Source of the DNA: Nemertoderma westbladi
Lineage: Eukaryota > Animalia > Xenacoelomorpha
DNA length: 64,000 nucleotides
Direction: 5' to 3'
Assembly (NCBI GenBank): GCA_032718475.1
Contig: JAUCBJ010007711.1
Coordinates: 1-64,000 of the forward strand
The translations under genes were made by a program, and so were the position numbers. Positions 1-64,000 of this stretch are shown here, piece after piece (within the stretch, counting starts at the first letter, position 1; the number at the start of each line of letters is the position of its first letter). Under the pieces are notes generated by a model, which saw nothing but the letters and a program-made list of their open reading frames with translations, had not been told where the DNA came from and ran no database searches.

Positions 1-85
1 TCTTCCCTTAAGTTTAGGCCCTTCGCTAACATTAACTCCAAAATAGTTACCAGTAAGGGAGCTGTATACCATAGGGCTAAATAAG

Positions 86-813
86 GGATAGTTCTTTTTA
101 CAGAACACAGTAGAACACAGCAGAACACAATAGAATACAGGCGGAACATAGGCGAACACAGCTGTAATTAAAATCTGCACCAAAAAATAACACACTTGGG
201 AAAGTACCGGACTTAATCATACAACTGTAAGATGTCAATTACATATTTAAATTAAATGGCGGTTTTCCATATCCTCCAAAATAAATTACCTGATCAGAGT
301 TGCCCGATCAGCTGTTCGGTTAGGCCCGTACCTGTTACTAGTCCAGTAGTCTGCCTGTCAGCCTGTTCCAGTACTGCAGTAGGCCTAGTGCTGTAGAGAC
401 ATGTACAAACTGACAGACTGTACATTGTACAGGCAGACAGATGTAGGCTTCCTACAGTCCTACAGTCTAACTGACTGATGTGCAATTACCGGGCACAGTT
501 TAGAGTATATTACCAATGTACTGATGTAGGCCTACTCAACTACCGGTACTGTACTGCTGTAGAACTAACCAACTCTCCATGGTTACAGGATAATGAGAAG
601 TAATTTATTTTGGAGGATATGGAAAACCGCCATTTAATTTAAATATGTAATTGACATCTTACAGTTGTATGATTAAATCCGGTACTTTCCCAAGTGTGTT
701 ATTTTTTGGTGTAGATTTTAATTACAGCTGTGTTCGCCTATGTTCCGCCTGTATTCTATTGTGTTCTGCTGTGTTCTACTGTGTTCTGCTGTGTTCTGTA
801 AAAAGATATATCC
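86..813. mobile_element. Non-autonomous MULE/Mutator-like MITE
   Basis: ~200-bp inverted repeats (86-289 vs ~600-813), GGATA..TATCC ends, 9-bp direct repeat CTAAATAAG on both sides (77-85, 814-822); no coding capacity. Confidence 0.8.
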
Positions 814-1479
814 CTAAATAAGGCTGCAAGTTCGTGGTGAGATGGTTCCAATAATGACGTCATTTCTGTGACGGGATCTACGGATCCCGGTTTATCCGTT
901 GGGTTTTCTATCTACGCGTCCCCGCCGTGTGTGAAAGGTAAAAGAGTTCTGATGTTCGGTTAAATGTATAAGGTATAATATAGTTGATATATAGGCTATA
1001 GTATAGTATGGCACAGTTACCGGTAGATAAGTATGATATGGCGGTAGCGGACGGTGATAGAAGTCACCGTTCCACCCTACTGAACTAACTGAGTAAACTG
1101 AATGAATGATTGCTGCACAGGTAATATATATTGCACGGGTTTGGCCGTTACAGTACTTAGTCGATGCTGTCCCCCCATTGGCTAATATCCCTGTTGGCAC
1201 CCTTTGCCCCCCTCTGAAGTGCTTCCCTTCGCCCTTGCTGTTCTCTCTTGGTTTGGGGTTTGGCACCTGACCCTTATTGTGTGTCTCCTTTGGGGCCTAT
1301 TGTCCCCGTTTACTGGGCTGACACGAGGTTGATTGGTAATCAACCTCGTGCTCCCAATATTGCTTTATGGCTCACTCTATGGGTTTGTGTTAGCGGAATT
1401 GGATAAGCTAACAATTTCGCATCGGTAAGTAATATATAAACTGTTTATTGTTAAAGCTAAAAATAGAAAACAATATATA

Positions 1480-1670
1480 AAGTAAAAATAAATACAAATA
1501 ATTAATTAAAATTAAAGACAAATAATTAATTAAATTTAAATACAAATAATTAATTAAAATTAAATACAAATAGATAAATTAAATGAAATACAAATAAATA
1601 AATTAAAATGAAATACAAATAAATAAATTAAAATTAAATACAAATAAATAAGTATTAATAAATAAAAGAG
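1480..1670. repeat. AT-rich ~24-bp tandem repeat
   Basis: Repeated AAATACAAATAATTAATTAAAATT-like units; similar sequence resumes at ~1910-1940 and ~2880-2940. Confidence 0.7.
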
Positions 1671-1940
1671 CAGCGGTACCAATTCATAACTACTGTATGG
1701 TTTTCACTTTGAGACATTTCGCCCTCTAGCGGCAGACAGGGGAACTTCAGACAACTCTGTGACTCCGCAAAAGATATGGCCTATGCCGTAGTAGATGCCT
1801 ACCGAGTTTAAACCTATTCGGAATGAAAATAACAAAGTTAGAGAAGATGTTAATTTTAGATAATACGCTATATATATAATAATATTTTAAAATTAAGTTC
1901 AAATAAATAAAGTAAAAATAAAGACAAATAATTAATTTAA

Positions 1941-2875
1941 GGGGAGGGGGGGGGGGGGGGGGGGGTATACCCCCCTCAGGTAAATTTTCAAATTGTTGTT
2001 TCTTTATTTCATCTAGAGCAGAATTTAATGAGGATTACAAATCTGAAAACCGCTTAGTGAGACCTCTTTCAGTTCTCGAGTTATCACTGTTTTTCCGTAT
2101 GACGGTCTGTCCGTCAAATTGTAAGAAAGACAGAAGACCGACAGACAGACAGACAGACTAGATTCCACCAAACATTAAAACTGACACCGGAAATGGAATC
2201 AGCGACCCCGAAAACCCCCGTAATGAACTTTTTAGCTCGTTGGTGTGCCTTCGTGCCAGAAATAATTATCCAACCAGAACACGGACAGCCAATTTTGGCG
2301 GGACGGTTTAAACTTCGAAGGGCATTTTCTCGGAATGACATTTTTCATTTTCAAATTGCTACTCCTCCGTCATTTTTTAATCAATTTTCTTCATTTATGG
2401 CTCATTCGAACGAGCTTTGGAAGCTTTTTAAAAGTTATCTTATGGAATTTTGATAAATATTACAGTACCATTTTTTCTAATTAGCCAATTTTAAATAAAA
2501 ATATGATAATTAATTAATTAAATTAATTAATTAAATTAATTAAATTAATTAATTAAAATAAAAATGGCTAATCAAAAATTCTATAAGATCATTATTCAAT
2601 TCTATAAGATAAGTTTTGTAGAGTCGATCACGCTGAGTCCAAAAAAGTTGGTTTTAAGAAGTTTGGACCAAAATTGAGGGACTAGTTGTAGCAATTTTAG
2701 TGAAATCTTTAATTCCGCCGCCAGCCTCTAGGTGGAGGCTATAAATTTTCAAATTTTACTATAAAGACTATTTGGCCTTCCATACAGTGGTTGACCATGA
2801 CAAAATAGCAATATTATCATTTAACACTAATTGACAGTCATTTTAAAAAAAGGTTCATGGGGGGTATACCCCCCC
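1941..2875. mobile_element. Non-autonomous TTAA-target DNA transposon (Kolobok-like)
   Basis: TTAA on both sides; purine-start/pyrimidine-end termini with GGGGTATACCCCCC at each end; internal (GACA)n; internal segments recur at ~45240-45710 and inverted at ~59500-59640 and ~61250-61400. Confidence 0.6.
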
Positions 2876-2993
2876 TTAAATTAAATTGGAATAAATAAAT
2901 TAAAATTAATTACAAATATATAAGTATTAATAAATAAAAGATCCGTGGTGTCACTTATGACACCCTTTGGGCCTCTAGGTGACAGTTAGGCCT

Positions 2994-3277
2994 CACTGAT
3001 GACCATTGCGTGTCGGGGCGCTAATCAGTCTGATTAATCAGGATAATTAATTAAACACTAATTAGGAGTCATAAGACACCTATTAGGGTTTAATTGTACT
3101 AATTAAATGATGACACCTGTTAATTAGGGTCTAATTAACCTAATTAGGAGGTGTCACCAAGACAGTCTGTGCCTTGACACCCAATGACACCCATAGGGTG
3201 ATAATAGGGTGTCATATGACACCCAATGGGTGTCAGTGATGTCTCACTGTCGCCGAGCCGCCCAAACCTCTACTAAT
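2994..3277. mobile_element. Partial copy of the MITE at 58275-58602
   Basis: High similarity to 58314-58600 (GGGCGCTAATCAGTCTGATTAAT...ACTGTCGC.GAGCCGCCCAA). Confidence 0.75.
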
Positions 3278-3583
3278 CTTGCTCTACCACTATCTCTCAG
3301 ACTCTAATAAAACATTAACTGTGCATTGTAATCTATACAGATGTAATTTAAACAATCGTTATTGACTAATAATGGTTTTACATTTTAGGGGTAGCAATTT
3401 AGCAGAGATTTTGACAATTTATGGGTAGGTTTTGTGGATAAAATGGCGTCAGGCGATACTATGCTGGTAATTGTGCAAATTGGTGGCATACATAGTGAAG
3501 TTTTACGTTCTGGTAAATGGGCTGTTGATAGGAAAGACTTTCCAGACAAAATCTACCCTGAGGAACCGAGATTACCCTGAGGA

Positions 3584-3830
3584 AAATACGAACCTGAGAG
3601 GTTTATTATTTTCCTCCCCAATTGTGAGACCCAGCAACAAATCAATCAAGGTTTTCCATTGTTTTTCGAAGTTGACCTCAGTCATTTCCAATTCCATCAA
3701 ATGTCCGTAGTATTCATTTCTTATTAAATGGATACGACTTCTGACTGATAAGTAATTTTCATTTTCAATTGGCCCTTTGCATATTGATGGCATCCCTAGC
3801 AGTTCGAAGGGCGAATCAAAGAGGTTTTAA
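3584..3830 (-). pseudogene. Degenerate paralogous fragment of the HEPN domain of the adjacent SAMD9-like gene
   Basis: IRNEYYGHLMELEMTEVNFEKQWKTLIDLLLGLTIGEENNK aligns with IRNEYYAHLPKLAMTNGVFEKQWKILSDLLLSLTIGEENNK (DNA 3601-3722 vs ~8183-8303); frame lost on both sides. Confidence 0.8.
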
Positions 3831-4211
3831 AATTGTGGATGTCCGATATCAATTATTGTATTGGTTATTGTAACATTTTAGTTTGATTTACCTCCAGAAA
3901 GGGTATAATTTATCTTTGTAAATATCAAGAGGAAAATTTATGTACATACCGGTATTATGTCTATTAAATCTAGAAAGAAAATGTTACCTTTTATTCAATT
4001 TACAATAACTAACCAATCATTTATCATTAAATCAATCATCTAAAATTATGTAGAAAAATAAAAAATTAAAAAGTATATTATGTCTAGTATCATGATTGGG
4101 GTAGCTTATAAAGACAATTATATTTTTTGTTTCATAGTTACACCGATGAGTTTTATAATTATGCAAACCTATCGTATATAATTGACATACTGTCTTACAA
4201 GTACACTCCCT

Positions 4212-7200
4212 TCAAGTTGACTCTTTCTCGCACTCTTCTACATTGTCAGCTTTCAATTGACCGACGGTGGTGAACACCAAATTAAATTTTATAGGTACAC
4301 GCGCCTTTCCCATTTGTCTAAAATTTTCTTTAACACCAATATGGTTTACAGTCAAATTATCATAACCATCAACTCGAATTAAATCTTTTGAATCGATGGG
4401 ACGCCCTGTAAATTCCTTCAGTTCCTCAGTGAGTTCTTCAGTTCCTTCACGGAATGGGATTATTCCGGCAATTCCAGTTCCCTTTCCAACACTAAACAGT
4501 ATTTTGTTGGAGTTCTTCTCAACAATATCATCATCTTTAAAAATCATTTTAGGTATTTTAATATGTTTTTTATCTTCTTGGAGACTTTTTATGAATAACA
4601 GAACACCATGGAAGATATGAGATAGGGTCACATCTTCAAATTTCTCCTGCCAAGTTTTAGCAGCAAATATGAGACTATCCAAAGTGTTTTTGTCATGAAC
4701 CTGATGTGGTGCCTTGTAATGCAATATTATGGCTGCTCTAATAAAGTCCTCGAATGTGGAAGACAGGACCTTGGCAGGAGCTTTGGTCCAACGACATTCT
4801 GTTTCTTTAATAATCAGACGCAGTTCGAAAGGTCGCAGGTCAATAAATTGTTTCCGTGTATGTCCTTGATCTGACCAATATCCTACGAGGTCACCAACTG
4901 GTATACACATATTGTCTTTAACACATGTGAAGAAAGTTTCTAAATCAGTTGAACACAAGCGTGTGGATTTCAGCCCATGATGCATTTTTAAAATGTCAAG
5001 AAACAACTTGAAGCGTTGCTCAACATTGATGGTTCTTTCACATAAGCGCTCTTCGCTCTCTAGGCGTTGATATACATCCATAATTTTACCACATTCCTCT
5101 ACACAGTTTTTGAAGGCACTCAACTCTCCTTTTAGTGCATCAGAATATAAATTAGATTTTTTTTTGCATCGATGTTCAAAAAACGTATCCAATGTGTATA
5201 AAATAGCTTTCAATTCCCCAATAAACGCACCAGGATGATACTTCCAGGTATTAAAATAAACACGATTGTGTAAAACTGGTTTGCTTTGAGCCAATTGGAA
5301 AGCAATTCTTGCCTCTTTTCCGATTTCTAGGATATTCTCTAACGTTTTATCTTTTTCTGCTTTTGTTAAAATACTACAAGTGCCGGTACCACTAAAGATT
5401 GTTTTAAAATGCTTGATTTGGTTGCACAGTAAATGTCCATACGTTACTAGTGAATCTGCACTTATTCCAGTAGAACTTTCCAATGTTTCATATATTTTGA
5501 GTCCCAATACTTTCTTCATTTCTTCAATGGACTTTTTGTGATCTTCTAATTCGTACATGAGTCTTGCATATACTGATCGCACCCTATTCATGTGATCTGC
5601 CATTCTCCTATCACTCTGTAACTTTTCAATTATTATGGGTAAAACTTTTCCTGCCTCATCCTTATCCCAATTTATTAAATTTTGAGTGAAATTTGTGTAA
5701 TGGTAATTTTGTGATGAATTCTTCATAATCAAATCACTTACAATATATCCGATGTCTTCATAATTTGAATCAGTTAGATTGTTCAAAGTATATTCCAAAT
5801 CCTTTACAAATACACTGATCACCACCGCTGAAAAAAATTCCTCTTTTAAATCTGTTGGTACACTTCCATGACTAATGCCAGAATTGTGTCGTCTTTTTGT
5901 AGATTTGAGATGTTTCAGATCAGAGAAGATGTCATCAAGACCTTCAGCATCTGCAACACATTCAGTTAACACATATGGAATAAGACAATGTTCAGCCAGT
6001 TTTATACCTGCTCTCCCATACTTATCACTATTTTCATCAGTGACAAACAATTCACCAATTGGGCCAATATTGTCACGCAGATTTGTAAATGTTATCGGTT
6101 TGTTCTCCATGCCCAAAATAGTTGAAGCGATTGTCAGAGGAAGCTTTAGTGCTGTGGAATGTTGCCTCATCAAGCAGGCAAGTCTCAAAACTCGCCGCTC
6201 AAATTCGCTAGTATTTTCAATACATTGGTTAACATGCTTTTTAATCCTTCCGTATTCTCCTGTAAATTTCATTAGCCCCAGTAAAAAAATTGTATCGCCC
6301 GATTTGTCATAAAGATCCCTGAATGCTGCACTGTCAACTGGATCATCCAATCGCGACTTCATATAAACTTTTAGTTCACTTTGTTTATCCACATTACAAA
6401 TACCTCCATGGGTATCCTCATGGTAAAATTTAGTGGCAACGCTTTGACTTGGTATTCGCAACACATGCAAAATAACACAGTCAACATTTCTTGCTCCTAA
6501 ATTTAGGCTAATTTGCCCAACATCAGTTGTAGAAAATTTATCATCAACACATAACAATAATGGGAGCTTACCAGAGCGGACATAAATGTCTTTAGCAGCA
6601 TCATAAAATTCGGTTTCATCAACAATATGCAGTATTATTTCCATTGCTGGGTGTCTTTCTCTCAACTTAAATAAGGTGACGCGTGCAGCAGTAGTTCCCC
6701 CGCCAGATGGGTCATGCATTACTGTAATGATGTTCGATTTTGGTTTGGTCGGCCAGAAAGGCTTCTGCTTCAGCCTACCCTCCGCCATTCTGCGCAGATT
6801 CTGCATTGCTGTTCTATCAACATATAATTGCCGTTTGTCATTGACGTACAACATTTCTGGAGTTATTTCATTTCCCTTCAAATAATCAATTTTGCAAATA
6901 TTCATTTCTTTGTCTAAGTTGCTGCCCAAACCTTTCCAGGTTTCCTCTCCAATATTTCGGTGATACATTGTCATCAAAGATTTGTAGTCATTGAAAGTTT
7001 TGGGTGGCATATTCCATGTGGTATGGGTACGTGAAGGGAAAATGTACTCTTCCTGATCACTAAAATTTGTATTGCAAAACTTTTTAAATATTACTTCGCA
7101 CAGTATGTCTAGTTGGAGAGGAATAATTTTAACTTTTTGCGCCTTTAGTTCAGCAAGATGTTGATATGCACCATTGGTGTTGAGGGCAAAGCAAAATATG

Positions 7201-8735
7201 TTAAACTTGTATATATTGCCCGATGCCTTAGTTTGTAGATCCTCATCAAACACAAAATTAGTTAAATATAATATTAACGTTTGTATGTCTTTTGTCGATT
7301 CAATATCCTCCCCAAATGATAGGATTGTAACTGTCACTTCTCTTGGCCTATCAAATTTTTCAGCAATGCTATTTATCAATGGCCCAAATTCGGGTACTAA
7401 AATAGATTTAAATTTCTGTGTAGCTTCCTTTTCGTTCATTCGCACATATAACGTGACCTTTGAAGCACTTATCTTAGACGTTCTTGATTCTTTAACTTGG
7501 TTGATTTCAACAGGCTTGATTATGTCTACAGATTTATGTTGCATAATCGAATTCTTAATAAATTCAAAGGCAGTATTTTCATTATTATCCAAAGGTTTAG
7601 CAAAATCGATCACCACATCCCACGGAACAGTCCCAATGGCTCGTCCATAGTGTCCAAAACCAGAAAGTATTACACAACGGTTCAAAAAATCTTCCAAAAC
7701 TAGAATCCTGAAACCTTCATTATTTTCAGTAATCAACTGTTTCCAATTCTCAAAAATTTTATCATCATAATCATAGCCACTTATCACAACGGGTAATTTT
7801 TCACCTTGCATTTTATTAAAGTATTCTTTCATATCTTGTTTCAATTTTTCAACACTGTCACGAACAATAGGAAAAAGACTACTATTGATTATGCATGCCA
7901 TTTTTTTGTCATTAAGAATTTCATCAAACCAATTTCTAAATTCATTTAAATTGCTCTCATCCCATCCCCTACTGTGTTGGTTAGGATTAAAGGTACTTCG
8001 AATATCATCTGATATCCCCAGAAGTAATTGTGTTTGCAATTCTTGGTTATCTACAACCCATCCAACAATCCATCGTAATTGCTCGACATTTGTTCCCATA
8101 CTTCTCATTAAGTCCGTCAGGATTTCGTCACATGATGTCGGATTCATTTCTTGATTTTTCAACTCTTCAATACGAACTTGAAGTTTATTATTTTCCTCCC
8201 CAATCGTGAGACTCAGCAACAAATCACTCAAGATTTTCCATTGTTTTTCAAAGACACCATTAGTCATTGCCAGTTTTGGCAAATGCGCATAGTATTCATT
8301 TCTGATCGAACGGAGATCTTTTAAGCAAACCATCTCCCCTTCCAGCTTTAGCAAATCAAAGAGGGTTAGTATTAGTGTTATATCAAAATTAGATGCATCC
8401 GATGCTACACCTCTTGGATAAAGTTTTGCCATGAATAATTTAGCATCTTTGTTTGCTGAAATTTTTTTCTTATTATCTGTCAGGAAATGTAAAAATGATT
8501 CTTGGCTTTCGAAGTTATCACATAATTTCTTCCTTTTTGCATCTATGTCGTAAACGTTTGCACAATCTTCTCGCAGGCCTTTTGGGCCTAGTTGGATGAG
8601 AATTTCTATGCATTTGATGTCATTAATTTCACTGATACCACTTTTCATAAGACCAGTTGGAAACACATTATCTTTCTGATCTTCAAACTTGAGTTTTTTC
8701 ATAAGCATTTTACGATTATCTTCTAAAATTTGCAT
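4212..8735 (-). CDS. SAMD9/SAMD9L-like STAND NTPase with N-terminal DZIP3/hRUL138-like HEPN domain (intronless, 1507 aa)
   Basis: Uninterrupted 4.5-kb ORF. HEPN-like FDITL...LRSIRNEYYAH...FEKQW; SIR2-like segment (VPWDVVIDF); SAMD9-type Walker A MHDPSGGGTT and Walker B LLLCVDD; helical/TPR-like region; C-terminal OB-like IKFNLVFTTVGQLKADNV. True start uncertain: the frame continues upstream past one TAG at 8862-8864. Confidence 0.8.
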   Translation of the reverse strand: MQILEDNRKMLMKKLKFEDQKDNVFPTGLMKSGISEINDIKCIEILIQLGPKGLREDCANVYDIDAKRKKLCDNFESQESFLHFLTDNKKKISANKDAKLFMAKLYPRGVASDASNFDITLILTLFDLLKLEGEMVCLKDLRSIRNEYYAHLPKLAMTNGVFEKQWKILSDLLLSLTIGEENNKLQVRIEELKNQEMNPTSCDEILTDLMRSMGTNVEQLRWIVGWVVDNQELQTQLLLGISDDIRSTFNPNQHSRGWDESNLNEFRNWFDEILNDKKMACIINSSLFPIVRDSVEKLKQDMKEYFNKMQGEKLPVVISGYDYDDKIFENWKQLITENNEGFRILVLEDFLNRCVILSGFGHYGRAIGTVPWDVVIDFAKPLDNNENTAFEFIKNSIMQHKSVDIIKPVEINQVKESRTSKISASKVTLYVRMNEKEATQKFKSILVPEFGPLINSIAEKFDRPREVTVTILSFGEDIESTKDIQTLILYLTNFVFDEDLQTKASGNIYKFNIFCFALNTNGAYQHLAELKAQKVKIIPLQLDILCEVIFKKFCNTNFSDQEEYIFPSRTHTTWNMPPKTFNDYKSLMTMYHRNIGEETWKGLGSNLDKEMNICKIDYLKGNEITPEMLYVNDKRQLYVDRTAMQNLRRMAEGRLKQKPFWPTKPKSNIITVMHDPSGGGTTAARVTLFKLRERHPAMEIILHIVDETEFYDAAKDIYVRSGKLPLLLCVDDKFSTTDVGQISLNLGARNVDCVILHVLRIPSQSVATKFYHEDTHGGICNVDKQSELKVYMKSRLDDPVDSAAFRDLYDKSGDTIFLLGLMKFTGEYGRIKKHVNQCIENTSEFERRVLRLACLMRQHSTALKLPLTIASTILGMENKPITFTNLRDNIGPIGELFVTDENSDKYGRAGIKLAEHCLIPYVLTECVADAEGLDDIFSDLKHLKSTKRRHNSGISHGSVPTDLKEEFFSAVVISVFVKDLEYTLNNLTDSNYEDIGYIVSDLIMKNSSQNYHYTNFTQNLINWDKDEAGKVLPIIIEKLQSDRRMADHMNRVRSVYARLMYELEDHKKSIEEMKKVLGLKIYETLESSTGISADSLVTYGHLLCNQIKHFKTIFSGTGTCSILTKAEKDKTLENILEIGKEARIAFQLAQSKPVLHNRVYFNTWKYHPGAFIGELKAILYTLDTFFEHRCKKKSNLYSDALKGELSAFKNCVEECGKIMDVYQRLESEERLCERTINVEQRFKLFLDILKMHHGLKSTRLCSTDLETFFTCVKDNMCIPVGDLVGYWSDQGHTRKQFIDLRPFELRLIIKETECRWTKAPAKVLSSTFEDFIRAAIILHYKAPHQVHDKNTLDSLIFAAKTWQEKFEDVTLSHIFHGVLLFIKSLQEDKKHIKIPKMIFKDDDIVEKNSNKILFSVGKGTGIAGIIPFREGTEELTEELKEFTGRPIDSKDLIRVDGYDNLTVNHIGVKENFRQMGKARVPIKFNLVFTTVGQLKADNVEECEKEST

Positions 8736-9045
8736 TATTCCGCCAGTATATTGTTTGCATTCCGTTTCAAATAGATTTTGGAGTACTGTTGTCCCTTCCG
8801 ATAGAAGAAGTCCAATAAATTTTAGTCCATTTATATCTTGTGGCGATCGTAGCGGTGGACTCTAATAGCCACAATTCCCTGAAGTACTTTCTGCATTACT
8901 GCTTGTTTGTTTAGCGGTATTAGAAGCGTTTGTTATAATTGACTCATCTTCACAAGTCAAAACATCATACGGATTGCTCACTGAAACTCGTTCATGTGGC
9001 TTATTTGGATGAAGTTGCCTTGAAATTCCAGTCTTTTTTTTTTTT

Positions 9046-11616
9046 AGATTCCGTTTCCTTTCATTCCGTTTCCTACGCGCTCGTAAATGACGCGGAAGAA
9101 GCCACGTTCATGGGCCCACGGGAGGATTTTTTTGCGTGTCTGTAAAGGGGTAAGGGATGTCTAATAAGGAGTCAAAGTCCTTGTACAAGTCGGGATATGA
9201 TATATCGCCAAACCGAGTTTACAGATCCTCTCGTTGAACAACAGGTCGAGAACGGGTTGTGGCAACATTGAGGGCTCAATGCCGAGTGTAGGTTGACGCT
9301 TGGTTTCAATAAAGTATCGGTAGGAATTCTCAAACTGTCCGTGCCGAGGTAGCATTTCCTGGAAGGACGGAGGGGTGAAGGATGCATCAGCGCTACGGAA
9401 GGTTCGTGTGAATACATGGGTGGCTCCAGTTAAACCACGGATATGTATTAATCAGGTAGTACCGAGTTCATCATTCGATACGGAACCTTCGTTATAGTAT
9501 AGCATTACGCCATAATGTTGGATGATCTCAAGAGTGTGGTTAAACTCGAGATACGCGACAGTTTCATCCACTTCAACCGGCGTCCATAAACTGCCAAGGG
9601 ATCCAATGGAACCTCGGGCAATAACTACCGATTTGTAGCTTTGGACATTCTCTACGACGGATTTTCCTTTCAACATGGTAGAGAGTTTAACTTCCCAGAA
9701 CCGTACGTCGATGTTCCAGTGAATCAATCGATCACTAATGAAATTAGCAAGATTCCGAGGGGGTGCGGGTTTATCCTCGATAGTTTGTATGTTAAAGGGT
9801 TTGCGAAAGGCGTTCAGTTTGATTATGTGATCTAGATGTTTCTGCAGGGGTTCGATTTCCATGACATCGAGGGGATAAACTAAGGGTAGAAAATCGATAC
9901 TGCAGGCGGAATCCTCGGGTTTCATCACATAATGTTGACCGAGTAGAACGAAATCCGGATGGTCCTGAATTCCATAGAATGGAGGATGGAGAGGATGTCT
10001 TTCCAGATTTTTATCCCGGATTAGTGACTTGATTTGGTCAGTTCGACCAAGGGGAGCGATAATCCACTTATCTGTTTCGTCGAGAAGGGGCTCTACAATG
10101 TGGGTTTCCAGCATCGGAGCGTCTGCGACTAGGTTGGAGTTAGAGATGTCAGTGTCAAAAAGTATCGTTTGGGTTTGACTGTAAGCGACACCGAAACGCT
10201 TTACAGACCTGGACGGGTGAGCCTGCGCTTTACCTTGGAACCCTTCCATAAGAGTCTGGACCGTGGGTTGAACCAAAGAAGCTAGCTTGCGCTCGTTGTT
10301 TAAACGTTCACGCTCTATCTGTTCCTCTTCTTTGCGAAGACGTTGGTTTTTCTCAGAGCATCCGCGAGGGAGATAGCCTTTCCTCGTTCGATTTCCTCTT
10401 GTAGGAGGCGGACTTCGGATTCGAATTCCGGTAGTCTCATGCAACGGACGACATCAAGCTTGCCGGAGAGTTTAATAGGGTCATCTATGTCGATAGAGTT
10501 TCTAAGGGCGCTAAGGAACTCGGTAACCAAGTAGTTACGATTGAGCGTGGAGGTCCTGGCGAAGGTGAGAGGGGAAGTCCACATGGATTCTTCGCATTGC
10601 AGCAAACTGCCGCGACCGATGCCGACCATAGAGGGATGAACAGGGGTCAGTTATTCCTCTTGGTAACGGGGAGCAATCTGTTCCCCCATGGAAATAGAGA
10701 TACATGGCTTCGGAGAAGCGGGGGTCGGTCGGAGATCGGTCGGGTTTCACCATAGGCAACATCGTGCCGGGGGAGAACTCAGGGACACCGATCATGGGTT
10801 TACGCACCCTCTGCAAACTACGCAACTGTTTCTCATCGACATTAAATCAATAGCCAGAAGTCAGTTTTGTTCGGGGGTGGAGACTTTACACATCTGACTT
10901 ACTATACTCCTCCATGTCATAAAAGGCATCAGGGAGGACCGGGAGCGGGTGACCCTCGGTGAGGTACATCATAGTGTGATAGAGTCGTTTGATCTCTTTA
11001 GCTGGGTTAGGATGAATGCCCCTGGGGTACAGAGTTTGTTTACCGTAGATCCTGTTTACTTGCGACCTTTAGATACGTTTCGCAGAGAAAGGTGACATAG
11101 TCCTCGAAGCGGGAGAGATGAGAAGGATTCTCGGTGTCATCATCCGCAATGCCAACATGAATCTGATAGTCATGTTGTGTTCAGGTCTCATTACTACGTT
11201 GCCGTTCAACGTGTAGTTTGAACATCTTCATGTCCCATTCGACATGCTGGTCATCAACATCCCATAAGTCCATGTGGTCGTGACCAGTGGTGAGGAAGCT
11301 GTTATAACTTCCATCTCGTTCAGTATATTTGAGAATGAACTCACGATATTGTTGTTCGATGTTGCGCTGTTCGGGGTTCATCGGCGGTTCGATGTAGTAC
11401 CCTGAAGGATCCATACGCGGTTCCATGCTTTGAGCGAGCTTGGTGGATTCACCGGTGTAATCAGCCATCATCGTATCCATCATCTCCGAGTTTGAGTAGA
11501 ATAATGTGTATAGGGGGTAGGCGAGCGTCACCTCCCCAAAGGCGCTGAGACACGCCGCGACGCAGTCCCTGGTCAACCCCTTATGGTGAGAATCGAGTTT
11601 GCAACTACCAGCGGTA
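9046..11616 (-). pseudogene. Disrupted orphan ORF (~850 codons) downstream of BEL/Pao pol, env position
   Basis: ORF pieces 11576-11181, 10825-10535, 10629-10315, 10444-9452 and 9355-9161 join via stops/frameshifts into one protein-like frame; more GC-rich than flanks; begins after a TTTTTCAG acceptor-like site; no recognised domain. Confidence 0.55.
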
Positions 11617-12429
11617 CTGAAAAATTGTGGCTATATGCTTAACTCTCATCAAGCCAGGGAGATGAGGGACTCCCCCGGAGCCATCACTGATCTACTACAA
11701 CTATAGCATCTATGAAGTGTTGGACAATTGTGTGTACCTTAAAATTTCACTCTATTTGTCGGTATTTCACACTATTTAGCTTAATTTGGTGCTTATTTGT
11801 GCACTTTTGTTCAACATACAGTTCAAAAACGCTTAACTTAAAATATTTACCAGAATGTCACATTTTGTGTATCCATGATAACAATATTACCTTTCCCGTA
11901 CAAGCTGTGCTAAGCGGTTGCATTCACAGTTGTACGAGTTCTATCTATGTTTCCTGGGAAACACGTTGTTTCGTTGTTATTTAATTAATTATTCCGTGAC
12001 ATGTTGGTAAATAGAGATTAGAATGCTCACCTCTCACACTTATTTCACACTAGTAACTACTGTAATAGTTATTTGGGGATTTATGGCGATATTAAATTTA
12101 ATTGTGGTTACTAATTTGTGTTTAATGATTTATGTTTAATATAAAATTTCGAAATTTTTTTTTGAAAATCGCATTTTTCTATGCCCGTAACGTTGCACAA
12201 ATCTGCTTCCACGATTGTGTATTGTCGTTAGTAATTAGTCATTCATTTTGAATTATTTAAGTTTTAAGTCAAATAATTTATTGTTGCATATGTAGCTATC
12301 ATATACAACGCACAATTAACATAAGTAGGATTTGTTGCTACAGTGCACTTGTAGTCTAATACTAATACTTATGCTATACTAAATGGCCAATAAATAATTA
12401 CACACTCAATCGTAACCTTTTATAAGACG

Positions 12430-15400
12430 TTACTCCAGTTTGTACGTCAGACTGCTTGGTCTAACCCTCTGTTGCCCGTAGTTACCGGAACGTTCCCTTG
12501 CCAATTCTAGTAAACAAAGGCGTCCGATTGGTTGATTGAAATAGTGTACTTTGGGTTTGGGTGTAGCTCTCCAAATAGCCAGTTCAACTGAGCATACCAA
12601 TTCATCGTTACCCGTATGAACTTCTGTTATACAACCCGTTTCCCAGTTCTTTCTAGGCTGGTCCTGATCCACTAAGAGTACTATATCACCAACAACTGAT
12701 GCATTTTCCTTGTTGGAAAACCATTTGGTCCTGAGCTGGACTGAAGGTAAATAGTATCTTTCGAAATGTAAAGCAAATCGCCGAGATAGTAGTTGCATCA
12801 TTTGCCAAGTACCTCTCAACAGCTCATCACCATCCTGTGGATCAGATTTAGGCAGCATAGTTACTGGTTTTCTTAGTAGGAAATGGGACGGTGTGAGGGG
12901 TTCCATGGCTTGTGGATTTGACGAAATAGGTAAGAGGGGTCTATCGTTCAAGTAGCTTGATATCTCCTCCAAAAGAGTTCTGCGTAGTTCGTCGGTTAAA
13001 TAAGCCTTACATGGGATGATGTGATGGAACGCGACCTTTGTACTTTTAATCAACCGTTCCCAACTTCCGCCCCACCAGGCCGCATCGGCGGCATTGAACA
13101 TCCATGTGGATGCCAACACTTTAAGGTGTTCTTGAGCAGGTGATCGTACCAATCGGCAATGAATTTGGTGATTTCTTTATTGGCGCCTACGAAATTCGTC
13201 CCCTGATCGGACCTCATAGTCCGGCTAGTTCCAAATCTACCGATCTGTCTCCGGAGACAAAGGATAAAACTTTTCATCGACATGTCGTTAACCATATCCA
13301 GGTGGACGGCTCGAAAAGTCCTGCAAACGAAGATGACGCACCATCGTTTCACTAAAGGGCCCGAAGAGATCCATGCCGGTGTGGGTAAATGGGGGCTAAT
13401 AACAATCAACGCTTTCTCTCAGGAGTGCCGCCTCCAGTTGCATCATCGGTTGCTATAAATCCTTTTGCAAGGTATACAGTTTCGCAGTATTTGGTTGAGA
13501 GCCATGCGGGGTGTATAAGATAATAACGCGTTCTGATCTCGCTTAATATGTGTTCTCTCCCGGCATGATAGAGTCGGTAATGAATGTCCTGTATCAACTT
13601 GGTCGAATCTCGGGGTCAAATATTAATATGAGGAACATAGTATCTCTGGAGATCAGAGCGTTAGTGAGGCGGCCTCCAACTCGAATTAACCCATTTATCA
13701 TACTACTTGAGAATTTGTCCACCAATAGAGTCAAGGGATCGACGCTGAGCTGATTGTATTTCTCAGGTTTCTCAAGTCTTTGTGAAATTCTCAATAATTG
13801 TAAGTTGGATTTATCCACTTCATTAGGTGTTAAGCTTATCACAGATACGCTATTAATACTATACCTGTAGTGGAAAAGTTGTTTTAGTATAGTTATAGCC
13901 CTACATATCTTATCCCACGAGCTATAATGGTTTATGGCTCAGGTTATCAGTGGGGATAGACCAATATCCACATTGGGTACGTCTGACTGACCAGTGGATA
14001 TTTTGGGGTTGTCTGGGACAGCTTCAGCCCTGGATTTAATATTTGGGGAAGGGTCTGAATTTTGACTGTCTATTTTGTTTATATAATTGTTGGTTGCTAT
14101 GTCGATGGGCTTGAATAGCTTAGACTTAGATGGCCTGGTTTTTGGTTTGACGATTTCCAGACCCTTAACCTGTCTCATTTCCTCAGGAGTAATATGATCA
14201 GGCCATTGGTCCTCTGGTTGGGAAAGGAAATCGGGTCCATCCAACCAACACTTAGAATTTATCAGGTCGTTAGGGGTTGCACCACGGGAAGGTGTGTCCA
14301 CGGGGTATAGAGGTCCAGGGATGTACCTCCTTTTTTCTAATTTAGTGCGGTTGAGTATTATAGATACTCGGTTTGTGATGTACGTACACACTAAATACAC
14401 GTAAACTAACGGTATTAGTTAAGTATTCCAGCACTATGGCTGCAGTGTTTTAGGGCGTTGTAGTCCTATAGTAAGCTATAATGCCAATGCCCTTGTCACT
14501 TGCGTCGCCAAATACATGTAATTGGTACGTGTGTCATGGTAGAGCATTGGGGAAGTAAGCTCTGGGCACCCAAAAGTTTTCAATATCAGTTAAGGCATTT
14601 TCCTACCTGGACCAGTTAATCAATAACTCTCATGCCAGGGGTTCATCCCAAGTAAGATTCTGGTCCCACATGGTTTTTACTATCTGCCTGGCTTCCAGAA
14701 TTACAGGACTTATAAAGCCTATAGGGTCGAACAGTGTACTTAATATGCTAAGACAAATACGCTTTGTACCTGGAGGTCTAACCTGAACCTTGAAGAACAT
14801 TTCGTCCAGTTCAGTATCCCATCTGAGGACGAGGGTTTTGTTGCTGGTAAGTCGTCTTTGCTGAGATCTAAGTCATGGCTGACCCTTTCCGTCTCGGGTA
14901 CGGTAGAAAGGAATGTTGCTGGTAAACTTGGTTAAGCGGAAGCCACCTTTCTTCAAGCAATCGACTGTTCCCTTTGAGATGGATACAGCTTCTTGTACGG
15001 TAGGGACAGAATAGAATGTAAGTTGTCATCCATATAAATATATGTGTTTATTGTCGTCTGCCGTGCGGGAAACAATATGGCAGGTGTTTGAAGGGCTGGA
15101 TATTAGCCCGAAGGCTTGTATGGTCATCCAGTACTCTTTGGGTGGCTTGCTAACATCTCCTCCAGGCCACCAGAGGAAACGCAGACTGTCCTGATCCTCC
15201 TGAGTGACTTTAACCTGCAGGAACATACCTTCGATATCTGAGGCAAAGGCGACATCGAATTGCCGTAATCGAATTAATATCCCTGGAAGTGAACGCAATA
15301 AGTTAGGGCCGGCCATTAGTTGAGAGTTAAACGATTGTCCTTTATACAAGGCTGATCCGTCGAAAACCACTCGGACTTTGTCTGGTTTATCAGGCCGTTT

Positions 15401-18400
15401 TACATAATGGTGAGTTATGTAATAAGTGCAATCGGTGTGGGGAGTATCCGGTGGCACCTCTGTAGCGTATCCTTCACTAATAGTCTTGGTCATTTGTTCG
15501 TTGTACATCCTATGTGCATTAGGATCACCAGTTAAACGTCTCTTGAGTTGACTAAGACGTTTTTTCATATCTACCTTCGTCAGGGATATAGCGAGTGGTG
15601 GTATTTTGGATTTGTATAGCTCGCTCTTCCTCAATAGATAGATCATGGGAATTTTCTTCCATCTTTTGTTGCTCTACCCAGTTGGATATTTTCTCAGTCA
15701 ATGTGGCATCAGCAATAGATTTGCGTAATTAAATATCCCTGTCTTCTTCGGTGTCTGAATAACCATCCGTTAACGGGGTCACTCCTGTTAGCAAACAACG
15801 GGTATATTCTCCGTATTCTAACATGGTGGTTGCATTGTCCGTGTTGAAACGAGAGGTTGGTAGGTCATTATCGCTGGAGTCACTCGACTTGTAGTCATAA
15901 ATTTTTGAAATTTTTGAGCCAAAATCGGATCCTCCCTCCGCTTCCATGATCCTGTTAGGTCTGTGTGAATGGATGTAATTGATGGACAGATTTTCAGAAT
16001 GAATGTTATTCATCGAAATCTTGTCGCTTACTCTTCTTTCGTTTAAGGTCTTTATGGATGAACCGGTGCAGAACCATCCTATTCTGGTTCTACCAGTGTA
16101 AGTCGTCAATGGTGGAGGAGAACTAGGGAAATTCTCTAGAATTTCCATGGCTTCCGGTCGAGTGGGTATCTCGGTATGTTATTGTGTTTGACAAAGTCAT
16201 TGCTATCCCAATCATACATAGGGGCTTGACTTTCCGTAAAGTTCTTTATAGCGACCATCTTGATATTATCCAGCTTGCATACCTCGTTGGTATCTCCTGG
16301 GTCTGACAGTGAGACCTTGAGACCTTGTAATAACGTGTTTGTATGATCGATTGCCATATTTGCATCAGAAAGGTTTAGTTTCATAGGATGTCTGTCATTC
16401 TCATCAAAAAGTTCGTCTGCAAGATCTTGGTCGATGAAAGATCCCGAACTTCCGGTATGCAGTAAGGTGTTTACTATGATGCTGCGGTTATTGTAATGCA
16501 GTCGGACTTGTAAAACGGGGAATTCTCGAACACCAAGCGATTTTGGGTTTGAAGTTCGCTGATATTTGGTCATCTGATGTCTGTTCGGGAGTAGTCGGTG
16601 ACTCATACGTGATGGCTTTGTATACCATTACGTTGTTGCAACTCTCCTCGTCAGTGGAAAATTCATCTGCATCAAATTCTTGTTCGGAACATCCCGAGGT
16701 ATTGTAGGATGAATGATCAGTGAACTAACTTTCGCTTCTATCTGTGGGACCATGTCTTTCTGATGCAATAGATAATGATGGTTACCATTACATTTAACAC
16801 ATTTATAAGTGTCCTTTAAATAGCATTTGCTTCTACTGTGCCCGGGACATAAGCACAGGAAACATACTCTTAGCGTGTTAACTGTCTCTCTTCGTTTCTC
16901 GAGTGATAATTTGATGAATTCCGGACACTGCGATAATCTATGGGACTCTTTATTACATAGCAAACAGCCAGTGCAGGATACTGATTTGATAATCGGTTTG
17001 AGAGTTTTCACTTCCAAATGTTGGGTCTGTTGAGTTTTTACAGTTCGGACGGGGGCGCAGTCGCATGAAGGTCTATCAGACTGACCCTTGCGTCTAGGGG
17101 ATGGGGATCTAGGGTCCTTTCGCTGTTGTGTCGTATGTTTGGTATTATCTGCGATGTGGTAGGAACTCTCACTTCCCTCAGATTCTTCTTCACATGTAGA
17201 TAAATCTGTTTGGTAAACTCGTTCCCGACATTTGGTTGAGGGGGTCTTGTCGATTTTCGGGTCTACGTTGAGCTCGCGACGTTGAGTAATCATGAGTAAT
17301 GAGGATTCATAGTCGAGGTATTCCAAGAAGTCCTTCATACTTAGAGCTGGTTTATTGCGGAGTTTTGCGTTCAGTACGTTACGGTCCTATCGTGTAGATA
17401 CACTGCCCTTTGGTAGGGCTGCAGAAATCATGCCAATGACAACCGGCGTGTCATAATATTCATGTTTGTCCAACCAATCTAGTTGTCTACAGATTTATTT
17501 AATCTCATCAACAAATTATATCATTTCCGTAGTTATCACACGTTTATGATTGACCAACTTTCAATACAGGTATTGGGCTATTGAAGCTTCATCTCCGTAC
17601 CTGACGTGTAACAGCTTCCATGGTTTTTCGGATAACCTTCCAAGCAGTCTATTACGAAGCGTAGTTTCTCACTATTGGGTAATGGTGAACTAAATATACT
17701 GTCTTTTACATATTCTCTAAATGGAAGCCATTTTAACTCATTGCCATCAAATTTAATAATTTCACCTACTTTAACTGCCTGACGCGCTTCAGTACGCGCT
17801 AATTGGCGGGTGAAACTATCCTGGGCTATAGTACTATTAAACATAGTATTAAATGTAGAGTTATCACAGGGGCCTACATTGGTCTGGGGGGTCTATAAGG
17901 ATTGTTGATACTTTGTGTGTCATTTTGTATCCCTGTGTTATACTTAGGGTTTCTAACATTGGGTGAGATAGGTGGGTGTGACATATTTTCTGCTTCAGTG
18001 CCATTTATATTAGTGGCTCTCTTTAAGATTTGATACTCAGGAGAGTCCAGGTTCCTGACCATTACAGCGTTGTTCGAGGCCAGGAGGTCCTGAGAATTAG
18101 CCAGCTTTTGGTATAGCTCCTCTAGAACCTTGGCGGCTTATACAGATTCACCTCGCAACTCTTGCAAACATCGATGCTGCATTATCCACGATTGCTCGTT
18201 GTTTTATTAGTTTCATTTTATTATTTACTGCCTCCTGCATAGCTTGCAGATTTAATGAGGATTCGTTTAATCCGTCCCTATAAAGGGAGTCCTCATTCGC
18301 CCGGGCGACTCTCTCTTTCGCCCCAATGGGTCCCGCATCCCTCATCAACTCGACCGAGCCGATGGACACGACCGGCATGGAGGCGGCATAATGTCCATCA

Positions 18401-20303
18401 CGGGAGTCGATGATGGGGGACAGACTAGGGCCCAGAGTGTGAGTGTTCAGTGGGTGGCGAAAGCAGTGCTGGACATTCTGTCTGCCAGCAGTGGGATTGG
18501 TCGCGCCTGTTTAGGTCGAACTGTAGGCGTAACTATTCTATCCCTATATACTGTAGAAGTTTTGAGCTGTAAACCGTCTGCCTGGTTACTTTCTACAGTA
18601 GTTGTCGAAATACCAATGGGTGTAAATTTGGTTTGGGTCGCCATAGCCGCAGATGTTACATTCTGCTTAGAGGGGTTTATTAATATACAAGGAACAATAT
18701 TTGGCGCTGCAAGAGGGTTGTTCATTGGTCTGAAAAAATCAGAGTCGGAGTCAGTTCTAAGATCGTTAGTATTTTTAACAGAATTAGCAGGGTGTTGAGG
18801 TGGCAGTTCTGGCAGGTGATGACGTTCAGCTCGTTCTAAGCGTCTTCCGCTTCTAGAAGTTCGAGATTTGTCCGATGATTTATCGAACTTGTCGGAGGAG
18901 ATATAGCAATCGAATTGTTGAGTCAAGTTTTCCTTGCGGTGTTCCTTTATTTGAGAGTCTGACTGTTGTTTTTCTATCGATTCAATCTCTTTAAGTATTT
19001 CCTCTTGTTGCTTTTATGCCTGCTTTCCCCTTTGCTGAGCTTGGAATTCGTATTGCTCCGCTTCCCGTTTGGGTTTATATTCCTCCACTTCCAACTTGAG
19101 TTTGCGTTCATATTCATCTGCTTCCCGCTTGCGTTTGTATACCTCCTGCAAGCTTTGGTCTTCTGCCTGGTACTGAAGTTGTTTCAATTTATTTTTATTT
19201 TCCTTGAGATTCTGTTCCATCGTTGTTCTTCGTTGACATTCTGTTTCTATTTCATCACGGATATCCCTTAGGATCCTATTAGGATTCGTCTTATCAGTTC
19301 TTCTTCTCCCATTCGCTTTATGTAATCTCCGAGATGTTCACAGATTGCATTTTCTTGTCCCGTTTAAGTCTCGGGTTCAGTCTGCATATATCCTTCAACG
19401 TCTCGGGTATCGATCAGGGATGGATGGTCAGAATCCAGAGTTTTAGGACGAGGGGATTCGCCATGGAAGGAGAGACAAGTACTCGCCGACTGAGCGAATT
19501 TTATTATGTTTTTATTGGCTGCAGTTTCTATCACTGCAGCTCCAGTCCGGATGGCAGACTGATAGAAGGCGGAGAGGATTATCCTGATACGGATTATTCT
19601 CTCCTTTATGTCATAAAAGAATGATGGAGGATTGTCTATATTTGGGTCCCGTAAGGCGGTTTCACAACTGGCGATTTGCTTCGCAAAGCCAGTCTGAAAT
19701 CCCCTTAGGGTCCTTCCCACTTTACTAAGGTCTGTGGGATCAGCTGGTACTTTTAATGCTGTCAATTCATCAGAGGTGGCAGAATGTAATGGAAAAAACT
19801 TATCCAATGCTGGATAATTATAATATCATAATACATCCTGTTGCATCTCTGTGACAGACATAGACAGTATTTGAGCCTTAGTCCCTTTCTCGGAGGCCCG
19901 ATAATTGTCAATGGCCCTTAGTAGGCTGATTAATATACCTGGGGAAGGGGCCATAAGTGGGTCCATTCCAATGGCAGGTTTAAACCTGTTGTGGCTGTGT
20001 CGTCTTCCGTCCAGTCTAAGTTGGAGGTTGCAGTCACTCGCGGTCGATCAGATTGTAATTCCAGGCCAGTAGTGGGTTGGTTAGTTCTCGTGACAGTGGG
20101 TGATTGATTTAGTTTTGAGGGCATAACCCGCGGGTTACCCGCTTGATTCAAACTGGAGTATTCCAGTTCGGGCAATTCTCTAGTCGGAGATCTGTCCTGT
20201 CCGGGTCGGAATGTATTGGTATCGCAGTTACGTCAAGGTTGGAGGTGTGGTCGCTGAGAGAAATGTCTGAGGCGCTCTTGTTGATATTTGAACGATAAGA
20301 CAT
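12430..20303 (-). mobile_element. Decayed BEL/Pao LTR retrotransposon gag-pol
   Basis: In order: gag (KFDGNELKWLPF, DUF1759-like), three Cys/His knuckles (CLLC..H..C, CFLC..H..C, CVKC..HH.LLH), protease (LLHTGSSGSF, D>H), RT (KVRVVFDGSA, SDIEGMFLQV), RNase H region, integrase (HAGREH, RSDQGTNF, WWGGSWERL), C-terminal RTKW (DUF5641-like). Many stops/frameshifts; LTRs not found. Confidence 0.92.
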
Positions 20304-22299
20304 TTTGTTAGATTATATTTATAAGAGAATGTATTTTTATTAACCCCTTAAATAATTATTATGCCTTCTTTATTATCGACGATTTATTGTAACAATAGTA
20401 ATATATTATAAATAATTATTACAATTGCACCCAAATAAATAACAAGGAATTAAATTGATTAATTCAGTCCACAAGTTAATTACCGGTAAATATTAAATAT
20501 ATGACCGGTAATTTATTTGTCAGGAATAATGCCATGATAAATATTCTGATTCACCGCTTGGTGGGGGAAATTATTAAGTTTAACTCACTACAAGCAATGC
20601 TACCACTGACAGTGAAATGAATTACTTCCTATTGGATTAGGGGTAAGATAGCCCAACAACAAAGAAGGTGTTATAAGCAAGGCAGTATACTACCACTATG
20701 GAGTGTATGCTGTAAGCTATCTTGACATGTAACACGTCCAATCAACAGGATGGGTTGGGGCTAGCAAGCTGAGCTAATGTTTCCTATGGTGTAATTCAAC
20801 AGCCTACTTACTAGCAGCTTACTAGTAGCTGGTGACGTGTACTGAACCAATTTGTATTGTTGCTAGGTAACAGTTTGAATCAGCTGGTGGTGGGTTATAT
20901 TTGTACTTGTTTATGTGCGTTTTTATATTTGAATTATTGTTTGTTTATATCATAATATACGGAGGCTTTTGAGTAAAAAAAAACAACAACTTACTAGCAG
21001 CAATCAACTAAGCAGGGAGTGTAAGCCCAGGCTGTAGTCAAGGTTACTTCAGAGGTAGGACAGTCATGTGACCTAATATTGCTTGCAGAAACGACAAATA
21101 ATACCACCCAAAAAATATACTGGTTATTTGGAATATTACACTGACAGAGATCCAAGTTGTAAATATTGGATCTGAGGGGGAATAAATGAGCTGAAATGTT
21201 AAATAGCTCGATGATATGTATGTATATCGGTTAAAGGTTCCCTTTATATTTATTATGGAATAATAATCTTGGAATAAAAATCCGCACAACTTGTAAAAAT
21301 AATACAAAACGTTACTTACCTAAAGTACATACATTACAAGAAGTGGTGTAAACTTAGAGTTTACTTTAATGTAATACACGTAAAAACAAAATTGGTAGAA
21401 CAATAAGACTGTGGGAATTTACCAGGGAATTGGTAAAACGTTTCGAACGTTTAGGACGTCGAAACCAGGCAAGAGACAAACGTTAATAGCGCAAATAAAA
21501 ACAATAGATACGGTTAGTAGAATGCGTCCCCGGGATTGTCGTAAAATACGCTACGCTTAGAATATTTCGCCGAGTATAGGGTATAACGAGCTGTTGATGA
21601 GCTAAGACCCCATAAAGTGGTTCCGATCAACTGATAAATTCGAACTAATGAGTCTGTACGTGTGCTAAGTCGATAAATAACAGTTCGATACTTGATTGAT
21701 GAAACGAAAGTGCCCCACGATTCATTCAAAGACTATGTTTTGAATATTTTTGATGGGCCAGTCGTACTTCTGCGGTTTAATTCCGTAAAACCAAGTAAGA
21801 AAGGTAATTCGTCGGGAATAAAGTTATATTTCCTCCCACAAGGAGATAAAAACTTTATGTATTCCAATAATGGAAATAGGAATAAGATGAGGGTAAAATG
21901 AGACCTACAAAACAATTAAGCATTAACTTAATACACTATGAAGCCAAGCAATCAGATACCGGTAATTCACAGTAGGCAGACTTGCAGTAAAAAGTTTTAT
22001 GGTAAATATGAGATTCCGTCTATTATCTGACCCGACCAATCTAGAATTATTGCTGCGGGAATTTACCTATTGTAACCGACTTACGGTAGAAAACGAACGT
22101 CCACGCCTTACAAGGTCCAACAACACACAGGGCGCTATCAGTTAATGTTCAAAACTCAAAAGTACGTGAAAGCAAAAAACAACAAATACACCAATTATAC
22201 ACGAAGTGGGGCCTTCGCGCAGCACGTGAAATGAGTTAATGCTAAGTATCAACTCGAAAGGATTATAAAAACATAGGAGAAGATTTTCCCGGAAAACGT

Positions 22300-23680
22300 T
22301 AACCCTCTAGCGGGAGACTGGGTAACTGAAGAAGGAAGGATTAGTTTCCCTACAAAGCCACAGCCTATGGTCTATTACATATCTACCAAGTTTCCGATTG
22401 ACGGATCATAAATAACGAAATGTTGGAAGGTTTTCACTTTCATACATTTAGCCCTCTAGCGGCATATTAAAGAACTACGGATCGATCACCTTCCTCACAA
22501 AGACGAGGCATGTGGTCTAGTACATACCGGTACTGTATATTCCAAAATTCAGCTTAAATAGATTAAGATCAAGGAATTCGCGAAGGTTATCACTTTCCTA
22601 CATTTCGCCCTCTAGCGGCAGACTCGAAAACTCCGGACCGATTACTGTCCACACAAAGACTTAGGATGTCTTCTAGTACATATATGACAAGTTTCAGCTT
22701 GATCAGATCATAAATAACTAAATGGGAGATTAATTTCACTTTCGGGACATTTTGCCTTCTAACGGCAGACTGGAGAACTGTAAACGGATTCGCCTCATTT
22801 GAAAGTCATAGCTAATGGTTTAGTACATATCTGCCACGTTTCATCTTAAACGGATTAAAAGCAAAAAATGGGAAGGACATTTAATGTTTAGACATGTGGC
22901 CCTCTACCGGCAGACTGGAAAACTTCGGACCGATTACAATCCACACAAAGACTCAGGATGTCATCTAGTACATATATGACAAGTTTCAGCGTAATCAGAT
23001 CATAAACAACTAAATGGAAGAATAATTTCACATTCGGGACATTTCGCCCTCTAGCGGCAGACTGGAGAACTGCAGACAGATTAGCCTCCTTTGAAATTTA
23101 CAGCTAATGGTCTAGTACATACTTCCCAAGTTTCAGCTTAAACGGATTAAAAGCAAAGAAATGGGAGGGCATTTAATGTTTAGACATGTGGCCCTCTAGC
23201 GGGAGACCATTGCACTGATGGTGTCTGAAAGTCTCTCAAAAATCTCAACTTTTGCTCATATTGATACCTACAAATTTTCAACTTGGCAGCTTTAAATCCG
23301 ACAAAGTTATTAGCATGTCAAAATCGTAACGACGACAACGATTTCACTTTCAGACCTTTGGCCCTCTAGCGGCAGACTGGAGAACTGCAGATGGATTCGC
23401 CTCCTTTGAAAGTCACAGCTAATGGTCTAATACATATCTGCCAAGTTTCAGCTTAAACGGATTAAAAGCAAAGAAATGGGAGGGCATTTAATGTTTAGAC
23501 ATGTGGCCCTCTAGCGGGAGACCATTGCACTGATGGTGTCTGAAAGTCTCTCAAAAATCTCAACTTTTGCTCATATTGATACCTACAAATTTTCAACTTG
23601 GCAGCTTTAAATCCGACAAAGTTATTAGCATGTCAAAATCGTAACGACGACGACGACGACGACGACAACGACGACAACAT
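22300..23680 (+). repeat. Tandem ~148-bp repeat array (Helentron/HINE-like non-autonomous element) carrying GCCCTCTAGCGG
   Basis: Nine units with motif at ~22302, 22451, 22607, 22754, 22899, 23046, 23191, 23361, 23506; shared CAAGTTTCAGCTT; ends in (GAC)n; single unit at ~1705-1830. Family assignment tentative. Confidence 0.7.
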
Positions 23681-24092
23681 GATGTCTCCATACATGAGCT
23701 ACAAAGTTAAACAAGTATTATCTATATACAAACCAGCTAGCCTGCCTATTTGACGTGTTAAACATAAAATTCATGTGGAATTCCATGTCTTAATTAAAGG
23801 TATTTTGGAGGTTTCAAGTATCATAATAATCCAATTGAAAAAAAAAGAAATACAATAAAATCTGAATATTTTTTGTTAAAAACATGATTTGTTTTTTTTT
23901 GCGCCCTGCTCCACTCCACTAGGTTTCATCCATTTTGCGATCACGCGCCACCCTGGCTGCTATCTCGGATTGGTGGACCGACTTTGCCCGTAGGGCTGGT
24001 AAGGAAACTAGAGTTAATAAATGATCTTGATCTCTGATATTATAACTGATTGACCCATACTGACACGTTTTCTCGAACTAAGCACCAGCGTA

Positions 24093-25491
24093 CACCATGT
24101 CCCAGAATATAGTGTCGTAATTCAATGACACCCCCCCCCCCCCCCCCCCCTAGTTTTTCTACAAATCTTAATAAGATTGCATAAAATTTGAAACAGAGAT
24201 AGTTTCACCTCCCGACCACTGACTGGGTGTAGCCAGAAATTTTATTTTTGCTTTCAATCTTTAGCTCCAAGCGTTTAAAAAAAGTGTCTCCAGCGATATT
24301 ACACCAGTTACACCGCAGTTATTCTTCTACCTTATAGCTGTTTGTTGGTACCAATGGCAATGATTCCAAATAAGTAACACAATTTGAATTTCGTTGAAAA
24401 ATAGCTGAGATATGGGCGTTCAAATGTTGCATGGTTTTGCACCTACGCGAGGCTATTTTATTCTATTTAATAAATAAACCATATTCTGGAACACTTTTTA
24501 AATGTATGAATAGCTACGTAATAGTATGATTAAAGATGTAATTAAAGATGTGATTTCACACCACTCGTTGTGACGGTGGACGGTGTAATGGCCCCCGAAT
24601 ATTCAATGGTCACAAGACGCCTCGCAGAATCGCTAGCATTAAAGTGGGAGAAGCCCTACTCGTCGATCATGGGATGGGTGCGAAACAGGCTGTCGTTTAT
24701 GGCGTCTCTAAAGGGTCAAAATATAAATGAATAAAAACCTCTATGAAACAAGAAAAATGCCTCATATTTGTTACTGCAGTAATAAATAATTGTTACTGCA
24801 GTAGAAATTATTAATTACTGCAGTAATAAATAAAAATTATTTTTACTGCAGAATGAATTATTAGTTACTGCAGTAAAAAAAAAATGTATTTATTACTGCA
24901 GTATTAAATAATTGTTTCTGCAGTAATAAATAGTAATAAATAGTAATTAGTTATTTCTTATCTACCTATTTGTAATAATTGTGTTTTGTTTGGTTTTACT
25001 ATTACAGATTCACCTTTTAATATACATAATCATACTTAAAGATGTAATGCACTGTTGCCCAGCTACGTATTTGGATAAACAAAAAATTCCAGATTATGAT
25101 GTATTTATTAAATAGAATAAATAGCCTCGCGTAGGTGCATAACCATGCAACATTTGATCGCTCATATCTCCGCTATTTTTCAACGAAATTCAAATTGTGT
25201 TACATATTTGGAATCCTTGTACGGTCAGTCTTCTATCAGTACCAACAAATTACTATAAGGTTGAAGAATAACTGCGGTGTAACTGGTGTAATATCGCTCT
25301 AGACACTTTTTTTAAACGCATGTTGCTAAAGATTGAAAGCAAAAATAAAAATTCTGACTCGCCCAGTCAGTGGTCGGGAGGTGAAACTATCTCTGTTTCC
25401 AATTTCATGCAATCCGTTTACGATTTGTAAAAACATTAGGGGGTCGGGGTGCGTGTCACTGAATTACGACACTATATTCTGGGACATGGTG
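24093..25491. mobile_element. MITE with CAC..GTG ends and long TIRs (EnSpm/CACTA-like)
   Basis: TA|CACCATGTCCCAGAATATAGTGTC...GACACTATATTCTGGGACATGGTG|TA; ~390-bp TIRs; internal TTACTGCAGTAA repeats; relatives at 43963-44711 and ~51220-51490. Confidence 0.75.
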
Positions 25492-26779
25492 TATATAGCA
25501 CGCAAATACAACCTCATTAGTTGAAGGATTTTGAGGTTAATAAGTGTTACTGATTGAATTAATAAGGTGTATTAATTACTGTTAGTATCGGTAAAATATG
25601 GAAACACACAAAGACAATAAATAGTTTACAAATGAATGTTTATCAATCTTTATCAATCAATTTACACCATCCACTCTATGAAATCTATTAGTTATAGACT
25701 AGACTTTCTCTTTCAACCTTGTATTCCTATTGTCTGTTATTCACATTCCGTATCAATATTAAAAAGACAAAAGGACCTGTGAGGCAACAACGCCAACCAC
25801 AACTGTACGAGGAACCACACTATTACTATTACCATACATTACTATGTATAATGAAAATGAAAGGATCATTATCTCCAAATATTTTTTTATGAAATTGCCA
25901 ACCTTGTTGGCACATTATTTGATAAAAATTATGTTCTTTCAATCTCAATTTCATATATTGTGACTCTTTGACAATTTCGCTGAAAATACATGCAGGTAGG
26001 TTTTATCTTGCTGGTCTGATACAATGAGCGGAATGGCGCTAGTATACCTTTAACACAGGGCTGCTCACTGGATCAATTTATCTCCCCTTTTTTCCTTCTT
26101 ATGTATTGATTTGCTCTATATTTCGTTTTGTTAAATACGGTATTTGATTATCTTTTGTATTTAACTGAGGTATGATACCGCGAAGGTGTGGCAACACAGT
26201 ACAACAAGCAAGTGACTGACTAATTAATTATGTAAGAACTCAAGTCTGGCAACTGTGTTTCCCTTTAGAGGAAACGTATTGTAACTTGTCTTTATGTTTA
26301 ATTATATTGATATCGCTACCGTAATCAATTTGTGACAACTCTCAATCGTGATATAGTTAATAATAAGAGCTTTGCTTATAATAATTGTCTGAGATATCGC
26401 CATATATTAATTATTTAGTGAATCAGAGGTACGACAACTCACAAATCTAATACAATTGTCCAGATTATCACTGATACTTAATTGTAGTGACCCACCTTTT
26501 CTGGTGCGTGTAAAACTTTCTTGATTTCGTAATATCGGCGATATATTAAACAAACAAAGAGAGTAAATTGAGTTTAACGACAGAATATAAATTAATAATA
26601 ATATTATGATGTCACCAAGACTCAAACTGTTACACGGAAGTTAACGGAAGTTACAAACTACGCGTAGCTACGCGTAGCTACGCGTAGGCCTACGCGTAGG
26701 TCGAAAAGATTTACCCTGCATAATGCAGTAATGTACAAGTACAGTACCGGTACATCAGTACTGCTGACTGCAGTAGTAC

Positions 26780-27568
26780 TAGGGCTCGATCGGAGCTCCG
26801 GCCTCCGGCTCCGGCTCCGGCCATTTTGGCACCTCCGGCTCCTGCTCCGGCTCCGGTAAAAATATTGCCGGAGTTAATTTTTTACTAAAGTATTATATTT
26901 CGTGCATATTCTAATCTGAACAATTATTTAACACTATAAGTACTTTAGCTGTGTAGTACAGCTTCAATATCAAGTATAATCTGATAATACTGCAGTATTT
27001 ACTTAAAGTCAATGACTGACTGACTGTACTGCAGTACTGGTACTGGCCAGCTGGCTGACTAGCAGATTATTACAGTACAGATAGGCCCTACTTTAAAAAA
27101 TTGTAAATGCTATGATTGTACACTGTCAGACTGTACCACTGCAGCCATTTACTGCTGTCATGCCAGCATACAGTACTGCAGTACTGGTGCACGTACGGTA
27201 GGCTACCTACAGTACACACCTCTACCACAGTTAGCGAGTTAGGTACTGTACGTAATTTTTAGCCGTCAGCGTCAGGCCGTCGCCGTCAGCATCAGGCCGT
27301 CAGCGTCAGGCCGTCTGTCCGTGATAAATTAATTACTTAAATTTTAAATTGAAAATTCGTAAATCTATAAATTATGAAATTAATTAGACCTACAGTATGA
27401 TTGATTATGAGCGATTGGCGAACGATAACCATACTTTATTTTTTTTTAATAAATAATTAAATTTTGAAAATTTTGAAAAACTCCGGCTCCTGCTCCGGCT
27501 CCGGCCAAATTGTCCAACTCCGGCTCCTGCTCCGGCTCCGGCCAAATCCCAACTCCGATCGAGCCCTA
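26780..27568. mobile_element. hAT-family MITE
   Basis: TIR TAGGGCTCGATCGGAG/CTCCGATCGAGCCCTA, 8-bp TSD AGTAGTAC (26772-26779, 27569-27576), subterminal (CTCCGG)n. Confidence 0.85.
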
Positions 27569-27896
27569 AGTAGTACCGTACCGTTGTCACAAGGAAATCA
27601 GCCCCCCCTAGAATATGCCCCCCGGGGCATTATTTCCTAGGATATTATGTCCCCCCGGGCAATTTTTCCTAGGAAATTTAGCCCGGGGGGCATTTTCTCC
27701 TTAGGAAATAATGCCTCCCCTCAGGAAAATTAGCCCCCCTCAAAAGTCTGAAAACTGGTACGATACCGGTCTGCTGGTAGCCACTTTTAATCTACCAACT
27801 GCAGAACTTGTAATAGTTTGAAGAATAGTACGGTACCGGTCTGCCGGTAGGTAAGCAGGTAAGGCAGTAAGGGATGTAGAACAGCATACTGAAGTA

Positions 27897-29612
27897 GGGT
27901 AAACTGGGGTAATTTGGGACATGGGGGAATTTGGGACAGCCTGGGGTAATTTGGGACAAGTCTTTTCTTAACTGTAAGTGCAGTGGGGTTTGGTGGGTTG
28001 TTTAAATTATAGGCCTACACTTATCTTCATACTTTCTCTAGCTCTTTTAAATGCTGTAGGGCTGTCGGGTAGACTACCCGTCACAGGCAGACAGGTAAGT
28101 CGCAAGTGTAAGGTGTTCGCTTTCAGATATTTCGCCCTCTAGCAGCAGACTGGAGAACTGCAGCAGCAGCAGAATAATCACCTTCATCAAAAAGACACAG
28201 CATGTAGTCGTGGTCAGGTACTTATATTCCAAGACTCAGCTTAAACAGATTAAGATGAAGAAAAGGGAGACATATGGGTAAGCGGAAGATCACTTTCATA
28301 CATTTTGCCCTCTAGGAGCAGACTGGAGAACAGAACTGCAAACCAATTACCGACCCCACCAAGACTGCAAGACACACTACTGACGCAGGATGTATTCTAA
28401 AGAGAGCACATACTGATACATACAGACAGACAGACAACATATTTGACAAGTTTCAGCTAGGACGGATCATAAATAATGGAATGAGTCAAGGATGTCACTT
28501 TCACACATTTTTGCCCTCTAGCGGCAGACTGGAGAACAGATGACCGATAACCTTCTTCCCAAAGATTCAACATGTGGTATAGTAGGGCCTATCGAGTAGC
28601 ATAAGGTAATCGAATTAGAATCACGGAAATGGGAGAAGGGTTTCCAGTTTTCACTTTCAGACATTTCGCCCTCTAGGAGCAGACTGGAGAACTGCAGATG
28701 AATCACCTTCCTCAAAAAGACACATCATGTAGTCGTGATCTGGTACTATACTGCTATATTCCAAGACTCAACTTAAACAGATTAAGATCAAGTATATGGC
28801 AAAATGGGTACAAGGGAAGTGGAAGGTTATCATTTTCATACATTTTGCCCTCTAGTGGTAGACTGAAGAAATGCAGACCACTTACCGACCCCTCCAAGAC
28901 ACAGCCGCAGCAGCACATTGATGCAGGATGTATTCTGGCTGAGCACATACTGGTATAAAGATCAAAGACAGACAGACATACAATATATTTTTGACAAGTT
29001 TCAGCTTGAACGGATCATAAATAACGGAATGAGCCAAGGATTTCACTTTCAGATATTCGGCCCTCTAGCGGCAGACTAAAGAACTGCATGCAGATTAGCC
29101 CCCTTTGAATGACACATGACAGCTATGAGCTAATGGTCGGTCTAATACAAGTATGACAAGTTTCAGCATTGTCTTTTGTTCGGATTAAATGCAGAGAGAT
29201 GGCAGATGGGAGGACATTTATTAATGTTTGACATGTAGCCCTCTAGCGGGAGACTGTTGTACTGATTGTGTCGAACAGTCTCTAAAATCCCAACTTTTGG
29301 TCTTATTGATGCATTGTACAATTTCTCAACAAAGTTTGTGTCAATTACAATGGGCTACTACTGTTCGATTTATGTTATGTCCCAAATTCCCCCAACTGTC
29401 CCAAATTGCCCCATGCTGGGGTAATTTGGGACATTGATGAATATTAATTAAAAAAAGGTAATTAATTATTTGAAAATGAAAATTAAGTAATTAGTTTGAT
29501 AGAATGGGTACATGGTGCATACTTGATAAGGTCGGATTATCAAAAAAATGTTTTTAAGATTCTGAAAAAAGCTTTAAAGGACGATTTTGTCCCAAATTAC
29601 CCCAGTTTACCC
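27897..29612. mobile_element. Nested TA-TSD MITE (pogo/Tc1-mariner-like)
   Basis: TA|GGGTAAACTGGGGTAATTTGGGACA...TGTCCCAAATTACCCCAGTTTACCC|TA, perfect 25-bp TIR. Confidence 0.8.
28110..29330 (+). repeat. Second array of the GCCCTCTAGCGG repeat family
   Basis: Seven diverged units (motif at ~28134, 28307, 28513, 28668, 28847, 29060, 29238) similar to 22300-23680. Confidence 0.75.
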
Positions 29613-29729
29613 TATCTAAGTTGTGTGCAGTAGGCTACAGGCTGAGAGGGCTACTGTAGTAAGTACTGGTATAACAGCAGTGCGAGTGTGTGGTGTTGTG
29701 TGGGCGCCGAGCAGCTCCAAGCTTTTTTA

Positions 29730-30070
29730 TGTCTGTAACCTGCTCCTTTCCCTGATTTGGTAAAGTGATTGTTTATTATTTTGGTTAGAAAATCCCGCCT
29801 CTGTAACCTGCTCCTTTCTCTCAATTGGTAATGTTATCGTTTATTGTTTTGGTTAGAAAATCCCGTCTCTGTAACCTGCTCCTTTCACCTTTCCCTGATT
29901 TGCTAACAGCTAAAGTGACTGTTTATTGTTTTGGTTAGAAAATCCCGCCTCTGTAACCTGTTCCTTTCCCTCAATTAGTTAAATGATCGTTTATTGTTTT
30001 GGTTAGAAAGGTATGCCTCTGTAACCTGCTCCTTTCCTTCATTTGGTAAAGTGACTGTTTATTGTTTTGT
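29730..30070. repeat. ~68-bp tandem repeat (5 units) of a dispersed repeat
   Basis: TGTAACCTGCTCCTTTCCC...GTTTATTGTTTTGGTTAGAAAA units; single copies at ~45140, 48430, 54190 (inverted) and 55225. Confidence 0.75.
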
Positions 30071-30403
30071 ATAATTTTTGTAAGTTTTAGTAGTAATAAG
30101 TTTTGTTTATTGTATAATTCAGGGGGGGCATAATTTCCTAAGGGGGGGCATTTTTTCCTAGGGAAATTTGCCCGGGGGGGGGGCATTTTTTCCTAGGAAA
30201 ATATGCCCCCCCGGGCACATTTCCCGGGGGGGCATATTTTCCTGTTACACCGGTAAGCCTAGGTCCTGTGCCTGTCCCTGCCTGCTGACCTGCCTGCGCC
30301 ACTGTACTGCTTTATGAATCCTGGAATAAAGCTGTAAACTGATACTGTGGTAAATGATAATAATAATTTGAAAATACAGTAAAATACAGAAATACCGGTA
30401 AAT

Positions 30404-30886
30404 ATGGCAGAATCTGCAACTTTTCAACAATGCTCCCCCAAAATCCCCCACAATCCTGACAATACCGATCCCGATCAATCCCAAGCCAATCCCGAGGACG
30501 AAACGCACCGAAATCAACCAGACGCCGCCGACGGCCCACATAAATTCTTCGACTCCATCAAGAAGGCTGCATTTGTATTGGGCACCGCTATAATTATATT
30601 CGCCGCGGCACGTAATTCAATCACCTGGCATCTCCAAGGATTTTGGGGCGCTTCGGCTAACTTCTGGGAGCGGCGATGGTCCCAGGTTTATTACTACTCG
30701 TCGCAGCGATTCGGTGACAACGAGATGATCTGCTTCCTAGGAACTTGCTGCGCTATGTGGGTCGCCTTTATTGTCTCCAACGTCGCTCTCTCAGTTGTCG
30801 ATTTTACAGGGAAGCCGAAAATTTTGCTGCGATATAAAATTCAACCAGGTGTTAACAGCCCTCCGGACAGAAGGAAGTTCATAAAG
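30404..30886 (+). CDS. FAXDC2: Fatty acid hydroxylase domain-containing protein 2-like, exon 1 of 5
   Basis: ATG 30404; AARNSITWHLQGFWGAS and DFTGKP..LLRYKIQPG typical of the FAXDC2 N-terminus; donor AAG|GTTAGG, phase 0. Confidence 0.88.
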
Positions 30887-31975
30887 GTTAGGCCAGGCGT
30901 GTCTAACCAAGGTGCAAGGAATCTAATCATATATATCCCCACCGCTGTTGGCTGTCTGTTAGTACCGGTACTGTAGTAGGCTGGCTATGTAAATACTTCC
31001 CGGTACCGTGGATTGTTTATTTGAAAATTTTGAACACAAGCGCACGAATCTGTGTAGTGTTAGTATGCAGAGTGCAACGTGCTAGTACGGGCTCTGGCGG
31101 AGTTAAGCGCAATTCCTTCGGTAAATTAACGAGACTATTATTTTTGGATGGAGGACCATGTTAGAGGTCAGAACACAGTTGGTGATCGGTATAGCTAATT
31201 TGCATTCTAGAACTACAGGCCAAAAACAAACTAGCTAGCCGACCCCTACCTAACTCTATGTTGGGCCCACTGGTAGAATATAAATGCAATCAATTTTTTC
31301 AAATGAACATTTTTCTTATAGAGGGAAGACCGGCGATTAATTTAAATACAAATATATCGCCACTTTTATTTTTTAAATGCGATAAATTTACATGAGAACA
31401 AAATACATTCACTTTTTTTAAGAATCCAACATTTACATTAACTGCCATAAAATGTAGCTACTTTGGTTTAACACGTTCAAAATGTATCAAAATTTGCGCT
31501 AATTATTTCTGCATTCACCCATGCAACTCATTTTGGATGAGTACTAAATCCTCCTAGTCAATTAGCCCGATTATTATCGGGGAAACGATAATGAGAGAAT
31601 ATTCAGAGAAAGTATACTCTCTGACATTTGGAAATATTTACTACAGTTACTAAGGTAACTAACTATTCTGTGAACGGCACTCCCTTACATGTATTACCTG
31701 GCGTTGTGTAGTTTCTAGGCGACTGACTGTATACACTAAACACGCAGGCACAATCAAGTCGTTTTAAAGCACACGTTTTAAATTCGGATAGGCCGAAGCG
31801 TTATCGTCGAGATAAGGAGAATTCGCGCGACTTTTTCCCGGATTCTTGCATTTTTTGTCACAAAAGGCGAAGGTATTTTAAAGGTAAATGGAAATCTGCT
31901 CACCGGATTTTAACTCTTGATGCCGATAAAATAATAAAAGATGCTGCTTTCCAACGAAACGATTCTAAATTACTC

Positions 31976-34368
31976 TTGGAGTTACAGAGTGTAGATTTAA
32001 TTGCCAAAGGTGTGTGTGTCCATGATGATTGTTATGCATCATACACAAGAATTATACGTGAAACTCAAACTAAGGATAAATCGGAAAATCAAGTTGGGGA
32101 TTTTGATAAAGTTAAAGAAGTCGTCGACAACCAGATAATACACAGAGAAGGAATATTGTCGATTCTGAATTTACACAAAGCATATGGAACAGGTTTTGGT
32201 ACAGACAATGAAAGAAGTTATCGCAGTACATTAAAGAAGCGGATCCAACAAGAGTATAAGGATAGAATTACCTTCTTACAGGTTGATGGGAAAACTCCAG
32301 AACTTGTAGCAAACTTGCAGAAATTGTTCATCCGCATTGCAATCAAATACAATAGCCAAAGATAAGAATATAATAATTAGGAATGCGGCTGAATATATCC
32401 ATGATGATGTTGTCGAATTTATAGACAAACATGAAAACATAAGTGGTGGTAAGATACCAAATATTGAGTCGCTGAAAGATATACAGAAAGAATTCCCAAA
32501 ATCACTTGAGACATTCTTTAACTCAATATTAAAAAGAAAGGGCCATTTCAGTGCCGACAAAAGTAAGGTTTACATCAATTCCCTTATGTCAGATGTCATC
32601 AATGCTATTTCTAATGGCAAACTCGTAACATTGAAACATTTTTCTTGTTGGCCTTGGCTTGCATAACATGATGGGAATGAAAACTCCAATTAGAATACTG
32701 TCTCACTTAGGTCATAGTATTAATTATAAGTTGGTTTGTGAGATTGAGTCTGCTGAAGCAGAAGCTGAATTAGAGACATTGGTGGAATCGGCTCCTGACC
32801 ACAGCGAAAATACCAAAAACTTAGTTGCGTTTTGGTGGTTTGATAACTTCAACCAGAAAGTCGATTCAGTTACTGGCCATGGAAACATTAATATCACAAA
32901 TATTGTTTAATTTGTAGATTCTTGTAATGATTCTGAAGAAATAATCTCGGAACGTACAACAATGTACAGGGATTTAAATAACCATGAAATCTGTAGGCCC
33001 ATAAATAATATTCTAAGTGCTGCTGAATTTCAACGTAATATGCAGCCTGGTATACTCTGTGTTCCACCAACTCATACAGAACAGTCGCAAATTATAGAGG
33101 ATAAATTGTTTCAGGAGAAGTATTTGCACTGGGTTTTAATACGAATTTTAACGCGTAAAGATCCCTCATTCCCGCAATTCTCTGGATGGAATATTAAGAC
33201 CTTACAGCCTCCTGTTGGTTCGGTTATTACTAACAAGGTTGAAAAAACGGAATTGAAATACTTACCCCCCGTTTCTAGTCCAGTATCAGAATTTGGTACG
33301 ATAAAAAAGGTATTTGGTATAATTTTAAAGCGTTGTGATGTTGTAAAATGTAAATATGCCAATGTTACTGTGGATGTTGGTGCTGCAATGAATGCGTATC
33401 GAGTATTGTGGAATGACCATATTTATATATTTAATAGCATTTTTCTTCACCTAGGGGACTTTCACTTTATGAGGGAATATTTCGGAATTTTAGGAAAATT
33501 AATATCAGGCTCTGGGTTTGAAGACATCATATATCAGTCAGGGATTTGTACAGATGGGGCGATAAGTAGCATTATATCAACTTCACCACATTACAACCGG
33601 TATTGGTACATACATAGCCATTTTTCTGAGTCCCTTGAAAGGCTTATGTTTGAACGATTTGTAATAGAACAACCAGAACTGGAGTGGAGGATATCGAAAT
33701 CAAAGCAAAATTTAGGTACTGATCTCGCAAATGAACAATGCGAACACGACAAATACATTTTGCAGCAGTACAGTAAATTTACTGATGACTGCAAATTAGG
33801 TGTTTACGGTATTACTCCTATGTTTTGGACAACTTGTTACCTTGAAATATACACTGCAATCCACGCTCTTCACTGCGCAGTACAAACAAATAACTACCAT
33901 TTGAGATTATATGCATGGAAGTATCTTATAGCATGGGCGTTTTCACTAAACAAACAAAACTATTCTCGATTTGGCTCATATTACATCAGAAGTTTAGAGA
34001 CTATAGACATATCTCACCCAGGTTACCGGCAAATTATTCAAGAAAAGGGCTTATCTGTCCAGGCTCAGGACAAATACTTATGCCGCACTTCCATAGATCA
34101 ACGAGGGGAGCAGACCATAAACAAAGATGCTAAAGTAGCTGAAGATGCAGTACGTAAATGGACATTGAATCGAGCTGCACAAGCAGAAAACACCAAAGCT
34201 CTGTGCGAAATGGCTAATATTAAGCGACACTCTGAAGTATACAAATTACTCCGTCCTTCTGGCATTATTAAATCTGAAAAACTCATCCAGCAAATTTTAA
34301 ACGTGATGAAAACAGATTATCTGAATCCTTTTGAACTTTGTTTAAAACCCGACAAGCTTTGCAATTGA
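31976..34368 (+). pseudogene. Academ-type transposase, frameshifted and C-terminally truncated
   Basis: Consecutive ORFs 31976-32365, 32337-32666, 32659-32910, 32962-34368 with LSHLGHSINY, FDNFN, VDVGAA, LHLGDFH, HYNR, NYSR, DQRGEQTINKD; no XPG/Cys-rich tail seen. Confidence 0.7.
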
Positions 34369-35207
34369 GTTCTGGTATTCCAATAAAAGAGGAACAGGCA
34401 ATTGAAATATTGGCTGTAAAGAAAAATGGAATAGAAGCATGTACAAAATTCCTTTAATAACTCGATTTACTGATATACCTACAGGTACTTACTTATATTG
34501 TAATATATTCATTGATTGCATGGCATTTCTGTTCTGTACGTTTTGTTTATGGAAAATTTTATTCCCTCTGGTAAACAAAATTTATTGCTGTTAAATAAAT
34601 AATTACAAATATATTGAAGAAATGACAATTTATTTTAGTAAATATTATTTTCCTAATTGCTAAGAATATTATAACTTTGCTTCGGTTTTTGTCACAACAT
34701 AATGATAATAAGCTACTGTAGTAGAAAAGTTTGAAAGCGAAAGTATAAATTCTGACTCTCAGAATATCAGTTCCATCTTTGTATTATTTTTATAAGAATT
34801 TTCAACGATCTGTGTCTCAGTTTATGTATAAGCGCATGAATTTTGTATAATACATTAAAAAACAATTAATATAATGTAAGGAATCGCCTACACTGGTACA
34901 CAACATAGGCCTACAGTACATATAGTTCACTAGTAACTGTAGTAAATATTTCCAAATGTCAGAGAGTATACTTTCTCTGAATATTCTCTGATTATCGTTT
35001 CCCCGATAATAATCGGGCTAATTGACTAGGAGGATTTAGTACTCATCCAAAATGAGTTGCATGGGTGAATGCAGAAATAATTAGCGCAAATTTTGATACA
35101 TGTTTGAACGTGTTAAACCAAAGTAGCTACATTTTATGGCAGTTAATGTAAATGTTGGATTCTTAAAAAAAGTGAATGTATTTTGTTCTCATGTAAATTT
35201 ATCGCAT

Positions 35208-35447
35208 CGCCAATAAGTGGTAAGAGGTAATACTCCAATATGCAATAGGTGAAAACACAACAGGTAAGGCAGTAAGGCCTGAAGGTATATTGGTAATGCA
35301 ATACAGCAGTAGTGTTGCTCAAGCGTCAACTGACAGACGTACCGGTAAGATGATAAAAACCAAAACCGTAAGGCCAGATAAGGCCATGCCAAAACTATCC
35401 TACATGTAGTAATACATAAACAGACATGAGGCCAAAGGCCCATGGCG
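35208..35447 (-). repeat. 3' LTR of Gypsy element
   Basis: Direct repeat of 40973-41210; two substitutions and two 1-bp indels by eye. Confidence 0.92.
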
Positions 35448-35669
35448 CAACTAGTTTTTTTTCCTGTTCTTAGGTTTCAGTTCGTAAATCTATAATATGG
35501 TTAAACTAAGAACTACAAAGCTTGGATTATTACATGTTTATACATGCTACAGTTAGCACGATTATTTATACGCATAAAATTATCTACTAATCGTTCAATA
35601 ATACTTATAATTGTATAATACGTATTGTTCTATTTGATACTGGATGCTTCAGAACATGAGAGTGATAAG

Positions 35670-38600
35670 CTAATCATCAGAGTCAAAGTCGCATACATAT
35701 TCCCTCAAGTAGGCTGGCGGTAGGTGTCGACGTTTGGAGCGCCGGAGTGGGGGATCCGCTTCAGCTGTCTGATGAGGTTCGACATTGGTGAGATTTGTAG
35801 GATCGCCATCCATGCCAGGACCAATGAATGAGTAGGAACCATCATCAGAAGAGTCGAAGACATCAGTGGGTTTGGTAGGTATATGGTCATGAGAATAGTG
35901 TCCACCAGGAACCTTGTAGCATTCAGAAGTTAAAACGCGATACGAACGTTCTCGGAACTGGTTCCTAGTGAATTTTCTTAGAAAACACCATTTCCCATTG
36001 ATTGAACAAACGATATAACGAGGTCGGCTGGGTAACTTAGATCCATCTGCGTATACGTAAACAATATCGCCAACACAAATTGTTGATGTAGGGTTGGACC
36101 TGGAACCATGGCTCTTTGAACCAACACTGGATGGATGGTTTAACTGGCGAGAAGCATGTTGGTTATGGACGATAGATTCATCATCAACAGGGATAGCACT
36201 GGAATTAAATTGGTCTCTTTGAAAGAGAATTTCGCGTGATGAGAGACCTTGATGCCGAATTCTGGAATTTACATTGGCAATGACGATAGCTAGGAATGTT
36301 GGGGAGATGGGACCATCTGAAGGGTTTACTTTCAACATCTCTCCTATGACCTCCTGAATAGCACGTTCGGCGATAGGGTTTTTGTTAGGATTTTTGGCAT
36401 CACCAAGTTCCAGTGTGATATTATATTGCGAAAGTTTGGTATCTTTTACAAGGGAACGGAATCCTGTAGCAGGGTCTACGCGAACTACAGCAGGGGGACC
36501 ATTACATGGGCAAAAGTTAATACATAGGTGGATTAGGCCATCACGTAGACTAGTGGCAGTTTCATCAGATAAGAGACATGCGGAGGTATATGATGTGATT
36601 GATTCACGAATGACTAATATATACTGCTTTTCACGCCGAATGACATCAGCAGCAAATGATGATCCCATATGAAGAGGGGATTTGGTGGTAGATTGTGGAA
36701 TTTCACGTCTAGGGGCAGTCGCAAGCGATGCACATTGGTGGCAATTGGTAACAACAGAAGAAATAGCTGGATCAATATCAAGTGCATAGAATGATCTAGA
36801 AAAAATTTTCCGGAGTTGGAATGAAGATGGGTGATTAAGTTGGAGATGGAGTGCAGTTAATAAGCCAATGAGAGATGGCCTTGGGACAACAATTTGTTCT
36901 TGAGCTCCGATGAAGGGCCGTTCCCTTCTAACGACAACTAGTCCATCACGGGATAGTGAAGCTACCCCTAAGTACCATTTTGTATCTCGAATGTTGGTCA
37001 ACTTCTTTGAGGGACGGGTGCCTTGGAGTAGGTGAGCCTTAACACGATTTAGATCTGGACATTCAGACTGTGTGGTTAGCCAAGTCGAGCGAGTTGTATA
37101 TAATGGATGGTCAAGATCATCATCCATCTCACAACTAGCCGTCGAACGAATAACTGGAGATATAGAGGATTCGTGAAGAAATGTGCATATCTGGCAGCTT
37201 GGAGAGGTGCAATCTGGGATATTGCGACTTTGAAAGTCAGCTACCAAATTTTTTTGTCCAGGTAAATGGAGCAAAGACACTTGGTATCTAGATACGGCTG
37301 AGAGAAATGTTGTTACTCTGGGGCTGGATGAGAAATTACCACGACAAAGCTTGCCAAAGGCTTGTATGCAAGGTTTACTATCAGATAGTACCCGAGTACG
37401 GTGATGTGATTGAATGATGAATGGGGAGAAGTGGTTAAGTGCTGAGGAGATGGCTAGTGCCTCTAACTCACATGGTAACCATGTGACTTGGTGTACCTTT
37501 AACTTAGCAGAAAAAAATCCAGCTAATAGTAGTTTATTATTACGACGTATGAAAAGCACTGCGCCTAATCCATCGATAGCAGAGGCAGCATCTGTGACAA
37601 GCCAAAGTTCATCATCAGCACTGGGCAATGTAATGGATTTGCAACTCTTTAATGCAGCTTGAGCTTTACGGAAGACAGCAATAGAATCCTCACACCAATT
37701 AACCTTATCTTTAGACAAATGTCCAGCAGCCAGTGAATCAAGTGGAGCAACCAAAGACGCACAATGGGGGAGTACACGTGACAAAACCTTATAGGCACCA
37801 ATGAAGGAGCGTACACTAGTGACAGTTTCAGGTAAAGGGCAAGTGGCCAGGGCAGTGATAACATGTGGTGAAGCGGAGAGTGAACCAGCTGACCAGACCC
37901 ATCCAAGAACACTGGTGGTCTTGGGGCAAATAACTGTTTTTGATGGTGAGAGTCTGAGGCCACATCGATGTAGAGCATCTAAGACTGCAGACCAAGTGTT
38001 GAGAACATCTGAGATGGAATTCCCACCACAATAAAGGTCATCGGCAAGTTTCACCACATTTCCAGTAATCAGTAAATCTCCGAGGATGCGGCTTGTCAGC
38101 TCTTCAAGGGCAGTTTCAGAGCCTGGCATGCCCATAGCACATCACCGATAAACACGAACACCTCGATAAGGTGTTACAACACCACAGAATTTCATGGAGC
38201 TTTTGCTTAATGGAATCTGGAAAAAGGCACTTGATAAGTCTGTTTTAATTAAGAATTTGAATCTTGAGATAGCTAGTAATGTGGAGTTCACATCAGGAAG
38301 TTTTGCAGGTTGGGGCTTACAATACCGCCCAACATCGGCAAATGCTGTAACTAAGCGGAAGCCTCCTCAGGGCTTCTTGACTAAAAACGATGGATTTAAA
38401 TATTCAACAGTAATACCTGCATCTTCCGGAGTTGAGAAAACACCTAGTTTCTCATATCGGTCAAACTCATCCTGGAGGGTTTGCAGATTTTCACGCCCAT
38501 ATAAAGGGAGCCGGCCTTTCCTTTGAGGAGGGGGTACCGGCCCCATGTTTACAACTGCCTCATATGGTCCAGCAGCACCATTATAACCAGGTAATGACCC

Positions 38601-40482
38601 ATCAAATACATCGACATAGCGGTAAAGAATGTCCTGAAATTTACTACGATCTGATGGGGATAGTAAGTTATCAGGGTCAAGTTGTAGTGAGCTGAGAATA
38701 TTTTGAGTGGTGACACTGTGGTTGTCAGATAGGGAATGTGGTACCTGAGTTGGACGCAACTGACTCTCGGGAACATCTGCAGAAGGAGTAGCAACACACA
38801 CATGGCTGTTGCGTTGGATACGGATTGGGTAGTTTGTTTCATTTGGGATATGAATCACATTTGAAGTGCTGGATAAACACATTGGTGAGAACCATGGTTC
38901 GTTATTACCACTATTGGGATCAATATGAGGAGAAATATATATGTTGGGAGTATCACGTAACGAATCAGGGACTTCTAACTCTAAGGAGCTCTGGGGCCAT
39001 ACAATTGATAAATGAGATGGAGCCCTTAGCAGTGGTGAAGAAATTGATGTTTGACGAACAGATGTTCTATGGTGGGATCTAGGCAGGTCAGCGGAGTACT
39101 TAAACTGGCTACCATCTTGAAAAGTGATGAGTTGGAGTGAAGTGCGTAAGCTTATATCGTTTCGGCAAAGAAATGGTGCCCCACCAAGCACATCATACCC
39201 TAAGTTACTAACTACAAGGGCATCAAAGGAAAAGGATAAGTTACCACGAGTAAATGTGGTGAAAATCTCGCCGACAACTCCGAGCCTGGATACACCATCA
39301 GCTTGACTAGGGATCTGTTGGGAATTTGGATATATGGGTATGTCCAAATTCTTTAGAAAGGTGGAGTTAATTAGGTTAGATTCTGCACCAGAATCAAGTA
39401 TCATGCGTAGTGGTGTAGACTGAAAGTGTAAGTCAACATAAGGGGATCTGACAACACTGACACGGGATATGGCTGGGGGGTCATCCACTGTACATTCCAA
39501 CATATCTTGGTGAATGTCAGTATCCTCATCAATAACCTCAATGGTTCGAGTGCGGACCAAAAATCGTTTATCCTGGTCTGGAAGGAAGTGGCATTGGCTG
39601 AGAAAATGTGTAAAATCACTGCGACCAGCCTGTTTGCATAGTGGGCAAATTTTTTGCATGCGAGGTTGTTCATGTGTTTGTGGCCGAAAGGGCTTGGGGG
39701 CAGTAGGTCTATGTGAATATTGTTGTGGGCGACTAGAAGTGGATCGCATAGTACGTACTTCATCGCTAGCTTGGAGCTCGTCTAATAAGGATGGGAGAGC
39801 CTGAGAAATCTCAGATTTTATGGAAGACAGAGTCTGATGTCGCAATTCTGTACCATAACGCTGTTTAACTAGCTTTGGTAAATCGTTGTTGATTAATCGT
39901 AACCAAGTAAGAACAACAAGGTTTTCAACAGTAGGACATAATTCCTCATCTTCAGGAATGGGGACCCCATGGTGAGAAATGCCACCATCCTTTTTAAGCA
40001 AATTGTCATCTACAAAGGCTACCAATCTTTGGTATAGATCCTCTGGTTTTTCATCATATTCAAGCTTAATGGATGCTAGGTCCAAAAAATGTGCACCAGA
40101 GATTTGAAATCCAAAGTGCAAACGTATGGTATTCCAGATAGATTGGAGAGAAGTGGACGTTTTAACTATTGAATTTCTAGATACAATGGGGCAATAATTT
40201 GCTATTTGCCCTAGCATAAGTTCTAGGGTTACTACCTTTTGTGCTGCAGTGCGGCGCGATGTAGCAGGAATATCAGTCCCATCATCCACAAAGCCACGGG
40301 TAGGAGAAAGGCGAGATTTCTTTTCCCAGTGGGCAGAATCAAGGGTGAATGGGGGCAAAGGCTGGGTCTAAAGCTAAAGTGTATAAAAGATTCTGTCTCC
40401 ATGTTTCAAAGGTATTAATGGTTTCAACTTTAGAGAGAGGTATAATTTTTGGAGTACGTAGGGAACCTGTCGCTGTGGACAT
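35670..40482 (-). pseudogene. Gypsy gag-pol polyprotein (single frame, three lesions)
   Basis: ATG 40482; +1 slip in G-run ~40351-40355; gag LELMLGQIANYCP; protease LDSGAES; in-frame TGA at 38367-38369 and 38142-38144; RT LADD; RNase H VTDAA/CELEAL/SDSKP; integrase H..H..CHQC and D-D-E (AADVI, RVDP, AERAI). Confidence 0.9.
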
Positions 40483-40961
40483 ATCGGTGTTCTATGCGGA
40501 TACTGGATATCGGTACCAGGAGCTTTTTTTTGTGGTAGGTACTGGGGTACCGGTATATGTAGTAATAATGCTAAGTAGAGTCGGACTGGCAGACTGAGCT
40601 GTACGACGTATATCAGTCAGTATATCGATGTTTACATAGACAGGCAACTGTGAACTGATAAGATAGGTATGGTTATCCAGCAGTCCGGTAAGGACGGTAA
40701 TTATTGTCTGTGAATCCGAATCTGGTTATGGCTAGGCCCTATAGGTAATATTCACACAGTTTGGTTGTTGGTTGTCAGTTGGCTCAACCAGCAACCGGTA
40801 GTGGTAAGTAGTACAGTTCTGGGTTAGTTCTGCAGTTGAGACGCGGTATTAGGTAGGCCTATATCACAGCCTATGATTTAGGCTACGACGGTAAGAAGAT
40901 ATACCTGCTGACCTGTATGCCATATGCTGACGCACTTGTCGAGTAAGGCGAGGCAAAGTAT

Positions 40962-40972
40962 CGCTGCCACCA
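40962..40972 (-). promoter_or_regulatory. Primer-binding site (tRNA-Leu-like)
   Basis: TGGTGGCAGCG immediately after the 5' LTR; complementary to a ...CGCTGCCACCA tRNA 3' end. Confidence 0.75.
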
Positions 40973-41210
40973 CGCCAATAAGTGGTAAGAGGTAATACTC
41001 CAATATGCAATAGGTGAAAACACAACAGGTAAGGCAGTAAGGCCTGAAGGTATATTGGTAATGCAATACAGCAGTAGTGTTGCTCAAGCGTCAACTGACA
41101 GACGTACCGGTAAGATGATAAAACCAAACCATAAGGCCAGATAAGGCCATGCCAAAACTATCCTACATGTAGTAATACATAAACAAACATGAGGCCAAAG
41201 GCCCATGGCG
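40973..41210 (-). repeat. 5' LTR of Gypsy element
   Basis: Direct repeat of 35208-35447, followed directly by the PBS. Confidence 0.92.
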
Positions 41211-41611
41211 CATTTAAAAAATAAAAGTGGCGATATATTTGTATTTAAATTAATCGCCGGTCTTCCCTCTATAAGAAAAATGTTCATTTGAAAAAAATGA
41301 TTGCATTTATATTCAACCAGGGGGCCCAACATAGAGTTAGGTAGGGGTCGGCTAGCTAGCTTGTTTTTGGCCTGTAGTTCTAGAATGCAAATTAGCTATA
41401 CCGATCACCAACTGTGTTCTGACGTCTAACATGGTCCTCCATCCAAAAATAATAGTCTCGTTAATTTACCGAAGGTATTGCGCTTAACGCCGCTAGAGCC
41501 CGTACTATGCAGCTCTGCACTGTCTGACTATGTGTTAAGCTTTAAGCTAACGGCAAACGGCTTTAAAAATGGTTATAAGAATACAAATTATGAACCAGTA
41601 CCGATATGTAA

Positions 41612-43694
41612 GGAAGCAGGACAATTCGGTCCGGACAATTCGGTCCCGGACAATTCGGTCCCGGACAATTCGGTCCCATTAATTTTGTGTTTTGGGACCG
41701 AATTGTCCGGGACCGAATTGTCCGGGACCGAATTGTCCGGGATCGAATTGTCCGGATACTGACTAGGACAATTCGGTCCCAAAACATGCATATTAATGGG
41801 ACCGAATTGTCCGGGACCGAATTGTCCGGGACCAAATTGTCCGGGACCGAATTGTCCGGGACCGAATTGTCCGGGACCGAATTGTCCAGGACCGAATTGT
41901 CCGCGACCAAATTTAATTGGTACTATATAATGGTGAATGTTCTAGAACCTTAATATATATTATTATATGGTAGCTAGTAGAGTTGAAACAGAGACATGTT
42001 TTTCTTAATCCCGGTAAACCAGAGCCCTATCCGGAGAATTATTTTGAAAAATACCGGAGACCAGAGCCGGAGATCAGAGACTTGGCTTATTTTTGTACTT
42101 ACAATCTGATTACTCCCCTATAGCACAAACAGGTACAAACGGACTGATAACTATTTTTCTATGGTTGAATTACAGTAACTCCAACCAATTTCAACCCTCA
42201 CCTATTGTAAGTAAATAAGTGCTCGTACAGTTTGGGGGGATTAATTAATATTAATTTGGTTATTTGTTTATTAGTTCGTTCTTATTTTGTTATTGTTAAT
42301 AATATGTTACATAATTTTATTTTGCGCCATAGGTACCGGTACTTTGTTAATTAAAGGCACTTATTTTACAATTGTTCAAATCATATACATTCTCAATGTA
42401 CTATAAACTTAGTCATTTACGAATACTTAGTGCACAGGTATAGTACTCTACTCGCCCCATTTACAAGCCTCGTTACGCTCGTTCTCTCCATTTGGTCGTC
42501 ATATTATCTATCCTATAACAAATTGAATGGAGAACAGCCCTTTCTTTCAGTTTTAAACATTAGGAGTGCCCAAATTAGCACCTTTATCCTTAAATAAGAA
42601 CGACCTTTAGGTGCTAATTTAACTTAAAATTAAACGCACCTTAAATTAATTAAATAGAAGATTATCGGTACATTTATTAGAAATAGTGTAAAAGTTAATA
42701 TATAATTGTGTTGAAGTGGTGTATGAAAAATAGTTAAAACTTAAAGTTATAATTAATTGTAAAAAATTTGTGAAAAATTATCTTTATTTCACATTTTGTG
42801 TTGCACAGGATCTATTTTTACATAACTAATTCTAATTTGTAAAATCACTGATCTCTGGGTGAAATGTCTGTTTTCAATACCCGGGAACCAGAGACCTATC
42901 CGGAGACCAAAAAATAGCCCGGAGAATCCAGAGAACAGAGATCAGTTACAAGTCTCTGTTTCAACTCTAGTAGCTAGTGTTTTTTTTACTAGCTAGTACA
43001 GTATTTTTTTAAAAATAAAAAAATTTTACTTTTTTTTGTTAACATTATTATTTATGGTAGCTATGGTGTTTTTATGGAGCTTGTGAATTATTTACTAGCT
43101 AGTAATAGTATGTATTTAAAATGTTTAAAGGTGATTTTTTTTATATACTGCGTAAGTATAATGTACAGTATTTTGTTGTTGGTTGGTAACAAGCCTAAAT
43201 TATTATCCTAGATAATAGCTGGATCTCATTCAGGGACTGTTATAATATCATCAATATTTTTGGTAATTAATATAATCAGCAACAGTTTAGGCCTAATTCT
43301 GAAATATCAATGTTTTCACAAGTATTTTTATAATTTCAAGGAAATACTAGCTAGCTAGTAAAAAAAAACACTAGCTACACCTTAATAAATAATATATAAT
43401 AATGTTCTCGAACACTACCAATAACAAAAATAAAAAAAATACAGTATTTTTAAAATTTCAAAAAATTCTAGCAAGTAGGACAATTCGGTCCCGGACAATT
43501 CGGTCCCGGACAATTCGGTCCCGGACAATTCGGTCCTAGGATAATTCGGTCCGGACAATTCGGCCCCGGACAATTCGGTCCCGGACAATTCGGTCCCATT
43601 TATTTAGAGTTTTGGGACCGAATTGTCCGGGACCGAATTGTCCGGGACCGAATTGTCCGGACCGAATTGTCCGGGACCGAATTGTCCTACATCC
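41612..43694. mobile_element. MULE-like MITE with 15-bp subterminal repeats
   Basis: 9-bp TSD GATATGTAA (41603-41611, 43695-43703); GG..CC ends; GGACAATTCGGTCCC arrays in both orientations at 41619-41910 and 43478-43688. Confidence 0.85.
41978..42969. mobile_element. hAT-family MITE nested in the MULE-like MITE
   Basis: TIR TAGAGTTGAAACAGAGAC/GTCTCTGTTTCAACTCTA; 8-bp TSD GTAGCTAG (41970-41977, 42970-42977). Confidence 0.85.
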
Positions 43695-43753
43695 GATATG
43701 TAAATAGCTTTAAATATTTTAGTAAATTTTAATATTGTAATTTATTCTTCTAG

Positions 43754-43938
43754 GCTGTTGTTGTTGTGTTGTGTAACATGGGTTTTGTAACCCCCGTTAC
43801 CATCTACTTCTGGTCTAAGGCTATGATGGCTAGGGGGTGTTCATTCGGTGCAGCAGACCTTCCCACATTCCCCTGGGTCTGTCTAGAATCTGTTGTGTTT
43901 ATGACAGTGGAGGAGATTGGATTTTATTACGTACACAG
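43754..43938 (+). CDS. FAXDC2: FAXDC2-like exon 2
   Basis: TTCTAG| acceptor phase 0; LPTFPW...EEIGFYYVHR; donor AG|GTACGG phase 2. Confidence 0.9.
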
Positions 43939-43962
43939 GTACGGATATCTATACATTACATG

Positions 43963-44711
43963 CACCATGTAATGGAATATAGTGTCCTCATTTTGGTACA
44001 TCTACCCCCCCCCCCCCTGATTTTTCTACAAATCTTAATAAGATTGCATGGAATTTAAGGCAGAGATAGTTTCACCTCCCTCCTCCTTAGTGGGTGAGCT
44101 ATAATTTTTAAAGCGATGTCACTATAGCTGTTCGTTGGTATCGTTAGAAAAGCTGGCCATGCAAGGATTCCAAATATGTAACACAATCTGAATTTCGTTT
44201 AAAAATAGCTGAGATATGAGCGTTCGAATCTTACATTCGAACTCTTACGTTCAAAGCTATTTTATTATATTCAATAAATGCAACATATTATGGAACTAGA
44301 ATATGGTTTATGTAATTAATAGAATAAAAGCGCCTCATGCAATGCAAAACCATGTCACATTCGAACCCCCATTCTACGACGAATTTCAGATTATGTTACA
44401 TATTTGGAATCCTTACACGGTCAGCTTTCTAACTGTACCAACAAATCACAATAAGGTTGAAGTTGAAGAATAACTGCGGTGTTACTGGTGCAATACCGTC
44501 GGAAACCTTTTTCAAACGATTGGATTGAGAGATTGAAAGCGAAAATAAAAAAAATTCTGGCTCACCCACTGAGGAGGAGGGAGATGAAACTATCTCTGTT
44601 TCAAATTTCATGTAAATCTCATTAAGATTTGTAGAAAAATTAGGGGGGGGGGGGGGGGGGGGGTGATACCAGAATAACGACGACACTGACACTATATTCC
44701 ATGATATGGTG
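43963..44711. mobile_element. Shorter copy of the CAC..GTG MITE family
   Basis: CACCATGTAATGGAATATAGTGTC...GACACTATATTCCATGATATGGTG; nearly all TIR; similar to 24093-25491. Confidence 0.75.
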
Positions 44712-46101
44712 CAATAATGCGCTAATGCTGACGGTATTGGTATCATAGATAAGGGTCGGGTGTTAATTATTTTTTTTAATCTATTTTTTGTTAAGGATTA
44801 ATTATTTGTTATGTCATATTTTTTGTCTCCATATAATTATTGTGGCTCTATTGTGGCTAGAAGGGCTAGGCTGATTTTTTTTATTCGTAAACGAAATTTA
44901 AAAACTGAAACTTCTTTGTTCACATGAGTTTTCAGTTCGGAAGCCACACAATAGATCCATCAGAACCACCATAAATTACACAGCCACACTGCGACTTACT
45001 ACATTCTTTATCCTTAAGGATTTCAAACATGAAAACCGCAAGTAAGATGTCTCTTAGTTATCTCTGTTTGTCCGTGTGTCAATGGCACAAAATTACTGCA
45101 ATCACCAACAATTAATTTAATGTAATTTAAAACATTAAGGGAACGGAGCAGGTTATAGTGGGGGTGTTTTCTAACCAAAACAATAAACGAAAATGATTTT
45201 CACTTGCGGTCATCATGTGTACCCATACGTTATTAACCAACCAGACCCCATACTGGAATTTTTGCGCGGGAAGGTTTAAACTTTGAATTCAATTATCTCA
45301 GAATGACGGTTTTCATTTTCAAATTATAGCTCCTACGCTAATTTTCTTTATTTTTGACTCATTCGAATGGGTTTGGCAGTTTTATTAAAGTTTAAGTTAT
45401 CTAATGGAATTTTTATAAATATTTCTAATTTGCGTAATTAGATGTTTAAATTTTTTATTGATTATTTGATTTTAATTAAAATTACTAAATTTAAAATCTA
45501 TAAGATAACTTTTGTAGATTCGATGGTGATGAGTCCAAAAAAGTAGGTTTCAAGAAATTAGGACTAAGATTGAGTGAGTACGGTAGTAGCGTTTATATGG
45601 TGAAATATTTAATTCCGCCATCAGCCGCTAGAGGGTGGGGGGGGGGGGGGATTCCCCAAATTTTGGTACCCCCCCCCCCCCCCCCCCCCCCCCTCCTCCT
45701 CCACCTTAAATAAATTTTCTAGACATTTTAAATATTAAATTTTTTTTTAATCTTTTTTTTTTTTTTTTTCTTACTTTACTACTCTACTAAAGTTGCTACT
45801 AAAATGTGTTATACTGTATATATCAGAGTTGAAGGGTTCGTTATTTGCAATATTTACTGATAACATATTCTTCGTCTCGTTACATAAGATGCTTCCATAT
45901 TGTCCTATTTCAAGTTTCAACCTGATCAGCGCACAATCCAGGTGTTGGTTGACCTTCATCGTATATAAATGATCTCACCCTTTATCTTTCTTTGTTAATA
46001 TAATAAATAACCTGCAGTTATCTCTGCTGCAATCACAAATAAATGCAAAGCCAACTAATAGTTTATCTTAATTTCTTTAAATTAATTAAAGTGAATGTAT
46101 T

Positions 46102-46596
46102 TTAGTATCTTTTCCTGACTGCTACTCTATAGCGGTGCGGCATAAAGACGAAAGCGGGGCCGTCGTTAGTTGGCGAGATATCTGGTGGGGGGCTTTCTGG
46201 TGCGGGGGTGAACTCGTATCTGTGTAGCAGACAGCTGAGTAGCGTATACAGTTCGGGTTTAGCGATCCCTTCCCCTAGGCATATCCGTCGACCTGCGGAG
46301 AATGGGATAAACCCTTCGGTGTAACTCATCAGGAATTCTCCGTCGACTATAAACCGATCGGGGTTAAACACTTCCGGGTTTTTCCATCTCTTGTTGTCGT
46401 AATGGACCGCGTATATATTGGGGAGGACCATGGTGCCCTTGGGGAGTCTGTAGCCGAGTAGTTCTACGTCCTGGGTGGTGGCGTGCGGCACAGTGAGGGG
46501 GGCCACCGTGCCGTAGCGTAGCAGTTCGTGGATTGTGGCCATGGTGTAGGGCAGTCGTGGCATCTGTCCCAGTTGAGGTAATCCGTCCGGCCCCAC
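46102..46596 (-). CDS. Cytochrome P450 (clan 2, CYP17/CYP1/CYP2-like), exon 3 of 3
   Basis: CTAG|GTG acceptor phase 0; ExxR (ELLR), PDRF meander, heme motif FSAGRRICLG; stop at 46102-46104. Confidence 0.93.
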   Translation of the reverse strand: MGPDGLPQLGQMPRLPYTMATIHELLRYGTVAPLTVPHATTQDVELLGYRLPKGTMVLPNIYAVHYDNKRWKNPEVFNPDRFIVDGEFLMSYTEGFIPFSAGRRICLGEGIAKPELYTLLSCLLHRYEFTPAPESPPPDISPTNDGPAFVFMPHRYRVAVRKRY

Positions 46597-47736
46597 CTAG
46601 AGTAGAAAAATATTTATATTATTTGTTTTAACAACTATAATATTGAATAAATATGTTATGTAAACAGCAGGTTTTTAAAAAATAATGTTTTTTTTTTCAA
46701 AAACTACAAAACAACTGTTTTTTAGTTTTTTTATGTACCGGGTATTTAAAATGTGTAGACCCATTTTTTTAAGGAATAACTTAGTTAGTAGTATGTTTAT
46801 GCTATTTAATTTCATACTGCATCGTCCAATGCCTGCCATTTAGAAATTTTGCCCAACTCAATCAATAATTTCAAACTTAAAAACAAAATGTGAAAATTCT
46901 AATCATTATAGCGTATAGGTATTAAATCCAAAAATACAAAAAAAACTGTTTTATTTAAAAACTACATAACAAAAAAAAAACAAAAAAAAAACAAAAAAAA
47001 GACCAAGCAGTTGAAAAAAAACAATTCCAAATCCTGGTACACATGTCTGTGGCCATGCTCCTTGGTGCTGTTGTAGCATAATACTGTGGGCTGAGAGACG
47101 GAGTAAGGGCTATTCGCATACGGGTACGCTGTTTCAACCGTTGTTTCTCTGTTTGTCGGCAAATGTTTGAATGCCAATAGCTAAGTAAATCATTGTGAAA
47201 TTAAACCAAATATTGTTGTTAAATGTTTGAAATAGAATTTGTGTGGAGGGACTGACCAGTTCTCCTGTCTTTTGCTGGAGGGCGACAACCCCAAACAGTT
47301 GAAATAGTTGTACCCCCGTATGCTGAACTTCCTCACTTCGTCCTGCGGGAAACCCCTGAGAACCATTTATCTCTCACACACGCACAACACACCCCAGCCC
47401 ACACCTATGCAATTGGAAAACGGCACTAGTGTATTTATAACCGCTGCCTGATTGATGGCTTAATGATTTTAATCGCCATCCAATTGACTTTGGATGACTA
47501 CCGGTATCATATTTAAAATATTTTGTTAGAAATGTGAAGAGCTATCATAATCAATATCTCCACACCACACAGTCAACTATTGGGTTAAACAATTTGAAAT
47601 GTTTATTCTTTAAATGATTTCAGAGCCTTAAATTCCTGGAAGAGATGAGTATGGGTGATATGTGTGATATTTTTATTACCTCTGCCTAACGTCTGTGTGT
47701 GTTTCTGCATGCAGCCTTGCGTCGCTTCTTACTTAC

Positions 47737-48258
47737 CTCTCCGTATAACTCCGTCGCACAGCGTTCCTGTACATCGCCGTGAGTGGCCAATAAGGCGACC
47801 CCCCAGTAGAGGAGTCTGTGGGTCGTGTCTATACCCGCACCAAAAGTATCCGATATGATATGCTTCAGTACCAAGTCTGAGAAATGTCCTTTGCTGGTGT
47901 CTGCATGTTTCTGTTCGTATATCAGATAGTCTGTGAGATCCTTCAAATAATCTTCGTCAAAGTTTTCTTTATGTTCTGTGATCTCTTCTTGAATGAAATC
48001 AAAGAATTCTTTCATGGATTTCTTGAGTAGATTCTGATTGTTTGATGGAATGTAGCGGAATATCGGTATGTAGTCGGCTAGAAGTCCATTCCCGAATGCT
48101 TTCTCCAGGTCAACGAACAGGTAATGGGTTCGTTTAAATGTTTCATTTTGCGGGTCGTATATCTTGTTGAAACAAAGTCCTCCAATCGTGTTGAATACCA
48201 GTAACGACAGAAGTTCCTGGGGGTCGAACCCTTGTCTTTGGACCTTTTCGTCTATTGC
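47737..48258 (-). CDS. Cytochrome P450 exon 2 of 3
   Basis: TTTAG|GCA acceptor; 522-nt open exon with LADYIPIFRYIP and I-helix FGAGIDTT; GAG|GTAAGT donor phase 0. Confidence 0.9.
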
Positions 48259-48646
48259 CTAAATGATTGTTGGTTATTTTATTTTAAATCTAATAAGTGC
48301 TACAGGACAGTTAATTATTATTTACCTATAATTAATTGAGACAGAGGGGGTAGGTTGATTTAAATCCCAACTTGTCAAATTATTATCTCACTTTGGCGAA
48401 CTAACTATGTTAATTATCAATTAAGGGGAATGATCAGGTTACTCTGGGTCGTCATTTTAACCAAAACAATAAACGAAAGTCAATCGCACAGGTCACATTT
48501 ATCAATGCTATTTTTGCCTGATATTTTAGAGCTCAATTTTGATTGCGTTAAGATTTGACCAGATTTTATCCCACTCCATCTAGTTAAACTAGTGGAAAAG
48601 TTAGTCTTAAAGCAAAACTAGTCTTAAAATGAGAGGGACAGTTTAC

Positions 48647-49135
48647 CTTCTGATCGATGTTAGTTGCTATGGCTTCGAATGATTTCCTAGACAACTCCTC
48701 AATCTGATTCCTGGACGCGAATTGTTTGAATGCCGCGGCTGCGGTTTTCCTAAGAAACCTCCACTGAGGCGAGAAATCCGCCATTGTTATGTCGCTGTAA
48801 TTCTCGCTAAATATTTCCGCGGAATAAAGTTTCGGTCGCCCTGCGAATTCGTTCCCTTTACGGACCAAAGCCTCCCTGATCGAGTCTATATCGTTTAGCG
48901 TAACAATTTTGAAAAACGGCCCGAAAGACAACGTGATTATCGGACCCGCTTCCTTACTCCACTCCATTAGTGTCTGGTAGATTCGTTTATCTTTGTGTCC
49001 CGAGAATATGTTGCCTAGTAACGGCCAGCTGTGAGGCGCCGGAGGCATCTTGTATCTCAGCCGCCATTGGATGGTGTTCTCTATGTAGACAGCCAATATA
49101 AAAGTAAAAACCGCAACAGCTATTTGAAGTAACAT
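48647..49135 (-). CDS. Cytochrome P450 exon 1 of 3
   Basis: N-terminal membrane anchor, PPAPHSWPLLGN hinge, FAGRP, WxxxR (WRFLR); AAG|GTAAAC donor phase 0; spliced product ~501 aa. Confidence 0.92.
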
Positions 49136-49611
49136 GTTTATTTTTCGATTTTAATGAAACTATTTAAAACTATAGGGTAATATCATGTACCGTTATCGTA
49201 ATAATGCACTATAACAAAATATATGATAGATATAATGCATTGTTTACTTTACTTTCATTACTTTTACGTCAATTATAAAACACAAATTCCTTGGCACTTC
49301 GTGTGATGCCATTATAATTATTAAAATGATCTACATTTTGCCGCCAAATAATGAATTCGGTTATCTTATTATAATGAGTGACAAGATGGTTTGTATATCA
49401 ACCAGTTTGTTCATGTTGACATTTGGCTGATGATTTTATCCTAGTCGCCCTTTTAGTGTCCTTTAAAGGTCGTCGTGATATTATGTCTCAACCTTTGCTC
49501 CTGTCTCACGAGCGCGTATTCGGTTACCATGGAAATAGCAGGGTGAACAAGTATCAAGGTGAATTGGAAATAGCAGGGTGAACAAGTTTCAAGGTGAATT
49601 CTCCATAACAA

Positions 49612-50168
49612 AGTGATAGTTATGTAAATAAGTGTTAGTTATGTAAATAAGTGTTAGTTATGTAAATAAGTGATAGTTATGTAAATAAGTGTTAGTTATG
49701 TAAATAAGTGATAGTTATGTAAATAAGTGATAGTTATGTAAATAAGTGTTAGTTATGTAAATAAGTGTTAGTTATGTAAATAAGTGTTAGTTATGTAAAT
49801 AAGTGATAGTTATGTAAATAAGTGTTAGTTATGTAAATAAGTGATAGTTATGTAAATAAGTGATAGTTATGTAAATAAGTGTTAGTTATGTAAATAAGTG
49901 TTAGTTATGTAAATAAGTGTTAGTTATGTAAATAAGTGATAGTTATGTAAATAAGTGTTAGTTATGTAAATAAGTGTTAGTTATGTAAATAAGTGTTAGT
50001 TATGTAAATAAGTGATAGTTATGTAAATAAGTGTTAGTTATGTAAATAAGTGTTAGTTATGTAAATAAGTGATAGTTATGTAAATAAGTGTTAGTTATGT
50101 AAATAAGTGATAGTTATGTAAATAAGTGTTAGTTATGTAAATAAGTGATAGTTATGTAAATAAGTGAT
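49612..50168. repeat. 19-bp minisatellite (~29 copies)
   Basis: AGTTATGTAAATAAGTG(T/A)T, invariant except one alternating position. Confidence 0.95.
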
Positions 50169-50565
50169 GGGTATTTTTGGAAGGAATAGTTCATTCTCAC
50201 AGACTTATATACATTTTAAAACTTTCGTGCTTTTTTGACTCCGCCTGTAACACCGACAACGTCTGAAATGTGGTCTCATCATACTGATAGAATATTGAAA
50301 CTATATCACATCGTTAGATTTTTGTTTATTTATTATTAGTGTTATGGGTGAATGAATGGTTTTCATATAATTTCATAACTTTTGCTGGGCACAGCTTTGC
50401 AAAGACTGTTGGGCACACCGTCGTAGATATTATAGTACACCGTATCCCCTCCATTGAATTTACTTTATTTTACCGCGTTTTCGCGCCCAATAAAATTAAA
50501 TAAATGTTATTAAAAAATATTATTTTTTAAATTTATTTTTTTAATTAAATTTATTTATTTTCTAG

Positions 50566-50784
50566 ATTGCTTCATCACGGTTCCCTTTACAAATACATAC
50601 ACAAGATCCACCATGAATGGTCCGCGCCTGTCGGTATTATCTCCGTCTACAATCACCCTGTAGAACAAGTAACAGCCAACGTATTACCTGTGCTCATTGG
50701 CCCGCTCATAATGGGCTCCCACATTGCCACTGTGTGGTTGTGGGGTACCGCTGCTATTGTTACTACGGCGATATCTCATTCAGG
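50566..50784 (+). CDS. FAXDC2: FAXDC2-like exon 3
   Basis: TCTAG| acceptor phase 2; completes HRLLH; HKIHHEW, HPVE, SHSG; GG|GTGAGT donor. Confidence 0.92.
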
Positions 50785-51569
50785 GTGAGTGGGTTGAGTT
50801 TGTAGACACACTGCACTAAGAACAAAATTAAACTTAATGACACTCCCCTTCTGAGCTCCATTAGGTAAATATATTCTTTACTTATGATGAGATTACGAAC
50901 TTCGGTCCCCATAATGGTAATTTAGATTCCATTCAACCGAATTTAAGACCCGATTTTACGCGAAATTGCACTTTTCGTATCCCCACCCCACCATTCTTGG
51001 CATTAGTACATATGCTACGTTTAAAAACATAACTCTACACAGTTATAGGCGTTCAAATATTACAAGAATTATCGTTCGCTGAAGGCCATTTATTCTATTT
51101 AATAAATTAAATACACAAAATTATAGAATTATTATTTATTTCATGAGTTGGTGGGCACAGCGGTTTGCCTATAAACTATCTCAATTGCTAAGCACATATT
51201 AAATATACAAATACACCACGCCATGACCCGTAATATAGTGTCATTTTCTGATGTCACGGACCCCCCCCCCCCCAGATTTTTCTACAAATCTTTATAATAT
51301 TGGATTGCTTGAAATTTCAAAGGGTTTTAAAAAAGTGTCTTTTGCGAAATCGCACCATCCGTATCGTGGCTATTCTTCACATTAGTCGTAAATACGTAAT
51401 AATGTTTGAATTTCGTTGAGAAACAGCTGAGAAATAGGCATTCAAAGATTGCAAGAATTATTGTTCGCTGAAGGCAATTATTCTATTCAATTCGTATCAT
51501 ATCGTATTCATATCGTAATTTGTAACTTCCATACAACCAATTCAATAGTCATCAATTTATTATTTACAG

Positions 51570-51692
51570 CTATCATTTCCCGTTTCTACCATCTCCAGAG
51601 GCCCACGACTATCATCACCTTAAATTCAATCAGAACTTCGGCGTTATGGGCGTTCTTGACAGACTCCACGGTACTGACATACAATTCCGCAG
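51570..51692 (+). CDS. FAXDC2: FAXDC2-like exon 4
   Basis: TACAG| acceptor; YHFPFLPSPEAHDYHHLKFNQNFGVMGVLDRLHGTD (last His box); AG|GTAAT donor; not in this frame in the ORF track. Confidence 0.92.
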
Positions 51693-52127
51693 GTAATATT
51701 TCGGAAAAAGTTTCATGTAATAAATGAACTGTCTTATTCTTTAATATACCGATGGCAGTCCGACAACCGACACCACCCTACGAACGTTAACAACGTTAAT
51801 CAACAATATGATGGAAAGGAACAGGTTATAGTTTCTGTTGCTTGTAATTAAAATCAAAGCAATAAGTTCAAGTTAAATCACGTGTTACAGTTTCACATTT
51901 TGTTTTCAATAATGGCTGTCGGATGTGTTTTTCTGTTGTCTGTGTATCAAATCACGTGTTACAGTTTCACATTTTGTTTTCAATAATGGCTGTCGGATGT
52001 GTTTTTCTGTTGTCTGTGTATCGATCACACCATTAAGTAACATAAATTTACATTGCCATTATTCGCACAAAATTGCAAAATCGTAAAATTAACCGAATTT
52101 AACATTCGTACCCGTTTTCTCCTGCAG

Positions 52128-52236
52128 GACTGTTGCCTACCAACGCCACGTTATGTTCCTAACTCTAACGCCACCACGAGAACTATATGCCGACGCAGAT
52201 GACAGACATAAATGTGGTAAAAAAAACTCGCAATAA
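52128..52236 (+). CDS. FAXDC2: FAXDC2-like exon 5 (terminal)
   Basis: CCTGCAG| acceptor phase 2; TVAYQRHVMFLTLTP resembles the FAXDC2 C-terminus; TAA 52234-52236; AATAAA at 52245. Confidence 0.8.
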
Positions 52237-54411
52237 TTTACCCAAATAAACTAAACAGCATTGAAACTAACTTCATCACACATCTATATAATTTTATAAT
52301 TTCTGTAGACAAAGGAGACATACAGTAGCAACAATCAGTTTAATAATGTTCGGCTATTACGAGACAAGTCTTGACTTGACATGACTGGGAGAAACTCAGA
52401 ACTAACAATGCAGTAAAGGATGCTTATACAGAAGAAGTTCAAAACCGCTTTGAAGCACTTCAATCAATGGGTGTAGACCAGTCCACCGATTCAATATACC
52501 AGAATATAAAAAAGCCCACAAGGAATCAGCTAAGAGGCATATCCCCCAGAAACCCAAACGAAAACAGTATGCGCCATGGCAAAACTCTGAGGTTACTTGT
52601 AAGAGAGAAGATCTTAAGATAGCCTACAAAGTTAAAACCGAACAACCAACAACCGAAAACATTAACAAGGTTGAGAAAGCTAAGGAAGATCTTAAATTGG
52701 CCTAACATCAGCCAGGAAAAGTACATACAGGATAAAACTGAAGCAATTACAACTGCTCACATACAGCAACAATCAAGACTTACCTGGCAAACTGTAAATG
52801 AGGTATCTGGTCGGAAAAGTTGTGCAAAGAGGCGCATCAAAGCCGATAGTCCTGAAGAACGTGTTGGGAAGTGGAAAAATCACTTCAGCAACTTGCTTGG
52901 GCAGCCACTAAACATCGAGGTCAGCCCTACAAGGAAAATATATGACAAGACACTACCTATAGAGACAGGGGACTTCACACCTGCCGAACTCCAAAGAAGC
53001 ATTAAAAGCATGTCCAATAATAAAGCGAGTGGATTAGATGAAATCCCAGCGGAGGTATGGAAAACCGGAGTGCTAAACAGACCATTATTGAATGTTTGCA
53101 ACCGGATGTTAAAAGGGGAAAAGCCACCAACAATTTGGACTAAAGGTCAACTAAAGCCTCTCCCCAAGAAAGGAGACCTCGGCATACCAACAAACTATCG
53201 TGGAATCTGTCTGCTTGTGGTAGCTGCCAAAATATGCAACAAAATGGTTCTATATAGAATTAGGCCTCACATAGACGTGAAATGCTGGAAATCCTAAGAG
53301 CTTATGGAATACCAGAAGTAATTGTTGCTGGCATTGGATTGTTATATTGTGACACAGAAGCGCAGGTACTCTCACCAGATGGTGAAACTGAGTTCTTCTC
53401 AATCCTGGCTGGCGTACTGCAAGGTGACACTGTTGCTAAGGAGGGTGGATTGCATATAAATGCTACCAAGACCGAATTCATTAATGTTAATGGAAACTTG
53501 ACAACCATTGATAATAATCAACTAACAGGCCTCCCAGAGTTTCCTTTTTTTCCCTTTTTTCCTTTTTTTGTGTCCATTTTCTCACCTTTTTTTCCTTTTT
53601 TTAGTTCAGAAAATAGCCTGCTGTAAGTTGTAACATGTTCTGTTCAGTACAAGGCAGCGGGGAGACAGCTGGACAGGTCGTGCAGTTTAATCAATTACCG
53701 GTACTGTACCACTGTCTGACTGTAGTTCCATATATGACGATTTCAGTACTTACTATATACTATCAGTATAATAGTCCTTGGCTTTGTAGTAAACTAATAT
53801 AACAATGTACATGGCAAGTGATTTTCCTGTTATCTGCAATCATACTTAACGGTACCGGTACCAATGGAAACCATTAGATCCACGCAATCATTGGCAGATA
53901 AGCTGAAATTTCAGCTTGCTGCTGATATTGACAAGGTTATAACAGAGATTGACGGGCATATGCCTATTATATTTTGATTAGATTTTTTTTACAAAAATCA
54001 CATGCTAAGCTACCATAAAAATGTAGCTGTGGAGAGAACTTTAATATATTTATTTCTGAGACAGAAGCTGTCTCTGTCTCAGAAAATATGTATATTAAAG
54101 TTCTCTCTGCAGCTACATTTTTAGCGTGTGATTTATTATAATTGACGCAAAACCGCCTTGGTGAATCAACAATGATGATTTCAATTTAGGGAAAGGAACA
54201 GGTTGCAGTGGCAGTCTATTCTAACCAAAACAATAAAAGAAAGCCTATAACACGGTTACAGATTCATTTTTGCTCGCAATCGGCTGTTATTTGCGTCCAT
54301 TTTCCCCTGGATATGGTTGAATTTTGATTGCGTTTAAAGGCATTTTTGTTATTTATATAAATGTAGCCACGACCGGAAATCCGTACCAAAGTTTTTATAT
54401 CACTTTCAAAC

Positions 54412-57400
54412 CGTCAGCTTCAAGGCAGAACCCCCTAAGTCGATTTTTTTCGATTTTCATGTTTTTGACTTTTTGGGTAATTCGATATCGGCTTTTTCGT
54501 CTGGCAGAACCCTGAAGCTTTACTACCAGCCATTTTTGAGTTATAAGCCAAAGACAGTTCCCCGTAACTTATGCCCACTTCGAGGCAGAACCCCCCAAGT
54601 CAATAATTGGCTTGCAAAACACCGTAAATTCAAGTATATGAAATTCAGTCCACCTGGCAAAACCCCTTAAATCAGAAATAACAACCTGTAAAACCCCTTA
54701 AATCAGAAACAATAGCCTTGCAAAACCCCGTAATTTATCATTTATATACTGGTTTGTATTGCGGCCAGGACACAAATATTAATTAGGGACACAAACATTA
54801 TTGAGGGACGCAAACATTAATGAGGGACACAAAACATTAATAGGGCAGGGGCCCATGGTTGCCAATGGATATTAATATGAGCGATGGTGATGCTTGCCAT
54901 CAGACGATTAGATATTAAGTGATTAACTGGAAAAAATACTACCATGGGAACGTGAGCTTCGTTCAAAGTACCGCCGTTTTATATACATTCCATCTTCCTA
55001 ATTAGATGGAAATTAATTGAAAGCGACGTTCGGTTACGTTGTTCAGCTGCCTGTTTTCTGCTACCCCCCCCCCCCCCCCTCCCGGCTGGTATACCCCCAT
55101 ATTTTAAATTTACCTCCTACCACCACCATTCATGTTACACCCCCCCCCCCCCCCCCCCATTCCTGTCTCCCCCTCATGTTCATCATTTTTTTTACTCCTA
55201 CTCCTTCCCTTTTTAGTAACAACATCGTTTATTGTTTTGGTTAGAAAAACCATCTCCGTAACCTGATCCTTTCCTTCAATTGGCAATAACATAGTTTATT
55301 GGTTTGGCCAGATTAATATGTTATTATTTATTGTTGTTAGTTTATTGCTTGACAGTAATGAGAATTGTAATACTGTAATATATTGTATGTGTATGGGTGG
55401 TAACATGAATCATACTAAGTGCGAAGGGCGATAGTGCCCATGGTTAATGTTTGTGCCCGTGATTGATATCTGTCCCTCGTTTATTGTTTGTGTCCCTCAT
55501 TAATGTGTGTGTCTCTCATTAATGTTTGTGTACCTCATTAATGTTTGTGTCCCTCATTAATGTTTGTGTCCCTCATTAATGTGTGTCCCTCATTAATGTT
55601 TGTGTACCTCATTAATGTTTGTGTCCCTCATTAATGTTTGTGAACCTCATTAATGTTTGCGTCCGTCATTAATGTTTGTGTCCCTCATTAATGTTTGTGT
55701 CCCTCATTAACTCGTTTATTGTTTGTGTCTCTCATTAATGTTTGTGTCCCTCATTAATGTTTGTGAACCTCATTAATGTTTGCGTCCGTCATTAATGTTT
55801 GTGTCCCTCATTAATGTTTGTGTCCCTCATTAACTCGTTTATTGTTTGTGTCTCTCATTAATGTTTGTGTCCCTCATTAATGCTTGTGTCCCTCATTAAT
55901 GTTTGTGTCCCTCATTAATGTTTGTGTACCTCATTAATGTTTGCGTCCCTCATTAATGTTTGTGTCCCTCATTAATGTTTGTGTCCCTCATTAATGTTTG
56001 TGCCCTTGATTGATATCTGTCCCTAGTTTATTGTTTGTGTCCCTCATTAATGTTTGTGTCGCTCATTAATGTTTGTGTCCCTCATTAATATTTGTGTAAC
56101 TCATTAATGTTTGTGTCCCTCATTAATGTTGTGTCCCTCATTAATGTTTGTGTCCCTCATTAATGTGTGTCCCTCATTAATGTTTGTGTCCCTCATTAAT
56201 GTTGTGTCCCTCATTAATATTTGTGTCCCTCATTAATGTTGTGTCCCTCATTAATGTTTGTGTCCCTCATTAATGTGTGTCCCTCATTAATGTTTGTGTC
56301 CCTCATTAATGTTGTGTCCCTCATTAATGTTTGTGTCCCTCATTAATATTTGTGTCCCTCATTGATGTTTGTGTCCCTCATTAATGTTTGTGTCCTATAT
56401 GAATGTTTATGTCCCACATTATTGTTTGTGTCCTACATCAATGTTTATGTCCCACATTAATGTTTGTCACCCTGATTAATGTTTGTCCCACTAATGTTTG
56501 TGGCGCTGATAAATATCTGTCCCTCATTTAATGTTTGTGTCCAAGTTGCTATAAGTTACTCTAGGTTGCCGGACGTTTTGGACAATTTGGTCAGCAACTA
56601 GCATCTTAATTTGAACAACATTAACTTTTAGTCTCCGTTATATGAGGCATCTTTAACAGCAACAAAGTTCGCGTTTACATAGAGCAACTTGATCGCAACC
56701 TGAAATGCTTACTAAGTTGCTGATAGAGTTGCTCAAAATGTTGCCACGTACTGTAGAAAAAACAGCCTTTAATTAATCTTCATAACGTAGCTAGACTTTG
56801 TTCTTACTGTAGAGTACCACCCATGGCTATATTTTGTACTTAGAGTTCCGCTTTCGTGAATCTAAATTTTGTTCTTACAGTTCTGCATTTGGCTACATTT
56901 TGTTCAATTTGTATTGATACATGATTCTAACTACAGTCCCGTACTTATTTTAGAAGCAATTAATACCAAAATATCAAAAACTTATGGAGCACTTTAGAAT
57001 TTTGAATTCAAAAATTTCCAACATGTGCGCAAGTGTGTTAGCTATATTGTATGTGATTATTTGTTATTATTGCGTTTACAGGTAATACTAACACCTGCTC
57101 ATGTGCTAGTTAACATGTTAGATAGCACGTATTAGCTAATAACAAATGCGCACATGTATCACGTGCGCACTACGCACTAAATAATTAAGGACGCACGATA
57201 CGCCTTGGCTATAATTTGATATATTTTGCGTGTTTTTTTTAAAAATTCGGACTTATGGTGTTTTGCCTAATTGAGGATGCCTTGTTTTCTAGGCAATACC
57301 CCGCAACTATCGTATAGTTACGGGATAATACCAGAAAACGGTGTTCCCCCTTGTTTTGGCAAAACACCATAAGTCAGAATTATTACAAAAAAACCGCAAT

Positions 57401-57580
57401 ATATTTCAAAGGTAATTCTAAATCAAATTGAAAGTTTAGTTATATGAATTCTATATATAGTTAGTTATCAAAAAACACAATACAAGTAAACTGAGGCATC
57501 TCTCTAAAAAATAAACAGTTTTTATCGATTATCTCAGAACTACAAAAATCGACTTAGGGGGTTCTGCCTTGAAGGTGACG
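54412..57580. mobile_element. Nested TIR element with 4-bp TSD (Sola1-like, tentative)
   Basis: ~37-bp TIR CGTCA.CTTCAAGGCAGAACCCCCTAAGTCGATTTTT and its inverse; AAAC on both sides (54408-54411, 57581-57584). Confidence 0.7.
55480..56540. repeat. 19-bp minisatellite
   Basis: CCCTCATTAATGTTTGTGT tandem array; a few inverted units at ~54765-54845. Confidence 0.95.
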
Positions 57581-58274
57581 AAACTAAAGTTATATTTACT
57601 ATCATTTGATAAACCTATATCAATGACCATCAATTGGCGGAGCTCGACCATCTCTGATAACTAGGCAAAAAAGTTGAAAGTATCTGTATAATAATATTAA
57701 TATATTAACTATAATTAATTTTAATTATATTCCCATTGCCATTGTTCTCTTTCCTCTGTGTTTATATTTTTTACCTTTCTTTGATATCTTCCTGTCATTT
57801 AAAACAGTGACGTTTCTTAATGGGATTCTTCATACAGGTAGTATATACAGTAAAGTTAATGAGATAGAATCAAGAAACAGCACTAAAGACATAATGTTTA
57901 CTATTACTTTTGTAAAGATAATATATATTCAGTTTTTCCCTTTTTTTTTGAACTGCATCCGATCCTTTTTTTCCTTTTTTTTAACTGCATCCTATCCTTT
58001 TTTTCCTTTTTTTTGAAAATATAAAATCCTTTTTTCCTTTTTTTTCTCTATTCTTTTGGCTGGGAGGGCTGAGCTAAGGAAGGTTGACGACTTCCAGTAC
58101 CTTGGATCATGGATAGAGAGTAGCAAAAAGGACATAGAAGTTAGGAGAGCAAAGGCTTGGGTAGCTCTATCAAAAATGGATACCATCTGGAAATCAGATC
58201 TCTCCAGGCACCTGAAGACTAAGTTCTTTCGAGCCACAGTGGAAAGTGTATTTTTATACGGGGGTGAGACCTGG

Positions 58275-58602
58275 AAGTAGTAGGGTCTTGAGCGGCTCTG
58301 CGACAGTTAGACAACACTGATGACCCATTGTGTGTCAGGGCGCTAATCAGTCTGATTAATTAGGATAATCAATTAAACCCTAATTAGGAGTCATATGACA
58401 CCTGTTAGGGTTTAATTGTACTAATTAATTGATGACACCTGTCAATTAGGGTCTAATTAGCCTAATTGGGAGGTGTCACCCAGACAGTCTGGCGCCAATG
58501 ACACCCAATGACACCCATAGGGTGATAATTGGGTGTCATATGACACCCAATGGGTGTCAGTTGGGTCTAACTGTCGCAGAGCCGCCCAAGACCCTACTAC
58601 TC
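58275..58602. mobile_element. Sola2-like MITE inserted in the RTE LINE
   Basis: TIR (A/G)AGTAGTAGGGTCTTG.GCGGCTCTGCGACAGTTAGAC; 4-bp flanks CTGG/CTAG; removal restores GETWTLTK. Confidence 0.7.
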
Positions 58603-59165
58603 CTAGACACTGACTAAATCACTTGAACAACGAATTGATGGTTGTTAACACAAGACTACTAAGGGCAGCCCTAAACATCAGCTCATACAACACATACAAA
58701 CGCCGAGCTTTATGGTACAATACCACCTGTATCAACCACCCTCTGTGAACGCAGATTACGATTCAGTGGGCACTGCTGGATATGTAAAGATGAGGTCATA
58801 CCAGATCTACTTTTCAGGCAACCAACACAAGGAAAGCGTAGTCGTGGACGACCGGCCATAACATATATAGATCAACTTGAAAGGAATACTGAACTTGGGA
58901 GAAACGAAATTGCGACAACTATGGAGATGGAGAATCGGGAAGCCTGGAAGGATCCCATACCACTGTCCGAGCTCGCTCGACCGATGTAAAATCTATCCTT
59001 CAAGTAGAATATATATTTTACTGCCAATACCGGCGATTCACCCGGGCGAGCCACGAAGTGAGTGAAGCTCTGAAGTAGCATAGCTCTACCAATAACGAGT
59101 TGTTTATCGTCGTCGTCGACTAATTTTCGATCGCTAATAACTCAGTCATTCCTTTATGCAATTAA

Positions 59166-61688
59166 AGGGGGGGGGGGGGGGGGGGGTAGCGCTATAATGA
59201 TACAGTCAATGAAAACCAATGGTAACAGGGCAAGACTTTGTCCAAAATGAATAATTTTTGGTGTAAGGGTCAATCGATAACTGAAGGTTGTTTCAAAATT
59301 TTTTTTTGTAATATAGATGTAATAATTTAGTGCTATTTAGTAGCATGAAATTATTACTATTACTAAAAACACTACTCTTCGTTCAAATTAATTAATTTCC
59401 TATTTTTAAAAAAAATTTGCATTTTTCACATTTCGAAGCCAATAAAAACAGTTAGGATTAAAATTTTAAAATTCTGACCAATACTGTACTTTTGAAGATA
59501 CCATGCATGTGGTTACTCTGTCCAAAATTCATGAAAAAATATTAAAAATTGGCAGAGGAGTAGCATTTTAAATCTCGTTGAAATGAAAAAATCCGAGATA
59601 ATTGCCTTTAAAATTTGAACCTTCCCGCGCAAAAATTGTCTGTTAATATGTGAGAATGTCTGTCAATTTCATTTCATTTCATTTCTTTTAATCAAATAAA
59701 ATTGATATAACACAGATTATTGGGTCATAAAATATATACAGTAATTGCACAAAAGCAACAATACGTAGCGCATAGCGTAGCAATACGTAGCGAATACATA
59801 GATAAAATCAATGTGAACTTTACAAACTTTAAATAAAACAGTGTTCAGTTTGAAATAAAGGCTGTACAAGATTCATAAAAATCATAATATGATGTTATAA
59901 ATTCTTAGGTGTAGTCGTACGTGATAATTGTACAACGTAATTAATATTCCGAAAGATGTGTTCTAGGTGGTAAATCACAAAATACTACAGCGGGTCCAAG
60001 GTCAAAGGTCAATCACCCCAGCAACAGTCAGTTTAGAGGTATCCATGGTCTAAGTGTAAGTACGCGAGCGAAACGTAGAAAAGGTCAGTGTATGGTGCAA
60101 GCTACGTGTAGCTTGTGTAGCTACGTGCTTCCCACCTTTCCCTTGGATGTAATTAAGGTTACAACCCGTAGGAGCTCCGGTGGATCCCGGTGAAATGCTC
60201 AGCAATGACAAGATGAAATCAGTGAAATGCTATTTAGATCCCGTGCTGTGATGGTAACTCAGACGATATTGAAGTATTGAGTAATCCTATTGTGTTTGTC
60301 TTTGAATGATATGTGCTTGAGATTGTAACATTCCTCGATGTACCTGTCATTAATGCATTCGATGGTCGTGAGGGTTCCCAATTTAATTCTCGCTTTCAGT
60401 TCTTTAACACCGTAGCTGTGTTGTAGAAGGGAACTTATACATTACGAACTCTAGATTGCAGCGGTTGTACAAACTACCAATACCTACGTATCTCTTCATA
60501 GTGTCCATTGTGTTGATTTGCAGCATATTGCGAAGGTTGTACTGTAGATTTGGATTGGGACAGGATGTTAATCGCCATAAAATTCCGATAGAGGATGTAA
60601 AGGCATCAAAAGCAAGTGGTCGGCACCCCATTAAACTGTAGATCACCTGATTCGAAGCGTATGTTCCAAGATGGAGTAGGCCCCTTAGTGTTTTCCGGTA
60701 ATAAATCTCAAGGTTCTAAATCTCGGTCTTTGTTAAGCGCCCTATCAGGAATTTTGCGTTGTATAGTATCATAGCGAGTGCAACAGACCTCCACAGGTGA
60801 GCGAGAGTAGTGGTATTGATCCACCTGACAGTCCATGCGTTCCGGTGGAAAGATTCAGAGGCCATGGCGATTCGACGGATACACTCAGCGAGAGGATTGG
60901 GTCGCCAGAATTCTAGCTTGTATCCAAGGAATAGTAGCATAGATTGCCCTGGTATGAGTGTGTTCTTAATAGTGATGAAGGTAGGGATGCTGACGTTACT
61001 AACGTTGGTTTTGCTGGGGGCACAGTAAGTCCATTTAGTCTTACTACTCTCAATATCCAGATGTATATTCCGCAGATTGTCGATGATTATGGATAGGATT
61101 CTTTCGAGGTCCTCTGGATTTCTTGCCGGGCGATATATTTCTATCAACAAGAAAGCATAAAACTATGCGAAGATTTTTGCTGTGGGGGTTTTCCTGAAAG
61201 CTGATTTCATTTCTGAGGTCAGTTTTCAATTTTAATGAAATCTAGTTTGTCTGCATGTCTGCCTGTCGGTCTTTCTCACTATCCGACTATCTGTCTGTCA
61301 AAGATAAGAAAAAGGCACACCATTGAGCTAGAAGTTTAGCTATATAGGGGTTTTCCTGGTCGCAGAATTCATTCCGAGTGTCAATTTTAACATTTGATGA
61401 CTTCCAAATTGTCTGTTTGGCTGTCAGGCTGCCGGTTATATTTTGACAGACAGGCATACAGACATAACCGACAAGGTCAAATTTGATTAATGACATCACA
61501 AATGAAGTCACCGACCATGAAAACCCATACAGGGTAAACCGACAGTAAAACGGACAGACGGCCATATCTCGAGAAGTAAGACAGATCTTGCTAAAAACTG
61601 TTTTCAAATTTGGAATCTTGATAAAAATCTGCTCTATATGAAATAAAAAAAAATTTAGCAAAAAATTATTGAAGTAGCGCTACCCCAC
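59166..61688. mobile_element. TTAA-flanked Kolobok-like non-autonomous element, interrupted by a LINE fragment
   Basis: GGGGTAGCGCTA/TAGCGCTACCCC ends next to TTAA; internal segments are inverted relatives of 1941-2875. Confidence 0.55.
59668..61150 (-). mobile_element. 3' fragment of a non-LTR retrotransposon
   Basis: RT C-terminal-like SSKTKW...LLFLGYKL...CIRRIAMA..F...ILYN (60716-61150); AATAAA-free 3' region ending in a (TGAAA)n tail at ~59668-59685. Confidence 0.6.
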
Positions 61689-62281
61689 TTAAACCAAACT
61701 TGGTACGTATGCATGCAGTCAGTCAAAAGTTTAGGAAGAATCTGAAGTTTGGGAAAAATAAGAGACAATCTGTGAGTGTATTGGGTATCTGATAAAGACC
61801 AAAATGGACCGAGCATTCTTCAACTTATTGTTGTTATACTCAGTTGGAGTTCCTTTGTCTATATTATTTTATGATATATTTTATTTTATATTATCTAATG
61901 GTGCTTCTCTTTGCCTCTATATTATATTATTTCTATGTAAGTGTAAGTATGTATGTATGTATGTATGTATGTAAGTGTGTTATAATCATAAAATTAAACG
62001 GAATATAATAACTACTTATTAGATATAGAGAAATTACGCTGTTATCCGACGACCCAACGTGTTTATTTACCGCGCGCAGCGAAGTTAGTTAAATGTTTTA
62101 TTCTTAAGAATTACTACGACTTGCTTTTCTTCCCATTGCCTCTTCCCCAATCGCAAAGGAAACAGATATTTTGAATAATAATAGGGACCGTGCACAAAGG
62201 ATGTCACGGTCGAGGGGGGGGGGGGGGGGGGGGGGGGTAGCTATACTTGTGACGCCACAGTACAGTAGCACTTTAAAGATT

Positions 62282-64000
62282 GGAAGGAAGGGTTTACTGT
62301 GGAAGATCTCCCATGGTGGTGAACAGGCATACCTTTGGGAAACAGTATGGAAGGGTTTACAGTGGACGATCATCAATGGTGGTGAACCGGCATTCCTTTG
62401 GGAAACAGTGTGGAAGGGTTTACTGTGGAAGATGACCCATGGTGGTGAACAGGCATTCCTTTAGGAAACAGAGTGGAATGGTTTACTGTGAAGATCACCC
62501 ATGGTGGTGAACAGGCATTCCTTTTGGAAACAGTGTGGAAGGGTTTACTGTGGAAGTGGAAGATCACCCATGGTGCTGAACAGGTATTCCTTTAGGAAAC
62601 AGAGTGGAAGGGTTTACTGTAGAAGATCATCCATGGTGGCGAACAGGCATTCCTTTAGGAAACAGTGTGGAAGAGTGTACTGTGGAAGATCACCCATGAT
62701 GGTGGTGAACAGGCATTCCTTTCGTGAAACAGTGTGGAAGGGTTTACCGTAGAAGGCCACCCATGGTGGTGAACAGGCATTCCTTTGGGAAACAGAAGAA
62801 TGGTTTACTGTGGAAGATCACCCATGGTGATGAACAGGCATTCCTTTGGGAATCAGTGTGGAAGGGTTTTCTGTGGAAGATCACCCATGGTGGTGAACAG
62901 GGATTCCTTTGGGAAACAGAGAGGTATGGTTTACTGTGGAAGATCACCAATGGTGGTGAATAGGCATTCATTTGGGAAACAGTATGGAAGGGTTTACAGT
63001 GGACGATCATCAATGGTGGTGAACAGGGATTCCTTTGGGAAACAGAGAGGTATGGTTTACTGTGGAAGATCACCAATGGTGGTGAATAGGCATTCATTTG
63101 GGAAACAGTATGAAAAGGTTTACAGTGGACGATCATCAATGGTGGTGAACCGGCATTCCTTTGGGAAACAGTGTGGAAGGGTTTACTGTGGAAGATGACC
63201 CATGGTGGTGAACCGGCATTCCTTTGGGAAACAGTGTGGAAGGGTTTACTGTGGAAGATCACCCATGGTGATGAACAGGCATTCCTTTGGGAATCAGTGT
63301 GGAAGGGTTTACTGTGGAAGATCACCCATGGTGGTGAACAGGGATTCCTTTGGGAAACAGAGAGGTATGGTTTACTGTGGAAGATCACCAATGGTGGTGA
63401 ATAGGCATTCATTTGGGAAACAGTATGGAAAGGTTTACAGTGGACGATCATCAATGGTGGTGAACCGGCATTCCTTTGGGAAACAGTGTGGAAGGGTTTA
63501 CTGTGGAAGATGACCCATGGTGGTGAACAGGCATTCCTTTAGGAAACAGAGTGGAATGGTTTACTGTGAAGATCACCCATGGTGGCGAACAGGCATTCCT
63601 TTGGGAAACAGTGTGGAAGGGTTTACTGTGGAAGTGGAAGATCACCCATGGTGCTGAACAGGTATTCCTTTAGGAAACAGAGTGGAAGAGTTTACTGTAG
63701 AAGATCATCCAAGGTGGCGAACAGGCATTCCTTTAGGAAACAGTGTGGAAGTGTTTACTGTGGAAGATCACCCGTGGTGGTGAACAGGCATTCCTTTAGG
63801 AAACAGAGTGAAAGGGTTTACTGTGGAAGATCACCCATGATGGTGGTGAACAGGCATTCCTTTGTGAAACAGTGTGGAAGGGTTTACTGTGGAAGACCAC
63901 CCATGGTGGTGAACAGTCATTCCTTTGGGAAACAGAGGAATGGTTTACTGTGGAAGATCACCCATGTTGATGAACAGGCATTCCTTTGGGAATCAGTGTG
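62282..64000. repeat. ~63-bp satellite, runs off the window end
   Basis: GGTGGTGAACAGGCATTCCTTTGGGAAACAGTGTGGAAGGGTTTACTGTGGAAGATCACCCAT units with higher-order duplicated blocks; source of the repetitive ORFs. Confidence 0.95.

Follow-up and report, generated by a model that had tools for sequence, protein, structure and literature searches.

Here we describe a gene of Nemertoderma westbladi in which a HEPN domain of the DZIP3/hRUL138 type heads a core of the kind found in human SAMD9, an architecture that is almost certainly as listed in Table 1. On balance, we lean toward the view that its product is a STAND protein of the SAMD9 family in which AlbA_2 has likely been swapped for HEPN and which would act as a self-contained antiviral switch, cutting RNA only when triggered.

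The ORF and its domains

The ORF encodes 1,507 amino acids and runs from ATG to TGA with no internal stop; at the local base composition, the chance of an equally long stop-free frame is ~1e-53. The stop-to-stop frame covers 4212..8861, such that 1,549 codons below an in-frame TAG, free of stops and frameshifts, sit among decayed transposons. The "intact 1507-codon ORF" of the original prediction is indeed uninterrupted from ATG to stop, but the ATG at 8735 is probably not the original start, as discussed below. All of the motifs quoted with it were found (FDITL at residue 117, R145-x5-H151, VPWDVVIDF at 370, HDPSGGGTT at 674, and LLLCVDD at 726). The ORF is on the minus strand; the prediction gave none.

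Table 1. Features of the gene and its flanks in the window (the whole 64,000-nucleotide stretch that was analyzed)
Feature	Positions	Strand	Basis or reading
81 further open codons, same frame, beyond the TAG	8865..9107	-	12/5000 shuffles open
In-frame TAG	8862..8864	-	Phase-0 splice acceptor or premature stop
In-frame stretch of 42 codons before the ATG, extra first HEPN helix	8736..8861	-	Profile score
ORF from first in-frame ATG	4212..8735	-	HEPN - helical linker - SIR2-like - STAND (SAMD9 type) - TPR - OB
DZIP3/hRUL138-type HEPN domain, ~aa 34-200	8136..8636	-	Pfam PF18738, relatives' profile, low-confidence model
HEPN motif R145-N146-x4-H151 (R-x5-H)	8283..8303	-	Sequence; polar residue after R
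Helical linker, low confidence, ~aa 201-335	7731..8135	-	AF2 mostly pLDDT under 50
SIR2-like Rossmann domain, ~aa 330-557	7065..7748	-	Structural alignment to DSR2, FAM118B
SAMD9-type STAND/NOD module, ~aa 585-930	5946..6983	-	ATP-site residues and SAMD9 alignment
Upstream H674 and Walker A G679-G680-T681-T682	6690..6716	-	Lysine-less, as SAMD9
TPR-like helical repeats, ~aa 960-1400	4536..5858	-	AF2 secondary structure; SAMD9 structural alignment
C-terminal beta domain, SAMD9 OB fold, ~aa 1410-1502	4230..4508	-	Model strands; profile match to SAMD9 C terminus
Partial second HEPN copy (family D14)	3602..3739	-	76% aa identity (31/41), ~81% nt

The core is of the SAMD9 type

The proposal that the body of the protein is SAMD9-like was borne out by both structure and profile comparisons. 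With an AF2 model of residues 330 to 1507 (pLDDT 80.8, pTM 0.73), the best Foldseek match was human SAMD9 (9zjr; E = 1.1e-29), and Avs5 was the next family (E = 7.8e-12). In a VIA alignment, the core superposed on SAMD9 residues 433 to 1589 with a Z score of 27.1 (rmsd 5.7, 779 aligned residues; next entry, Z 12), at a structural-alignment identity of 14 to 16%. The SIR2-like, STAND, TPR, and OB domains were all found, in the SAMD9 order, and in the OB region the alignment reached SAMD9 residue 1589. When the profile of the query and its relatives (the HEPN branch described below) was aligned by hhalign with a tilapia SAMD9-like protein (P0042), it matched at 99.1% (E = 2e-18). No SAMD9 match was obtained with the single query sequence, or with the HEPN-branch profile alone against the PDB at E values up to 10; SAMD9 was matched in the PDB profile search only after bridging rows had joined that profile. 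A NACHT/NB-ARC identity was rejected, there being no Pfam NACHT or NB-ARC match, no lysine in the Walker A motif (NACHT has GK[ST]), and a Z score for Apaf-1 of 8.6 versus 27.1 for SAMD9.

The SIR2 region (model residues 1 to 227) aligned with the SIR2 domain of DSR2 (8wkn_B; Z 11.3, rmsd 4.2, 186 aligned) and with FAM118B (9r0p_D; Z 7.9), and by analogy with SAMD9 it is likely to be catalytically inactive. The ATP-site residues of SAMD9 are H737, 742-GGT-744, D799/D800, and R837 (PMC13600222); an upstream His, a GGT Walker A, a Walker B acidic pair (D731-D732), and a sensor-1 Arg (R760) are common to the query, the last two being mapped by sequence alignment. Where SAMD9 has its WHD histidine, H985, the relatives' histidine aligns to E915 of the query, which H916 adjoins.

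The head matches HEPN domains of the DZIP3 type

Judged by sequence profile, the N terminus is a DZIP3-type HEPN domain, as originally predicted. Pfam HEPN_DZIP3 (PF18738) matched residues 141 to 201 at 36.1 bits (gathering cutoff 27; E = 6.8e-9), rising to 42.4 bits when the codons upstream of the ATG were included. A profile built from 10 relatives with the query left out scored the query HEPN at 59.6 bits, compared with at most 8.1 bits for shuffled sequences (188 of 200 shuffles scored). HEPN RNases are defined in the accessible part of PMC3710099 by an Rx4-6H motif with a polar residue following the R; the query has this arrangement in R145, the polar N146, and H151, and its head is likely to be an RNA-cutting domain.

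The AF2 model of the N terminus has a mean pLDDT of only 48 and is a four-helix bundle at low confidence. A fold search with it over 48,161 chains gave generic helical bundles (best Z 7.2) and no HEPN entry among the best 50 matches, and it is uninformative about HEPN identity because of that low model confidence. In the relatives, the linker region gave weak apolipoprotein-like helical matches. The query HEPN had its best score with a Branchiostoma HEPN-NACHT protein (P0020; 49.4 bits); since the HEPN-only tree was mostly without resolution, separate recruitment of the query HEPN is neither supported nor contradicted by it.

HEPN likely replaced AlbA_2 on the SAMD9-type core

A search for the same architecture elsewhere, suggested with the prediction, showed that the design recurs. 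About ten distant relatives with N termini share it, at 20 to 34% overall identity; Pfam HEPN was above the cutoff in five of the best eight full-length matches, and the top ESM Atlas cluster (score 0.98, 1,444 aa, 84 members) carried PF18738 in 45%. In a tree of the core, with the effector left out, a single branch (SH-aLRT 94) set the 12 HEPN-branch rows apart from all others, a support value that is unstarred in a tree where the query is a long branch; two of these rows (P0009 and P0014) were counted by tree placement, with no HEPN signal detected in either. In this phylogeny, the HEPN branch is a separate branch and not an orthologue of vertebrate SAMD9. Because the nearest tree neighbors (P0013, P0015, P0023, P0029, and P0033) carry AlbA_2, HEPN likely replaced AlbA_2. 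The query itself had no Pfam match to AlbA_2 or SAM and no score with the AlbA profile, and HEPN and AlbA_2 were mutually exclusive among the relatives, in agreement with the predicted substitution of HEPN for SAM/AlbA_2. Grouping of the query with vertebrate SAMD9 was rejected (p-AU 0.0005, for P0042, the only vertebrate row and itself a long branch), as was grouping with Macrostomum-type rows (p-AU 0.02).

Conservation of the R/H pair was partial. The pair, polar second residue included, is kept in the query and in 6 of the 10 relatives with an N terminus (P0003, P0004, and P0007 among them) but is lost in the other 4 (P0005, P0006, P0008, and P0009), in which the core is otherwise complete. 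This loss suggests that catalysis is dispensable in parts of the HEPN branch.

Word-index homologue searches returned none among 7,263 candidates, 2 among 6,520, and the query itself alone among 6,485; these blanks are uninformative about absence because relatives found by HMMER were missed. None of 64 pattern matches in viral contigs and none of 146 in JGI contigs was confirmed as a relative, and neither the query nor four HEPN-branch relatives matched a PADLOC model.

Comparison with known systems

Human SAMD9/SAMD9L (PDB 9zjr; PMC13600222, PMC5445408) have the same SIR2-like, STAND, TPR, and OB order and fold as the query, which, unlike them, has HEPN and a helical linker instead of SAM or AlbA_2. 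DZIP3-type HEPN-NACHT receptors of invertebrates, described in corals (PMC10236652) and, in the available portion of PMC9646362, in pearl oyster, place the same HEPN family N-terminal to a STAND NTPase, as does Branchiostoma P0020; they have NACHT with LRR, WD40, or TPR sensors, whereas the query is built on the SAMD9 chassis, its Walker A having no lysine and its STAND module being accompanied by SIR2-like and OB domains. Bacterial SAMD9-like Avs5, Avs6, and Avs9 (PMC12680541, PMC12931631) share this chassis and carry exchangeable N-terminal effectors, and our homologue search also returned kinase-, PNP-, and AlbA_2-headed versions of it. Unlike Avs5, Avs6, and Avs9, the query has a HEPN effector, lies in an animal genome, and had no PADLOC model match. 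Bacterial HEPN-STAND-TPR-S1/OB fusions such as Npun_F6454 and B. cereus gi 229028907 have the same abstract domain order, compared here as described in the accessible text of PMC3710099; in that text, they carry a Swt1-like HEPN where stated and are not linked to SAMD9.

The 5' end of the gene

The 42 in-frame codons above the ATG encode the first HEPN helix once more, in a better-conserved form, such that the N-terminal half is duplicated, as in relative P0002. They scored 21.9 bits for the first helix versus a shuffle maximum of 6.5 (260 of 300 shuffles scored), and the upstream HEPN coding is 35% identical to Branchiostoma P0020 over 75 aa (E = 1e-11). Since conserved HEPN coding thus reaches the TAG, the gene is either spliced there or 5'-damaged. 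The pyrimidine tract at this candidate acceptor is weak (6/15); TAG likewise closes the four comparator acceptors read in the window, one of which has a tract of comparable weakness. The 81 codons beyond the TAG contain a basic cluster, an NPYDVL motif, and a low-complexity linker. A weak anellovirus-capsid match of this Arg-rich stretch was below the cutoff and was taken as composition bias. No in-frame ATG occurs from 9130 down to 8736, and ATGs at 8896, 8830, and 8760 are out of frame. The product from the ATG at 8735 keeps the other first-helix copy, which packs in the low-confidence model.

The surroundings of the gene are full of decayed elements, and the genome is rich in introns and retrotransposons. 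For an element upstream (~9050-11630), whose end is an A-run near 9040, there was no match to any Pfam family, nor to any Atlas cluster with a score of at least 0.9. The partial HEPN copy, with R-x5-H kept, lies ~480 nt downstream of the gene.

Proposed mechanism and alternatives

The AlbA_2 domain of SAMD9 is a Schlafen-like tRNase. Activation of SAMD9 has been proposed to be a clustering of such N-terminal nucleases (PMC13600222), and HEPN RNases need two juxtaposed motifs (PMC8266594). By analogy with SAMD9 (PMC13600222), the protein would rest in a closed, ATP-bound state until a pathogen or stress cue opened it, and SIR2/SIR2 and OB/SIR2 contacts would then build dimers and oligomers. As in HEPN RNases (PMC8266594), clustering could bring two R-x5-H motifs side by side on the helical linker and so create one composite active site, which may cut tRNA, rRNA, or mRNA and so halt translation in the infected cell. 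We judge an RNase-switch role somewhat more likely than not for the HEPN branch as a whole; for the query copy, we see an even chance that an active protein is made.

One reading accepts the family as described but takes the query copy to be a young pseudogene or an allele damaged not long ago, whose original start lay upstream and was cut off by the TAG, perhaps also severed by the element that ends near 9040. The conserved HEPN coding above the ATG, the frame that stays open past the TAG (Table 1), the lack of an in-frame ATG beside three out-of-frame ones, the weak acceptor tract, and the decayed elements and partial HEPN copy nearby fit such damage. We nevertheless regard it as rather unlikely, given that the 1,549 codons below the TAG are clean, that the TAG may be a phase-0 acceptor, the four comparators also ending in TAG and one of them having a weak tract, and that the product from the ATG at 8735 retains a first-helix copy that packs in the model.

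Two other readings concern what the head does. It may be noncatalytic or secondary, serving in RNA binding, dimerization, or partner recruitment in a protein that signals and does not cut; the relatives that lack R/H in an otherwise complete core fit this, as do the DEATH-fold adaptor heads described for invertebrate SAMD9s (PMC5445408), and our literature search found no experimental RNase test of a DZIP3-type HEPN. We consider it improbable, since the query, the downstream copy, and six relatives, despite their divergence, all retain the motif and its polar second residue, since HEPN occupies the place of a known nuclease, and since, in the part of PMC9646362 available, the motif is kept in 194 of 202 pearl-oyster DZIP3-HEPN proteins. 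An active RNase switch might also have a nonantiviral job, such as the control of transposon RNA, an arrest of translation under stress, or developmental programmed cell death. The accessible text of PMC3710099 places HEPN proteins in RNA processing and stress responses too, but the solved structures nearest to the query all belong to antiviral or antiphage proteins (SAMD9, Avs5, DSR2, and Avs3/4) and the relatives are as divergent as conflict genes should be; we judge such a role very unlikely.

Significance

The architecture had been put forward as one not known to have been characterized, and our literature search found no published description of a HEPN-SAMD9 fusion, but the underlying logic of sensor, NTPase, and HEPN is in print for invertebrate NACHT and bacterial STAND-TPR-S1 proteins. 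The surprise is only moderate, since both the individual parts and the overall design were known before. Tentatively, and with more doubt than confidence, we suggest that a eukaryotic SAMD9 branch traded its tRNase for HEPN, drawing heads, possibly repeatedly, from the invertebrate HEPN-NACHT pool and keeping dead paralogues as regulators. The result, if true, would be a one-protein analogue of RNase L, with sensor, switch, and dimer-activated RNase in one fused protein.

Because HEPN RNases need two motifs side by side, a natural HEPN-SAMD9 fusion would be a direct readout of the nuclease-clustering model of SAMD9. Effector exchange on this chassis, known in bacteria, would extend to eukaryotes, where one switch would have come to carry two RNases of unrelated kinds. 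The fusion also offers a handle on the large invertebrate repertoire of DZIP3-type HEPN domains. If our reading is true, the query protein would give the first direct test of such a HEPN as an immune RNase, and SAMD9 oligomerization would be a general means of clustering nucleases, with effectors swapped on it in animals as they are in bacteria.

A SAMD9-type body

The longest ORF in the window (4212..8735, minus strand) encodes 1,507 aa with no internal stop, as the original prediction, which gave no strand, had it (the start codon is a separate question), and the plus-strand frame over the same stretch is stop-rich. Every motif cited in that prediction was located in the sequence. Single-sequence searches with the query did not reach SAMD9. 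An exhaustive HMMER search with residues 1 to 1200 returned 36 proteins at E ≤ 0.001, the eight best being 1,414 to 1,495 aa long (E = 7e-39 to 3e-25), and relatives from this search supplied the alignment with which residues 330 to 1507 were folded (mean pLDDT 80.8, pTM 0.73). For this model, Foldseek ranked human SAMD9 (9zjr) first (E = 1.1e-29) and Avs5 second (E = 7.8e-12), and VIA-align gave a Z score of 27.1 against SAMD9 (rmsd 5.7 over 779 residues, spanning SAMD9 433 to 1589) versus 12 for the next entry and 8.6 for Apaf-1; the match to SAMD9 expected for residues 340 to 1507 was thus found.

A 13-sequence profile run against the PDB retrieved only SAMD9 entries below E = 1e-21. The profile of the HEPN branch (the query and the SAMD9-like relatives grouping with it; 10 sequences) by itself gave no SAMD9 match in the PDB at E up to 10; hhalign matched it to a tilapia SAMD9-like protein at 99.1% (E = 2e-18). 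The ATP-site residues reported for SAMD9, H737, 742-GGT-744, D799/D800 and R837 (PMC13600222), have equivalents in H674, G679-G680-T681, D731/D732 and R760 of the query, and the WHD histidine has an ambiguous counterpart. By predicted fold and profile, the body (residues 330 to 1507) is of SAMD9 type. Domain order, motifs and family are established for the query.

The HEPN head

Pfam PF18738 matched residues 141 to 201 at 36.1 bits (cut-off, 27), and a profile of 10 relatives that excluded the query scored it at 59.6 bits, against a maximum of 8.1 for shuffles (188 of 200 scored). PF18738 exceeded its cut-off in five of the eight best matches (P0002, P0003, P0004, P0007 and P0008, handles of proteins returned by the searches), fell below it in P0006 and was absent from P0005 and P0009; in P0016, outside these eight, it was also below the cut-off. 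In agreement, the top ESM Atlas cluster (0.98; 1,444 aa; 84 members) has PF18738 in 45%. Because the N-terminal model was poor (pLDDT 48) and the structural check failed, it is on sequence profiles that the N terminus is assigned as a DZIP3-type HEPN; the predicted head stood by profile, and structure yielded only that model.

The R-x5-H motif described for the query is indeed unbroken. Conservation of its R and H in homologues held in part: among the 10 HEPN-branch relatives with an N terminus (truncated P0014 excluded), six keep the motif (P0002, P0003, P0004, P0007, P0016 and P0021) and four have lost it (P0005, P0006, P0008 and P0009). The partial second HEPN copy in the window (see the table) differs from the gene by 5 synonymous changes and by 17 changes within codons whose amino acid differs; it may be a paralogue remnant or belong as an exon to a different HEPN gene.

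Probable effector exchange on a common core

We built an effector-free core tree from 25 rows of alignment A5: the query plus 24 others out of 35, fragments and some redundant rows being excluded. A single branch (SH-aLRT 94, unstarred) separated the 12 HEPN-branch rows from the rest, with P0009 and P0014 counted among them from tree placement, without HEPN signal. A STAND-only tree (34 rows, 2 short rows dropped) was compatible with this branch (89/78 to 91/78). AlbA_2 is carried by the neighboring rows P0013 (Macrostomum), P0015 (Cavostelium, an amoebozoan), P0023, P0029 and P0033; independent profile scores were 38.9, 25.8 and 46.3 bits for P0015, P0023 and P0029, and P0013 and P0033 contributed to the profile itself. 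None of 45 rows has both HEPN and AlbA_2, although the HEPN scores in this comparison arise partly by construction. The predicted architecture holds, and HEPN likely replaced AlbA_2. Since the vertebrate row and bacterial-type rows have AlbA_2 too, HEPN is probably the derived effector state in the SAMD9 family, on a tree with a midpoint root only.

Forcing the query together with the vertebrate row was rejected (p-AU 0.0005), as was forcing it together with P0013 and P0023 (p-AU 0.02), in tests whose groups were chosen after the tree had been viewed and that involve long branches. These rejections indicate that the query is a separate branch of the family.

The query HEPN scored 49.4 bits against that of the Branchiostoma HEPN-NACHT protein P0020, versus 7 to 17 bits against those of P0003, P0004 and P0007, hinting that HEPN heads have been exchanged repeatedly; the HEPN tree gave no resolved branching. 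PNP heads (P0024 and P0045) and TCAD9/kinase heads (P0019, P0034, P0035 and P0041) also sit on SAMD9-like chassis, apparently as more effector exchange on the common core. P0015 (Cavostelium apophysatum, EukProt) combines its AlbA_2-like head with a full core; since the literature covered here places the SAMD9 family in animals and bacteria only, the family may extend beyond animals.

The 5' end and genomic setting

The predicted ORF is uninterrupted to its ATG but missed a conserved HEPN helix upstream. The frame stays open for 42 codons above the ATG, encoding the conserved first helix (21.9 bits; shuffle maximum, 6.5), and the upstream region is 35% identical to P0020 over 75 aa; the N-terminal half of the HEPN is thus duplicated, as also in P0002. 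Above these codons stands an in-frame TAG (8864-8862), then 81 further open codons (12 of 5,000 shuffles were equally open), and as far as 9130 the frame has no ATG. One reading of the TAG is a phase-0 splice acceptor. TAG also ends the four acceptors read in the window for comparison, but the pyrimidine tract here is weak (6 of 15). Otherwise it would be a premature stop, and we consider it rather unlikely, if far from negligible, that this gene copy is damaged. A product starting at ATG 8735 would, on the model, retain the full helical bundle. By eye, the N termini of P0013 and P0015 show a basic and N-[PR]-F-E-[VL]-L stretch ahead of the effector, similar to that in the open frame above the TAG.

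The P450 gene with GT-AG introns, the Gypsy-like pol and the DUF5641-bearing retroelement give the window a eukaryotic character; together with the relatives, they suggest an invertebrate animal. We take the retroelement to be BEL/Pao-like and the two long frames to be transposon-like. The P450 gene seems to sit in antisense orientation between exons of another, presumably fatty-acid-hydroxylase-like gene on the plus strand (about 30400-50800). The decayed region beside the gene had no Pfam match and no Atlas match at 0.9 or above and is possibly a retro-inserted element of some kind. The 146-nt repeat occurs once more at 1694-1750.

Features of the window around the HEPN-headed gene
Feature	Position	Strand	Basis or remark
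Partial second HEPN copy, motif intact	3602-3739	minus	31/41 aa identical to gene
Open frame above TAG: basic cluster, then NPYDVL motif	8865-9107	minus	read by eye
Decayed GC-richer coding region (pieces of 149, 111, 103, 333 and 96 codons)	about 9050-11630	minus	ended by A12 run near 9040, just 5' of gene
Decayed retroelement with DUF5641	12430-20200	minus	Pfam
Arrays of roughly 146-nt repeat, conserved CCCTCTAGCGGCAG core	22300-23650 and 28100-29290		repeat comparison within window
Long frames of 212 and 485 codons, no Pfam match	31727-34368	plus	Pfam search
Gypsy-like gag-protease-RT-RNase H-integrase element, one stop in pol	35670-40400	minus	Pfam
Three-exon cytochrome P450 gene	46102-49150	minus	Pfam and splice sites read

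Relation to known systems and proposed mechanism

SAM, DEATH-fold and kinase heads are described for the SAMD9 family by Mekhedov 2017 (PMC5445408), whose main text and three supplements, searched by term (Figure 1 image excepted), hold no HEPN head; HEPN is likewise absent, by term, from the passages and four supplements covered of Legrand 2025 (PMC12680541; figshare data excepted). Anantharaman 2013 (PMC3710099) reports DZIP3-HEPN fused with NACHT, TPR and others in animals, as well as bacterial HEPN-STAND-TPR-S1/OB proteins, and HEPN-NACHT receptors are reported from pearl oyster (PMC9646362) and corals (PMC10236652). A bacterial STAND survey (10.64898/2026.01.04.697583; supplements excepted) and the Avs5 paper (PMC12931631) link Avs5 to SAMD9, with no HEPN-SAMD9 fusion in the parts covered. 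We found no description of a HEPN-headed SAMD9 in the open-access literature; subscription papers and supplementary tables may hold one.

By analogy with SAMD9 (PMC13600222), the query would rest closed and ATP bound and then open, its SIR2-like domain would be catalytically inactive, and SIR2/SIR2 and OB/SIR2 contacts would build oligomers that bring the N-terminal nucleases together. HEPN activity would need two juxtaposed Rx4-6H motifs, as in RnlA (PMC8266594), and the two models combined make a trigger-gated RNase likely. The fuller reading, a sensor, a switch and a dimer-activated RNase in one protein, we hold tentatively, leaning slightly against it. These analogies suggest RNase activity and an immune role, in which the triggered enzyme would stop translation in the infected cell.
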